A DNA stretch of 64,000 bases, taken from contig QPGO01000047.1 of assembly GCA_008632985.1 (NCBI GenBank), forward strand, positions 124,001 through 188,000. The letters run 5' to 3'. Shown here one piece after another: positions 1-64,000 of this stretch. Position numbers and translations under genes: made by a program. The notes below the pieces were generated by a model, which saw nothing but the letters and a program-made list of their open reading frames with translations, did not search any database and was not told where the DNA came from. Each line of letters starts with the position of its first letter. The stretch's first letter is position 1. Source of the DNA: Psammoneis japonica. Lineage: Eukaryota.

Positions 1-723
1 CAGCTGATAAATGCTTGTTTTATTGAGTCCTTTCCGCCCGAATGCTATGACACGGACGGTGTTGAATGCACTCGTGGCTTGTACGCAACTGAGCTTGCCT
101 ATTGCTTATTTGCACTTGTGCTGGCATGTTTGCTTGTCGCACTTGTCAATACCTTTCTCGTATATTGGACGGTAAGACAGCTGACAAGGAAGTGCGACCG
201 ACGTGCTTCAAGAAGGAATTCCCATGTTGGTGATCAAATGTTCCGTCGCGAGAGACGTGTCGGCGTTCAAGCATGCCTATATATGCTAGCTTACTTGAGT
301 ACCTCCTTATGGATTTTAAGTTCTTCTCTTGTTTATGAGCTTGCTGTCAATTCAGGAGCAAAGCCGGGAAACGGGCTCTATGCTTACCAGTGCCTCTGGG
401 TTTTCTTTGTGGCGCTTCAAGGCTTCCTCAACTTCTTTGTTTATATTCGACCCCGCTATCTTCAATGGAATGAAAGCCATTCAGAAAAGTCGCGACTTCG
501 GGCTTTGCGAAAAGCAATGTTTGACGTAAACCCACCCCCAACCGCTATTTCTAGCCGCCGAACTAGTTCTCCCCCGTTGCACACCAGTCGAGCTTCGTCG
601 TCATCTGGAATGAAGCGCGGCACTTCTTCATTCAAGAAGGGACAAAGTAGACCTCTTTCATTAAAGATGGAACCAACTGTAACAACGAATGCGCCTATTG
701 AGAAGAAACAAGAGGAATGTTGA
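1..723 (+). CDS. GPCR-like 7TM protein (cAMP-receptor/Git3-like), 5' end outside window; paralog of 3089-4282
   Basis: Frame is open from base 1 (QLINACFIESFPPECYDTDGVECTRG). TM7 motif LQGFLNFFVYIRPRY. Aligns by eye with the 3089-4282 protein. Confidence 0.8.
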   Translation, partial: QLINACFIESFPPECYDTDGVECTRGLYATELAYCLFALVLACLLVALVNTFLVYWTVRQLTRKCDRRASRRNSHVGDQMFRRERRVGVQACLYMLAYLSTSLWILSSSLVYELAVNSGAKPGNGLYAYQCLWVFFVALQGFLNFFVYIRPRYLQWNESHSEKSRLRALRKAMFDVNPPPTAISSRRTSSPPLHTSRASSSSGMKRGTSSFKKGQSRPLSLKMEPTVTTNAPIEKKQEEC

Positions 724-1137
724 GGGCCAGTGCATCCATCTATCAATTGGCATGACGAACAGCTTGTTCGACTCCATGCTTATAGTTGGTAATGTTCAGC
801 TCGTCTATTTCAATTTCTGCGATTGCGAGAAAGAAAGATGCACGGACGAGCGATGGACTGAAAAAAGGAAACAAAGAAGTACGAAAGAGCAATCGAGTGC
901 TGAGTACAGAAGTATACTGGTTGCGCCAAGTGGCGTGAAGAATGCAATATAGTTATTACAGTGTAAATCAAAATGTAGGTGACAGTTGTTACCTACACCC
1001 TATAGAGACAAAAACCAAACTAATAATGCTAACGTTTCACAAAACAGAAAAAGTGCCATTAACCATGAAGAACATCAACCATGAAGTACGTACGGTATTG
1101 AGCGTTCTCGTCAATACAAAAATCGTAGCCTGTCATC

Positions 1138-2735
1138 TCAAAAGAGCTCTCGCAAGCTGAAAAAGGTCCCAACCAATCCCACAACGATTCCAATAATCAA
1201 AAAGGACCACGCCAACAACGAAAATCCCTTGAGCTTGAGACAAAAGAGACCCGGCAAGATAAAGGCAATCACGGTGCCCATGCAACAGCCCACCAAATCC
1301 AAAACGACGCCCAAGGACGGGGCCTTGATGGCCAAAAAGGTTGTAACGACCCACAAGAGAGTTGTGAGCATGACATGAAAGGAAAAAATGAGTTGATTGA
1401 CATCCACCAACCACCAAGTATCCGCCGGAAGCAGCAACTTTGATTCCACGTCACCCGTTACAATTGCAGTGCTTTTCGTGGTGGACAGAAAGACGACAAT
1501 CATTTCTCGACAGCTAAAGAATGGGAGAGGATACGTAAACATCATTACAAAACAAAGCAACAGCTTTGCCAAATCAATAGCTTTGGTTTGTGGGTATGCC
1601 TCAAACACGTCATCAGGTGTTTGATCCCAAAAGGTAATGTAAATAACAATACCAATGGTTAGCGAGAGAACGGCAGCCAACAGTATCGTCCACGTCGACA
1701 CGGCCTCCCAACTCTTGACGCTTCGAATGTCGGAGCGAAGAGAATTATACGTCAAGTGGACAGTATGCTGCGAGACAAAGTTAAACACAAAGGTCCCGAG
1801 ACTGTAATTGAAAACAGTTTGAGAGATTAGAATCAACAACGACAAGACTGCACGGCTTTCGGTATCAGAGCATGACTTACCTCTCGACAAACCCGGGCTT
1901 GACTTGTAGCCAATTCTCCGAGAAGGTACCGCCTTGAACTCGAACGTCGCCATTCGGATTGTCAATGTACATGAACAATGCAATCAGAATAATGCCTACG
2001 ACTGCACCAATCTTGACTGTCGATACCTTTTCAAGGCGTGCCATGTGCCGGAGCATGCAGAGCGGCAAAACCACAATTGCGCTAATCAGAAATGTCACCA
2101 AGCCGACATTGCCCAAGAAGGATTGTAGCATCGTCGTGTCGCTGCCGCTATTCTCTGACGCAATGTTTGTTCCGTAGATAAAATGGTGAATGGCTGGAGA
2201 AAAGTTATCCTTGATAATCACACTGTAGGCAACGAGTGACCCAAAGGAGTAAACGAACTTGGAGATGACAACAGCCATTTGACCCGAGTATCCAAATGCG
2301 GTGGCTCCAAGTTGCTCATAAGAACTCGGTGAAGACCCTTCCGACTCTACCGCGAGTGATACAACCATGTCAAAGGAATATTTCGACAAGACTGCAAACA
2401 AGAGAACAGTGGCGATGGACAAGAGACCACCTGAATTTGCAATTGCTCCGCCGAGGCCAATTGCTCCGGCCGCGACGATGCTGTTGGTCAGATTGAAAAC
2501 TGCTCCCTTTACTGTTGATCCACGTGGCTTACTTTCTGTTTTTAGAGATAACGAATACGTTACAAAGCGATGGTCAGTGGAGTCCGAACAACACTGGTGT
2601 TTGCTTCAATCATGATTTCTCAACACACTCACCTCGGTAGGACTCTTGCTCGTTCTCTCGGATAAAGGTCGTACGCCGCAACAACGGAGTGAGTTCCGCA
2701 GGGAAGAAATCGTCGTCATCATCGTCAGTCGGCAT
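1138..2735 (-). CDS. Amino acid transporter, AAAP/SLC38 (Aa_trans) family, 3 exons
   Basis: Splicing GT-AG introns at about 2632-2536 and 1880-1802 gives MPTDDDD...GAVFNLTNSIVAAGAIGLG...SYEQLG..AFG...YPLPFFSCRE. Many hydrophobic segments. Confidence 0.88.
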
Positions 2736-3088
2736 GCTCCCAAACACAAGTAGGACATGCCTTGCGAATCAATCCATCAAGTTGTTGTTGTGGTTGCCAA
2801 CTGCCAAGGGACGGAACTGTGTAAACTTAGATCTTCTCACTTTATTTTTGGAATTTTGCGAGGCGGGCATGCGCGTGTCGTAGTGACGTTTGCTTCAAGT
2901 TACAGTAGAAGTCATAGGAGCTCTCTTGCTAGAGTAGGGCCTAGGGCTAGTGCTGCTTCCTTGACATCGCTTACTATCGATGCATTCATTCTGGAATTCC
3001 CTCTCAGATTAGATTTGCATCAAACATCACACCGTGTCATCAATGATGCTGTCAACTGGAGCAACAAACACGACAATAGATCGCGACA

Positions 3089-4282
3089 ATGGCACTTACT
3101 TACGCAACGGACGCTCACTACATTGGATTGACTGTGTGTCTCAGTGTATCAGCAGTCCTTTCTTTGACTGGTGATGCATGCATTATTTACAGGATTGTGA
3201 AAGGGAAGAAGATCGATAAACTATACCATCGCTTGATGTTGGCAATCTCGATTTCAGACATCGTGTTCACACTGGCCGCGTTGCTGAGTCCATACATGAT
3301 GCCGTCAGTGACAGGCATTGTTACCGCTAGGGGAAACACTGCGTCATGCTCGGCATTTGCGGCGTTTATTATTGCTGGAGTTCTTGCCGTTAGCTCCTAC
3401 TGCAGTCAGCTCAGTTGCTACTATCGTCTCATGATCAGACATGGATACAGTGAGGAGACGTTGGCACGGCGCTTTGAAAAACCCGCTCATTTGGTGACAT
3501 TTCTCATCATCATTGTCTTTGTATCTGTCTGTCTGGCTTTGGAAGGGTTTAACCCAAATAAGCTGAGAAACGCGTGCTTTATTGAGTACCTGCCGCAGGA
3601 CTGCTTTGATAACGACAGTGTTGAATGCACTCGTGGCTTGTACGCAATTGAGCTGGCCCATTGTTTAGCTGCACTTGTCCTGGCATATTTGCTTGTTGCA
3701 CTTGTCAATACCTTTCTTGTATATTGGACGGTAAGGCAGTTTACAAGGAAGTGCGACCGACGTGCTTCAAGGAGGAATTCCCATGTTGGTGATCAAATGT
3801 TCCGTCGCGAGAGACGTGTCGCCGTTCAAGCATGCCTATATATGCTAGCTTACTTGAATACCTTCTTGTGGGTTGCGAGCACTGCTTTTGTTTATTCTCT
3901 TGTGGTCCCTTCGGGAGAAAAGCCGGGAAATGGAATCTATGCTTACCATTGCCTCTGGGTTTTCTTTGTGCTGCTTCAAGGCTTCCTCAACTTCTTTGTC
4001 TATATTCGACCCCGCTATCTTCAATGGAATGAGAACCATTCAGAGAAGTCTTGGCTTTGGGCTTTGCGAAAAGCAGTGTTTGACGTGAACCCACCTCCAA
4101 CCGCCATTTCTAGCCGCCGAACTAGTTCTCCTCCGTTGCACACCAGTCGAGCTTCGTCGTCATCTGGAATGAAGCGCGGCACTTCTTCATTCAAGAAGGG
4201 ACAAAGTATACCTCCTTCATTCAAGAGGGAACAAAGTGTGACAACAAATGTGTCTGTTGAGAAGGAACAAGAGGAATGTTGA
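3089..4282 (+). CDS. GPCR-like 7TM protein (cAMP-receptor/Git3-like)
   Basis: 397-aa intronless ORF with seven hydrophobic segments and motifs YHRLMLAISISD, GNTASC, C..DSVECTRG, LQGFLNFFVYIRP typical of diatom GPCR-like proteins. Confidence 0.85.
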   Translation: MALTYATDAHYIGLTVCLSVSAVLSLTGDACIIYRIVKGKKIDKLYHRLMLAISISDIVFTLAALLSPYMMPSVTGIVTARGNTASCSAFAAFIIAGVLAVSSYCSQLSCYYRLMIRHGYSEETLARRFEKPAHLVTFLIIIVFVSVCLALEGFNPNKLRNACFIEYLPQDCFDNDSVECTRGLYAIELAHCLAALVLAYLLVALVNTFLVYWTVRQFTRKCDRRASRRNSHVGDQMFRRERRVAVQACLYMLAYLNTFLWVASTAFVYSLVVPSGEKPGNGIYAYHCLWVFFVLLQGFLNFFVYIRPRYLQWNENHSEKSWLWALRKAVFDVNPPPTAISSRRTSSPPLHTSRASSSSGMKRGTSSFKKGQSIPPSFKREQSVTTNVSVEKEQEEC

Positions 4283-6269
4283 GGTCCAGTACATCCATCT
4301 ATAAATTGGCATGACGGACAGCTTGTTAGACTCCATGCTCATAGCAGGTACTTATTTTCACGTCATCTGTTTCAATTTCTGCGATTGAGTGAAACAAAGA
4401 CGCACAGATGAGCGATGGAGTGAAGCAAGACTGATCGATTCGTGCAAGGGAAACAAAGGCGTACGAAAAAGCAATGGAGTGAAAGCAAAAATGAGCGACA
4501 ATGTCAATTTTGCGCCAAGCGTTCTGACGCAATCGAGTGAAGCAAGAATGATCGATTCGGGTATCGACTGGCCTAACGATATCATTATTACTGGCTTCTA
4601 TAGACTTGTTGGTTGAGCACAAGTGATAACAATCTGAAACTTCTGGTGAGGCTCCGTCTCATTAAAGTGACGGGACCTACAATTGCGAGTGGAAAACAAT
4701 GTTGTTCAAGTTCTTTGACGAAATAAAGAAAATGGCTAGCACGGACTTGAGTAACCCCATCGGGATTACTACGCTCGCCTGTGCTGTTTGGTCGAGGCAC
4801 GGCGATACATGTGACTAAATTGGAAATCGTCGCTCCTGGCCGAAATGAGAAAAGATGAATATACGCAAGGGCTGAAGCCAAGAAGGAAAGCGAGAGACTG
4901 CGACGCAAGTGGTCGACCAGGTGCTTTCACAATGTGGTGGAAGATTTCTGACCTAGAGTGCATCCAGGGGCGCGGACGGCGTCTTTGCTTATGAAAATGT
5001 CGGATTTCGAAAGGCGTTATACAAGTAGCGTTCTCATGTGCTTCGCGATAAAAGAAAGCTGCTCCAAGTTGTGGCATGTCGAAACTGGCAGGTACGTTTC
5101 AATTCCGGATGTCATTTGTTGTCACGAGAATATACCGAGACGATTCTAGAACAAATTATTCCAGTCTTGTAGCGAGCTGCTATCCCGTTGATATTGCTCA
5201 CTCAAACTGTGCCACTGACGAAACGCGTCTCTTCCCCTCGGAACAGGGAGAACACAGGCAAATCATGGTTGCACCGGTGCAGAGTGCTTTCTTGGACTAG
5301 ATGTCAGAAGACGTGTGCTGCCGTTTGTTAACAGAAGACCTACATGATGCCTCTCCAGTCGAGGAGGAGCTACTACTGCAGCTGCAGTCTTTGTACTCGA
5401 ATCTCGAATCCCTTCGTTTTGCGGCCTGCAACGCCCTTCAACGCAGCTTGGAGAGCAAGAGAAGGAACGGCAAATGTTGCCTGAAGCTGAAAAGATTGCA
5501 GTGCTGTTGGATTTGTTTGGCACGACGATCATATTGGCATCGCACAAAGAAGCAGAAATAGACCAACAACACGACAAGGCTTCAATTTCGACGAGACATG
5601 CGAATCCCGAGGCCAAAGATGCGCGCTAGTAGCTGCAAAATCAAAATGCTGCCATGAAGAGTATTCCCATGCGATGCTAGAAGCTTTTCTTCGTTATGGA
5701 GATTGTGACGCCAAGGTAAATCTTATGTGCAACTTGATTGTGGATTCATTCTACTTCTTCTCAATGTCCTGTTCGCACACAGATTGGTTTTTCCATGGTG
5801 TGCCTCAGACCGGTTTGTGCACTGTTGGGAGTGCCGCCAAAGGGTGTTTGGTAGAGAAAAATGTCTCCTACCCATGACGATTGATGGTGCCTTGCGAGAC
5901 GACATGGTTGCTCTTGAAACTGGTCTTGCCTACGTTCTTCCTTACAGCGAAGTTGCTGGACGACACAATCTCGGGAGGCATCATGTCTCAAACAAGCGTG
6001 GGGCACACAAATGAAAGCTTGGTTATTATGTGTCATCCTGTCGATAGTTTGTCCATACAGCCACGATAAAAGCAGTGCCGGGCCTTGAATCGGCGTCACC
6101 ATTCGTTTGGGACTCGTGTCGGAGGAAAAGTTCTCGCAGCACCAGCCACAGCAGGTCTACGGCAACACAATCCACAATGTCAAGATGAGTTTTTGCACGC
6201 TCAAAACAAAAACATAATATGAATTATAGACCCAATGCATTGGCTGATTTGTCTTTTTTTAGTTTATAG

Positions 6270-6930
6270 ATGGTGGGCTTCCGAAACGGCATCGGCTTGC
6301 ACATTCCTGATGCGAGCCTGAAATGTCGATTTCTCTTCCGATGGCGTTGAAGCAACAGAACCAATTTCCGAAGCGGCTTCCGTCTTATCTGAACACGTTC
6401 ACATGTGACTTGAGGGCCTGAATTTTTTCTCTTCCACTCATCCAGACAAACAGTCTCAACTGCATTCCATGAGAGTGGGCTTCTGAATCGGCATCGGCTT
6501 GCACGTTTCTGATGCGAGTTTCTCTTCCGCTGGTGTTGAAGCAACATAACCGGCTTCTCCAAAGTGGCTTCCATTTCATCTGAACACGTTCACATGTCAC
6601 TTGCGGGCCTGAATTCTGTCTCTTCCACCTGTTCAGACAAACAGTCTCAACTGCATTCCACGAGAGTGGGCTTCTGAACTGGCACCTGCTTGCACGTTTC
6701 TGATGCCAGCCTTGATTTCTCTTTTGCCAGTGTCAAACAACAAAACCAACTTCTGAAGCAACTCATTCCACCTCAGGCCTGAAATTGATCTCTTTCTCTT
6801 CCGTCCATCTTGAGAAACAGTCTTGACCACATTCCATGAGAGTGGGCTTCTGAAAAGCATCGGCTCAAATGTTCTCTTCCGCTGGTGTTGAAGCAACACA
6901 ACCAACACTTCCAAAGTGGCTTCCAACTCA
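6270..6930. repeat. Degenerate tandem repeat, about 180-200 bp unit, about 4 copies
   Basis: Motif gtgggcttc(c/t)gaa..ggca.c.gct recurs near 6273, 6475, 6666 and 6842. Confidence 0.8.
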
Positions 6931-7599
6931 TTGTCTCTTTGACCCATCTTGAAAAACAGTCTCTTGACTTCTTCCAAACAACTGGCACAAAACTGCAATG
7001 CTGTCAATGTGCAAGAAAGCAAAAGTGCAATGAGTGGATGAACAAATGCCACATGGAAAGAGAAAAAGCAACAACACCATCATTTCAACAACACACACTC
7101 ACCCTGCATTGCTTTGTTGCTGGCAAGTTGGCTGGCCAATTGCACCAAAAACACCCAAACAATGACAAATTGAGGATTGGCTCCTGTCATCATCACCAGA
7201 ACCACCAGCACATTAAGTCTTCTGAGTTGCTTTGTGCAAAAAAGACACTGTGTGAGATGATGCAAGCATGGGTGATGGACAAAATCATTTGGTCCAAAGG
7301 TGTGAGCTGTTTAGACTCTGCTCCACAGTGGAGCATGCACAAAACCTTTTTTTTTAACCCACCTTTGTTCACAGACCATTCCACCACCAAGAAGACAAAA
7401 TGTCACCATGTTGTGGACACAATGAGGAGAGTTAAATCTTCCAATGCCACAGATTGCCAGATGTTGCTGTGAATTGGCTGCGCCCAACACCAGAAGATTT
7501 GATTGTTTGTTGTCCAAATGATGTCAAGCCAAAGAGACAACACACTGGCCCCACCAACAATGATGATGCAATGCCAAACCAACATGAACAAGCACAAAC

Positions 7600-8090
7600 A
7601 GAAAGAAACAGAATGAGTGTGTGCATTTTTGTGTTTTTTTACACAGCAATTGCAATGACACACTCACACCTTTTTTGCAATGCTGCTGCTCTTTGTTCTT
7701 TCAGAATCCAAAGAGAAAATGACCCATTGCCATCCAGAAGAGCTGTGGTGTCCTTTGGGAGCAGTTGAAAAAAGCAAGAAAAGAAACAGAATGAGTGCGC
7801 ATTCACACATTTTGCACAGCAATTCCAACAACACACTTTCCCTTTTTCACCCCACCAATGATGCTGCTCTTTGTTCTTCCAAAGCTTCAAAGAGAAAAAA
7901 AAGCATCACCGTCTGCACAAGCTGTTGTGTCCTTTTGTGGCAAAGGCAGAAAAGAAACAGAATGAATGATCATTCATGTGTTTCACACATCAACTCTGAT
8001 GACATGCTCATGCCTTTTTTCCCAAGAACACTGCTGCTCTTCATTCTTCCAAAGTTTCAAAGAGAAACAAAGCCATCAACTTGGAGACCC
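7600..8090. repeat. Degenerate tandem repeat, about 175 bp unit, 3 copies
   Basis: aaagaaacagaatga...tgctgctct...caaagagaaa starts near 7602, 7780 and 7951. Confidence 0.8.
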
Positions 8091-9884
8091 CAAACTGCAA
8101 ATGATGCTGCAGCTGATGGAGTGAGCTGCAAGAACCTGCTGGAGCATCTCCATGTCTCCCATGAATGACGCCATTCCATGTCAAGTGAGTGACTTCTGTT
8201 TTCGAGTTGAGCTCATAAAACCATTCCATTTTCATCAGTCATCCAACTGCGCACTTTGTTGGATCAACAGAGACAGCATCATCAATCACCAATGCTGCAA
8301 CATCACAAGCAGAGATGATCTGCAAAACAATGTGGATGCCAGCAAGAGATGTGGACACAGAAACATGCAACAGCCTCAAAGTGACACTTGCCGAGTGAAT
8401 CATGTTCTCTCACAATTGCTCTGCACATGTTGCTTGCACCTTGTGCCACTTTTGGTTCATTGCCACTTTTGGCTTGCTCAAAAAAATGAATGAGTGATGC
8501 AGTGATGAGCAATGAGCAAGATTTGGATTGTCAGCTTTGCTTGGCGCCTGTGGTGCTGCACACGCAGAAACCATGACCCTGTGACAACAAAGGAGCAACA
8601 AGTGTCTTCATCACCACAGGTGGCGCAAATCCAATCAAAGTTCAGGTTGGGTTTCCTTGGTGAGAGGATCTCAAATCCAGCCCCAAATGGATTTGCACCA
8701 CCTTCGGTCTCATGAAGTTAAATGCGTGAACACCCATCTCCAAGAGTGTCACATTTGGTGCAACCAACTGGCCAACCCGCCCACTGAGCACAGTCTGTTG
8801 AGCTCATGGTCAAGAGAGAAGCACAAGCAATGCTTGCTTGTGCTTGACATGTTCAAGTCAACAGCCAAATTATGAGCGAACCGAAGGCAGCACTGATTTG
8901 AGCATCGGCAGATTGCCTCTCAGTGCCTGAAAGGTTTTTTGGGTGTGCAGTTGTGAAGAGCCTGCAAAGAATGGAAGGGAACAGCAGAAGGAGGCACAGC
9001 AGCAGCTGCAGTGATGGTGGAATAGAATGGAGTAAATGCAGTGGATGTGCGGTGTTTGGTTCAAGGGACAGGGAACGTAGGAGCAGGAAAAGTTGAGGCG
9101 AATCGAAGGGCATGCACAGAAAGATGGAGGAGGACTGCATTGCAGCTGAGAGCCTGAAGAGCCCATTGGGATGGAGAGGCAGTGTGGAAGGTGCTGCCAA
9201 AGTGGTCAGAGGACAGGCAACACCATGCAGAATCAGCCAATGGAAGGAGAGCAGACAGAGAGGACAAGGCGTGGAGAAAGGCGGAGTGGGAAGGGTCAGA
9301 GTGCCGAAAGTCAGAGGGAGAGGACCAAGGGGGCTTGGGTTGAGACCGGACGGATGTGAATGTAGAGCCAAAGAGGAGGCAATGAGCAAAGAAGCCAAGA
9401 CCACCGAGGTGATCAACGGTGAAAGGGAGAAGGAAGACGCCGTCATTGTTGAGCGAAGAAACAACAAGGGAGCCATCAGCAGAGGAGGGGAAGGGCCAAG
9501 AAACTTCCCGAACACAGATTTATGTTTATATTTAGTTTTTCAATTTTATTTATTCAATGCATTCATGATAACGGATTCTTGCTATCAGGAAATACAATTA
9601 GCAACGGAAACAAAAATGAATAGAGTAGTCAACACTGTAGGTTATTGTCTTCCGTTTGGAAATTTCGAATTCTGACAGCTGACATAGTGGTCGAGATTTT
9701 CAGCGTTACGGCGTGCATTATTTGGCCATGACCCATGACCATGTGCAGCGCACAGCTCAAGCAACAAGCAAACGGGGCTTTCGGCTTTTCGTGCACGGCA
9801 TACTGTTACTTTCTCTGAGTCATCCCCCCTGAGACGCGCCAGTACTGTATACAGTACGTACATACTTGACGGTCCATCACAAGA

Positions 9885-10961
9885 ATGAGAGATGCCACTC
9901 TAGGAGCGCTTGTACTTGTGCTGGGCGCAACGCTTGGTTACATTGCAGTCATGGTGGTGTGGTTGCCAATCCATAGCACCAAAACGACAAACGCAGCTAC
10001 AATTCTCCAGAAGATGACTCGACATGCTGACTTCCCAATGATGGACTGTGATGAAGTTGCACAGAATCTAGAAAACGACATGTACTCTTGGCAAGAAATC
10101 AACTCCATTCGTCGCCACGTTGTCTTACACGAGCCCGAGTGCTTTTCAAGGTTGTTTTCCATCTTTTCATACAAATTTCGAGCACGAATCCAACAACGAC
10201 GTCGGTACTATTATTTGCATATACCCAAAGCGGCAGGGACCTCCTTGTGTCAATCCATGCGATTACACAATTTCACAACTCCCGACTATTCCAATTGCAA
10301 TTATTACAGCTTGAGACCATACTGGTGTTGCGCTGCAACAAGGTCGCTTCATGCCGTGTCTTGTGAGGCCTTGACGGCAATTCACTACACGTTTGTCGCC
10401 AATGAACGATGGATGGATTACGAAAACAACGCGGTATCCTTTTGCAAGGATTGGATCTACATGATTTCCATACGTGAACCCCTCGAGAGACTGGCGTCGC
10501 ACTTGACCATGTGGTACAATGTGTTTGACACTCACACGCTCTTTTCACAAGACGAGCGAATGAAACGGTTGGATATTATAAAGCGCAACTACATGACGTG
10601 GAGTCTTGTCAGTGGCAACACAGCTGATCCTACCAGTTTTCGAGCACAAGCGGAGCATTTGGAACTGGCCAAGGCGACCCTGAGTCAATTTGATTTCATC
10701 CTTGACATCTTTTCTAAAGAGAAGTCTTCAAGAATGGTGTCATGTCAAGAGCAGCTTTGGAATTACATGGGTATTACAAGGGATACGTCTTTAAGAAACA
10801 ACACAATGCGTCATGGTTCGAAACGTATGGAAGGAAAGCTCGGCACCGACTTGAAGTCCATGAATGCAGTGGATGTCGAGTTGTACAAGTACGGTCAAGA
10901 ATTAATTCAAGCCGACTGCAAATTCTTCCAGCTGATGACAGACACGGACTCTAGAGAGTAA
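9885..10961 (+). CDS. Type II membrane sulfotransferase-like protein
   Basis: N-terminal TM anchor. PAPS-binding motifs YLHIPKAAGTS (5'PSB) and ISIREPLERLAS (3'PB). C-terminal N..D..LY. Confidence 0.8.
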   Translation: MRDATLGALVLVLGATLGYIAVMVVWLPIHSTKTTNAATILQKMTRHADFPMMDCDEVAQNLENDMYSWQEINSIRRHVVLHEPECFSRLFSIFSYKFRARIQQRRRYYYLHIPKAAGTSLCQSMRLHNFTTPDYSNCNYYSLRPYWCCAATRSLHAVSCEALTAIHYTFVANERWMDYENNAVSFCKDWIYMISIREPLERLASHLTMWYNVFDTHTLFSQDERMKRLDIIKRNYMTWSLVSGNTADPTSFRAQAEHLELAKATLSQFDFILDIFSKEKSSRMVSCQEQLWNYMGITRDTSLRNNTMRHGSKRMEGKLGTDLKSMNAVDVELYKYGQELIQADCKFFQLMTDTDSRE

Positions 10962-11999
10962 ATGGATGGAATGAATACGATAACCAAAAACACAAGCAGG
11001 AAAATACCGGAGGGACAAACAGAAACGCAGATACGGCTGCAAGGTGGCCACAAGCAAGAAAAGGACAAGGTAAAGACTGCTCCGGGCTTCTAGGCGAGCA
11101 AGTTGTCGTTAGATTGAAAATGGCGAAAAGTAATGATGGTAAGATGGCACTCGCCAAGGATGCATCGATTGGAATTGTTTTTGTTTGAAACGAAAAAAAT
11201 GATACAATAAAGCTACCATCACCCCGTGTTCCAAGCTCCTATCTAGAATGGACTCTCGACTAAAAAAAGGATGAGTTCAACTCTCAAAAACAACAAGGAA
11301 ACGAACAGGCCCAAACGCTAAGTCTCCATTTTTTCGAACCAGGTTCGCCAATAGCAGCGACTGCAGGATTCTCGTTGCTCGAAAATTGAAGTGGAGAAAA
11401 AGGACAGAGGTGGCCCAAGAATTCTGCCATTGGGCTTTATCGATCCATTCTGCTGTTGCTGTGATAGAGTGGTACTACACGAGTACGTGGATCACACAGT
11501 CAGCATCCTATGGAAAGCATGAAATACCGTCAAATCCAATCCAACGCTCTGCCTAGATTACGTGCAGATTGTTTTCGCGGCCTGTAAGGGTGGGTCGATT
11601 GGTATTCCAGAATTGTCTTTGCTATGAAGAGTCCTTTGCTGGGGTCTCAATCTTATGTTTTGGTTCTTTTGATAGTTCGCGACACGTGTACTCAATGTAT
11701 TCAAGTCGGTAGGCGCTTCAATACGACGCGGGAAAGCGGAGGTGACGGCGGCACTTGCAGGATGGCTGTGGTTTGCGGTTCAACGAACAACGGCATTCGA
11801 TTGTTGTGCTCTGAAGAGTACACGACGCGATGCTTTGCCGGTGAACTTTATTGATTCCCCATCATGAATGAAAGGACGCTTCCTAGTAAAATTGGAGCAA
11901 CGCAGTGTCCGTGATGGGGGACCTCCATCCATTCTCGCCTTTTGTTATTGTGTGGAGTGGCATTTCAATCCCATACCTTCTTTTTGTATTTCAGGTGCA

Positions 12000-14900
12000 T
12001 CATGCAGGACAATGGAAACTAATGAGGATGTGCATGCATAGGTAGCCATTTGAATTCATCCGAGTCGTCTTTGTCTTGAGTACTTCTTATCAACGTCTCT
12101 TCGTTCTCGTTTTTCTTAGATAGGGTTACGAATTGCTTTACATGCCACTGGCTGTGGTCACGTGTCGGACCCCTGAAAGCTACTAACCGGTAGTTCCAAT
12201 TTACGTTCCATGGCACTTATGGCTTGCTGAGCAATACATTCACGTACCGACTGAAGCAAGAGTTCCATGGACATTCGAATTGCTCGCTAAGATCCAAAAG
12301 GGTGCCATCTGAAAAGACAAATCCTTCTCGATAGGCATTGAACCGACTCACTACCATTGTTGAAGGGTCCGTGGCATCCAGTATCATGGCTGAGTCTAAA
12401 TCAGGAAGAATACAAAAATTGTGGTAGCCGCTGTGAAAGACGCCTGCAACTCCATACGTGCTGCTTCAAAGCCTCGCCTGTGCACCGCTTTCAACGTTGG
12501 AACCTTTGTTGCCGCCATTCCTCCTCTTTCCTCCAAGTCTCCAACAATTTTGTCCAACAACTCAGGACTTGTTAGCCCTAACCTCTTCTTTCTCTAATGG
12601 TTCTAGCAAGGGTTCCCAGCTATCACCAAAATTTACCTACCACTCTGCCCATCTCCATGCCCACCCAAGACAATGCATGACCCTGATTGCAGCGTTCAGC
12701 CACCTTGGCGCATGGGCTACACTTAGTGGCTGCGACAAGCTCGTCAATTTCTTTTCCGCTCGCAGGCTCTCTACCTAGATGGAGTCTTCGAGTTTAGATC
12801 GGAATGCAAACGCGTTTCCCAAATGACGAAAGCACATGGCATAGAATTCGTAGAACCCACCGTAGGCGCTCCTTTCTCTCACTTCAAGCCAGCCTGCCTT
12901 GCACACGTGACACGCATGTACCGGTAGAATGGCCCGCGATGTTGAGAATGATCTCGGCCACCCGCTCTTTGTCGCATTCTGGCAGAGAAGACATCAGTAT
13001 ACTTTCCAAGAATATGCCCCATCATTTTGCCACCTTCTTCAGCATGTCATCAGCGTCAAGTGAGTGACGCAAGATCACGGCTACGGCTGGCACAAGCCGT
13101 TCTAGTTGCTTGGCGACGGTTTGACCATCCTTGTCCTGACCAAAGTATTTGCATGAAATGAAGGAGTAGTCGCCTTCTGTTACCTCTTCGACACCATAGC
13201 ACATATTATTATGGTGTACGGCCACGTTGCATGCCTCACAAAACAGAATTTTGTCTGGAGCACCTCCCCGTCAGCACAAATGCCACAGACTGCATTCACA
13301 TCTTCATTTTGCGTCGTGATACCAGCAAGTGTCAACGTCGGAGTGTTCCATCGCCTTGCGCTCGTCAATCGTGCTCTTCAGCAGGGAACGTATCTTGGAA
13401 TCAAAACCATTTTCCAGGGAGAAATATCAGCTCTTGTGTTGTTTGCGTAGAATTTCATTCTCACACGACTCTTTGCATTGAGCTTCCTGGTTCGCCACCA
13501 TTCCTTTTACAGGAATAACTCGAAACACATTCAACTGGGGATCAGTCATAAAGGTATTCGTGAAAGGCTTGAGCTCGTCTTGCTTCTTCTTTCCGTTATC
13601 GAGAACGTACAGCTCCAACGGTAGTGACTTTAGCGTTTATAGGCAGGCCCGAATGCCAAAACAAGCATCTCTCGCTTTCTGGTTGGCATCTGGATAGTAT
13701 CGACTTGCTTTATCTTGTGGCTTTCGATTCGAGGACCAGGGACTCTTGTACACTTCTGGAACTGCAGAAGCCAGCGCCCGACACGCTTTCGCTTGGGAAA
13801 GGAAGACGCACCAGTAGGCGCTGTCGTTGCAACCTGCCGCCTTGCACCGATCCGGTTGGGCACTTTTCTACAATAGCGGTGTCATTTCCCGCTTTCTTTT
13901 GAGAATTGGCCAGAAAAGCGCATCGGTAGCTACACTTGTGCAAATCGCAAACAACCGGAGAACAATAAGTTTGGCTCTTTTCTCGAGATTCATCTTGATT
14001 TCCAGCCTTTATTGACGACATGCTGAAATAGGGCGAAAACCAGGGAATAGACGTGTTTGGAATCTGTGAAATGCCATGCCAAATTTTGCAGGGCCTGGCA
14101 TGCTCCAACATCAATGCGGCGAGCACCCCTGCGGCGGGATTCGCAAGGGTGGGCTTAACCAAAAGGGATTGTTGAGAGGGCTCCCCATCGCTGGACTTGT
14201 CGTTGGCAGCTTCAGCTGTACCGGGTTTCGTTTACTTCTCCTTTTCCAATTTACAGTCGTTGGGTCGTTCTTCTCGTCCTTACTCGAGTCGGGGTGCGAC
14301 GCGTCTGCGCTTTCGGGATCAACAAGGCGAGTCTGGCCCTGCTATTGTTCGTACCGCTTAGTGGAGACTTTTCTAGTTGACCGTCGCCGGCTTGTTTGCC
14401 GCCACGTTCGTTCCCGGACGATGCTGTCTCGGCAGAACGCTTGGAGGCATCTGTATTCTCTTGCTGATTTCCTCCGTAGCACCGTTTCTGGCTGGATCGC
14501 CATTTGAGCCGTTGTCGTTGATGGTATCACTGGTCTTATTGGCCGCGTCCGTACGCTGCTCCATGTCTAGACAATACACACACTCCACACAACCAGTTCC
14601 GATATTTTGTTTCTAAGTTTCGTCACAAGATTGGTTTCCTCCATACCAGTCCATTGAAACTTGTAATGGATGAATCCTCTTGGGGATCCCTTGTGTCGTG
14701 CCAACCACACAAACTCTCCGGTACTCTTGTAGGAACTTGCCAGCGCTTCTTGTTCATCGTCACTCTTGTCTTGCAATAGCTGCAGTGTGCACGAACCCAT
14801 GGATACTGGTGTCAAGCTTGACGGTTCAAATGAGGTGCAAATTTCACCGGGATCCTAATAATCCAACCAGCGGTAGGTGGTGTTAATTGTTTGAATCATC

Positions 14901-15300
14901 ATTGTCCTTGCTAGAGCGAGGTATCATGACTGCTGCGAATGCACACCGAACATACTGAATACCACCCTTGATGAATCGGTTCCGGAACTTGGGTCCACAC
15001 CCTGTCTTGAACGAGTTGTACCGGGAGGAACATCAAATCCCAAAAGTCTCGCACATTATACGCAGAGGAAGAGGTATCTGGTCGTGGCTAATACAACTCA
15101 CTCCATTTGTACAATTCGGTGCCATTGGCAATACACTGGGGTGGAGGGTATGTCTGATTCAGGTGCCTGCTGTCGTTTTTGTCATTCGGGTTGTTGCTGT
15201 TGTGACGGCAGCGGATGAGGAGGAGGCGGAGGAGATATTGGTGCATGCCCCGGCATAGAGACATGCTAGAACTTGACCCGCTGCTCGTGATTGAATCGCA
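12000..15300 (-). pseudogene. Heavily decayed relic of a large unidentified gene or element
   Basis: Short protein-like fragments in shifting minus-strand frames (e.g. GVFHSGYHNFCILPDLDSAMILD, VCGICADGEVL, GFIHYKFQWTGMEE) broken by stops. No family recognised. Confidence 0.35.
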
Positions 15301-17181
15301 GCATCGTTGTTTCTAATGGCTTGTTGATGCTATTTCTTACATTGTCGTAAACCACCTGCTGCTGCTGCTGCTTGCTACGGTATGAACGAAACACCCGGAG
15401 TTGGCGCTACTTATTCCATTGCAGAGAGAGACGTGAGCATACCTCCATGTCTTTCTTCTGGTGTATCCACAAACTATCTCACCATACTCCTTCATTCTGT
15501 GCCATAAGCATCGTGTAGTCCTTGTGACTGCGTTCTTCCGATAGACGAGTCTGCCTCCCGTAGCCCACCATTGATTTCCCAAGGTGCTTCCCTCGTCGTC
15601 CAGATACACGTGGCTCCTTGCGTGAGCCACGCCGAGAGCCAATCAATGGGCACGCGCGGTTTCTTGCAAACCAGAGTTCATGACATCAACACACGACAGC
15701 CATTTCGTCGATGCTGCCTGGATAGCTTCTCTGAAAACTCTGTGCGGCGTCTCTCCTCGAAGGCTTCAGGTGTACGTGGTTTTTCGTCTTCTGTGTTTCC
15801 CCAAAAGATGGATGAGAAGGAGCATCACCAGCTGATGGTGTGGATGCATCGGTAGCAAGATTTCCAGATTACAAAATGGCCAAATTCTGTCGTCGACCAT
15901 GTTTAACTCTAGACTCTAGCGGCCCACTCAGCCACAACCTCTTACATGTGCAGCCCTCCGCCACCACGAACACAGCTTGCATGGTCGTCAAAGAGAATAC
16001 TGCTCGTATGAGCGGACCGCAACGTCAACTCAAAAAACTTGAAGCCTATCGAAAGCACCTTCTCCATCTAGCCATTAGTTGTAGGTGAATCGTGGTGGAG
16101 ATCACCGTCAGATCTACAGCCAATAAAAATGGCTCTCTGAGTGAGCTCAGAATCCAAAGACGTTTTGCTTTTAATTGGATAAAATGCCACAGAGAAGCCA
16201 TAACAGGTATAAGACAAACCATTCTTTTGTGTCCAGTATGAGAGTTGCGTACAATGCTTGTTGTACTCATGTTACGTAGGAATGAATTGGCAGTGCTGTC
16301 CGTTCCTGTACAGTGTGCACCATTACGGCGACTCCCAGACTGGAAGCTTGTTCAGCACCGTTCGTGTAAAAACCCAACATTCCTTTTCTAGGCGTTTGCC
16401 GCGTTCTTCTCATCAGAGAAATCTAGTTGCGGACGGCATGATACTGTTTTATTACGATTGAACGCAGATTGGCAGGAAGTAATGTGGATCGAACTAGACG
16501 TCCACTGGAGGCTCTGTACGTGAGCTTGACGCCACCTATCCGTTGACAACAGTCATTTACAGCCGCAGTACAGGGCTGCTCCATCAAACGAGCCTTCCTG
16601 AAGTGTGTCAGTGAGTCAGATGATTACTGTAAATAACTGGCGAGAGTAACGACTGAAGCCGACCGTCACCGGCCGAGGACATTTTCGATCGGCTTCAGGC
16701 CATGTCTTCAGGCACGAGTGGAGACGACTTTATTTTGTGAGATGCGGGCTGCTTGCTGGAATGGGAAGCATGAACCACCTGAAAGCCCAAGTTCAACACA
16801 AAAGTAAATAAGACAGTCGTCAACATGCCCGAAGTATATCTAAACTTTGTCACTCACGAATGCTGGTGAAAAAAATCAGAACAAACATGCCGTTCTTCGC
16901 TCTTCTGCCCGTTTAAAATTTCAATTTCGCCGATCATTACAACATACTCCATTCCCATTTATGAACATATCTAAGTTTAATATTTGTACATAGTTATATG
17001 ACAATCGTTATGATACTATATAGCCGTAAATATATGTAAAAAACTTTAACCGCAAAATCGAGAAATCGAGACGCTCTCAGAGAAGAGAGCCCATGGGCCC
17101 ATGGTCGCGACAACAGTTCGACGGCAATAGGAAAAGCGTATACAAAGGGAGCAGACGCATCAACCAGAAGGCTTTGTCACT

Positions 17182-18581
17182 ATGTGGAAACGAGCTGTAA
17201 GAGAAAGCCTTGCCGCTGGCACTAAAGCGTCAACACAGTACCGTCAGAAATCATCCACTTCCTTGCATAAACGGGCTGTTCAGGCCTTGAGCAAGCTCAA
17301 CAACAGCTCGCCACCAAAGAAAGATGCAGCGAAGGAACAAACAATCAAGTTGAACGATGATGTGGCATTTGACGTGAAAACAGATTTCGCTGTTGTTGAG
17401 GAAAACAAGAATCAAAGCAAGACTATCAAAACAAGTGATGTAGCACCAAAGATCAAATCGGAACCGTCACAAGCTGTCGAGACACCAGCCATGCCGACTG
17501 CTCCATTTGTTGCCGGCCAACTCCATGAGTTTGCTCCCAAAATTGTGGTTGCCGGGGTCGGTGGTGCTGGCGGCAATGCAATAAACAACATGATTGCCAA
17601 GGAGTTGCAAGGTATGTCATCATCGATCCCAATTGCAGTCAACTCGATTCGCCTTGATTATTAATCTCTAATCACTTACCGCTCTATTCGTGTACAGGAG
17701 TGGATTTCTGCGCTCTCAATACGGACGCTCAACACTTGTCAACGACGCTTACCGACCAACGATTACAGTTGGGAGCTGACTTGACGCGTGGCTTGGGATG
17801 CGGCGCGAACCCAGACGCTGGGCGTATGGCGGCGGAGGAGTGCCGTCAGGATATTGAAGACTTTCTCAAGGAGGCGCATATGGTTTTCATAACTGCCGGA
17901 ATGGGAGGTGGTACCGGGACTGGAGCTGCCCCGGTGGTAGCAGAGATTTGTTACCAAGCTGGTATTCTTACGGTTGCGGTGGTGACGACGCCATTTACGT
18001 TTGAAGGAACTCACCGAAAGAGACTTGCACTGGAAGGAATCGAGCGTCTTCAGGATGTAGTCGACACATTGATTGTGATTCCCAACCAAAACTTGTTTGC
18101 TCTCGCCACTCCTGAAACGTCCTTTGTTGATGCATTTCGAATGGCGGACGATGTTTTGCTCGGTGGTGTCAAGAGCATTACGGATCTCATGACGTCTCCA
18201 GGATTGATCAATTTGGATTTTGCTGACGTTCAGTCCGTTATGCATGGAATGGGTAGTGCTCTCCTGGGAACCGGAGTTGCAGAGGGTGAGAATCGCGCCG
18301 TCGAGGCTGCGCAGCAAGCCCTAGACAATCCCCTCCTCACCAAGGACATGGACATTAGTACGGCAAAAGGAATGCTCGTCAACATCACAGGAGGAAAGGA
18401 CATGACACTTTTTGAGGTGGACAAAGCGGCACAATGTGTTACCGAAAAAATCAAGGATGAGTCAGCAAATATCATTTTTGGTAGTGCTTACGAGGAGGCA
18501 ATGGCTGGTTCGATTCGGGTCTCGGTTGTGGCCACAGGCCTCGACACGAACGGCGTCGACGGAGCAAACACATACTACTAG
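17182..18581 (+). CDS. ftsZ: FtsZ, probably mitochondrial (alphaproteobacterial type), 2 exons
   Basis: Intron 17612-17697 joins [15 protein letters not shown] to [11 protein letters not shown]. Tubulin motif GMGGGTGTG, plus IPNQNLF and GLINLDFAD. Basic, Ser-rich N-terminal extension. Confidence 0.95.
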
Positions 18582-19344
18582 AGCGTGGCGTTTTGCAGGG
18601 ATCGATAAGTAACCCTTTCATAATTATTGAACTTTGGATCGTTTTCTCTTGATGCCGAGGTAACGTAGATCGAGATTGCCACCGGCATTGTTTTTCATTT
18701 GTCGCACATACTCAACAGAAGATGTTGCAACCGAAAGCCAAGGTGTGTATCACATAATATGCTCTTATTGCGTTGTGCTTGTAGACCGATACCGCTCAAT
18801 ATTCCAGTTGGTGTACTGTACCACTTCAGAACAACACTTCTGCGTTTGCCAAAAAGCCGGTGGATATCCCAAAGTATTCATGCTCACCCATGAGTGTCCA
18901 ACCATTATTCTTTTTATTTACAGAAGTACCCGCCCATGCCCTGAGATGTCTCCGGTGTCGCCCTTCCAGAGAGTCGGATCGGCTGACTATCGTTTTTTAA
19001 GGCCAGCGACATGATAATTCCACTGTCATGCTAGGATCCAACGAAAATACAAGCGACGCTCTACTCTTGAGGTAAATTTTGTCATCGTCAAGGAGCGAAT
19101 ATGGTAACTGTCGTAGTATCCTTTTAAAATTTGATAACAGGATATTACAGGGTGCGATCAAGAATTCTCATCATAATCAGGCCACGGGTACGGCTAGTCG
19201 TATCGATGTCAGCATACCTACCCCGAGAAACATGGTAAGAATGAACAACGGTCTCCTCTTGTCCCATTCTGTCCATACCGGTTACCGTATTCCAACAAGT
19301 TTTCTGAGCCTTCGTACCGGAATTGCTGTGATCTGAATGGCATC

Positions 19345-19760
19345 CGCTCTTGCAGCAAGGACCAATGACAGATATTAATCAGATGCTATCCTAACAGTTG
19401 CAAGTCTACCTACATTTACCTAAGAACTGCCACTGAGTATTCATAATACGATGGCCCTTATTCCTTGCTTTCTCCTCTCTTGACGACTTCTGGATTGTTC
19501 GTAAAGAACCACAAAATGAAGTTCCCAACCTGTCCTATTCTGTCCGCAACGGAAGTGCTGTGATCTCAATGGTACCAGCTCTAGCAGTAGTGATCAACAA
19601 TAGACAATAATCAGATAACTAACCTAAATCTTGTACATCTACCTACCTATATCTAAGAAAGGCCACCGGCTACTCATAATCCGTTGATCCTTATTTCTTG
19701 TTTTCTCCTTTCTTGACGAAGTCCGGATTGTTCGTCAAGAACCAAAAAATAAAGTTGTCA
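19345..19760. repeat. About 235-bp tandem duplication of the 3' end and 3' flank of the LRR gene
   Basis: 19458-19523 (minus) encodes NFILWFFTNNPEVVKRGESKE*, versus NFIFWFLTNNPDFVKKGENKK* at 19691-19756. Flanks also align. Confidence 0.75.
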
Positions 19761-20921
19761 TCGCTGCGCGGACCTGCCAAGACATGTGGCCAAAGAGCTG
19801 CAGACACGTTGTCGCGACGCAGCAAGTGTCTTCCTGCACTATTCATGTGAACGTAGCAATCCATTTCATCTTGCGTCTCCTCGTCAACCGTCGGCATCCA
19901 CACCTGGTCAGCAGAATACGCAGCTTCTCCAATGTCCTTGGGTGTGGTTGTAAGCGACAAGCAGCCGTCCAGCTGGAGATAACGAAGCCTCGGCAGCTGA
20001 AGAATTTCCTTTGGAATAGACGTCAAGTGTTCACACCCAACCAGACCCAAGACACTCAACTTTGTGAGCAATCCCATCTTTGGAGGAAGCTCGAATAATT
20101 CGGAGCAATTTATAAGCTTTAACCACGTCAGATTGACAAGATTGCAAACGACGACTTGCAAGAATTCATTCAAGCCGGGGCCGTAGTTTTCAAGCATAAG
20201 ACATTGAAGCTGTGACAGCTTCCCAACTTCAATCTCGGGAGTTTCGTGAGTTTCTTGCAATCCACAAGATAGAGTTCTTCAAGTTGCTGTAACTGTCCTA
20301 TTTCAGGGGACAACTTCGTGAGAGACCGGCCAACGTGTAACCGCAGCTCCACCAAGTTTGTCAACTGCCACAATTGATCTGGCAACTCTTTGAGACTTTC
20401 GCAGTGGCGAAGGTCAAGGAGACGCAGTTGCTGCAGCTGCCCGATTCCCTTTGGCAACTCTGCAAGACTTTTGCAATGGCAAAGGTGAAGTTCTCTCAGT
20501 TGCTGCAGTTTCCTGATTTCCATTGGCAACTCTTCCCGATTCCCGCAGGCAAACTTCTGAGAGCACTGCAATTGCACAAGTTCAGCTTCTTCAAGCTTGT
20601 CAATTCGCACACTTCATTGGGCAAGACAACGATGCTCCGGCACTCAGTTAATTGCAATTCTTCAAGTCGCTGCAGCTGCTCAATTTCTCGAGGGATCCGC
20701 ACAAGATTGATGGAACTCACGGCCAAGACTTCAAGTCGACACAACAAGCCAATTTCGCACGGAAGCACAACCAAACTGGGGACAGAGCACAAATGCATTT
20801 CTCTTGCATTGATGCACTTCTCGTGCTCCAGTGAAAAAGTGTGCAACAACCGCCACTTTGGCAGTCCCGCAGCTTGTTTCATGGCAGCGAGGATCAGGTC
20901 GGAAGGGTCGTCATCGTCCAT
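19691..20921 (-). pseudogene. Leucine-rich repeat protein, frameshifted, 5' half TpA-converted
   Basis: LRR units (LPxEIGxLxxLxxLxL..C) spread over three frames, with shifts near 20535 and 20240. Diatom-type C-terminus N.AGR.LL...LWP.VL. Confidence 0.85.
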
Positions 20922-21029
20922 TGTTGTTGCTCTTGTTCCCTTGCAACCGGGCTGTGAGAGCAACGCACTGGCTCAAAGTGAGCGTGTTGACAAAAAAAAC
21001 TGTTGGTGATTTCAAATGCCATTGACGAC

Positions 21030-21435
21030 CGTGCGCCGGGCCATGACTCGTTGTGTGTGTCAAGAAAGCATTGCGCGATGCTTTTCTTGTGTTTCTTTTT
21101 GAAAAACGAGCCAGCTTGCACTGCCAGCACTTGTGCTCAAAAGACAATGTTTCGTTGTGCGGTGCAAGTGAAACCGGGCGTGCTAACTCCCAAGGGGCTG
21201 TCGTCTCTCGTCTCCACGTGTGCATTTAGAGGGCCTGCCGCAGTTGTTCTCTGCGACCTGCGCCGGGCCATGTCTCGTTGTGTGTGCAAAGAAAGCGTTG
21301 CGCAGTGCTTTTCTTGTTTTTCTTTTGAAAAGAGATCTTGCCAACACCAGCACTTACGACTGTTCAAAAGCCAATGTTTCGTTGTGCCGCACAAGTAAAA
21401 CCGGACGTGCCAACTCCAAACGGACCATCGTCTCT
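21030..21435. repeat. Direct repeat, about 228 bp unit, 2 copies, upstream of the LRR pseudogene
   Basis: tgcgccgggccatg.ctcgttgtgtgtg...aagt.aaaccgg.cgtgc.aactcc starts near 21032 and 21259. Confidence 0.85.
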
Positions 21436-21742
21436 GTGTTGACAGGGCTGTGATGCAATGTCATAGAGCAAAAAATGAAAACGCACGAACCAAAGCGCCA
21501 TCAAAGAACGTGAAGTGGCTTATGTAGTTTCTGACCACGACATTTCACGTTAATGACCCTCGTCTGGCCGCCACCGAAAACATCAAAAACAATTCTGATT
21601 TTGTCATTTTCATTTGACGAAATCTACAGGAAACGCTGGTAGAATTTCTACGTAGAATTTATCTTATGTAGCGCGACGCAATAGCGCGATAGTCGCACGA
21701 AGTCATCACACGCGCAGTCATCGGCAGATCTTGATCGGCACC

Positions 21743-24278
21743 ATGGCGTCTTCTCTTTTGCGAACGAGCGTTCGACGTTGTGTGACGACGGGTCGTATCA
21801 CACCACGGCGTAATGATTTTATCAATAAGAGAGTGTTTTCAAGTAGTAGTGTGGCTGCTGCAGTGTCAACATCGTCTGAGCAACACTATGAGGATTCGTC
21901 TCGCGCGTCATTGCCGTGGATGGGAGCAGCAGCGGCGGCGGCACTGGCAACTGCATTGAATACTGACAACAACAACAAGGCAGAATGCTGCGGAATTGCA
22001 GGTGTTGTTGGGGGAGATAAGGACGATGCCAGGTAAGATACTTATGGCCGAACGAATTCGCCGGACGCTGTGTTCCCGGTGTACTTGATTAATTTGATCA
22101 TAGACGTGCAGAGGAAGCGCAGGGATTACCATAAGTGAGGCGTTGATCATACTTACATCATCAAACTTGCTCTTGTTCTATTTTAGACAATTTCTTTTGG
22201 AAGGACTGACTATTCTCAAGAATCGCGGCTACGATAGCGCCGGACTAGCTACGGTCCCGGTAGAGGGCGGAGCCATGGTATTGACAAAGTACGCCAGTGA
22301 CGGAGACAAGGCTGATAGCATTGAATTAGTAAAGTCCAAAAGCGAAGCTTCTTCGGGCCATCCTATTGGTATTGCTCATACGCGTTGGGCCACTCACGGA
22401 GGAAAAACAGATGAAAACGCGCATCCTCATACGGATTCTTCTGGCAAGATTGCTCTGGTCCATAACGGTACTCTGAACAACGCAAATGAGTTACGGAAAG
22501 AACTCCAAGACCTGGGCCACGTTTTTACGAGTCAAACGGATACCGAAGTCATTGTCAAACTCATTGGTCATATCCGAGATAAGGACCCCAGCAATATCTC
22601 TGTCAAGGATGCTACTCAGCTCGCCTTGGATCGCTGTGACGGTACGTGGGGCCTCTGCATCATGTGCTCTGACACACCCGACGAACTTGTGGTGGCGTGC
22701 AATGGATCACCCATGGTGTTGGGGATTGCCCACAATCGTACCTTTGTTGCGAGTGAAACGTCGGCCTTCAATCGGTACACCAAGAACTTTATCAGCATGA
22801 AGGATGGAGAGATTGGTGTTTTGCACGCTGACGGACGAACTTTGGATTTGACGCGCAAGCAGAAAGCGCCTGATCACAAAGTCGAATTGTCGCCAGATCC
22901 ATTTCCTCATTGGACGCTAAAGGAGTAAGTTGTAATGGTTGTATGTGTCGCTACTGTAAGTTAAAGGCAACGGGCTTACCCTTTTGGATCACCTTGTTCT
23001 CGCTCAGAATGACTGAGCAACCTGAAGCCATGGCTCGAGCCCTGGGATTTGGCGGTCGGTTGGCTCCTGACAAGGTCTTGTTGGGTGGACTGGATAGTAA
23101 CTTTGACCGCATGTCTAAGATCCGTCTCTTGACTCTGAGCGCCTGTGGAACGAGTCTCAACGCAGCCAAGTACGGGGAACGACTCATGAAGCATTTGGGA
23201 TCCGTTGACAGTATCGTGTCCATTGACGCTGCAGAAACTGGCCCTGATGATTTTCCTGTCTGCAAGGAAACGTCAGAAAGTGGTGTCATTGTTATTTCGC
23301 AAAGTGGGGAGACCAAGGATGTCCAACGTGTCGTGTTGACTGCCATGGACAAGGGTGTGACAGTGATGAGTGTGGTCAATGCCGTGGGTAGTCTCATTGC
23401 GCGCACCACAAAGCTGGGAGTTTACTGCAACGCCGGACGGGAAAATGCGGTTGCATCGACAAAAGCATTTACGACTCAAGTTACTGTACTAGCACTTATT
23501 GCATTGTGGTTTCGCGAAGCCCGTGACAAGCTCGAGGGCTTGGCGCCCTCTCAAGAAGCGGTTCGTCTCAAGGAGGCACTCATGCGGCTGCCCATTACTT
23601 TTGGAATGACCATGAAATCGCGTGACAAATGCCGTGAAATTGCCAAACGACTGGAAAACAAGGAACATTGTTTCTTATTGGGCAAGGGGTATGGCGAACC
23701 GGTGGCACAAGAAGGAGCGCTGAAAATCAAGGAAATGTGCTACCTTCACGCAGAGGGGTACAGCGGAGGCGCACTCAAGCACGGGCCCTTTGCCCTGATT
23801 GAGAACGATGAGACGGGAAAGAATGGTGCGACCCCAATCATTATGCTCGTTCTCGACGATGAGCATGCCCAGCACATGCGTACTTGTGCGGAGGAGGTAA
23901 GTTTTTGGCAAGAGAGTAACAATCATGGGATTGCCGGGCCTGCACTCATGATGCTGGCGTTTATTTATCGTGTAGGTCAAGGCTCGGGGTGCTGAGATTA
24001 TAATTATTACGGACAAGGCTAGCCTTGCACAGGGTTTGGACGACGATCCTATTCTCATTCCGTCCAACGGTCCAATGACTGCTCTTGGTGCCGTGCTACC
24101 GTTGCAACTGATTGCTTACGAACTTGCTATGCTACGGTGAGTTTAAGTTGTGCTGCCCTTTCATATTTTGAAGCAAATCGGCTCTTCCTCTCATCAAGCG
24201 TGTTTATGAATTTGTTAATGTAGTGGCATCAATCCGGATACTCCACGAAACTTGGCCAAAGCAGTTACTGTAGACTAG
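21743..24278 (+). CDS. glmS: Glutamine--fructose-6-phosphate transaminase (GFAT) with N-terminal presequence, 5 exons
   Basis: Motifs [53 protein letters not shown] and C-terminal [11 protein letters not shown]. Introns 22033-22186, 22925-23007, 23897-23975, 24137-24223. Confidence 0.95.
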
Positions 24279-24802
24279 GGGGGTTACTTGTGATGTTGAG
24301 TTTTGCTTCCATGTAGTCCGTAGTTGAGTAATTTAGAGTCTATTCCCATCTCTAGTGCTGCAAGGCGACGTAGCAAAGGATGTTTCTCTTGACTTATCTA
24401 CGGAGCATTGTTTGTACGGTGTGAACTAGATGAAAGCAGGGTGATCCGTAGCAGCTTCTGCGACAAGCGCAGGTAATCGGCCGCGGGGAATGTGTCGCTC
24501 CACCCTCCACCAAAGAGAAGCTCTATCCATTGTTTATTTAACTCACAGCCAGAGGATTCCTTCGTAGTGTGTTGTGTACTTAAGCCATCTCTCCTCCTCC
24601 AGCACACTATCATCCCGCCCACGCCTTCAGTCATTACAAAACAATCATCGTCTTTCGAATCTAGCTCTATAGAAGTAACAGTGGACTAGAAACAAGCAAA
24701 TGAAGAGGAAGTAATCATGTAGAAGTCGGACTATATAGTACTTGGCTGTTCATTCTAATACAAGTAGCTTGATTTTGGAATGCCTTGTAGCCACTCCTCA
24801 TC

Positions 24803-25201
24803 TTAGAACGCGATACTCCAAAGGTCATTGACAAGAAGCGCCAGGCCAAAATAGCGGATTATCGCCAAGGCAATGGTTGGCCATGTGGGGTATCCAAACG
24901 CCGTGCGACTCCACACATATCCAACCTGGCCCAAAACTGCAAGGGTCGCTCCTTTTGAGGCTTGGTCGTCTTGAAGTGAAAGAAACAAGAGAATCGCCGT
25001 CAAGAGTCCTGCATATTCGGATTCGTTGTTGACCGCCTTTTGATACTGCTGAATGCTAAATTTGGAACTGATGCGACTCTTGCGTTTCGGATCCCATTCC
25101 AGAAACTGGTAGGTGCGGAGTGTGAAACTGAGCAGGACCCTTGTCATGGTGGCGTGGGCGGCAATGAGAGTTGCTCCTTGGAGGGCAGTGAAGAACGTCA
25201 T
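24803..25201 (-). CDS. Small membrane protein, MAPEG-like
   Basis: 132 aa with about 4 hydrophobic helices. YQKAVNNESEY resembles the MAPEG helix-2 R.H.N..E motif. Confidence 0.55.
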   Translation of the reverse strand: MTFFTALQGATLIAAHATMTRVLLSFTLRTYQFLEWDPKRKSRISSKFSIQQYQKAVNNESEYAGLLTAILLFLSLQDDQASKGATLAVLGQVGYVWSRTAFGYPTWPTIALAIIRYFGLALLVNDLWSIAF

Positions 25202-25538
25202 TATTGCTTTGGTGAAGTAGGTTTTTGTCGTTTAGAGTAGCGAAAGCCTTTTTTGTGACAGAACAATCATTGCTAATGTGATACAACGATAGTCTCCAGC
25301 GTCCTTCGAAGAAGCTTGGTCCTTTCTGCCTGAGCAAATTTCACACTCAGCGCCCGCGCAGCGCCCAGAGAAATGAGCGCGAGAATACTGTAGAAGTCTA
25401 CGCCACCTATTGGGGATTGATTACATTTATTCAGATATGTTTACTTATTTTAAATTTTGAAATGTTTGATTGATTGGAACTCCCTCCACGCCGTCTGCTT
25501 GTCTGCCCTCTACTGTACAAAGCTAGTATTTCCTGGTT

Positions 25539-25550
25539 GATGACGTCATC
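25539..25550. promoter_or_regulatory. Palindromic CRE-like element GATGACGTCATC in a divergent promoter
   Basis: Perfect 12-bp palindrome containing TGACGTCA, between two divergent genes. Confidence 0.35.
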
Positions 25551-25684
25551 TCCGAACCCAAATTTTTTGCTTGACACGAAGTTGAAGTGTCACCTCATTT
25601 TTTACGACGCGAAAGATTCGTTCATTGTTCTGGTTACCCCTAACATACACCAGATCATCGATAGGAGACTTTCAGACCAGAGTA

Positions 25685-26589
25685 ATGTTCTGCATCAAGA
25701 AGCTTACGTTAGGGCTTGTTGCCAGCGTCATCTTCGCTTCAAACTGCGTCGACGCTAGAGTGTTTGCACCACGCAGCAACGCGTTGAGGATCAAGGGACA
25801 AAAGCATGCTAATCTGGAGAACTCGAACGTGTTACAAATCCGAGGTGGGGCGGGCCCTTGGATCCCATGTTGACCGCCAAAGTGGTCACGGGAGCTGGCT
25901 TGGCATCTGGTCTCTATTCACACTTGGCTCCTACAAAATCCAACGAAGCTTACGGTCTCACGAGCTCATCGTACACGGTCGAGTGGTTGACGAGCGCATT
26001 TGGGTTGGGTCTAATCGCATATTCCATCTTTTCGTACTGTCTGCTTGTCAAGGATACAGGCGTGAACTTAGCGGTGGGTTATGCATTGATTCCTTGGGTT
26101 ATTGACAATCTTCGCCAGGTGCTTAATGGCGATGAAAGCGACGCCATCAAAGCCGGGTTCGGAAATGAAGGGTTTGTATTTGCCTTGGCGTTGAACGCTC
26201 TTACGATGTATGGCTCCACACAAGACTGGGCCGACAAGATTGTCAAAGTCACAGCCACCGTATGGGGTTTGTCTGGACTTCAGATGGCGTTGGCTCCGCA
26301 GTCAGCGGCCAAGTCGTGGGGTGCAAAGGAGGATCTTGATATCGCGGGCAAGAGCTACATGCGGAGTATGGGTTTCTACTTGTTAGCCCACTATGTCCCA
26401 ATTCTCTCCATTATCTTTAAAGATACTGCTCCTTTAAAGGCATTTGGTCTGGGCTGTGTTAGCTGGTTCGCTTCGATGGCTACTCAGCTTTTCATCACGA
26501 AAGACGTTGAGAATTTGGGACTTCCTTTGGGCCCCATGTACTTTTGGTTGGTCTTTCACGCTGTGGCAATTGGAACGATCCTCTTTTGA
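25685..26589 (+). CDS. Multi-pass membrane protein with signal peptide; apparent 1-nt frameshift near 25857
   Basis: MFCIKKLTLGLVASVIFASNCVDA...LQIRGGAGP continues in another frame as LDPMLTAKVV..., giving an RGGAGPLDP junction once one base is restored. Confidence 0.7.
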
Positions 26590-26804
26590 GACTTTATCCC
26601 TGGGGCCTACATGTTTCATATTTCACGACCAAAGGTTCAACGAAGATTTACAAGATCCGAACTCATGTACGCGTCGAATTCGTCTGTGATTAGTTATGAT
26701 GAGCAATTACAATAGATACTGATGCAACTACTACTGGAAACTAGTATGCCTTACATGCTTAGAGTCAATCGCCAATTCAGAACTCCCTATGAATTTCGTA
26801 CTCT

Positions 26805-28445
26805 CTAGGCGGTGTGCTTTGACTGAAAACCACAAACTCCAACAGGCGCAGGCACGCCTTTAAGCGTAAGTTCCGTTTCTCTTGTTTGTTGAAACGACCC
26901 GCTTTCCAATAGTTTTTCGAAAGCCGTTGTGGCAGCAGATTCCTTCAGAACGTCTTTTGTCACGAGGCACTCTCCGCCATTTGCCTTGCCTTCAATCCGT
27001 GCCGCAACATTAACAGTAGAACCAAAGTAGTCGTTGATACCATTCAATGGCACAACCACGGCAGAACCTGCGTGAATTCCAACCCGAATCTGCAGCGAGT
27101 TGCCACTGGGGCGTTTGACTTTATGAATGGACTCGAGTGCCTCAGCCATTGCCAAAATGGCTGCTTCGCCAGACGAAAAGGCTCCCATGACGGCGTCTCC
27201 TACAGTCTTTACAATTCGACCTCGGCTTGCCATGGCTCCAAACAAAATTTCAAAATGATCTTGGATGACCTGCAGAGCTGCGCCATCGCCAGACGATTCG
27301 TACAAGTCCGTGCTGGACACAACGTCGGTAAAAACCAACACCACCTTTTTGATACCAAATCGTGATGACTTGGAAACGACTTGATCACCAAAGAGCCTCT
27401 GAAAGGAAGGGACGTGAAGACAGTCGGCAGCACTAGCGTACGGCTTGCGCTCCTCCACGGGTACGTAGTATTTTGTGTGATCGTCCTCTTCCAGATCCTT
27501 GTATACCCAAAGAGCCATGAGACTCTCCATGTCACACAACAAATCAAAGCGGACCTTTCCATGTTCCAACGTAAACGATTTCCGAACTGCTCCAGTTGCC
27601 GGTTGCTTGATTTCCGATGTCTTTAGTAGCAAACGAAGCGGCTCGTCATTTTCAACGGCGTCTCGTTTGACGTCCACAAAGCACTCAACCCTCGAAAATG
27701 GGCAATGTAGTCTGTATAGTCCTTTGGTCAGGGCTGGATGGGACTTGTCTTGTTCGCCATAACCAAACAAGTAGCTGTACTTGGTGTTGTTGGTAGTGGG
27801 AATTCCATACATAAAGTAGCGAAAAGAAGGCATGCGTGGAGACGAGGGAGAGTGCGGGCATTCCCAACCCGTTACTGGAAAATACATGACTTCTGGATCA
27901 ATCAGAAAGAAGATCTTGACTTGATCCAGCGTATCTGTTACATTTTGATTTCCACATAGGCCACAGGTTTGCGTTTTCGTCAAGTCATGCAGAGACGTCA
28001 CTTCCTTGGTCCCTCCAGCACACCGACTACATTCAGCGGACCACACCATTTCCATCAGTCCAGCTGTAGTTGCATAATTGAACTCTGTCAGCACAACGTC
28101 AAGCGGGAGATTGTTTTTGTTTGCAAATTCTCTAGGCAGAACTGGAATCAAGTGCTCAAATGTCGAAACGACTTGGCCCATCGCTACGACCTGAGCGGAC
28201 GTACAAACCATACAGGTGTTTTCTTCATCAGGTTCTTGATATCCATGCCCTCTTGCTACCGCGAGTGTTTCACGAAATTTGCTCCATACCTCTTCATTAA
28301 AGGGCGGATCCGACGGGTCACGTACGGATTCACGGCGACAGGCTTCGAGTCGCCGATCCAACAAGTCTAAATCGGCTGTAAAGGGCTCTCGTCCCTTCAC
28401 AATCCTTGTTCGGTTGTGAGGACGAGAAATGTCAATTTTGCTCAT
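26805..28445 (-). CDS. Class III adenylate/guanylate cyclase with N-terminal Zn-ribbon (DUF5939-like) region
   Basis: Cyclase motifs VFTDVVSSTDLY, IVKTVGDAVMGAF, RVGIHAG, DYFGSTVNVAARIE, LKG. CSRC...CGLC in the N-terminal half. Intronless. Confidence 0.9.
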   Translation of the reverse strand: MSKIDISRPHNRTRIVKGREPFTADLDLLDRRLEACRRESVRDPSDPPFNEEVWSKFRETLAVARGHGYQEPDEENTCMVCTSAQVVAMGQVVSTFEHLIPVLPREFANKNNLPLDVVLTEFNYATTAGLMEMVWSAECSRCAGGTKEVTSLHDLTKTQTCGLCGNQNVTDTLDQVKIFFLIDPEVMYFPVTGWECPHSPSSPRMPSFRYFMYGIPTTNNTKYSYLFGYGEQDKSHPALTKGLYRLHCPFSRVECFVDVKRDAVENDEPLRLLLKTSEIKQPATGAVRKSFTLEHGKVRFDLLCDMESLMALWVYKDLEEDDHTKYYVPVEERKPYASAADCLHVPSFQRLFGDQVVSKSSRFGIKKVVLVFTDVVSSTDLYESSGDGAALQVIQDHFEILFGAMASRGRIVKTVGDAVMGAFSSGEAAILAMAEALESIHKVKRPSGNSLQIRVGIHAGSAVVVPLNGINDYFGSTVNVAARIEGKANGGECLVTKDVLKESAATTAFEKLLESGSFQQTRETELTLKGVPAPVGVCGFQSKHTA

Positions 28446-28628
28446 TGTCGGTAGTATTTCTTGTTGCTTCCAAAAGCAATGCCAAATGCCATATCATCCG
28501 ACATCATCTCTGTAATAGCTCTATTCAAACATCTTCGCTAGCTAGTTCCAAGTTTGGCGGATGCGCTGCTGAGAAGAGATCCTTTCAAATTATCATATTT
28601 ATATCTTTTTCAATATAAAATTGAACGC

Positions 28629-28636
28629 TGACGTCA
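28629..28636. promoter_or_regulatory. CRE palindrome TGACGTCA in the divergent promoter of the cyclase and the CIA30-domain gene
   Basis: Exact 8-mer about 185 bp upstream of the cyclase ATG. Confidence 0.3.
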
Positions 28637-28766
28637 TCATCAAATTTCCAAAAAAATTGACTCACACAAAAAGATCAACGAAGTGCGAAGTGCACCGTGA
28701 AAGGTCAAAGGTGAAAAAGACACCGCTGAGCTGACCGCTTCATCATTGTTCCCAGGTACCGTAGCT

Positions 28767-30323
28767 ATGCCGCCAGCGTTAATGTCATTAAGCATGACGA
28801 TGGGAAACCTTTCATGGCGCCTCTTGATGGCAATGGCGATTGCGACGTCGTTCCTCTCTTATGCTTCCGCATACAACACAGACGCGGGAGCAATTGTTCT
28901 TGAATCGTTCCAAAACCCTCAACACAAATGGTCTGCGCTCAACGATCCAGTCATGGGCGGCAGGTCCAAGGGAACGCTTACGATTGAAAACGGCAGGGCT
29001 CATTTCAAAGGTAACGTCGCTATTGTTCCTTCGCTACAAGCTCCAGGCTTTATCACTATTCGTTCTCGACCTTTCAATGGTATTTATCCCGACATTTCTT
29101 CTTGCAACGCACTCACTATCGAATTGCAAGCCTACCAAGAGTATTCAGGATATCGTATTAGTTTTGGAAATGCTCATGTTCCGGGTGGGCGCTTTGCGTT
29201 TGGATACAAGTCGGATATGCCTGTGTCGGTGGAAAAAGGCATGCACACCGTGACGATTCCCTTTACAAACTTTACAGACAATTGGGACGATGCTACTGGC
29301 GACCCCAAGGTGACGTGTCAAGAGGATTCTAGGTACTGTCCTTCACTAAAGGCATTGCACAATGTTCAGACCATTAGTGTTTGGGGAGAAGGAGTTGAGG
29401 GGATTGTGGATTTGGAAATCAAGTCAATTGGAGCAAGCGGGTGTGCAGCAGACGCTGTAAAGGACGCAGCCGAGATGAACTGGAACGTCGACGAAGAAAC
29501 GATAGAGGAAGCGTCGGCCGAAAACCTCATCACATCTCATCTCCATAAGAACGGAAATTCCATTCTTATTGAAGACTTTGAAAATCCGTCCCTTACATGG
29601 TCTCAAAAGAACGATCCTGTCATGGGAGGTGAATCGACTGGGACTTTTCAAGTCAGGAATGGCGTGGGTGTATTTCAAGGCCAAGTCAAAATTGTTCCTT
29701 TCTTGCAAGCCCCTGGTTTTATAAAGGTACAAGCGAGTGGGGACTTTCCAGACGTATCGTCTTGTTCTGCCTTGGCTCTCCAAGTCATGGCGACCGAGCC
29801 ATACAAGGGTTTTCGGGTCAGTTTTGGTCTCAAGAGCGCACCGGGGAGCATGAAGTATATCCGTGGATTCAAGTCCGACATGACTGTTGTTGCGGACGGG
29901 TCATTTCATACTGTGCATTTAATGTTTGAAGACTTTACCGACAAGTGGGACCCCGCTACGGGGGATGCGGTTGTGACTTGCCAAGAGGATGCTCAGTTCT
30001 GTCCAGACCTGGAAACGTTGAGAGATATCAAGCAGTTTTCAATTCTGGGTGAGGGTGTCGCTGGCAAAGTGGAACTTTATGTTCGAACTATTCATGCCGT
30101 CAACTGTACTGCCGTTGGATCTCCTTTACCGACCCTCTCGGCGAGACTTACGTCAGTTCCTGCCATTAGAACTGAAATGGCAGCCCCTTTAGGACTCTTG
30201 GCTTTGGCAATTCTTATCTCCGTTTCTACAGTGGCTATGGCGCTACGACGTCGATCTCGACGTCTGTCGCAGGTCAACTACGAAGAAATCCAGCCTTCAA
30301 ATCCAGAAGGAAGTCTGGCTTAA
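28767..30323 (+). CDS. Type I membrane/secreted protein with two tandem CIA30 (NDUFAF1-like) domains
   Basis: Two copies of W...NDPVMGG.S.G...F.G.V.IVP.LQAPGF and F.D.WD.ATGD..VTCQED. Signal peptide, and C-terminal TM followed by RRRSRR. Confidence 0.85.
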   Translation: MPPALMSLSMTMGNLSWRLLMAMAIATSFLSYASAYNTDAGAIVLESFQNPQHKWSALNDPVMGGRSKGTLTIENGRAHFKGNVAIVPSLQAPGFITIRSRPFNGIYPDISSCNALTIELQAYQEYSGYRISFGNAHVPGGRFAFGYKSDMPVSVEKGMHTVTIPFTNFTDNWDDATGDPKVTCQEDSRYCPSLKALHNVQTISVWGEGVEGIVDLEIKSIGASGCAADAVKDAAEMNWNVDEETIEEASAENLITSHLHKNGNSILIEDFENPSLTWSQKNDPVMGGESTGTFQVRNGVGVFQGQVKIVPFLQAPGFIKVQASGDFPDVSSCSALALQVMATEPYKGFRVSFGLKSAPGSMKYIRGFKSDMTVVADGSFHTVHLMFEDFTDKWDPATGDAVVTCQEDAQFCPDLETLRDIKQFSILGEGVAGKVELYVRTIHAVNCTAVGSPLPTLSARLTSVPAIRTEMAAPLGLLALAILISVSTVAMALRRRSRRLSQVNYEEIQPSNPEGSLA

Positions 30324-30519
30324 AAAAGCTTTCGGCTAATAAGGTTTTATTCTAAGTTATGTACGCATGAAATACTAATGTATCTGCGCAGGGGCATGAA
30401 CTTATGTACCGGGAAGGAAGTATTCAATACAACGCATCTTCTAACCTTGTGCATGGTCATGAACCTCATGTAAGTACGTACGCAACATGAATGCATCTGC
30501 CAAGCATGGGCATCAATCT

Positions 30520-32232
30520 CTATTTGATGGCTTGGTCCACAATGATACCAATAATCACAGCAACCGCCGCAACGATGAGTACCCAAGCCCAGATATCCGA
30601 TGAGAATACGGTAGAGTAGTGAGTCCACACAGGCAAGTCTTCCTTTATCATCCGACGACGACTTTTGATCAAGAGCACCGAGGGGCAGACCGTGTAGCTC
30701 AGCAACGTGAAGATACCGCCGTATATGGCTAAGATGTCAAGTTCCTTCACAAACACGGCTCCAATCACTTGAGGAACGCTTGCGAGGAGACGGAAAAAAC
30801 TTCGTTTCTTCCAATCCAGATGTACTGCTATAGAGTTCTCGGGGTAGAGGAAGTCAATGATAATTTCACTTAAAGAAATTGCAATCAACGGAAATACCGC
30901 CAAGCTATCCATTGCGGCAAACAAGACAATGTATCCTCGAAGTAAGCTCGCCCAACCAGGTCGATTGGGCTCGGCTGAATGATACTCTTCCCAATTAAGA
31001 TTGCTGCTTTCTTGCATGTTGTCTCGTCCAAAGTAAATACTGAGGACCAACGCTAGAATCAAGTTTGAGACAAAGATGAAGCTCACCCCGACTTTAAAGA
31101 TGGGTATAATAATCTTCTTGTTGTGACTAATGCTTGCAGTCATTGGAACTGCAAACTGAAACGCTGTAGAAAAGATAGCCGTCTGTATGACAAGAATCAA
31201 GTATCCAAAATCTGCCAATGGAATGTCATCGACAGGTCCGACTTGTGTTCCAAATTGAGGAACACTAGATACATATCCCACAGCCACTGTGGCGAGCATG
31301 AGTGCCACCATTACGAGCCGTGCTCCCAAAAAGATGAGCTGAATGAAAAGCTGGTCCAGAATTGGAACCAACGTGAGCGGACTGGTAACCGCCATGAATG
31401 CAAGAACATAGATCTTATAATCCATATCCCCACTTCCAAATGGAAGAAAGCCCGCAAACGTAGCACCAAAGACGGATGCAAACAACCAGGTGATTCCATA
31501 CAAATCTCCCATGAGCGCAACCGTGAAGAAGATGGTGGGCCATTTACCGAGAAAGATGTGCGAGAGTTTGGTTAACTCGTACTTTCTGGTCCGAACTGCC
31601 ATGGAATACCTCCTTCCATTGATTCCTCGGAGGCTCCTTTCTCCGGAAGGAAGGATTTCCGAATTAGCAAGAGCCTCTGCTCGCGCGCATGTGTTCAGTA
31701 CAAACGAAGAAGTAATGAATGACTGAAGGGCAACGCAAGCAAAGACAATCGTCGACAAGAGGGTTCCCGCCTTTGCAAAGGCATGGGGTAGGAGCAAGAA
31801 CCCGGCGCTGACGTAGTTGATGACAATGCAAGTCAGAGTATAGCGTGATAGTCCTGGTTTGGGGTCCACTACGCTCATGGTCATGATGGAATTGATGGAT
31901 GTGGTTGAAGAACGTCGTCGAGGAGAACTGGCAGTTTCGTCTGAAGAGCGAGGGAATGCTTCGGGAATATCACTCTCTGTCATTGTAGATCCATAGAGTA
32001 GCCCAGGGCGTCCATTCAGTGCTCGACCAGAGTCATTATCATCTACTACGATCTTTCTGTCGTCGTTCGTCATTTCTTGTTTTAGATCTGCTTGGGCCGA
32101 GGAGGAATCACTGTCTCCACTGACTCCTACTGATATATCTTCCACCGGACATGAAACGGTTTCTGGTACTGGTTGACCAATAGCGGTCCATTCCTCGCCC
32201 GGTGAAGGGCCTGAACTAGCATCAGTTGCCAT
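30520..32232 (-). CDS. Amino acid transporter-like protein (AAAP/TMEM104-like)
   Basis: INYVSAGFLLLPHAFAKAG, YELTKLS..FLG, about 11 hydrophobic segments, acidic N-terminal tail. Confidence 0.85.
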   Translation of the reverse strand: MATDASSGPSPGEEWTAIGQPVPETVSCPVEDISVGVSGDSDSSSAQADLKQEMTNDDRKIVVDDNDSGRALNGRPGLLYGSTMTESDIPEAFPRSSDETASSPRRRSSTTSINSIMTMSVVDPKPGLSRYTLTCIVINYVSAGFLLLPHAFAKAGTLLSTIVFACVALQSFITSSFVLNTCARAEALANSEILPSGERSLRGINGRRYSMAVRTRKYELTKLSHIFLGKWPTIFFTVALMGDLYGITWLFASVFGATFAGFLPFGSGDMDYKIYVLAFMAVTSPLTLVPILDQLFIQLIFLGARLVMVALMLATVAVGYVSSVPQFGTQVGPVDDIPLADFGYLILVIQTAIFSTAFQFAVPMTASISHNKKIIIPIFKVGVSFIFVSNLILALVLSIYFGRDNMQESSNLNWEEYHSAEPNRPGWASLLRGYIVLFAAMDSLAVFPLIAISLSEIIIDFLYPENSIAVHLDWKKRSFFRLLASVPQVIGAVFVKELDILAIYGGIFTLLSYTVCPSVLLIKSRRRMIKEDLPVWTHYSTVFSSDIWAWVLIVAAVAVIIGIIVDQAIK

Positions 32233-32954
32233 GGTGATGGTGGAGATCGTTTCGTGACAAGTGACAAGTGAAAGCGTTGACACTTTATTGTGGAAGCCTA
32301 CCATACACGCATACTGTACAACGAACCTTCGTACGTATCCTGATCGTGGCTTCAAGTTGAAGAACAATGAATGACGTAATCGACTGCAATGGTACTGTAC
32401 GACGTGTGCGTTCTGTAACTATTCTCTAATGAGAGCTTTTATAACTGCAAGAAACACCATTTTTGTCACAAATAATAAATGATAAAAAGGTCTAGTAACG
32501 GCAAATTGTGTCTTCTAACTTGTGTTGCGAAAACCGGTCAACAGGGAGACGTCATTGGTGGACATCATGGCATGATGGATGGAAGTCTTCTTTCGCCGCT
32601 TCCTTTTCGGCTCCTCACTTCCCACCGCTCGCTCTCAACCCGCGCCTCCCTGGCAGTCTCCCGCTGCTCTCCACAACTCTGATGCCTCCTGCTCTGCCTT
32701 TCTTCATGCCCCCTCCTCCCCTGCGCTGACTTCACCTGCTGCTGCGGAGCCCACCTTGGCACCACCGATCGCTTTGGCAGCACACATCGCTCTGCATGCC
32801 AAGCTGCAAGCAGCACCCAGTGCCACCTCTCTTCTTGTGCCACTTGGTTCCTTCCCCTGCCCTGTCCACACACCAAATGCCCTGCTGCTCGTCGCTGTGC
32901 CCCCCTCTGTCACCCCCCCGCAGCCACCACCGCCGCTCTGAGACAGCTGCCTTG

Positions 32955-33200
32955 ACACCATTTTGCACCCTTGGCAACATTGTGCCCTTGGCCACCTTGT
33001 GCTTTCTGTTGTTTTGAACCCACAGCCACCATTTTGCACCCTTCTTAATTTTGCGACCTTTCGCATTTTGCACATTTTGAGATTTTTTGCCCTCGGTTTG
33101 TGCCCTTGGCAGTTTTGCGCCCTTTGAAATTTTTGCCCTTGGCCATTTTGGGCTCTTTGTCATTTTGTGCCATGAGCCACAATTTTGCCCCCTCTGAGTT
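32955..33200. repeat. Cluster of short ttttgc(a)ccctt(ggc) motifs
   Basis: About 8 variants of tgcccttggc / ttttgcaccc in about 250 bp. Confidence 0.65.
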
Positions 33201-33840
33201 GGCATGCTGAGTTGCACCCCAAAGTTGGCATGCCAAGTTTTCCCCCAAAGTTCGAGTTTGCCAAGGTTCGACACACCTGTGGCAAGTCGCCCACGTGTTT
33301 GCCTCCCAAGCCAGCAAATTTTGGTGGTTAAATTTGGGTTTGTGTTTTGCTTCTTTGGAAAATGTCTCATTTTCATTGAGATGAGTCGGCTTGACAACTT
33401 GTGCCATTTTGTGGGGCTGAATGAGTTGTGAAGGTGTCTGCCCACATGTCAGTCATGTGTTGTGATTGAAATCATGGGGAGTCACTTTTGGGTGTTCTTT
33501 GGCGACCATGATTGTGTTTTAGAACTTTGACTCCAAGGCTTTCAACCAATCTGACCTCAAATCCATCACTGCAGACTCCTCAAGCAAACTGTGGAGTGAC
33601 AGGATTTGAACAAAATTTCAGTTCATCACACATGATCATGTGTGCTCGCAGCTCCGCACGCAGCACATGATGCACTTTGCTTTCAAGCCACTTGGCTCAC
33701 AAGAACGACAACAACAGCTCTGACATCATGACACCAGTCTTTTGACTCCTGTGGTGGTCTCTGCATGGAGACTCATCTGCTGTTTAGACAGCAGTGAGGA
33801 GTCATTGTTTTCTTCCACCCAATCATCTTCAATTTCTGTC

Positions 33841-33930
33841 ACTTGCCAAACTCGCCAAACTTGCCAAACTCACCAAACTTGCCAAACTCATCAAACTTGA
33901 CAAACTTGGATGCCTTGCCAAACTCGAAAA
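33841..33930. repeat. 9-bp minisatellite (AAACTYRCC), about 8 copies
   Basis: acttgccaaactcgccaaacttgccaaactcaccaaacttgccaaactcatcaaacttgacaaactt. Confidence 0.9.
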
Positions 33931-33999
33931 ACTCACACCGCTGCAACAACAATCCTGGGCCAAAGCAGAAAAGTCAAGGGGGGGTCATCCCCACATTCA

Positions 34000-35230
34000 T
34001 CCCAAAATGGTGTTTGTTTCCGAATGCAAAAAATTGTTTGCATTCACACCAGATCATGCAAAAAATGAGAACCACCAGGCACTGCAGTCAAAGCATGACA
34101 ATGATGCAATCATCAATCTTTCTTGAAAACACAGCGGGGCAACCACAAACTTTTGATCCACGTGTGATCTTTGACACAAAAAAGGAGCACAGCTGGAAGA
34201 TTTGGTGTGTCAGATGTGACGCTGATGATGCCCCCAGTGTCAGAAGGTTTCTCCAGCTCGTTGACCTCTGCTTCACAATGGGCACCCTTTTCAGCTTCAC
34301 TGTCATCATGAGAGCCCCTCTTCGTCATCCAAAACTTTCTTCTGTGCCTCTTCTGGCTGGGTCTCCCACACCACAAAGCCATCAACAGAAGCTTTTTGCT
34401 TCAGAGATGCTGGGGTTTCTTCTTCTGTCTTGTTCATTGTTGCTGGCTTCATCCTTTGCTGCATCTTCAGCACCACCTGTTGCTGCTTCTGGCTCTTTTG
34501 CAGGCACTTGGTTTTCTTTGTGATTTTGCAACGGATTTTTGGTGCTGTGTTCTGGGGTTGGGGGGAAGCTGTTGTTTGGAGCATCATCCTGTTCTGCATC
34601 TTCAACACTGCCTTTCACTGCTTCTGGCTCTTTTGCAGGCACTTGGTTTTTTTGTGATTTTGCAGTGGAACTTCCGGGAATCATTGTTTGGAGCATCATC
34701 CTGCGCTGCATCTTTGACACCACCTTTTGCTGCTTCTCTGGCTCTTTTGCAGGCACTTGGTTTTCTTTGTGATTTTGCAATGGATCTTTTGGAATCTTGG
34801 CACTGTCTTCTGGGTTTGGGTGGGAGTTGTTGTCTTGGGCATGTTCAGAGTTAAAATGTGCAGCACTGACTGTGCCATGTGGGTCCATTGCTGGGTCCAT
34901 TGTGGCTGACTCTTCTTTGTCTGTGACGTGTTCAGATTGGATGTGAGAAGTGCAGACTGTGCAATTTGGGACCATCGCTTGCTCCATTTTGCCCGACTCA
35001 CCTGACCAAATGGCACTGCTTTCCATTTTGTCCTCCTGGGCAGGTTCTTCAATTTGTGGACCTTCCTGCTGGTGCCCAGCCAACAACTGATTTTTGTCAT
35101 TGTGCTCAGCGTCTGCTCTGTCTTGAGACTCACCCTTGCACTGGCACTTCTCAAACCCACCTTTGTTGACCTCTCTGCACTCACATGGCTTGTGATTGAG
35201 GAAACTTCCAGCAGATGAGTGTTGCCTCAA
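34000..35230 (-). pseudogene. Relic low-complexity acidic protein with 3 internal KENQVPAKEPE repeats
   Basis: ORF 34382-35230 repeats K(E)NQVPAKEPE. DNA motif ctggctcttttgcaggcacttggtttt occurs near 34489, 34624 and 34738. No Tyr. Confidence 0.55.
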
Positions 35231-36666
35231 TCATTCTTGCACACTCTTCCACTGATTTTTCATCCTTGTGGCATTCGTGGAAGTGGTTGCAGTCGCTGCA
35301 ACTTTTGTCATCATCAAACACACAAATTGGCGCCTGCCCCCCCCCCCCACACAATGCAGATCAACCAGAAATGCAGATCAACCAGATTGGATGGTGCTGG
35401 AAACTTGTTTTTGGCAGGGCCAGCATCTGAACTCTCAAGCTTGTCACTGGTGCTGTCATGCCTTGGAACCTGTCAGGCTGGACCCTCTCCTCTCTAACAC
35501 CATGCCTCTCATTTCCATGGCACTTGTTTTCCAGATGCTTTGTTTCTCAGAAAGAGCATCAAGGCTGCAGTGCAGAGGTGCACAACAGGGGGCAGACTTT
35601 GTGACCCTGTGTTTGGGGCAGCTCCCAATTTGCCTGCATCTTGCCGTGTCATTTTGGAGCAGGTGGAGATTGTGTCAGCCGGCCCCTGCACCAAATTCCT
35701 GATTTTTGTTCCTGTGTGTTTTGTCATCCAGCCCACAAGTGGCTGAAGCTGGCAACTCAAGCAGAGGTGCCAAGTTTGCCCCCTCTTGCTTGCGTGCATT
35801 TGTTTCATCCTAAACATGCACCAGGCAGGTGCCCCAACCTCCATGCTGTGGAGCCAAGCTGGTGCTGCGTGGTTGTTCGTGCCTCCCAACAGACAACTGG
35901 CTGGCACCCTTTGGTTTTTCTGCAACTCAGCTTTGACTGTTGAGAGGAGTGCTGCTGCCCCTGCTGTTTTTGCTTCCTTCTGTGTGTCCTCCAGCTGCTG
36001 CCTGGCCAAGTTTTTTGACATCCCTGTGGCACAACCTGCAGACTGAAGCACCGCCCACCCCGACTCGGAGAGTGCTGCATTTTGCGCGCACTTTTGAGTT
36101 TGTGAGAGGGCATCAGCCAATGCAAGCATGTCTCAGCCTGTGTTTGAGTTTGTGCTGGCACACCTTGTGCTGCATTTTCCTTCCAAAATTTCAGCATGTT
36201 TTGGCGTTTGAACAAACGCCGCCTGTGTGTGATGGTCAACACGGTGCACCACAATGCTGCTGGCACACTGCTGAAAAAGTTGCTCTGGTTGTTCTTGCTG
36301 GACCCTTGCAAGTGCAGCACGATGCCAGGCACAAAATAATGACAGATGCTGCGTGACACGAAAACAAAGAGAAGCCAGCTTTGCACAAAAAAGTCACACA
36401 CAACAAAATTGATGTGTGTCGTGAAAGCATGATGTGGCAACAAGTGATCTAAATATCCGGGTTTCTTCCCGATAGATTTATGAGAACCCCATTCGGCATG
36501 GCTGATGTGTGAGTTCGCGCGAAGAAAAGTTTAGCATACTTTCTCACAAAGTCCGTTTATTATCATGCTCATTATGAATATCTTTATAAAACGGGTTCGG
36601 ATTCACATTTTGAGAGCTCTGTCAGCAAAAATCCACATCAAAAGTGGGAGACAATGAACTTCACCC

Positions 36667-38220
36667 ATGACGCCGAATGCGACTGATCCATGTATCACAA
36701 AGAACCCACCGACCGGCGCAGAGGCAGCTGAAGACGCTGATAAAGACCAGGCGGCATCTCGCGACGAAGACAGCAGTCAAAGCCTCAAAGCGAGAGCTGA
36801 AATGCCAAGTTCACGAATAGAGAAGCCTCCAGATCTTGTCAAGGAAGCGAGTTCGAAGCATCCTCATTCTAGTGATTCGACATTGAAAGATTCTGCTGAT
36901 AATCCTTCACGTTGCTTTGGCAAGCCCTCCAGACCAGAGAAGAAACCGGATAGCACTGAGAAGAAGGTCTCCACCAAGCCGCCTTTTCTGCAGACCAAAG
37001 CTGACAGAAGAGATCCACTAAAAGCTGCGGAACAGAAAGATCCACCTAAAACTGAACGAAAAGAAGATCCCCCAAAAGCAAAGGAAGAGAAGGGTGCGCC
37101 TAAACCCTCAAACAAACAGTCACCAGCTCCACCTTCCATTCCTCACGTCACACCGCTTGTACAATCGCTTCCAGATCCTCCTCCGCTTTCTCCACAGCAC
37201 GATAAACCCCCCGTAGCCCCAGGGAAGAAGAAAAGAATTCCGCACGTCTACCATGATTACGCTTCTGTTCCTGACTCTGTTGGGTTTGTCCGAAAAAAGA
37301 CGGGTGGCGTTACTACGGCTTTTCCTGAAAAGTTGCATGACATGCTAAGTGGACAAACTGACTCGACCATTGTTGGGTGGTTACCACACGGGAGAGCCTT
37401 TATCGTTCGAAAGCCGAAGGTCTTTACGACAGAAGTCATGCCTAAATTCTTTCGTCAAACAAAGCTCACGTCGTTCCAACGACAATTGAATCTATATGGT
37501 GGGTTTTTAACGTTGTTATTCCGACGATGTGACTCTTGTAACTGCTCCTCACTGTCTCTTTACCCTTACGTCACTCACCCACTCTCCTAATTCCTTTCAG
37601 GCTTTAGGAGAATCACACAAGGTCCTGATGCCGGTGCATACTATCATGAAAAGTTTCTAAGGGGGCGTCCTCAGTTGACCATGCGAATGGTTCGACAAAA
37701 GGTCAAAGGAACAGGTCACAAGCAGCCAGCCGACTCAGAGACGGAGCCTAACTTTTATGCCATGCCTCATTTATCAGACGACTCATCCACAGCTCCTTGG
37801 ATGGGATCGAGCTCAGATGGATCTGCTGTATCTCCCTCTCAGCAGCCAAATAGTCCTGGCCTGCAAGGATTGCATGGTGCAGCTAATCTTCTCAAGGGTA
37901 TTGCCGCTGGGATTCCACCGGGGTGGACACTGGCACCGACAGTGGCAAGCACGAACACATCCAACGAATCCTCCGCCACTACCACGACAGCTTCACTGTA
38001 CTCGTCTACGCATACATGGGATACAAGGCCTCGTAGTTCCGCTGCACCCCACAGTGGGACCAAGAATAATGCTGCTGCGTTCAAACCGGCGCAGTTTTTC
38101 GGAGAAGCTACTGCAAAGGATTCGACAGCAGCCAAGTCGACGACAAAGACGGATGACTCTTCAGCCATGCCGTCAACGTGGGATTCTCATAAAGGGAGCT
38201 TGAAGGAAGAGAAGGCATAA
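36667..38220 (+). CDS. Heat shock factor (HSF)-type transcription factor, 2 exons
   Basis: GGVTTAFPEKLHDML, WLPHGRAF, KLTSFQRQLNLYG. Intron 37499-37600 continues FRRITQGPDAGAYYHEKFLRG. Confidence 0.93.
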
Positions 38221-38435
38221 GATAATACTATAGGGGGAGTGTTTGGATGCTCGACAATGTTTGTTATAAAATAACTTAGAACTAAAACAATAGCGAGACC
38301 ATCAGAGACGCCCATGAAAAGCGATAATCCAAGACAGACTGCTATCGTCGACCAACGAATGACTGCGTCTACCATGCAGGGAATAATATAACGGTAGATC
38401 GGAACCAGTCACCATGATGTTCAACTACCTCCACC

Positions 38436-40959
38436 TCAAAAGCTCTCCGATCTCTTCAGCCGAAGCTTGTCGCGAATGCCACCAAGAGTCCAACCATTGC
38501 AGGCGGGCCCCAACATGAGCTGTCCATCTAGAGAGCTAGCTTCAGAAACAGTATCCGAGCAATCATCAGACTTGATAAATGCGCTTCTGTCCTTGAGATC
38601 GCCAAGCATGGGAGCGTCTGAGGCTCTGGACGAATAAGATTTCATTGACGCTTCTTCACTGGCACAGCTCTGAACACTAGACTGCAAGAGCGTTCCATAC
38701 ACGTGAAGTTTGAGTTCGGTAGGAGCCATTTCCTTCGACATGATCTTGTCGTGGCCCAACCAAGGGTTTTTTTTCACACTAGGACTGGCGCCCACGGATT
38801 TGGACGTTTGCATCGGGTAAACCTTGCTCAGGTTGGGACTGCTACGATTACGCTCCAATCGCTGTGTCTGCGGAACGACCTCAGTTGGAGACAGCAAGCC
38901 AGCTTGGTGCATATCAAGTGAAACATCCTGAAGAAAAAGAAAGCGTGTGCAACCATGAGCAAAGAAACGAGCTGGCAAGTCAGTGTACAAGTATCAGCTG
39001 AGAGTACTCACCTTGGCTTCTTCATCTTGGTCATCAGCACCGTCTGCTTCCATCGACTCTGGTTCTTCATTAATAGCGACGGTCGCAAGGTTGACGCCTT
39101 CAAATCCTCCCAAGATTTGCTCCATGCCAACGTCGCCGTTACCCGTTTCGGACATGCCATCAAAATTCTCTGACATCCTACTTGCGCCATCAGTTGTGTT
39201 TCCGTCCTGTACAAAAGGAAAAAGACGGAATTGAGGATTTGAACTGCTTGGGAACACTGGCCGTATCATAGAGCGACAATCAACATACCTCCAAGTCGTA
39301 CAAATAAGACACGCTGTCCGCCATGCTCATTGGCGGCTCATTGGGAGATCCTGCTTCATCCCCATCAACAGATTCCTCCACTACCGACTCCTCACGTCTG
39401 CGTCGTTGCCGACGCACAAGGAAGAATGCGAGAATGCACAGCAACGCGAAAAACGTAATCAGCGGCCCAATCAAAATCCGTTTATCAAAGCCTTTAGAGG
39501 AGCCATTCGTGTGCTTCTCCCCAGTAGCACCCGAAACATTGGAACCTTGCGATGGACTCGGAGTCGGTGCAGTTGATGGCGCTTTCGTTGGGGAGTCCGT
39601 TGGAGCGCGAGTGGGAACACTTGAGGGGACCGAACTAGGTTGGCTGCTTGGAACAGAGGAGGGTACGGCCGAGGGTGCAAATGAAGGCGAAGACGAAGTC
39701 GTGGGAGAAATGGAAGCCGACGGAGCAGACGACGGCCGCGAAGAAGATGGCTGAAAGGAAGGCGTAAGAGAGGGACCTGGAGTGATCGACGGAGCAGCAG
39801 TGGGCGACAATGAAGGTGCTAGCGAAGGACCAGGACTTGTAGTTGGTTCGCGGATCACCACTTCATTCCCGTCCAGCTCTTGACAAGTAGTGCTTCCAAT
39901 GACATTTGAGAATATCCCGCATTCCAAACACGGTTTTTCGTCGCTGATCTGCCTTCCCTCGGTAGGTTCGTAGTATCCAGCAGGGCAGGCAATAACATCA
40001 CAGCCAAACGTGTTCGGTGAAATATCATTCAGCTCGGTTTCAACGCACATTCCCGCAGGGATCTCTCCGGTCAGACCGAGGTCACGGATACGAAAGTGAG
40101 TCAACTGCATCTCTCCAAAACAACTTGGAAGCTCACCCACAATCTGGACATTGTCCGAAATATCGAGAGCATCCAAGTCTTGAATGGAACAGAGAAGTGA
40201 CGGCACAGTGCCGGTCATATTGTTACTATGCAGGTGAAGGCGTCTCAAAGTCGGAAACATGCCGGGTTCAGCAGGGAGCTCTCCGGTAAGCTTGTTGCGA
40301 CCAAGATTCAACTGGCGAAGCTCCGCCAAAAACAACAGGCTTGATGGCAACGGCCCCTCGAGATCGTTCTTGAGGGCCTTGAAGCGACGAAGACGAGTAA
40401 ACTCGCCCATACTCGAAGGAAGAATACCCGACAAGGCCATTTCATCAAGGTCCAGAAAGATTACATAACCTTCGCTATCGCATGTGACCCCCTCAAAGTC
40501 GCAGTACGTCGTGCCTGGAGAAAACCAATTGTCCAAACGAGAGTCCTCGACTCCGACAGAATCTGCAAACTTCTGCAAAGCGTCCGTTTGAAGCACGGCA
40601 ACGGGTGCGGCAGTTCGAGTCGGTGACGACGATGGACTTAGTGACGGAGATAGTGAAGGTACCATTGATGGTTCGGCTGATGGTGACAACGAAGGGGCAG
40701 CAGTTGCCGAAGGAGAACCCGAAGGTACGGTGGATGGTGAGAGAGAGGGAGCAAACGACGGCTGAGACGTGGCCACGCTAGGCGCAGCCGACTCAAGACG
40801 CCGCGATTCCATCAGTTGATTTACATCAAAGGAACCAATTTGATCGGTAACACTGTTAAAGGCCTTTGCAGTAGCACCGTCCCCAAGAGAACGACCTTCC
40901 GCAGAGAGTGCCGCGACGCCAACCGCCGCGACAGGCAAGAAACTCAGATTAAAGCGCAT
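38436..40959 (-). CDS. LRR receptor-like type I membrane protein with Pro/Ser/Thr stalks and no kinase domain, 3 exons
   Basis: Signal peptide, PS.SPS repeats, C.FEGVTC cap, L.G.LP LRRs, TM then RRQRRRR. Introns 39288-39207 and 39011-38928. Confidence 0.85.
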
Positions 40960-41389
40960 ATTTTTTCTGTGTGAAGGGATTGTGAGAGAACTTTTTTGTG
41001 AGAAGAAATGTGTAGCAGTGACCAAAAGTGCTTCGAAATCGTGGCCGTGATGGTAGTCGACCGTCACAGCGGAAACTCCGGCAAGATACATGTGTAACAT
41101 GGTTTTTTGAAGAAAATTGACAGAACTCCAACCACGACTCACCGTAGAGCGTGTGATACCATACTGCGGTGCATGTATTTAAGACCAAGAACGTTACATT
41201 CGGAGATCGCTGGACTTGAGTCAACGTTTCAAAAATGCACCTGTCCACATATGTGACGAGACAAGTTATGACCTGCGACCAGGAACCGAAAGTATCGGTA
41301 CATACGACCGCGCGTCAAATCGTGACGGTATGTTTCCTTGAATGATATGCATCCACTGAATTGAAAAAGGACGTTTGTATTCTTCTCAC

Positions 41390-43273
41390 TCAACTCCAAC
41401 GTCCACGCTTGGTAGGCGGAGACTGTTCGGAAGTTGCTGGTCCATAGTAATTACTACCGTGGAGACCCCCGTTTGTCTCCGACGACGACTCGAACGAAGC
41501 ATCTCGACTGGAAAAGCCGAGTCCCGCTTGGTTATGCCGGTTGCGCGACGCAACATTACCCGATCGACGACTCTTGTCCGCAAGTGCTTGAAGCTGTGGG
41601 TCAATTTGACGTCCTTCCCGTTCAAAGGCATTCACCAATACGTGAGCAAAATCGGCATGTTTGGGAGTCACCAAGAGAGTGTAGGCCGTCCCCTGTCGGT
41701 GCTCCGTCTTGGACAGCCGACCAGCACGACCAATCCGGTGCACATGTGCATCGAGATTCTTGGCAATGTCAAAGTTGACTACCGTTGAGATCTGTGCCAC
41801 GTCAAGGCCACGAGCCGCGAGATCGGTAGCAATTAAGACGGAAACCTCACCCTTACTGAATGCTCGCAGAGCCTTGTTTCGATCCGTCTGGTGTTTGTCT
41901 CCATGAAGTGTTTCCATGGTAACATTTGGATTCGTTTCACGCAATTCGGCTACAAGTGTTTCACAATCGGCTCGGGTCGCTACAAACACCAGGGTCCGTC
42001 CGACACTGGCCAAGGTGGGAATCATTTCCATGATCCACTTCTTCTTGGCCTCGTACGAAGGCAGGACCATTACGTGTTGGGTGACATGACGAGACGATTC
42101 GCCGGTCCGTCCAATGGCGATTCGTACGGGATGGGGCAAGAGCCACTTTTGTGCGACACGTTCCACTTTGCGTCCCATTGTGGCACTCAAGAGAAGCGAT
42201 TGGCGATTGGGACGGATGTTTTTCAAGATTTGCGACACTTGAGATTCAAAGCCCATGTCTAGCAATTTGTCGGCTTCATCCAAGACGACAAACGTGACTC
42301 GTTTCAAGCTCACGCCATTCTTCTTGACACTGAGTACATCCAAGAAACGTCCGGGTGTGGCGACGATAACTTCGCAACCACCGCTCTTGTGCAAGTCTTG
42401 TACCAATTGATAACGGGATGTTCCTCCCGTTACGGCCACACAGGTCCCACCCAAGGGCGACAGCATGGATTTGGCGTGCTTGTGTACTTGAAGAGCCAAT
42501 TCTCGTGTCGGTACCAAGACGATTCCAATGGGGCCCGACTCATCTTGGGTCAAGTGCGGTTGATCGCAACAGTGCACCACCATGGGCCATACATAGGCTA
42601 GTGTCTTTCCACTGCCGGTAGCGGCAGTCACAATGGCGTCCTTTCCAGTAAGTGCAATTGGAAGTGTCTGGGACTGTACAAGAGTTGGCTTTGTAAAATT
42701 TCGATTGTACACGTGTTGCAACAGGGCGTCTCCAAACACGTCTTTTAATTCATGCAGAGACAAAATAGGATCGATCGCTTCTGTACAAGACACGTCATGT
42801 TGTCTTCGCCAATCTCGCCCTTGTTTTGTATCAGTCGTAGTCCAAAAGCATTTCTCAAAGTCATTGTAATGAATCGAGTCGTGTTGCACCTGCTCCAACG
42901 TCAGTGTGACTTGCTTATTGGATTTCTTTTCCTCGTCCTCGTCATCTTCATTTCTTTGTTTTCCGGCCTTGTGAAACATAGACGCCATTTCTTGCTTGAT
43001 AATCGAGTCACGATCCACGTCATGCTCTTGCTCTACTATAGATTTTTTCTTTGTTGTCTCTTGCCAATGGCTTGTAGCTTCCTCCTCACCCGCAACATCT
43101 AATCGTTCCGCTCGCTTCTTCTGTGTGGTGGTGGCCTGAGGAGCGGATTCTTCCAAGCTTTTCATGTATGCATCCAACGGATCTTCTTCTTCTTCCGTAT
43201 TTTGTTGTGGTACGCTGTTTTGTTGTGGTGTAGGCTCGTCATGTTCGCTATCGCTTTCGTCAAACCAGCCCAT
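41390..43273 (-). CDS. DEAD-box RNA helicase, DDX42-like
   Basis: EEDPLDAYM N-terminus, ATGSGKT, PTRELA, TPGR, DEAD, SAT, ARGLD, HRIGRAGR. Confidence 0.92.
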   Translation of the reverse strand: MGWFDESDSEHDEPTPQQNSVPQQNTEEEEDPLDAYMKSLEESAPQATTTQKKRAERLDVAGEEEATSHWQETTKKKSIVEQEHDVDRDSIIKQEMASMFHKAGKQRNEDDEDEEKKSNKQVTLTLEQVQHDSIHYNDFEKCFWTTTDTKQGRDWRRQHDVSCTEAIDPILSLHELKDVFGDALLQHVYNRNFTKPTLVQSQTLPIALTGKDAIVTAATGSGKTLAYVWPMVVHCCDQPHLTQDESGPIGIVLVPTRELALQVHKHAKSMLSPLGGTCVAVTGGTSRYQLVQDLHKSGGCEVIVATPGRFLDVLSVKKNGVSLKRVTFVVLDEADKLLDMGFESQVSQILKNIRPNRQSLLLSATMGRKVERVAQKWLLPHPVRIAIGRTGESSRHVTQHVMVLPSYEAKKKWIMEMIPTLASVGRTLVFVATRADCETLVAELRETNPNVTMETLHGDKHQTDRNKALRAFSKGEVSVLIATDLAARGLDVAQISTVVNFDIAKNLDAHVHRIGRAGRLSKTEHRQGTAYTLLVTPKHADFAHVLVNAFEREGRQIDPQLQALADKSRRSGNVASRNRHNQAGLGFSSRDASFESSSETNGGLHGSNYYGPATSEQSPPTKRGRWS

Positions 43274-43621
43274 GGTCGGTAGTTAGTGTCGATGATTGAC
43301 AGTGACAGCAGTGTTGGCATCAGTGTGCGGTGAACAACATGGATAACGCATCATGTCAGTTAGTCGAATGGTTCATACTAATGGTCTGTACGTCGGTTTT
43401 GTTGGCGGTTCCAGTCTTGCTGTACGCCGGTTATTCCGCGGATGTTCAGTCGTGCCGTACCTACCGTAAAGTACCGTACAGCCTTCTCACTTCGACGACT
43501 GCGTAGGGCCTACCGGGCCGGCCGCCAGCCGCCGCAGTTCACTTGCTTCACAATCGCTTTTCGGAAGCTCATTAATCTCTCAGCCTCCTTTGAACGACAC
43601 AACCAACCCGAATTCGTTCCA

Positions 43622-44581
43622 ATGAAGATCATCCTTCTTTTGTTGCTGCGTTCGGCCTCGAAGCTGGCAAAAGGTCAGGTTGATGAGTCCGACGTTGCTG
43701 CCACTGTTCAAAGTGTTCCGGAACCAGCACCAGCACCTGCACCAGCACCCTCCTTGTCTCCACAACGAGATCTACAGGTGGTGACATTCCCAGGAGGCGG
43801 TTGCACCTCTAGCGCTTGTTGCTTGAATGGAATTTGTCATGCCCGACCACCATCACCACCGCCTTCGGGCGGATCTTCTCCCGTTTCTTCGCCGGTGTCG
43901 TTTCCAACTACTCCCCAGCCGACCGGTTGCGACTTGGAACGGGCTCCAATGTTTGAGGCGAAGATGGGGAGGCTCGATGCCTATTGCCCACCCGCATTTT
44001 ACTACGTTACTGGACTTGGTGCAGGGTATCCTGTGGTTGCGCATTTTGCTGGTACCAACGTCAACGAGAGCATTCTTGTACCTTCAGAATCATCCAAACA
44101 ACGACTATTTCCCATTTCCTTGCAAGTGAACCGAGAAGGTGAATTTTTCAAGTCATCTACAACTGGCAGCCTGGAGTTTGTGGCGGAAGAAGATGTTCTG
44201 TACGAATTCGTCCTATCCGACCCCAACGGACAATTTCCATTCTATGGCTTTCAACTCTATCCAAGTACGTCGGAATCGTATTGTGCATACGTATGCAAAT
44301 ATTTCTTAGACGAGTATAATGATGATCAATGTCGATGCATCTTGAAAGACGATGGATCATACCTCCCCAGTCCGAGTCGGTTTCTTGCATGCCATCCGGG
44401 ATGTGTACAGAAAGAGATACCGGCCAGAATGCCAACGATCACAGACTTATCGCCTGTGGATTCCAAACCACTGAACAATGATGTTCCATCTCACAGCCCA
44501 CCGAGTAGGAATAGCTCATCCGCACTGGTGTGGATTCCGGTTCTGGGTTCCTGGATTTATTTCTTGGCGCTTCATTTCTAG
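43622..44581 (+). CDS. Hypothetical secreted Pro/Cys-rich protein, possible C-terminal anchor
   Basis: MKIILLLLL start, PAPAP tract, paired Cys, hydrophobic C-terminus. Confidence 0.55.
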   Translation: MKIILLLLLRSASKLAKGQVDESDVAATVQSVPEPAPAPAPAPSLSPQRDLQVVTFPGGGCTSSACCLNGICHARPPSPPPSGGSSPVSSPVSFPTTPQPTGCDLERAPMFEAKMGRLDAYCPPAFYYVTGLGAGYPVVAHFAGTNVNESILVPSESSKQRLFPISLQVNREGEFFKSSTTGSLEFVAEEDVLYEFVLSDPNGQFPFYGFQLYPSTSESYCAYVCKYFLDEYNDDQCRCILKDDGSYLPSPSRFLACHPGCVQKEIPARMPTITDLSPVDSKPLNNDVPSHSPPSRNSSSALVWIPVLGSWIYFLALHF

Positions 44582-45263
44582 CTACTAGTTATGAGACAAG
44601 CGTACGATGCCTTATGCGTGGCTGCTCCTTTTAAAAACTTATTAGCCCTGAAATCAATCAATCAACTCCTTGTTGACTTCTCCTCATTATTAGACTTTCT
44701 CTCGCTGCATGTCTATCATCACTATCCGGTACGTTCATGAATAGATTCGCATGCAGACATTTACGTTGGTTAGGTCAAAATTAGCAATCATTCAACAGAT
44801 AGGAAGCAAAAGTCACTTTTTCGTGTCTCGTCCTTTATTATAGGGCTACTCTCTAGCATTGCGACAACCGCTACAGCGTACCTTTTCATGGTGAACAACG
44901 GTCGTCGTTGTACAATTCGTCAGATGACTGACTCGCCATGACACAAAGATTCAAAAGAAAAAAAAGATGCTTATATCGAATATATCTAAAACATTGATGT
45001 GTGATGGCTGAAAAGCTTTGTTTCTATAAATTTGTTTTACTTGCCACTTGTATCGCGTTTACCCTGTCTACATGTAAATGAGCACTTTTTTGCGCTTGCG
45101 AGACGAGTTCTTTTTCGTAAGGTCGCGAAGGGACAGCGACCCAGTCTTTTGAGTCTTCTCCGAATTGGTCGACGAGATGGAAGCAGGGACGTCGACGGGA
45201 GGTCGCGGTACACCCCGTAGGTGAATTTCGCATCGTTCATCGTCCAGAATGTTTTGATAGTAA

Positions 45264-46055
45264 TTGCCTTTGAGTCTCGAATTGTTTGGCTTGCTGTGCC
45301 ATGACACAGAAGGGCTCGTTGATCTTGCGGGTCGCGTTGCCACAGAAAAGTACATGGCAGGCTCGACAGACATGGGCACCGTTTCGAGCGCACGTCATGG
45401 GGACCTTATCACCACTGATTTCAAAGCTTTCTTTGCAGACGTCTCAGGATGGAAAATACAGCATGTCTTATACCGTGGCGAGGTGGGGAAGCACTGGGAG
45501 GCCCTGCTTTCAAGCCTGTGCGAATGACCTGGGTCAAACCTTTTTGCTTGGGTCCTGTACCGATCAGGCTACGGCTGGAAGCAGAATCAAAACAGAATTC
45601 TCAAGATCAAACTTCGACACGACATTCTCGGCGAGCTTCTTGCGCAGTGTGCATGTGGTAGAGGCCACGGTGGAACCAAGGGCCGCGTACAATGGGATCC
45701 AGAACGAGATATCTATAGCAGTGATAATGGGAAAGAACCTCGAAAGATGCTTCGGACAAGAGCGATTCAAATCGGGTTCTCGAAAGAACTCTCTCAAATC
45801 TACGTCGACAATATTTTGAATATCAAAGACGTGACTGAGCTCGCAAACAAGGTTGGCAAAGCCCACGCTGTTTTGGCCAAAAATCCCAAACTGGATATCA
45901 TGTCCTCCATTGAGCTCCCTGAAGAAAGGCTCTACATGCCTCACGTGAGTGACCAAGTATTGGAACAGCTTGCCCTCTTGCCTGGCAAGGTCGCTGAGGA
46001 AACGGCTCGACTTGGTTTGGGCAAAGCATCGCTTGTCAGCCAAGCGACACAATAA
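45264..46055 (+). pseudogene. DUF4291-family gene, frameshifted
   Basis: GGPAFKPVRMTWVKP in one frame, then FAWVLYRSGYGWK...RVQWDPERD...RAIQIG...IL.I.DVT in another. Shift lies in the T-run at 45541. Confidence 0.7.
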
Positions 46056-46192
46056 CAATAGAGTCGGAATGCAAACAGTTTTGTACAATATCAATGCCCC
46101 GGCTCGTAGTCGACGTGATTGGACGAGACACAAGAACAATATTTGGGTGCCATGTTGTGATTGCTAGTTTCGCATACGATAAAGGAATCGCA

Positions 46193-46906
46193 TCACTTCT
46201 TTTTCTTCGCAATAACGTACATGGAGTTCATTCCCATTTCCTCTTCCATGTGTTGACGAGAATGGATGACATCCAGCTCAGCTTTTGTAATCCATTCGAT
46301 GACTTGCGATTCCGAGTGCAAAAGGGCCTTGAACCCCGGCGAGTGATCACCATAGTCAATTGGACCGTCCCCTTCCCAAACACCTAGATACAAACAACCG
46401 CCCGGACACAGCATTCGAGCCCATTCCGAAATGACACTGTCGCATTGTTCCGGACTAGCGTGGTGCAATGCAAATGTGTTGATGATTGCAGCGCATGTCC
46501 CATTCGGTTCCGAGCTCGTATCGAGCATGTCTCCCAAGGAGAGTGTCGCCTTGTCTTTTAGACGCAAACCTGCCTGTTTCAACATTTCGGGAGAAATGTC
46601 AATGCCTCGGAGATTCCAATTCTTGTCGGTGCCTTTTTCATTATGAATCCACTCTAGCATATGACCACTTCCAACGCAGGTATCTACAATGTGGCCCTTG
46701 GTTGGAAGATTCTTGAGCAACACGGTCAAATCGGGCGCAATCTTTTTCATTTCATCATTCATCATTTCGGAATAGTACTCGGCACCGCTCCCGTAGAACT
46801 CTACTAGCTTTTCGCCCTGTGTGACAACTCCGTTGTTGTTGTTGGACGCCATTGCTATACTGTTCAATGCAGCAAACGTCTGGATAGTAGTGGCCAACGC
46901 ATTCAT
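46193..46906 (-). CDS. Class I SAM-dependent methyltransferase
   Basis: IVDTCVGSG motif I, GIDISPEML, GDM, FALHH, RML.PGG. Confidence 0.85.
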   Translation of the reverse strand: MNALATTIQTFAALNSIAMASNNNNGVVTQGEKLVEFYGSGAEYYSEMMNDEMKKIAPDLTVLLKNLPTKGHIVDTCVGSGHMLEWIHNEKGTDKNWNLRGIDISPEMLKQAGLRLKDKATLSLGDMLDTSSEPNGTCAAIINTFALHHASPEQCDSVISEWARMLCPGGCLYLGVWEGDGPIDYGDHSPGFKALLHSESQVIEWITKAELDVIHSRQHMEEEMGMNSMYVIAKKKK

Positions 46907-47241
46907 GCAGCAATAAATAAGCGCTATCTAGCTGTTGTGATGTGTGGGGATTTTTGGATCTTTTCGACTTTTTGTAGTAAGGCATGAATATTCAAATGAT
47001 AAATAACGTCTAACGCCCGAAATAACGGTAGTTTGGTTGAAAATTTCGAAAAAAATAGCTGTGCCACATCGCCAATCGCCAAAAGGAAAACAAGCGATCA
47101 ATTATTCACATCAGCCCGCTCACGGAAGTGCCGTCCAAATGCCAAATGTTATCAGTCAATGATAATGACTAGGGCTACCGTACTCACTAGGCCCCTCGTT
47201 GAATCCTCCCACCCCTTCATACCTCTAATCTAAAAAAAGCC

Positions 47242-47862
47242 ATGTCTCCGAGACGCCTTCAGCTCCATCAGTGGACTCTGTTGCTCCTTCTTTTGACATC
47301 GGTTCATTCATCGACAAATGTGATGAAGGTAAATGCGATTGGGCCAAAGATATCACTATCCAAACCTTCAAAGCCACCAGTGGAGACAATAGTAGAACCA
47401 AATCCACCGAGCAAACAGAAACAAAAGGGAATTAGTGTTGGTCACTTTCATCCTCCCAACTTGTCCGAGGTGCCATCGGATGTTCCAGAACTCGCCACGA
47501 CCCGTAGGACATTGATAAAGCTTGACGCTTGGATTGGATGTATCTATTCGGCCTTTTTCCTACTCTTCCCGAGCCACGTGGTTACCACTTTTTTTCGGTA
47601 CGACCTTGAAAACGGAATCCGACCATTCATGAATATGGCTGTACGAATGATTGGAATCAATCACCTTGGTTACGTGGCGGGTTTGTTGTCCACAAAAGAC
47701 GACAGAGTAGCCATTCGAAACGCAACAGGATTTCTTACTCTTGGAGGTATCTTTACCGTTTATTATGCACAACTTGCGTTAGATGTCAAATGGATCTTTT
47801 GGAGCTGCACAATTCTGACGAGTGTGTTGATTGGGGCGCACTGGACGGCGTTTTTGGCCTGA
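47242..47862 (+). CDS. Hypothetical membrane protein with signal peptide
   Basis: 206-aa ORF with an N-terminal hydrophobic stretch and about 4 C-terminal TM helices. Confidence 0.6.
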   Translation: MSPRRLQLHQWTLLLLLLTSVHSSTNVMKVNAIGPKISLSKPSKPPVETIVEPNPPSKQKQKGISVGHFHPPNLSEVPSDVPELATTRRTLIKLDAWIGCIYSAFFLLFPSHVVTTFFRYDLENGIRPFMNMAVRMIGINHLGYVAGLLSTKDDRVAIRNATGFLTLGGIFTVYYAQLALDVKWIFWSCTILTSVLIGAHWTAFLA

Positions 47863-48233
47863 CGCAACGAAACCGTGTACTGCGTCATCTAAAGCGGGTT
47901 TGCAGGTGGCATTTTTTGGTTCAAGGGGTTATTCCTGTTTGTGTGAAGGGTGTAGTTATGAAATTTTGTAGAAAACAATGGGTGCAGGTCATCTGCAAGT
48001 CATACAGTATATTGAAGTGATTGATGTCGGCGGCATTTTTTTTAATAGTTATTGTAGCATGCATCCACCATTGACGACTGTGTCATTAGCGTACCGTGCG
48101 GAAACCTTGAAGAAAGACTGAACCAGTAATGAGCAATTCTTGGGATGCTAATGCCGTAAAAGCGCCGCAAGATTGAGCTTAGTCGAGGAACATGGACGAT
48201 TGGCTTGAATCTGCCGCCATTACTCGTTGTATG

Positions 48234-50057
48234 TTATTGTGTGAACATGATCGAGTAGATCCACCTTGACCCGAGCTCTTTTGTCCAATCCACAAACCGC
48301 TTGTATCGTTCTCCGTATTCTTCGTCATCCCAAAAGAAATTTGCAGGTGGAGGCGTACCCGTGTTCACATAGTCGCGCTGAAATTTGTTGAGCCAAAAGA
48401 GCATTTCGTCCAACCAACCATCGTCACGGTGTATTCTGAGAATAATGGCTCCATTCGTAGCCGTTTGTCGCACCATGACTGCCGAGTGACATTCGGGCCC
48501 CACACAAAGCATCTCCATCATTAGTTGAGGCACGTAATGGGGAGACACGTACGGCTCTCGAAATGGCATTCGGCGAATGGCGAATCGCGGTGTTTCATTC
48601 GGCTTTGTCCATCGTGCTGTAATGTAGGGACAGTGATTTTTGACCTCGAGTGCCTCCACAGTCCCATTTGGATATCGTAGTATTGCGTCTGGTGTTGCTC
48701 CAATCAACATGGAGGATTCTGTATGGGTTTGGTTTACAGTCAGACCGGCGCCGCACATTCCTACCTCTTGCACTCTTATACCAGGCTCTCGTTTCCAAAA
48801 ATAATTCAATGCAGTCAATACGGATACAGCCTCTTGAGCATCACCCCAAAGCAGTCGAATAGGCATGATTCCTTGATGAGCGTGGTCCTCTGCTCGCTGC
48901 TTTCGCCGACTGTGTTCTTGTGCCGTGGTTTTTGGCAGATATTTTGCAGCAAAGGGAAAACGCTTTCCATTGGCGTTCTTGCCGCTTGGAATGGTCCATA
49001 CACGTTTCTTGGTTTCTTCCAAAGGCCCGTCATGCTCCGTATCTGTACACAAGAGCTCATTCATTTCGTCTAGTGTACAAAGAGCATCTTGGCTCAATCG
49101 ATGAAACGCTCTCGTGCCCTTTTCACCGCCTCTCCAGCTCATGGGAATGTTTAATGCCGCACTCGCCTTGGGCTCCATCAATCCAAGTGCTCCGGCGGCT
49201 TGAGAGGTAGTACAGCGTCCCTTGTGGAGCGCGTCCCACTGCCATGATTCTTGTCGAAAAAGACGAGCGTCTTCCAACGACTTTAAGCACGACACGGATT
49301 CGGGGAGAGCATCGTACCGAGGATGCAGTCTTAAATGCTCCAATGGCAAGGCTCTCCAGTGTATATCGGGAAAATTACCAAGATATGCTCTTTTTCGATT
49401 CTTTGATTTCTTGCTCTTGGGATTCCGTCGTGTTTTCTTTGATGACGTGACAGGATCATCAGCATCTGTACGTATAAATTCTTCTGCAGGCACGGCATCT
49501 TCTGTGGACCCTTCTTGCGTCTGTATTCTGGAGCTAGCGCTGTTGATGCTTGTTTCTCGCCGAGATACTCGAACTTGGGATGGAATAAGGTCGTACGAAA
49601 ACGAGCCCTTTGATGACGACTGACTTTTTGTCGATTTCTTTCGCGACGAACTGCTGTTGTTCAATTTTGAAGGATGCCGAGCGACGATTTGTGATGGGAC
49701 TAGAGACAAACATGAAGGCGGCTCATTTTTTTTTCTCTCTGCCTTGAGTTGTCTCGGAATGAAGGGTGGGTGGTTTGTCGAAAAGCCGTCAACGACTGCT
49801 TGCTGGTCCAACATAATGTTGGCAGCCAACACGAGAAACGCGACAACAAGCACTCGGCCCGTGAAGAACCTTCCACCGGTATTATGCGTGTACTTCTGAG
49901 GCGTCTTTGATCCTATAGGCTTCCAAATCTTTGTTAAACATGATCTATTTGCTTCCTGTTGCATATGCAAGTGATTCATTGCCATGCAAACCGCTGACTC
50001 ATTTGCTTTTGCGGTGCTATTTTTCCGCCGTTTTATCTCCCATCTCCCATCCATCAT
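48234..50057 (-). CDS. YqaJ/lambda-exonuclease-like PD-(D/E)xK nuclease with N-terminal targeting region
   Basis: W..LHKGRCTTS, WG..QE, EVG, GATPDA, LEVKNHCP, Y.PQL..EM. True start codon uncertain. Confidence 0.7.
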   Translation of the reverse strand: MMDGRWEIKRRKNSTAKANESAVCMAMNHLHMQQEANRSCLTKIWKPIGSKTPQKYTHNTGGRFFTGRVLVVAFLVLAANIMLDQQAVVDGFSTNHPPFIPRQLKAERKKNEPPSCLSLVPSQIVARHPSKLNNSSSSRKKSTKSQSSSKGSFSYDLIPSQVRVSRRETSINSASSRIQTQEGSTEDAVPAEEFIRTDADDPVTSSKKTRRNPKSKKSKNRKRAYLGNFPDIHWRALPLEHLRLHPRYDALPESVSCLKSLEDARLFRQESWQWDALHKGRCTTSQAAGALGLMEPKASAALNIPMSWRGGEKGTRAFHRLSQDALCTLDEMNELLCTDTEHDGPLEETKKRVWTIPSGKNANGKRFPFAAKYLPKTTAQEHSRRKQRAEDHAHQGIMPIRLLWGDAQEAVSVLTALNYFWKREPGIRVQEVGMCGAGLTVNQTHTESSMLIGATPDAILRYPNGTVEALEVKNHCPYITARWTKPNETPRFAIRRMPFREPYVSPHYVPQLMMEMLCVGPECHSAVMVRQTATNGAIILRIHRDDGWLDEMLFWLNKFQRDYVNTGTPPPANFFWDDEEYGERYKRFVDWTKELGSRWIYSIMFTQ

Positions 50058-50705
50058 CCATCATCGTCCCGATCATCGCGCGTATGCGTTCTCATGAGCA
50101 ACCAATGACGTACGACGTGCGAACTTTCACGCGCGCGAGCGAGATCGCGGTCGAAGGACAGGACCGTGAAGCATGAGGCGTGATCGCATGCCCAGAAGTA
50201 GCTCTACTAGCTAGAGGAAGCTAAAAGGAGAGGAAGAAACTTTCATTGCGTAATAATGGCGGGACCACTACAATTTTATTTCAGTTTCTGCTCAATCTAG
50301 TGTACTTTCTTCCAACAACAAACACCCAAAGGCCGTTCGGGCAAGTGATCCTTAGCCAGTCAATCTTTTGTCACGACATCACGTGCCAACACTTTCAAGT
50401 TTTACGCCTTGCTGTCTCCTTTGTTTTCTTCCTTCTGTCGCCAACCGACTTCAAATTCTCCTCCCGCCGAATTGTCTGAGGGCTTTCTCGTAGATCTATC
50501 GACTAGGAACGCTGCTAAGTCTACTCCGCTAGCTAGTACGGTAGGCTTGCTTTGGTGGTCGCATATATTGATACTAACTGAAACACTAATACTTTGTTAC
50601 AAACTTACATTGACAAACGCGAAATCATACGCAGATCTTGCAGAATCACCACCACAAATAATATTGCACAGATCAACTGCACATTCAGTTCTCAACAGTT
50701 CCTAC

Positions 50706-51638
50706 TTAAAGAAACTTGTGAATCGCCGTATAGGCATTGTCCTGGTAGGTTTCATTGGTAAAGTCATCCATAAAGCACGACTGATCCGTCACCTCCCCAC
50801 TAAAGCCCTTTTTGCTGGCATAAAAGACACCCGTCTTGTAGGTTTCATCGTCCACCAAGGCATCGACATAACGCTTGGCACCCACATCGACCTTGTGCAT
50901 GGATCCCGTCACGGACATGATGGGCATGACTACTTTAAACAGGGCGCGCTTGAAAAGGGGCAAGTCGCCGGCCGCTTCGGTACCCGATGTGCCTCCGGGA
51001 CTCATGGTGACGAATCGAAACTTGGGTTCCTTACGAGCCATACTGGACATGTACAGTGCTCCCATGTACTTGACGTGACCATAGGTGGCTTCAAAGGACG
51101 TGTCCTTGACATACGCGGATCCGTCCAGATACGGCGTCAGTTCCTCCACGGTTCCCTCCTTGATATCGGGACGAGGAAATTGAAAGGACTTGATTCCACG
51201 AGCCGCCTCGCTTCCCGACAAGACAACCGAAGCACCCTCGACTAGCTTTTTCGCCTTGATGAGTTCTTCCACCAACAGAACGTGTCCCATGAGATTAATC
51301 GCAACCACGGCCGGCACACCAAAGTCCGTCTTGGCCATGTGATCGACTCCGCCCTTGCCTCCGGCGTTCAACACCAATCCATCCAGCTTACCGTCAAACG
51401 CTTCGACAGCCTTTTTGACAGAATCGGGTTTGGAAACATCCATAACGACAACTTTGTAGACATTCGTTTTACCCGTGGCCTTTTCGAGGTCCTCCTTGGC
51501 CGCATTGGCACGCTCCTCGTTGCGGCATGCTAGATAGACCGTTTCCATGCCGTCCAATAGTCCCAACTGCCTCGCACACTCTTTTCCCAAACCAGCATTG
51601 GCGCCTGTCACCAATACGTTTGTAATCTTGTTAGTCAT
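50706..51638 (-). CDS. Short-chain dehydrogenase/reductase
   Basis: VTGANAGLG, LACRN, LNAG, N..GH, YGHVK (YxxxK). Confidence 0.92.
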   Translation of the reverse strand: MTNKITNVLVTGANAGLGKECARQLGLLDGMETVYLACRNEERANAAKEDLEKATGKTNVYKVVVMDVSKPDSVKKAVEAFDGKLDGLVLNAGGKGGVDHMAKTDFGVPAVVAINLMGHVLLVEELIKAKKLVEGASVVLSGSEAARGIKSFQFPRPDIKEGTVEELTPYLDGSAYVKDTSFEATYGHVKYMGALYMSSMARKEPKFRFVTMSPGGTSGTEAAGDLPLFKRALFKVVMPIMSVTGSMHKVDVGAKRYVDALVDDETYKTGVFYASKKGFSGEVTDQSCFMDDFTNETYQDNAYTAIHKFL

Positions 51639-52016
51639 GATGGCAATACAGTATGGATGATGTGTTCTGATGACAGTTCTGCTGCTCTGCTGCAGTGTTG
51701 TTGGTTTTGTGTGTGTATGTTGTGTGATGCATCTTCTGTTGACTGTTGAATGCTGTTGGATGTTGAAGCCACCTGCGGCAAGTTGAAGTTCTGACAGCTT
51801 CGAACGCTTCGATGAACTTCTTGGTTGATCACCTCTAATACTTTATTCAATGACATATAAAATTGTATTGGACATTTTATACATAATAAAATCTGCATAA
51901 GTTCAAATATCGACGTGGACCAATAAAAAGAAGGCTTGCGCCACGTCCTCGGCTTTCCCGCGCAAAAACTGCCTCCAACAAACTCCAAAACACACGCGCT
52001 ATCAACAGAGCCAACC

Positions 52017-53023
52017 ATGACGCTCGCTACCGCTACTCCTGGTAGCAATGACGACGTTCTTGTCGACAAACCAAACGCCACATTATCACCAACAATTTCG
52101 TCATCGTCTTCCATGACGAGCCAGAAGCAAGAGCCTTGTTTGCTCGAGGAGTCGGTCGAACTCAAAGGTGTAGAGGATGTGCTTGCAGCTCTCACTCCTG
52201 AAGAAAAGGCGGAATTGGCAGACGAAAACATGCCACTAAGACACTTTCGTGCGGAAAAGGTGAGTGTGCGAAAGCCATGTACGAGACTGTAAGGAATACA
52301 CGTGTGTTGTGGAAAAAGTGCGCTCACCTTTTATTGTTGTTACTGCTTCATTTTTTTCTTTTTTGATGTTCGCAGGGCAATACAAAAGAAGCCATTCGCA
52401 AAATCAAAGCCACCATTGCATGGCGCAAAGAGTTTCAAGTCGAAAAACTCAAACGATGTTTTGACGAGGACGGCGATGAGGAATTTCGATCCATCATTAC
52501 CAAAGAAAATGAAACAGGCAAAATCTACGTGCGCGGCCACGACAAGGAGGGTCGATCGTGCATGTACATGATTCCTGCAAGAGAAAACACACACGACGAA
52601 TTGAACAACATGAGGCATTTGGTATTCATGTTGGAAAAGGCAATTGCGTGCAATGAAGATGGTTTGGAAAAGATTCATCTCATTATTGATTACAATGGCT
52701 TCAAAATCAAAGACTCACCGCCCCTTTCCACCTCCAAGCACACCTTGACTATATTACAAGATCATTATCCCGAACGCATGAAGGTATCGTGGGTATGCAA
52801 TCCACCCATGACGTTTAAAATCTTTTGGACCATTATCAAACCCTTTGTCGATCCCGTCACCAAGGAAAAGATTGTCTTTTGTCACGGCAAGAGCGGACAA
52901 GCGAAATTGGCCAAAACGTTTGATTTGACCAAGATGGAAAAGTGTGCGTTTGGAACAGAGACATTGAAGGAATTCAATTCCAAAGAATTCTTGGCATTGC
53001 CTTTTGACAAGACTTTTGAGTAG
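52017..53023 (+). CDS. CRAL-TRIO/Sec14 lipid-binding protein, 2 exons
   Basis: LRHFRAEK, intron 52260-52375, GNTKEAI...WRKEF, GHDKEGR, ILQDHYPER, FVDPVTKEKI. Confidence 0.92.
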
Positions 53024-53254
53024 AATGTAGTAGCGAGATGGATAACGCTACGTTTTACCGGTAGTAGAGAGTGGTTCTTATACTTTTTGGTTGGTACAAG
53101 TACTTTTGGTTCGTGGACATCATGGCGTGCTTGGTGTGAATGTGCTGTTAAGAACTCCGTGGTGCTGACATGTACATTGAAATCGTAGCCTTGAAAGTCG
53201 CTCGTAGGTTTTCGTTCTCAAATAGTTACATCACACTCATGGCATTGAAGTCTC

Positions 53255-53791
53255 TTGTGGGGTGCGTCAAACAGGTCTCACGGAAAGCAAGCCCTTAGCC
53301 ACAATTCTGACAGGAAGTGGAGTGCATGTCCAGAAAAAGACATTGAAGCCTGCAATGGCGATAAGGCTGATTGCATGGCCACTGCAGATGACGCATCAAG
53401 CCAATTCAAGTGCATGATTCAGCCCACCAACTCAAGTCATTGTCGCTGCATCCAAGAAGAACGAAGCTGGACCGAAAAGATTCACATCTGTGAATGCGAG
53501 GCAAATGAGTGGCATCAGCTTGGTCATGACCTCAACAGAGAAGTTCAACCTCACCCATTCATTGAATTGTCTTGTTCCATTTTGAGTGACAGAACTCACG
53601 TGACCTTTGCCGCTGGGAACAATGGCGCACACGTCTCAAAGCTTGGGGCTGGTTGTGCATTGCCATGGGCCAATGACTGTGCAGCTCTTACAAAAAATGT
53701 GCAAGCTTGCATTTTCTGTTGCGTGTGGGTCACAGAAGCCATCACATCTGTCATGGAATTACCCACCCCAAGAGAGCTTCAGCTCATTTGA
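53255..53791 (+). pseudogene. Tyr-free relic ORF, beta-propeller/FG-GAP-like after back-conversion
   Basis: IHICECEANEWHQLGHDL reads IYIYEYEANEWYQLGYDL if TG/CA are reverted to TA. Confidence 0.45.
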
Positions 53792-54174
53792 TGCTGCTGG
53801 TTTCGCTTTTTTTTCATGTCATTTCACTCAAAACCAGATCCCTTGATCTTGTTCAATTTGCACATCTGTGAAAGAACAAGGTGGAAGAAAACAGTTCAGA
53901 TGTTGCATGTTGCACTTTGAGGATGCAGTCAATTGTTAAGGCAAGTGTGGGCATGTGTGAAGAGCAAGAGTGGGTCACTGCACAGCAGGCTGCCCACTTG
54001 AGGCATGTCAAGTTTTGTGCGACCGAGGTGTCATTTTTGCCAGTGGTGTGAAATGAAACCTCAGCAAACTCTCATTGCAGCTGTTGAAAGGATGGATGGT
54101 CAGCACATTGTTCGACAAACCTGAACCCAGCTTGCTTTGAGCATTGCTGCTCACGAAGTGTCGCGTCCATTTTC

Positions 54175-55243
54175 ATGATGACATGTGCACATTGGTGTGC
54201 ACTGCTGCCAATGGTTGCAAAGGTCATGTTTGATGCGATGGCGCAAGGTGTGTCAATTGCTGCAAAAGCAAGTCAAGACATGCTTTGCGCTGCTTTGGCT
54301 GCACCACGATTTTTGCGCCGATCGAAAGCCACGATGACTCCTTTGTCCACCTCCAGAACATCCTGCGCAACACCATGCCTGCAAGCATGCCTTTTGACCA
54401 CAAGGACTGTGACTCCACCCTTCTTCACAACGCCATTCAAAACTGCACACCTGCAGAGGACATGCCAGTTGATGCTCTGTCTGCCAGTCCTCCTTTGACT
54501 TGTCCATCGAGCATGAAATCGATTTGTCCGACCATTTTCAAAACATCCTTCGAGAGCATGCGCCCGCCGCAATGATTGCCATCCTGACGTTTTCCGACAC
54601 TTGCGAGATTTTGTCAAATTTCACTGGTGAGACCATGTCAAAGCTGCGCACTGCATTCCACGAGTTCTCTTTGAAGACCAAGACTGTTCGTGAAACCGCT
54701 TCGACCTTGCACGAGATCATCCATGACTCCTTGAAGACCTTCATCACGAAGGCACGAATTCAGGCTCACGTTTGGAAAGAATGTATGACGATGTCGTTTC
54801 AGACACCAATGTTGTCATTAGAATGTTGGTGGACAACAATTCAAGAAGCAACTGACAGCTCTGTCACACTTGTTCAAACTCAGGCCCGCACTCTGTGTGA
54901 CAAATGCGAGACGATGCCGTTTTGGACACCAAAATTGTTTTGCATCCAGAACATTGGTGGACGAGAGTTCAAAACTCGTGAAGGAGCTTTTAATCTGGGT
55001 GCGAGTGCGGGTGAGCAAGATGTCAAGAGTTGGGGACGTTCCTTGTGCCCCGATCCGAATCATGCGGTGAATTGGGCCAGTTGTTTGACGTGTGCGGCAA
55101 GAGGGGCATGGTGTGTTGTAGAGCGGGATCAGCTGTTGTGCAGTTTACATTCGGAACCTTGGCGCAAGACGATTCTGTTGAGAGTTTTCTGTTCATTGCA
55201 TTGGATGGTGGGATCTAGCTGTGCCATTGCAGAGCGCACATGA
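54175..55243 (+). pseudogene. Tyr-free relic gene, frameshifted, unknown product
   Basis: Overlapping ORFs 54285-54575 and 54500-55243 read as protein-like text with C/H at Tyr-like positions. Confidence 0.5.
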
Positions 55244-55520
55244 CAAGAGCAAGTGTCCAAATAGTCTCCCTGCTTTCATTTCGTCCGCTTCGTCAAAAAT
55301 GCCAAAGGAAATGCTGCCTCCATCGCTTGAAGAGCCTCTCCAACCGGTGGAAGCGAGATTTAAGTGCAGCTGTGCCAGTGCAGAGCACATGCAACAAGAA
55401 CAAGTGTCCAAATAGTCTCCCTGCTTTCATTTTGTCCGCTTCGTCAAAAAAGCCAAAGGAAATGCTGCCTCCATCGCTCAAAGAGCCTCTCCAACCGGTG
55501 GAAGCGAGATTTAAGTGCAG
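55220..55520. repeat. Near-identical 150-bp tandem duplication
   Basis: caagtgtccaaatagtctccctgctttcattt...gcgagatttaagtgcagc occurs twice, 150 bp apart. Confidence 0.92.
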
Positions 55521-56447
55521 CCAATGAAACGCAGCTTCACCGGCATTGCGAATCACCGCATCAGGTTTTTCCTTTGGAACGCTCGGCACGCGACCAATTG
55601 TTTTGAGAGAATTGGCAATCTGGTGCTGCTCGCAGACACTTTCCAAGCAGTGGTGCATTTCGGAAACAGCATCGTCAAACAAGATCACTGGCAAGGAGGT
55701 GCAAGCATCCTCCAGTGGTGTGGATCGTGCGCCCGCACACACAATGTGAATTCGAAACTCCGTGCAAGGCCTTTGAACCATCAATCTTGAAGGCACCAAA
55801 ACTTTAAGGTCTGACAATGTTGTGGAAGAAGGGGAAGTGAGAAGTGAAAATCGAGAACGGATGGTCACGGTGCGAGCTTGCGATGAATGAATTTGTTGTT
55901 CCTCACCTTGCTGTCAACAACAAGCTGCGGCAGACGGGATTCATTCAAGGCGGGCAGCATTGGAGAAAGCTTCACGCCTTTCTATGCGGCGATCACTGAC
56001 ACTGCCATTTCTAGCGTCGGCTCTTGTCCTTCCAACACAGCTGCCCCGACTCGGTGCTTGACTTGCTTGTCATCAAAGGTTCCCTCAAAGTTTGACAACG
56101 TGCGCGAAATTTCGGAGACTGTCAACCGTGTGCCATTTCTCCTCGTCGTCGCAGGAGAGAAGACTCAACTTCTTGGTGCTGTCGCACTTGGCTGCCGTTG
56201 CAGGAAACCATGACTGCAGCACATGGATTGAGACCTGTGCTTGTCGTCATCAACTGGCCCGATTGCTTCCATGTTACTGCCGGCCGACAACGAGAAGGAC
56301 TCTTCAACTTCATCCGAAAAGTCAGTCAAACGAGTCTTTTGAAGCACAAAAGGGAATGAGAGACAATTGGAGTGTGCCCTTTCTGCCCCATTCCTGGCTT
56401 GTGCCTCGTGCCGCACCCCGTCTGTTGTCACGAGATTGTCTCGAGAT

Positions 56448-56537
56448 CGTGTCCCGCGCATCACCGTCCCACGTCCCGCGTCTCACCGTCCCACGTCCCA
56501 CGTCCCGCATCCCGGCGCGTCCCGTGTCCCACGTCCA
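56448..56537. repeat. GTCCCRC short-motif array
   Basis: About 8 copies of (c)gtcccac / gtcccgc upstream of ORF 56689. Confidence 0.8.
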
Positions 56538-56688
56538 AAAGAAATTTGTAAATTCCAAAAGCCTGGGTCGTGCCAGCGTGTGTGCTTGTCTGTGTCACCA
56601 AAATGCAAGCACGACATTGCACGGCACAGCAACGGACGACAAAAACCGACAAAACCTGTTCGCAGCTTTGACCTGCTGCTGAATCACC

Positions 56689-58017
56689 ATGTCGTCATCT
56701 GCCACTGATCCCTCGAACACTCCTGAGCGTCTCGTCAAGAAAGGTGTCCAAAAGAAAATGAAGCCATCCGGTCCTCTGTTTTCCGCTGACATGCTTTCTC
56801 CGGTCGGCAAGAAACGAAAGACTTTGCAGTCTCAGGCGTCGGCAAAGAAACGCCGTCCTGATGGAGCTGTTGCTGCTGCCCAAATGCCCCAATTCGAAGC
56901 TCGTCTTGATGAAATCGAAGAAAAGAATGGATGCCAAAAGGAAATCACGACGATCGTCAAGTCCTGTGACAAGATGCTCGGCCCGGTCGATCGAGCCTGC
57001 AAGCATCTCAAATCAAAACTCGAAAAGGCAGCCAATCACCATGATTCTGTGAAACAAGCTAGAGATGAGGCGAATCGAAAGTTTGATGAAATCGGACGTG
57101 ACATGGATGAAGTCGATGCGAAGATCAAGTCTCCATTGAGTGAAGTCGAAAACCTGCGCGCTCAGAAGAAAGAAATGACCAGCATGCGCGAAGCTGTCAC
57201 GTCGGTGGCTTTGAACCTTGCCACCACAGTCAAGGCCGAGAACGCCGTGTCTTCTCCATCCACACAACTTGAGGAAGCGAAGAAGAACAAAGAGCTTCTT
57301 GAGAAGGAACTTGAACCCTGTCAGCATCTTCTCAGACAACATCGTGTCATTTGGAGGGATTGGTCTGGTGAGCAAATGTTTGAAAACTTGGAAATGGAGT
57401 TTTCACGCAATTTTCTAGAAAATCTGGACAAGGAGAGGCTTCTGATCATCAAGAAGGCTGTGAAGATTTTTGGCTTCCCGCCAGCAAGACACTTCAATGT
57501 GAGGAACAAACCAAAAACGGGTGTGATCGACGACATTTGCACTGCAGCAGACATGCCTCTCCCAGAGTTGGCATTTGATCCTGAAGCCATCCAGAAGGCA
57601 GTGCGAGAAGGACGCGCCAACTGGGATGCATTCAAGCAAAAGGTTGCGATGGCGGATGCAGCGCACGCTGCGAAGGACTGCGAGCACATGGATGGCATTT
57701 CTGATGAAGAAGAGCATGGTGAAGAGGATGCTCAGACAACAGGGGGCAACATTTCGAAAACATCTGGAAGACGAAAGAGCATTTGGAAAACCAATGGATC
57801 AAACCACTCTGGAGCAACACTTGTCTTAATCTTGCTCTGTCAAACATCGGCACAGCAGGAGCAGGGCCCTGCGTCTGGACAGGTGGCACCTGCACGACAA
57901 GGACGTGCTTCCTGCAATCCCGGGAGCGCTGCAGCCGACGCAGCTGTTCGAGAAAAATGCGTCAACGGCAAACCGGGTGCAGCAAGCAAGATGTTGTGCG
58001 ATTCCTTGCTGGCTTGA
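56689..58017 (+). pseudogene. 442-aa coiled-coil, NLS-bearing ORF with no tyrosine; hypermutated gene
   Basis: KKRK and KKRR motifs, heptad region, no Tyr, and GCQ, KSCD, RACKHL, KDCEHMD, EEHGE at Tyr-like positions. Confidence 0.6.
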
Positions 58018-58959
58018 GGCAGATCCAAATTCGTCTAAAACAGAAAGATGAAAAACTGCGAACTGGCGGCTGTGCCCTCCAACTCAATTCCAGCAACCAC
58101 CCAACTGGCTCGTCAATCAAATGGTCACTCTGGGTGACTGAGTCGTCACCGACAAATGCACAGACAAAGGCAAAGAGTCGACAGGCAAGGTGCCAGCGAG
58201 GAATGAACTGCGAATCAATCTCGCTTGCAGGTTTGAAGCGACTCCATCTGCAAAGAAGCTCAGTCAAGAATGAAATTTTCCTGACAAGGCCTTCAACCAA
58301 CAGCGCAGGAATTGACACATTCAGACGGGCAACTGCAGATCGTTCTGAGCGTTGAACCAGTCGCTGCACTCATTGCATCTGCGAATCACTGGTGCCAGCA
58401 AGGGCCAGAGCAGCAAGCTTCCCATCAGCAAAACGCTTGCCTGCATCCTGCGTGCAACTGCAAGTGCGCTTCAATTGCAATGAGCAGCAAGAGAAGCTTC
58501 AGCAAACAGAGTGCGAGAACAATGCATTGAAAATGAGAAGGAGACACTTGACGAATGAAACAAAACAGGCGACTCACCTCGACACGTGCTCATTCCCCCA
58601 ATGACGTCTCGAACTTCTGGCCCAAGCGTCACTGCCATTCTTTTCTTCATTCCATCCATGTTACATTGAATCGCTTGTTGCTTTGCCGTAAGCGATTGGA
58701 AGTCTACAAAGGCGGTGCTCGAAAGCAAGTCACCGGATGCTGAACCTGTGAGATGCTCCCAACCCAGCTTTCTTGCTAAAGTGGGCTGCTTCTTTTTCGG
58801 GATCTTTCGCCGTTGATCTTGTGTCAAACGAACGCATTCAGCATCAATGCCAGGTATGTTGATTCAACTCTTGAGTCATGCTGCGCAAGGACAAGAGAGA
58901 AAGCAGGAATTTTTGGTGCCAAGTCTCATCGGCGACAGGGCAATGTTCAAAGAAGTCAC

Positions 58960-60175
58960 TCACTCGCAGTGATGCTGGAGTGCCGGATATGTCCTTGCGT
59001 CTTTAACAGCACTGCTCAGAGGGACAGAGTCAAACAATTTATTGTGCATGTCTTCACGCGATTCTCTTTGAGCAAGAACAGCAGTCGGCTCCTTAGGTTC
59101 GTTGAGATGCTTAGTGACAAGTGTTCCGCCCTTGGCGCACTCGTCTAGACAGCTCAAATGTTCTGCGAGTTTGTGGACTTTCTTTGCGTAAACGTGTTCA
59201 CATGCGACAATGTGCTTCATTCGAGTCTGAACTAGCTTTCTCAAGTGTTCGTGGTTCAGTGGCACTTCTGCATGCTTGATCTGGTCGGAAAAATGTTGTC
59301 AAAGAAAGAGTGCAGAGCCTTTGTCGTGCCTCTGTGCCGTCAGAACACACTCCACAAGTGCTGTCTCACGGCACTGTCTCTTGTGTTTTTCTTCGAGAAA
59401 GTATCCGTTCTCAAGGAAATCGCACCGTAGCGGAAGAAAGAGCTCCCAGTCCGTCCACAGTCTTCTCAGAATTTACAGAAACTGTGGGTAAAGCAAAGCC
59501 ATAACAACCCAGAACCTCCAGCTTCCATTTTCGACCGCAATGACAGTCGTGCTGTAGAAACCGACAGAAGCTAAACCATTCCCTGAGAAGCCAGATAGGG
59601 AGCGAAATGAATGTGGGCCAGAGAGAGAGATGTGGAAGCCAAACAGAAGAAACCGTAGTGTCTTGAAATTGTCTAGCCCGACATGTCGCAAGAGCTCGTG
59701 GTCTTCGTCTGACAATGGCCGTCGTCCCATGTCTTCAGAAAGACAGTTCTTTGGTTCACCGGCACAGGACGTGGATCCTTGTCTTGGATCAGTTGTGCCC
59801 GTCTCCATGTGCGGTGTGAACTTGAGCAAACCAGAGAGAGTGCGCTGACCGCATGCTGCGAGAATCGCAGCTTCGCAAGCCTGCTGGCCCCTTCTGTGCC
59901 CATGATTATATCGCCATCACTGCTTCGAGGCGTTTGAACTGGAAAACTCATTCGATTCTTGAATCTAATTCGTCGGGAAGTGCTCCCAGGAAGGGATCAT
60001 CGTTCCATTTTCTGGTCTGGTTCTGTGCAAATCGACGCTGCTCTTGTTCCTTTCGATCTTCCTCCCCGCAAAGTTCACGGCACTCTGCATCTGATTTTTT
60101 CTCTTTAAGTGCGTTTTCAAGTTCGTTTGCAATGCCCGGCGTGCAAGAGCGTGAAATGAAACATTGGCAATTCAT
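58960..60175 (-). pseudogene. Fragmented, partly converted relic gene
   Basis: Protein-like minus-strand fragments (SDAECRELCGEEDRKEQE, LRKLVQTRMKHIVACEHVY) in different frames. Confidence 0.4.
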
Positions 60176-60306
60176 CCTCTGTTGAAAACAACTGTGGCAA
60201 GTAATAACGGCAGTGTTGCGTTTGGCAGTCCCTAGATTTCGACCGGATGGAAGGGTATAAAATCATGGTAGAGAACTTGCTGCAGTCGATCTGCTCCACA
60301 AGCTTG

Positions 60307-62109
60307 TCATGACATTGCTGCTGGTGACACAACTTCCTCCCAGAGTGTGTTTCGTGGCAATTCGTGTTTCAATGCCAAAGCAAGCGCGTCCTTCATCATG
60401 GGTCCATCATTTACAACGGCGTCCTTTCCGTGGCGCTTGTATAGCTCCATGTATGACTGGAGACCTTTGGTGGTCAGGTCTTGATCGATTTCAGGATCAA
60501 ACAGCACCGGAGAAAAGTTGAACACAATCAACCAGACCTTGTCGTCGACATCCATCATCAAATCGGCAGAAAAGATCTCAAACTGCGGTTTGCACATGGA
60601 AGTATCAGTTTGCCTCCGAGCACAGAGCTTGCCTTGCTCAATGGCTCTCGACACAACGCTCGCGAGGACTGCTTGGCATTTCTCCAAGGACCAACCCTTC
60701 ACCTCATGTTTACGCGATAGTCGTAGTCGCTCGTGACGCTGAATCGTGACTTGAGTTTCTGGCAAAAGATCAAGCGGACTCCACGAATTGGGTGAAATCG
60801 ACAAGTAGGCATCACGGTTGGTATAGAGCTTCCATTCCCCGCTCGACTCCTGGAGCAAAAGACTGTAAAACTTTAAATGACACTTTTGGCCGTTTCCGAC
60901 AAGGCGGGGGTTCAAAACGTGCTGTTGAATGATGTGTGTAATCGATGCTTTTCTGATGCTTGGTGATTGACTCGTGGCTGCTGCAGCTCGGCATTCCGAC
61001 AGGGTAGAGAAGCATTCTACAGCACGGCCGCCATTCTTGTCACACTCCTTCAAAAAGAAAGGACCGTTCGTCTCATTGTCCGATGTGTCCTCTGTCACGA
61101 GTTGGCTTTCAACAATGCTGCCATGTTCATTTAGAAACCATGTCGGTGGCATGGCATCATATGCAAGGCTGTGCACCTTTTCCTTTTCGTCGAGCCATTC
61201 TCTTCCCTTGATGAACGTGGATACTTTGCTAAACTGCGGTTCGTCGCACAGGTCTATGACACGCTTACCCAGCGGGCAATAGTACTGCCTTTCATGCGAC
61301 GAAATCATGGATGCGCTATTGTACCATTCCTGCTGTGGGTACTCGTACCAGTCTTCTTGCATCAGCAAACGTTTCATATAGAGTGGCCCATGTCCGCCCC
61401 GCCCCACACTGCAGCAGAACTTGACGCTCTTGTCACTGCCATTCTCGTTGTAGAAATAGTTTTCAAGCCCTACCGCAGAATCAATCATTTCTTCCATGGA
61501 AATGACGGACGCATACAGGGGAATGACGTGCTGCATGACCGCGTATAAACGATCTTCGTTGTCGTCTTGGATACACTCTTGCACGACCGACACTTGTTGG
61601 ATACTGCTCACATCGCACAGCATTTGACACGTGATTTGAATCGAAAACGAGGCCTTTATTCCCACTAGAGTAACATGAGTAACGTTCTCTTGTTCCAAAG
61701 CCGCCAGAATTTTCTGCATGGGCGGCATATGTCCTTGCCTCCAAATCGTAACCGCGTTGCTCGCGTCAACAATCAAGCTTGATTCTACTTCCGACGACGC
61801 GCTGCCTGTTGTAAACCATGACACTGACTTTGTCTTTTCGTATAATCGTTTCAAACCTCCATAGATCTTATGATTGGAGTCAATTCCCCCATAACCGGCG
61901 GGGAACTGCAAGCCAGTGTATATGATTGTCCAGTGGGCAGCGTGAGCTACTTGAACGCACGTCCGAACCAGTTCCAACAGAGCTTGCCGCTTTCCTTCTG
62001 GCGTTATAGACTGTAGCATGTCAGGTTGCATATCACATATGATCAAAGCATCCTTTCTTGAAGAGAACGGTAGGGTATCCATGGTTGCTAGTTTGCAGCG
62101 GCCATCCAA
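60307..62109 (-). CDS. Isochorismatase-like domain fused to tubulin-tyrosine-ligase-like ATP-grasp domain
   Basis: N-terminal ALIICDMQ...VTHVTLVG. C-terminal FFLK.....GR, IIQQHV.NP.L, K.HLK.Y, FEIFSADLMMD...VWLI.FN.SP. Confidence 0.75.
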   Translation of the reverse strand: MDGRCKLATMDTLPFSSRKDALIICDMQPDMLQSITPEGKRQALLELVRTCVQVAHAAHWTIIYTGLQFPAGYGGIDSNHKIYGGLKRLYEKTKSVSWFTTGSASSEVESSLIVDASNAVTIWRQGHMPPMQKILAALEQENVTHVTLVGIKASFSIQITCQMLCDVSSIQQVSVVQECIQDDNEDRLYAVMQHVIPLYASVISMEEMIDSAVGLENYFYNENGSDKSVKFCCSVGRGGHGPLYMKRLLMQEDWYEYPQQEWYNSASMISSHERQYYCPLGKRVIDLCDEPQFSKVSTFIKGREWLDEKEKVHSLAYDAMPPTWFLNEHGSIVESQLVTEDTSDNETNGPFFLKECDKNGGRAVECFSTLSECRAAAATSQSPSIRKASITHIIQQHVLNPRLVGNGQKCHLKFYSLLLQESSGEWKLYTNRDAYLSISPNSWSPLDLLPETQVTIQRHERLRLSRKHEVKGWSLEKCQAVLASVVSRAIEQGKLCARRQTDTSMCKPQFEIFSADLMMDVDDKVWLIVFNFSPVLFDPEIDQDLTTKGLQSYMELYKRHGKDAVVNDGPMMKDALALALKHELPRNTLWEEVVSPAAMS

Positions 62110-62693
62110 CTCGCTTCTGCCATTGCGTTTACTTGCCGTGCCAATTGTCGCAACTTTGGAGCACGATTACCCAAACACGATCGTCGTGTCCCTCTCTGAT
62201 GGTTTTTGCACTCACAGAGCTCTCGCCTCTCGCGCGAGTGGGAATGTGCATTCACGTCGTTACTTCGAGAGTCAGTCAACCATCGCTTGCGCAAACAATC
62301 TCCTTTACAACGTGATTCATTCTTCCTTCTTGGCATGCGAACATCATCATGCCGAAAGAGTTCACACAACATCGATGCAAACGCATGGTGGTGTGCACGG
62401 ATGAGAGAGGACGAGCCGCGCCGCTCGAATCTCGAGGCGCGCGCAGCAGAAATAACGCGCATGGCATGATGGGTGGTCGTGTCAGAGTAGCATTCGCAAA
62501 ACACAAACATCACGATTGATTCAAGAAAGCACCTCATAATAATTGTCGTTCGATAAGGAGTCTGCAAGTTTTTCTTTTCTGACTGTCGGACATCGAAATC
62601 GAGTGCGTTCCAAGAAAGTTGAGATTTTATTAGTGGCTCTCTGCTCTCTCTAGAGGACCAGGAATTGCGCAATACAACAGCAGTTTGGATAAA

Positions 62694-63683
62694 ATGCGTT
62701 TGTCTCCTTCCCATCCCGCCAACACGAACAAGAAGCAGCATATTGTTGTGGCGCTCGGTGGAAATGCCTTGCTAAAACGTGGAGAGCCACTCTCGGTATC
62801 GGTACAGCGCAAGAACATTGCCGAGGGGATGCAACGTCTTGGTCCCATCTTGCAAAAGCACACTGCTACAATCGTACATGGCAATGGTCCTCAAGTTGGG
62901 TTGTTGGCGCTCATGGGAGCCGCCTATCAAAAAGAGTCGGGTATTGAACAGATGGAGCTTGATGTGTTGGACGCGGAGACCGAAGGCATGATTGGGTACT
63001 TGATTGAACAGGAGCTGCATCCCTACATTGCTAGAGAGCGGGGAGTTGTTACACTCTTGTCCCAAATTGTGGTGGATCCCAATGACCCTGCCTTTGGCAA
63101 TCCCACCAAGTTTATTGGTCCCATTTATACAAAAGAGGAAGCGAAGAAGATCAAAGGAACTCTCAAAAAGGACGGAGAGTACTATCGACGAGTTGTTGCA
63201 TCACCACTTCCGGTGAGACTCATTGACCAGCAAATGCATGCCGTAAAACTCTTGACCGCGGCGAATGCCATTGTTATATGCGCTGGAGGAGGTGGTATAC
63301 CCGTTGTTGAAGATCCAGAGACAAAGCAGCTAAAGGGTGTTGAGGCTGTCATTGATAAAGACCGAGCTGCAGCAATGATGGGCCGCAGTCTCAAGGCTGA
63401 TGGTCTGCTCATTTTGACCGACGTGTCGGGAGTGGCAATTCATTTTGGTTCTTCAGACGAGAAGTGGATCAAGTCCGTTTCTCCCGAGCGGCTGCGAGAA
63501 ATGGCGGATCAGTTCCCAGCAGGATCCATGGGTCCAAAGGTGGAAAGCGCCATTGAGTTTGTCGCACAGAGCGGCGGGTGGAGTGCGATTGCGTCATTGA
63601 AGCATGTCGACAAGATGATGGCGGGTATGGCTGGCACCTTTGTGACGAACGATCATGGTCCTGACCACATAGAATATTATTGA
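62694..63683 (+). CDS. arcC: Carbamate kinase
   Basis: [58 protein letters not shown]. Intronless. Confidence 0.96.
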
Positions 63684-64000
63684 TGACAACACGTTCAACG
63701 TAACGAGGAAAGGAGATACGCTATTGACTTTTAGACGATGCATTCTCGAGCGTAATTCATACCATACAGTATTATAACATAGCTAAGATAGATCACAAAA
63801 TATTGAGGTCGGGCTTGTCGGTGAGTTGTAGTTGCATCTATGATACTTGGAGTACCTAAGCTCTAGCAAGAGAAATAGCTAAGGCGCAACCGCTCGGACT
63901 TCCTAGACGAGTTGAGAATACGATGATTGCCATTCCAACGGTAGTGATAGTATCAACAATGACAGCTTCCGTTACAGTATCAACAACTCTGCGTGTAGTA

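Follow-up and report, generated by a model that had tools for sequence, protein, structure and literature searches.

In the chlorarachniophyte alga Bigelowiella natans, mutation-accumulation lines acquired 231 of their 302 new nuclear mutations within two integrated viral regions, and nearly all of the mutations in these regions are A:T to G:C transitions, all on TpA (bioRxiv 10.64898/2026.01.13.699255). The same genome contains 124 clusters that are depleted in TA and enriched in CA and TG (Mettrop et al., bioRxiv 10.64898/2026.01.13.699255). According to the preprint, the targets are integrated giant-virus and virophage DNA, the hypermutation runs at about 1000 times the rate of the genome and in some clonal lines only, and an ADAT2-like DNA adenine deaminase has been proposed to be responsible; its authors raised the question whether many eukaryotes edit invading DNA in this way (bioRxiv 10.64898/2026.01.13.699255). 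The first report of targeted TpA hypermutation thus dates from 2026 and concerns a single rhizarian alga. Among the best matches of the literature searched, none describes TpA hypermutation in a diatom, and the B. natans preprint is the sole description found. The window considered here, the whole 64-kb stretch of DNA that was analyzed, comes from a diatom-like stramenopile and very probably represents TpA hypermutation in a second, distant algal lineage, with a signature described only very recently.

RIP, known from Neurospora and other fungi, consists mainly of C to T mutation at CpA in duplicated DNA, by which TpA is created and GC is lowered. It resembles the window in that dinucleotide-specific transition hypermutation affects chosen tracts with fairly sharp limits, genes within a tract are degraded, and there is a link with cytosine methylation. 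However, the tracts of the window lose TpA and their GC rises, and only part of one of them (I4, below) is multi-copy, whereas RIP needs duplication. Fungal RIP was rejected as the process at this locus, as TpA is removed rather than created and the GC content of the tracts (0.49-0.52) is not below that of their surroundings.

Another parallel is enzymatic. Deamination of A34 in tRNA follows U33, fungal ADAT-type editing prefers a 5′-U next to the edited A, and engineered TadA enzymes are used as base editors. TadA, ADAT2-3, and ADAR share with the signature in the window both the A to I chemistry, with I being read as G, and the 5′-T/U context; to our knowledge, natural action of these enzymes on chromosomal double-stranded DNA over kilobases has not been established. 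The B. natans preprint also refers to a 5′-U preference of ADAR and cites ADAT2 DNA editing in amphioxus (bioRxiv 10.64898/2026.01.13.699255).

In the window, the loss of TA is specific and confined to four discrete tracts, and the unit of loss is the tract, not the ORF. I1 (6388-9520) contains 13 TA, is CpG-poor (o/e 0.04-0.46), and has sharp borders. I2 (20340-21395) contains 5 TA, has intact CpG, and begins with a left border within a leucine-rich repeat (LRR) gene, while I3 (32518-36336) contains 7 TA in 3.8 kb and has a CpG o/e of 0.13-0.5. I4 (53364-58661), in which the Tyr-free ORF lies, contains 22 TA in about 5.3 kb, and its CpG is mostly intact except at about 53500-54500. A shoulder of partial TA depletion (58662-60600; TA o/e 0.18-0.33) follows I4 and reaches the 3′ end of the neighboring isochorismatase-TTL gene. 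Together, I1-I4 cover 20.7% of the window (13,264 nt). TA o/e is 0.47 for the whole window, 0.5-0.8 in its ordinary parts, and 0.02-0.15 in the tracts, with Rho_TpA of 1-kb windows within I4 ranging from 0.04 to 0.15. Gaps without any TA extend up to 1067 nt in the tracts as opposed to a maximum of 270 nt in the background (46,095 nt), and the probability of finding no TA across 500 nt is about 1e-9. Each of the four tracts has raised TG and raised CA, to about the same extent (in I4, 488 TG versus 503 CA). The patchiness of TG versus CA shows an over-dispersion (chi2/df) of 1.6 in the tracts and 1.38 in the background, and since these are about equal, no claim of strand-coordinated TG/CA patches can be made. 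Strong CpG depletion marks I1, I3, and part of I4, whereas the surroundings of the Tyr-free ORF are spared. Decay of CpG through 5mC deamination resembles these depleted parts in the loss of CG to TG/CA, but it cannot remove TA, and the Tyr-free ORF has a nearly intact CpG complement (o/e 0.85).

The borders of the tracts are sharp, with the transition taking only a few bases. Three tracts are intergenic and insert-like; I3 takes up the space that separates two divergent genes, with about 150-220 nt of normal DNA left at each gene start. The remaining tract, I2, cuts into the LRR gene (19691-20972, minus strand), which spans three reading frames and matches Pfam LRR_14 (8.2e-15 and 6.5e-9). 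TA is missing from the 5′ part of this gene (20340-20972) and normal in the 3′ part, with the border at about 20339. Either hypermutation spilled over into a host gene here, or the 5′ half of the gene derives from an inserted piece.

With TAA and TAG excluded, the tracts have long open frames in every one of the six reading frames. No viral or transposon Pfam domain was found in 93 tract ORFs, the LRR gene being the sole match, so these ORFs give no sign of a foreign origin of the tracts; a search of viral contigs likewise gave no match of the tract ORF family. Within I4, a repeat at 54208-55410 is multi-copy, with a depth of 387-799 versus about 63 in flanking unique sequence, and includes a 151-nt tandem pair (55217-55518). 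The region of the Tyr-free ORF is single-copy at a likeness of at least 85% (depth 57-83). I1 contains internal repeats of about 200 nt and about 180 nt. Neither an LTR nor a terminal inverted repeat was found by a repeat search around I4; reverse transcriptase, poly-A, and target-site duplications were not seen in the tracts, and the window gave no match in Rfam and tRNA scans. Contigs identical to the window have a depth of 57-72 over I4 and its left flank (51000-59941) as compared with 105-112 over the gene on the right (60361-62680); possibly only one of two haplotypes carries I4 and this flank, or the two have diverged there.

The genes of the window are long, mostly uninterrupted ORFs that encode ordinary host proteins, among them FtsZ, GFAT, a DEAD-box helicase, an HSF-type factor, and a carbamate kinase. 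In the Protein Atlas, the FtsZ of the window matched bacterial clusters only. The organism-named relatives of the isochorismatase-TTL protein are four diatom entries (Corethron, Fragilaria, and two from Cylindrotheca) at 31-38% identity, and no database entry near-identical to this protein was found.

The direction of change is given by contigs of a public DNA run from the same organism, compared with window positions 51000-63000, in which related pieces of 85-99% likeness occur. Among the 40 best-supported of 257 differences, the window carries TG or CA where the related contigs carry TA at 11 sites, and the reverse at none; TG or CA stands against CG at 11 sites, with three in reverse, and 15 differences are of other kinds. 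In the I4 shoulder, for example, related contigs carry TA at 60076, 60088, and 60111, where the window has CA or TG. These comparisons, along with the repeats discussed below, uphold the conversion of TA to TG/CA that had been claimed in the preliminary description of this DNA.

A different explanation would be a sequencing or assembly artefact, in which a modified base at TA (6mA or 5hmU) was miscalled as G or C. Over 56065-57111, the window and the only contig of the run disagree at four sites; three of these (56637, 56816, and 57071) are CG in the window and TG or CA in the contig. These three may reflect ongoing CpG decay, a strain difference, or a modification-linked base-calling error, and they hint that the CpGs of the tract are methylated. 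Though differences of this kind, close to the ORF region (about 1 kb at most), would be in keeping with miscalling, each piece of the run's contigs shows just 0-4 differences from the TA-free sequence between 55492 and 59941, a comparison in which the run may be the source of the assembly itself. The TA-free reading also keeps the ORF open and retains all of the invariant residues of its protein family, and an artefact is scarcely credible.

Repeats within the tracts indicate that the change occurred in place. In seven non-overlapping within-tract repeat pairs, CA↔TG accounts for 28 of 74 adjacent double differences (37 CA↔TG doubles when overlapping pairs are counted), compared with 1 of 24 for two pairs located elsewhere in the window. 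Some of the doubles in I1 and I3 could also stem from ancestral CG; CpG-intact I2 and I4 alone give 5 of 12. A CA↔TG double is the mark of a single ancestral pyrimidine-purine step that was resolved independently in each copy; duplication preceded the change, and the mutation took place in situ. Of the four copies of a repeat on the left margin of I1, the outermost keeps CG and TA at positions where the inner ones carry TG and CA. An ordinary local duplication with normal TA, that of a seven-helix membrane protein gene, served as a control repeat. Its two copies (1-862 and 3561-4424) correspond to the 3′ part of the gene, are 88% identical, and lie 3.5 kb apart.

The same evidence bears on the proposal that the tracts were imported from a virus or other donor of extreme composition, already TA-free on arrival, and have not been mutated in the host. 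Such an origin would fit the sharp borders of the three insert-like tracts between genes, and for most tract ORFs no relatives turned up. It is quite improbable given that a shared ancestral dinucleotide became CA or TG separately in each tandem copy, that related contigs of the same organism have TA at matching sites, that relatives of the Tyr-free ORF contain Tyr, and that viral contigs yielded no match. We also know of no donor with a TA o/e of 0.02-0.05.

The few TAs that survive in the tracts leave a context footprint. Of 47 leftover TAs, 35 are in a TTA or TAA context, as compared with 38% in the background. TTAA accounts for 30% of them versus 3% of the background, while GTAC and ATAT are absent, although they make up 9% and 6% of background TAs. 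Such contexts would be expected from an agent that converts A after T and acts poorly when the 3′ base is A, which would leave TTAA protected on both strands.

Set beside B. natans as described in the preprint, the window is alike in that TpA alone is changed to TpG or CpA on both strands, as seen here from fixed differences and there from observed mutations. In both cases, discrete tracts lie in an otherwise ordinary nuclear genome, TA depletion coincides with a gain of CA and TG in clustered windows, and many targets are unannotated. Besides the host, a diatom-like stramenopile rather than a rhizarian chlorarachniophyte, the two differ in degree: Rho_TpA is 0.02-0.15 in the window tracts, which is near saturation, as opposed to 0.45 in the active NCLDV region reported for B. 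natans. Also unlike what is described for B. natans are the sharp borders, including the one inside the LRR gene, and the CpG depletion of two tracts. The TTAA/TAA context of leftover TAs is a feature of the window for which the main text of the preprint makes no mention. As for the targeting of foreign DNA, the window has the multi-copy repeat at 54208-55410 and three insert-like tracts but, in contrast to the B. natans regions in the preprint, no viral or transposon domain among the 93 ORFs. When the B. natans cluster cut-offs, which are the 5% tails of another genome (Rho_CpA+TpG 1.52), are applied to the window, seven 1-kb windows pass, as does one 3-kb cluster at 33001-36000. The windows of the Tyr-free ORF pass for Rho_TpA (0.05-0.06), but their Rho_CpA+TpG of 1.28-1.43 is below the B. 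natans cut-off of 1.52.

The Tyr-free ORF (56689-58017, plus strand) comprises 442 codons and a stop. As the preliminary description had it, the ORF contains no Tyr, all six of the motifs quoted there are present in the sequence, and the frame is uninterrupted with plentiful CpG. At the Tyr rate of 17 long ORFs outside the tracts (7311 aa; 2.76%, range 1.3-5.0%), zero Tyr in 442 residues has a probability of 4.2e-6. Only three TAs occur in its 1329 nt (o/e 0.04), where about 46 would be expected at the background coding rate. Other codons follow suit, with no ATA or GTA and one each of TTA and CTA. The open frame is not due to chance, the probability of 442 open codons being about 1.4e-5 per frame at the tract stop frequency of 0.025. 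Directly upstream of the ORF is a 22-nt GC-rich short tandem repeat (56440-56540).

Codon junctions of the form NNT|ANN are likewise nearly eliminated, with one (0.23%) in the Tyr-free ORF versus 4.57% in background genes. The lost T|A junctions became mainly T|G, which changes the protein, and not the synonymous C|A. Sense-strand TG is raised, with an o/e of 1.55 against the 1.21 of the 17 genes; CA, at 1.19, is unchanged. The sense TG excess and the shift from T|A to T|G argue for mutation pressure rather than selection. Under selection, the absence of TA from the tracts would be maintained against some factor that recognizes TA or UA, such as a TA-cutting nuclease, TA-targeting transposons, or UA-cleaving RNases, and the ORF would have given up Tyr. 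TA is indeed moderately avoided throughout the genome, to judge by the background o/e of about 0.55-0.7. However, the depletion extends over non-coding DNA and both strands and then breaks off over a few bases, in one case within a gene, the junctions were resolved mostly at the cost of the protein, and TA is retained in related copies of the same genome. Selection against TA is therefore an unlikely cause.

The restriction of the TG excess to the sense strand of this ORF hints at a non-template strand bias. It would also be in line with A to I hyperediting of a transcript by an ADAR- or ADAT-like enzyme, followed by reverse transcription and insertion, as would the 5′-U preference of ADAR and fungal ADAT-type editing. 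Within each tract, though, TG and CA are about equal, so both strands would have to be edited. Tandem copies diverged in place after duplication, and one tract border cuts the LRR gene. With neither a one-strand A to G pattern nor the marks of a retrocopy (reverse transcriptase, LTR, poly-A, or target-site duplication) seen, retro-insertion of a hyperedited RNA is very unlikely and was set aside.

A full HMMER search retrieved 12 relatives of the Tyr-free ORF (E 1.1e-38 to 3e-4), the top match (1.1e-38) spanning query residues 72-342. All are at 33% identity or less, and the 10 that were looked up by cluster are unnamed or labeled "hypothetical protein" and come from metagenome-type sources. 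Each of the 12 contains Tyr, at 1-8 residues per protein, and the Tyr-free ORF retains 25 of 25 invariant columns of the closer alignment (A2). The family-matching core lies at 56902-57714 on the plus strand (residues 72-342), as delimited by HMMER, alignments A1 and A2, and pLDDT. A structure model reaches a pLDDT of 80-95 across residues 60-335, for which three long coiled-coil helices, a small helical domain, and one further helix are predicted; the small domain carries the conserved motif of the family (consensus in alignment A1). The best Pfam match of the ORF scores 19.2 bits against a cut-off of 33.2, with all matches being coiled-coil noise, and none of 13 family members reaches a Pfam gathering cut-off, so the family is without a Pfam model. 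A fold search with the model returned nothing at E ≤ 0.001 and only generic coiled-coil matches. A word-index protein search found nothing, and the Protein Atlas gave no usable match. A profile search of metagenome and viral contigs with alignments A2 and A3 retrieved no DNA of the relatives. Judged by its relatives, its retained columns, and the confident model of its core, the ORF is a real gene of an uncharacterized coiled-coil family. The Tyr content of the relatives and the 25 retained columns indicate that it was, or still is, a working gene.

It had been claimed that Cys and His stand in this protein where Tyr would be natural, a claim that is weak. Neither residue is in excess: the ORF has 10 Cys (2.26% versus 1.98% in the other genes of the window) and 10 His (2.26% versus 2.48%), and at the six quoted motifs only 2 of 35 aligned residues are Tyr. 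Only about 4 of the 20 Cys/His occupy aromatic columns: C104, H118, C211, and H218 fall in columns with Tyr in relatives. The C211 column has one Tyr and four Phe among 10 relatives, and that of C104 has one Tyr among seven. By comparison, C284 and H213 are ancestral and conserved as such, and C82 has no aligned residue in the relatives. The most conserved Tyr column (Tyr in 7 of 12 relatives) is Arg240 in the Tyr-free ORF. At an identity of 33% or less, the relatives neither prove nor exclude replacement of Tyr by Cys or His at single sites.

The C-terminal tail (57715-58017, plus strand) consists of an acidic stretch followed by about 80 residues without counterpart in the relatives, all of which terminate 0-25 residues beyond the acidic stretch in alignments A1 and A2. 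Homology to every relative is over by ORF nucleotide 975-1026 or so (residue ~342), and pLDDT is below 50 from residue 337 to 430. Since homology ends here, residues ~350-442 are probably read-through past a lost original stop, for which CAG at codon 349 or TGG at codon 366 are candidates. Loss of a stop (TAG to TGG or CAG, or TAA to CAA) would fit the tail better than an intron does. A former intron at 57746-57854, as had been suggested, finds no support: homology has already ended, pLDDT is low from residue 337, and no frame of 57700-58700 matches the relatives. Removal of approximately 57746-57855 moreover shifts the ORF into a Cys/Arg-rich frame without relatives. The accompanying argument that the process would destroy splice donors is logically sound, and a GTAAGT donor is used by a host intron at 22926.

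Near-total mutation of TpA to TpG and CpA in kilobase tracts, in place and driven by an agent, very probably explains the Tyr-free ORF. In this process, A:T to G:C transitions confined to TpA would occur on either strand over discrete, sharp-bordered tracts and would remove TAY, ATA, GTA, and most TTA and CTA codons in addition to TAA and TAG stops. Since TAY codons cannot survive the loss of TpA, the gene would become Tyr-free, and its frame probably ran past the lost stop. The agent would most likely be a DNA adenine deaminase of the TadA/ADAT2 type that acts in a 5′-T context, works poorly with a 3′ A, and is directed to silenced, repeated, or foreign DNA. Alternatively, modification of thymine at TpA, instead of deamination of adenine, would produce the same sequence signature. 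The CpG loss in two tracts would represent a later, methylation-driven decay, and a recent TA conversion is plausible because two other tracts have lost CpG too.

Taken more broadly, TpA-directed DNA hypermutation could be a genome defence shared by distant algal lineages, a reading that we put forward tentatively and as a whole. In the present genome, it would saturate kilobase tracts making up about one-fifth of the window, with base-sharp borders, would precede decay through CpG methylation, and would be able to spill into host genes such as the LRR gene. The TTAA/TAA footprint would then reflect the 3′ context of the enzyme, and a targeted element would have brought the Tyr-free coiled-coil gene along as cargo. 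If this holds true, the signature reported from one rhizarian alga occurs at saturation in a second, distant lineage, and sharp borders, TTAA/TAA resistance, and order relative to CpG decay are added as testable details. Tyr-free ORFs in combination with runs lacking TA could serve as a marker in genome scans. TA-erased tracts keep only TGA as a stop, and gene callers will therefore predict long false or over-extended ORFs in them; intron donors of the GTAAGT type are erased from the tracts as well.

A further observation concerns three relatives of the Tyr-free ORF (P0006, P0016, and P0017), which have a very high content of Met and Trp in their C-terminal tails, with 11 Met and 7 Trp among the 135 residues of the P0006 tail. 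Such tails are as expected from read-through of TA-erased DNA, in which ATA becomes ATG and TAG becomes TGG. This suggests that relatives of the ORF in other organisms may sit in similar TA-erased tracts.
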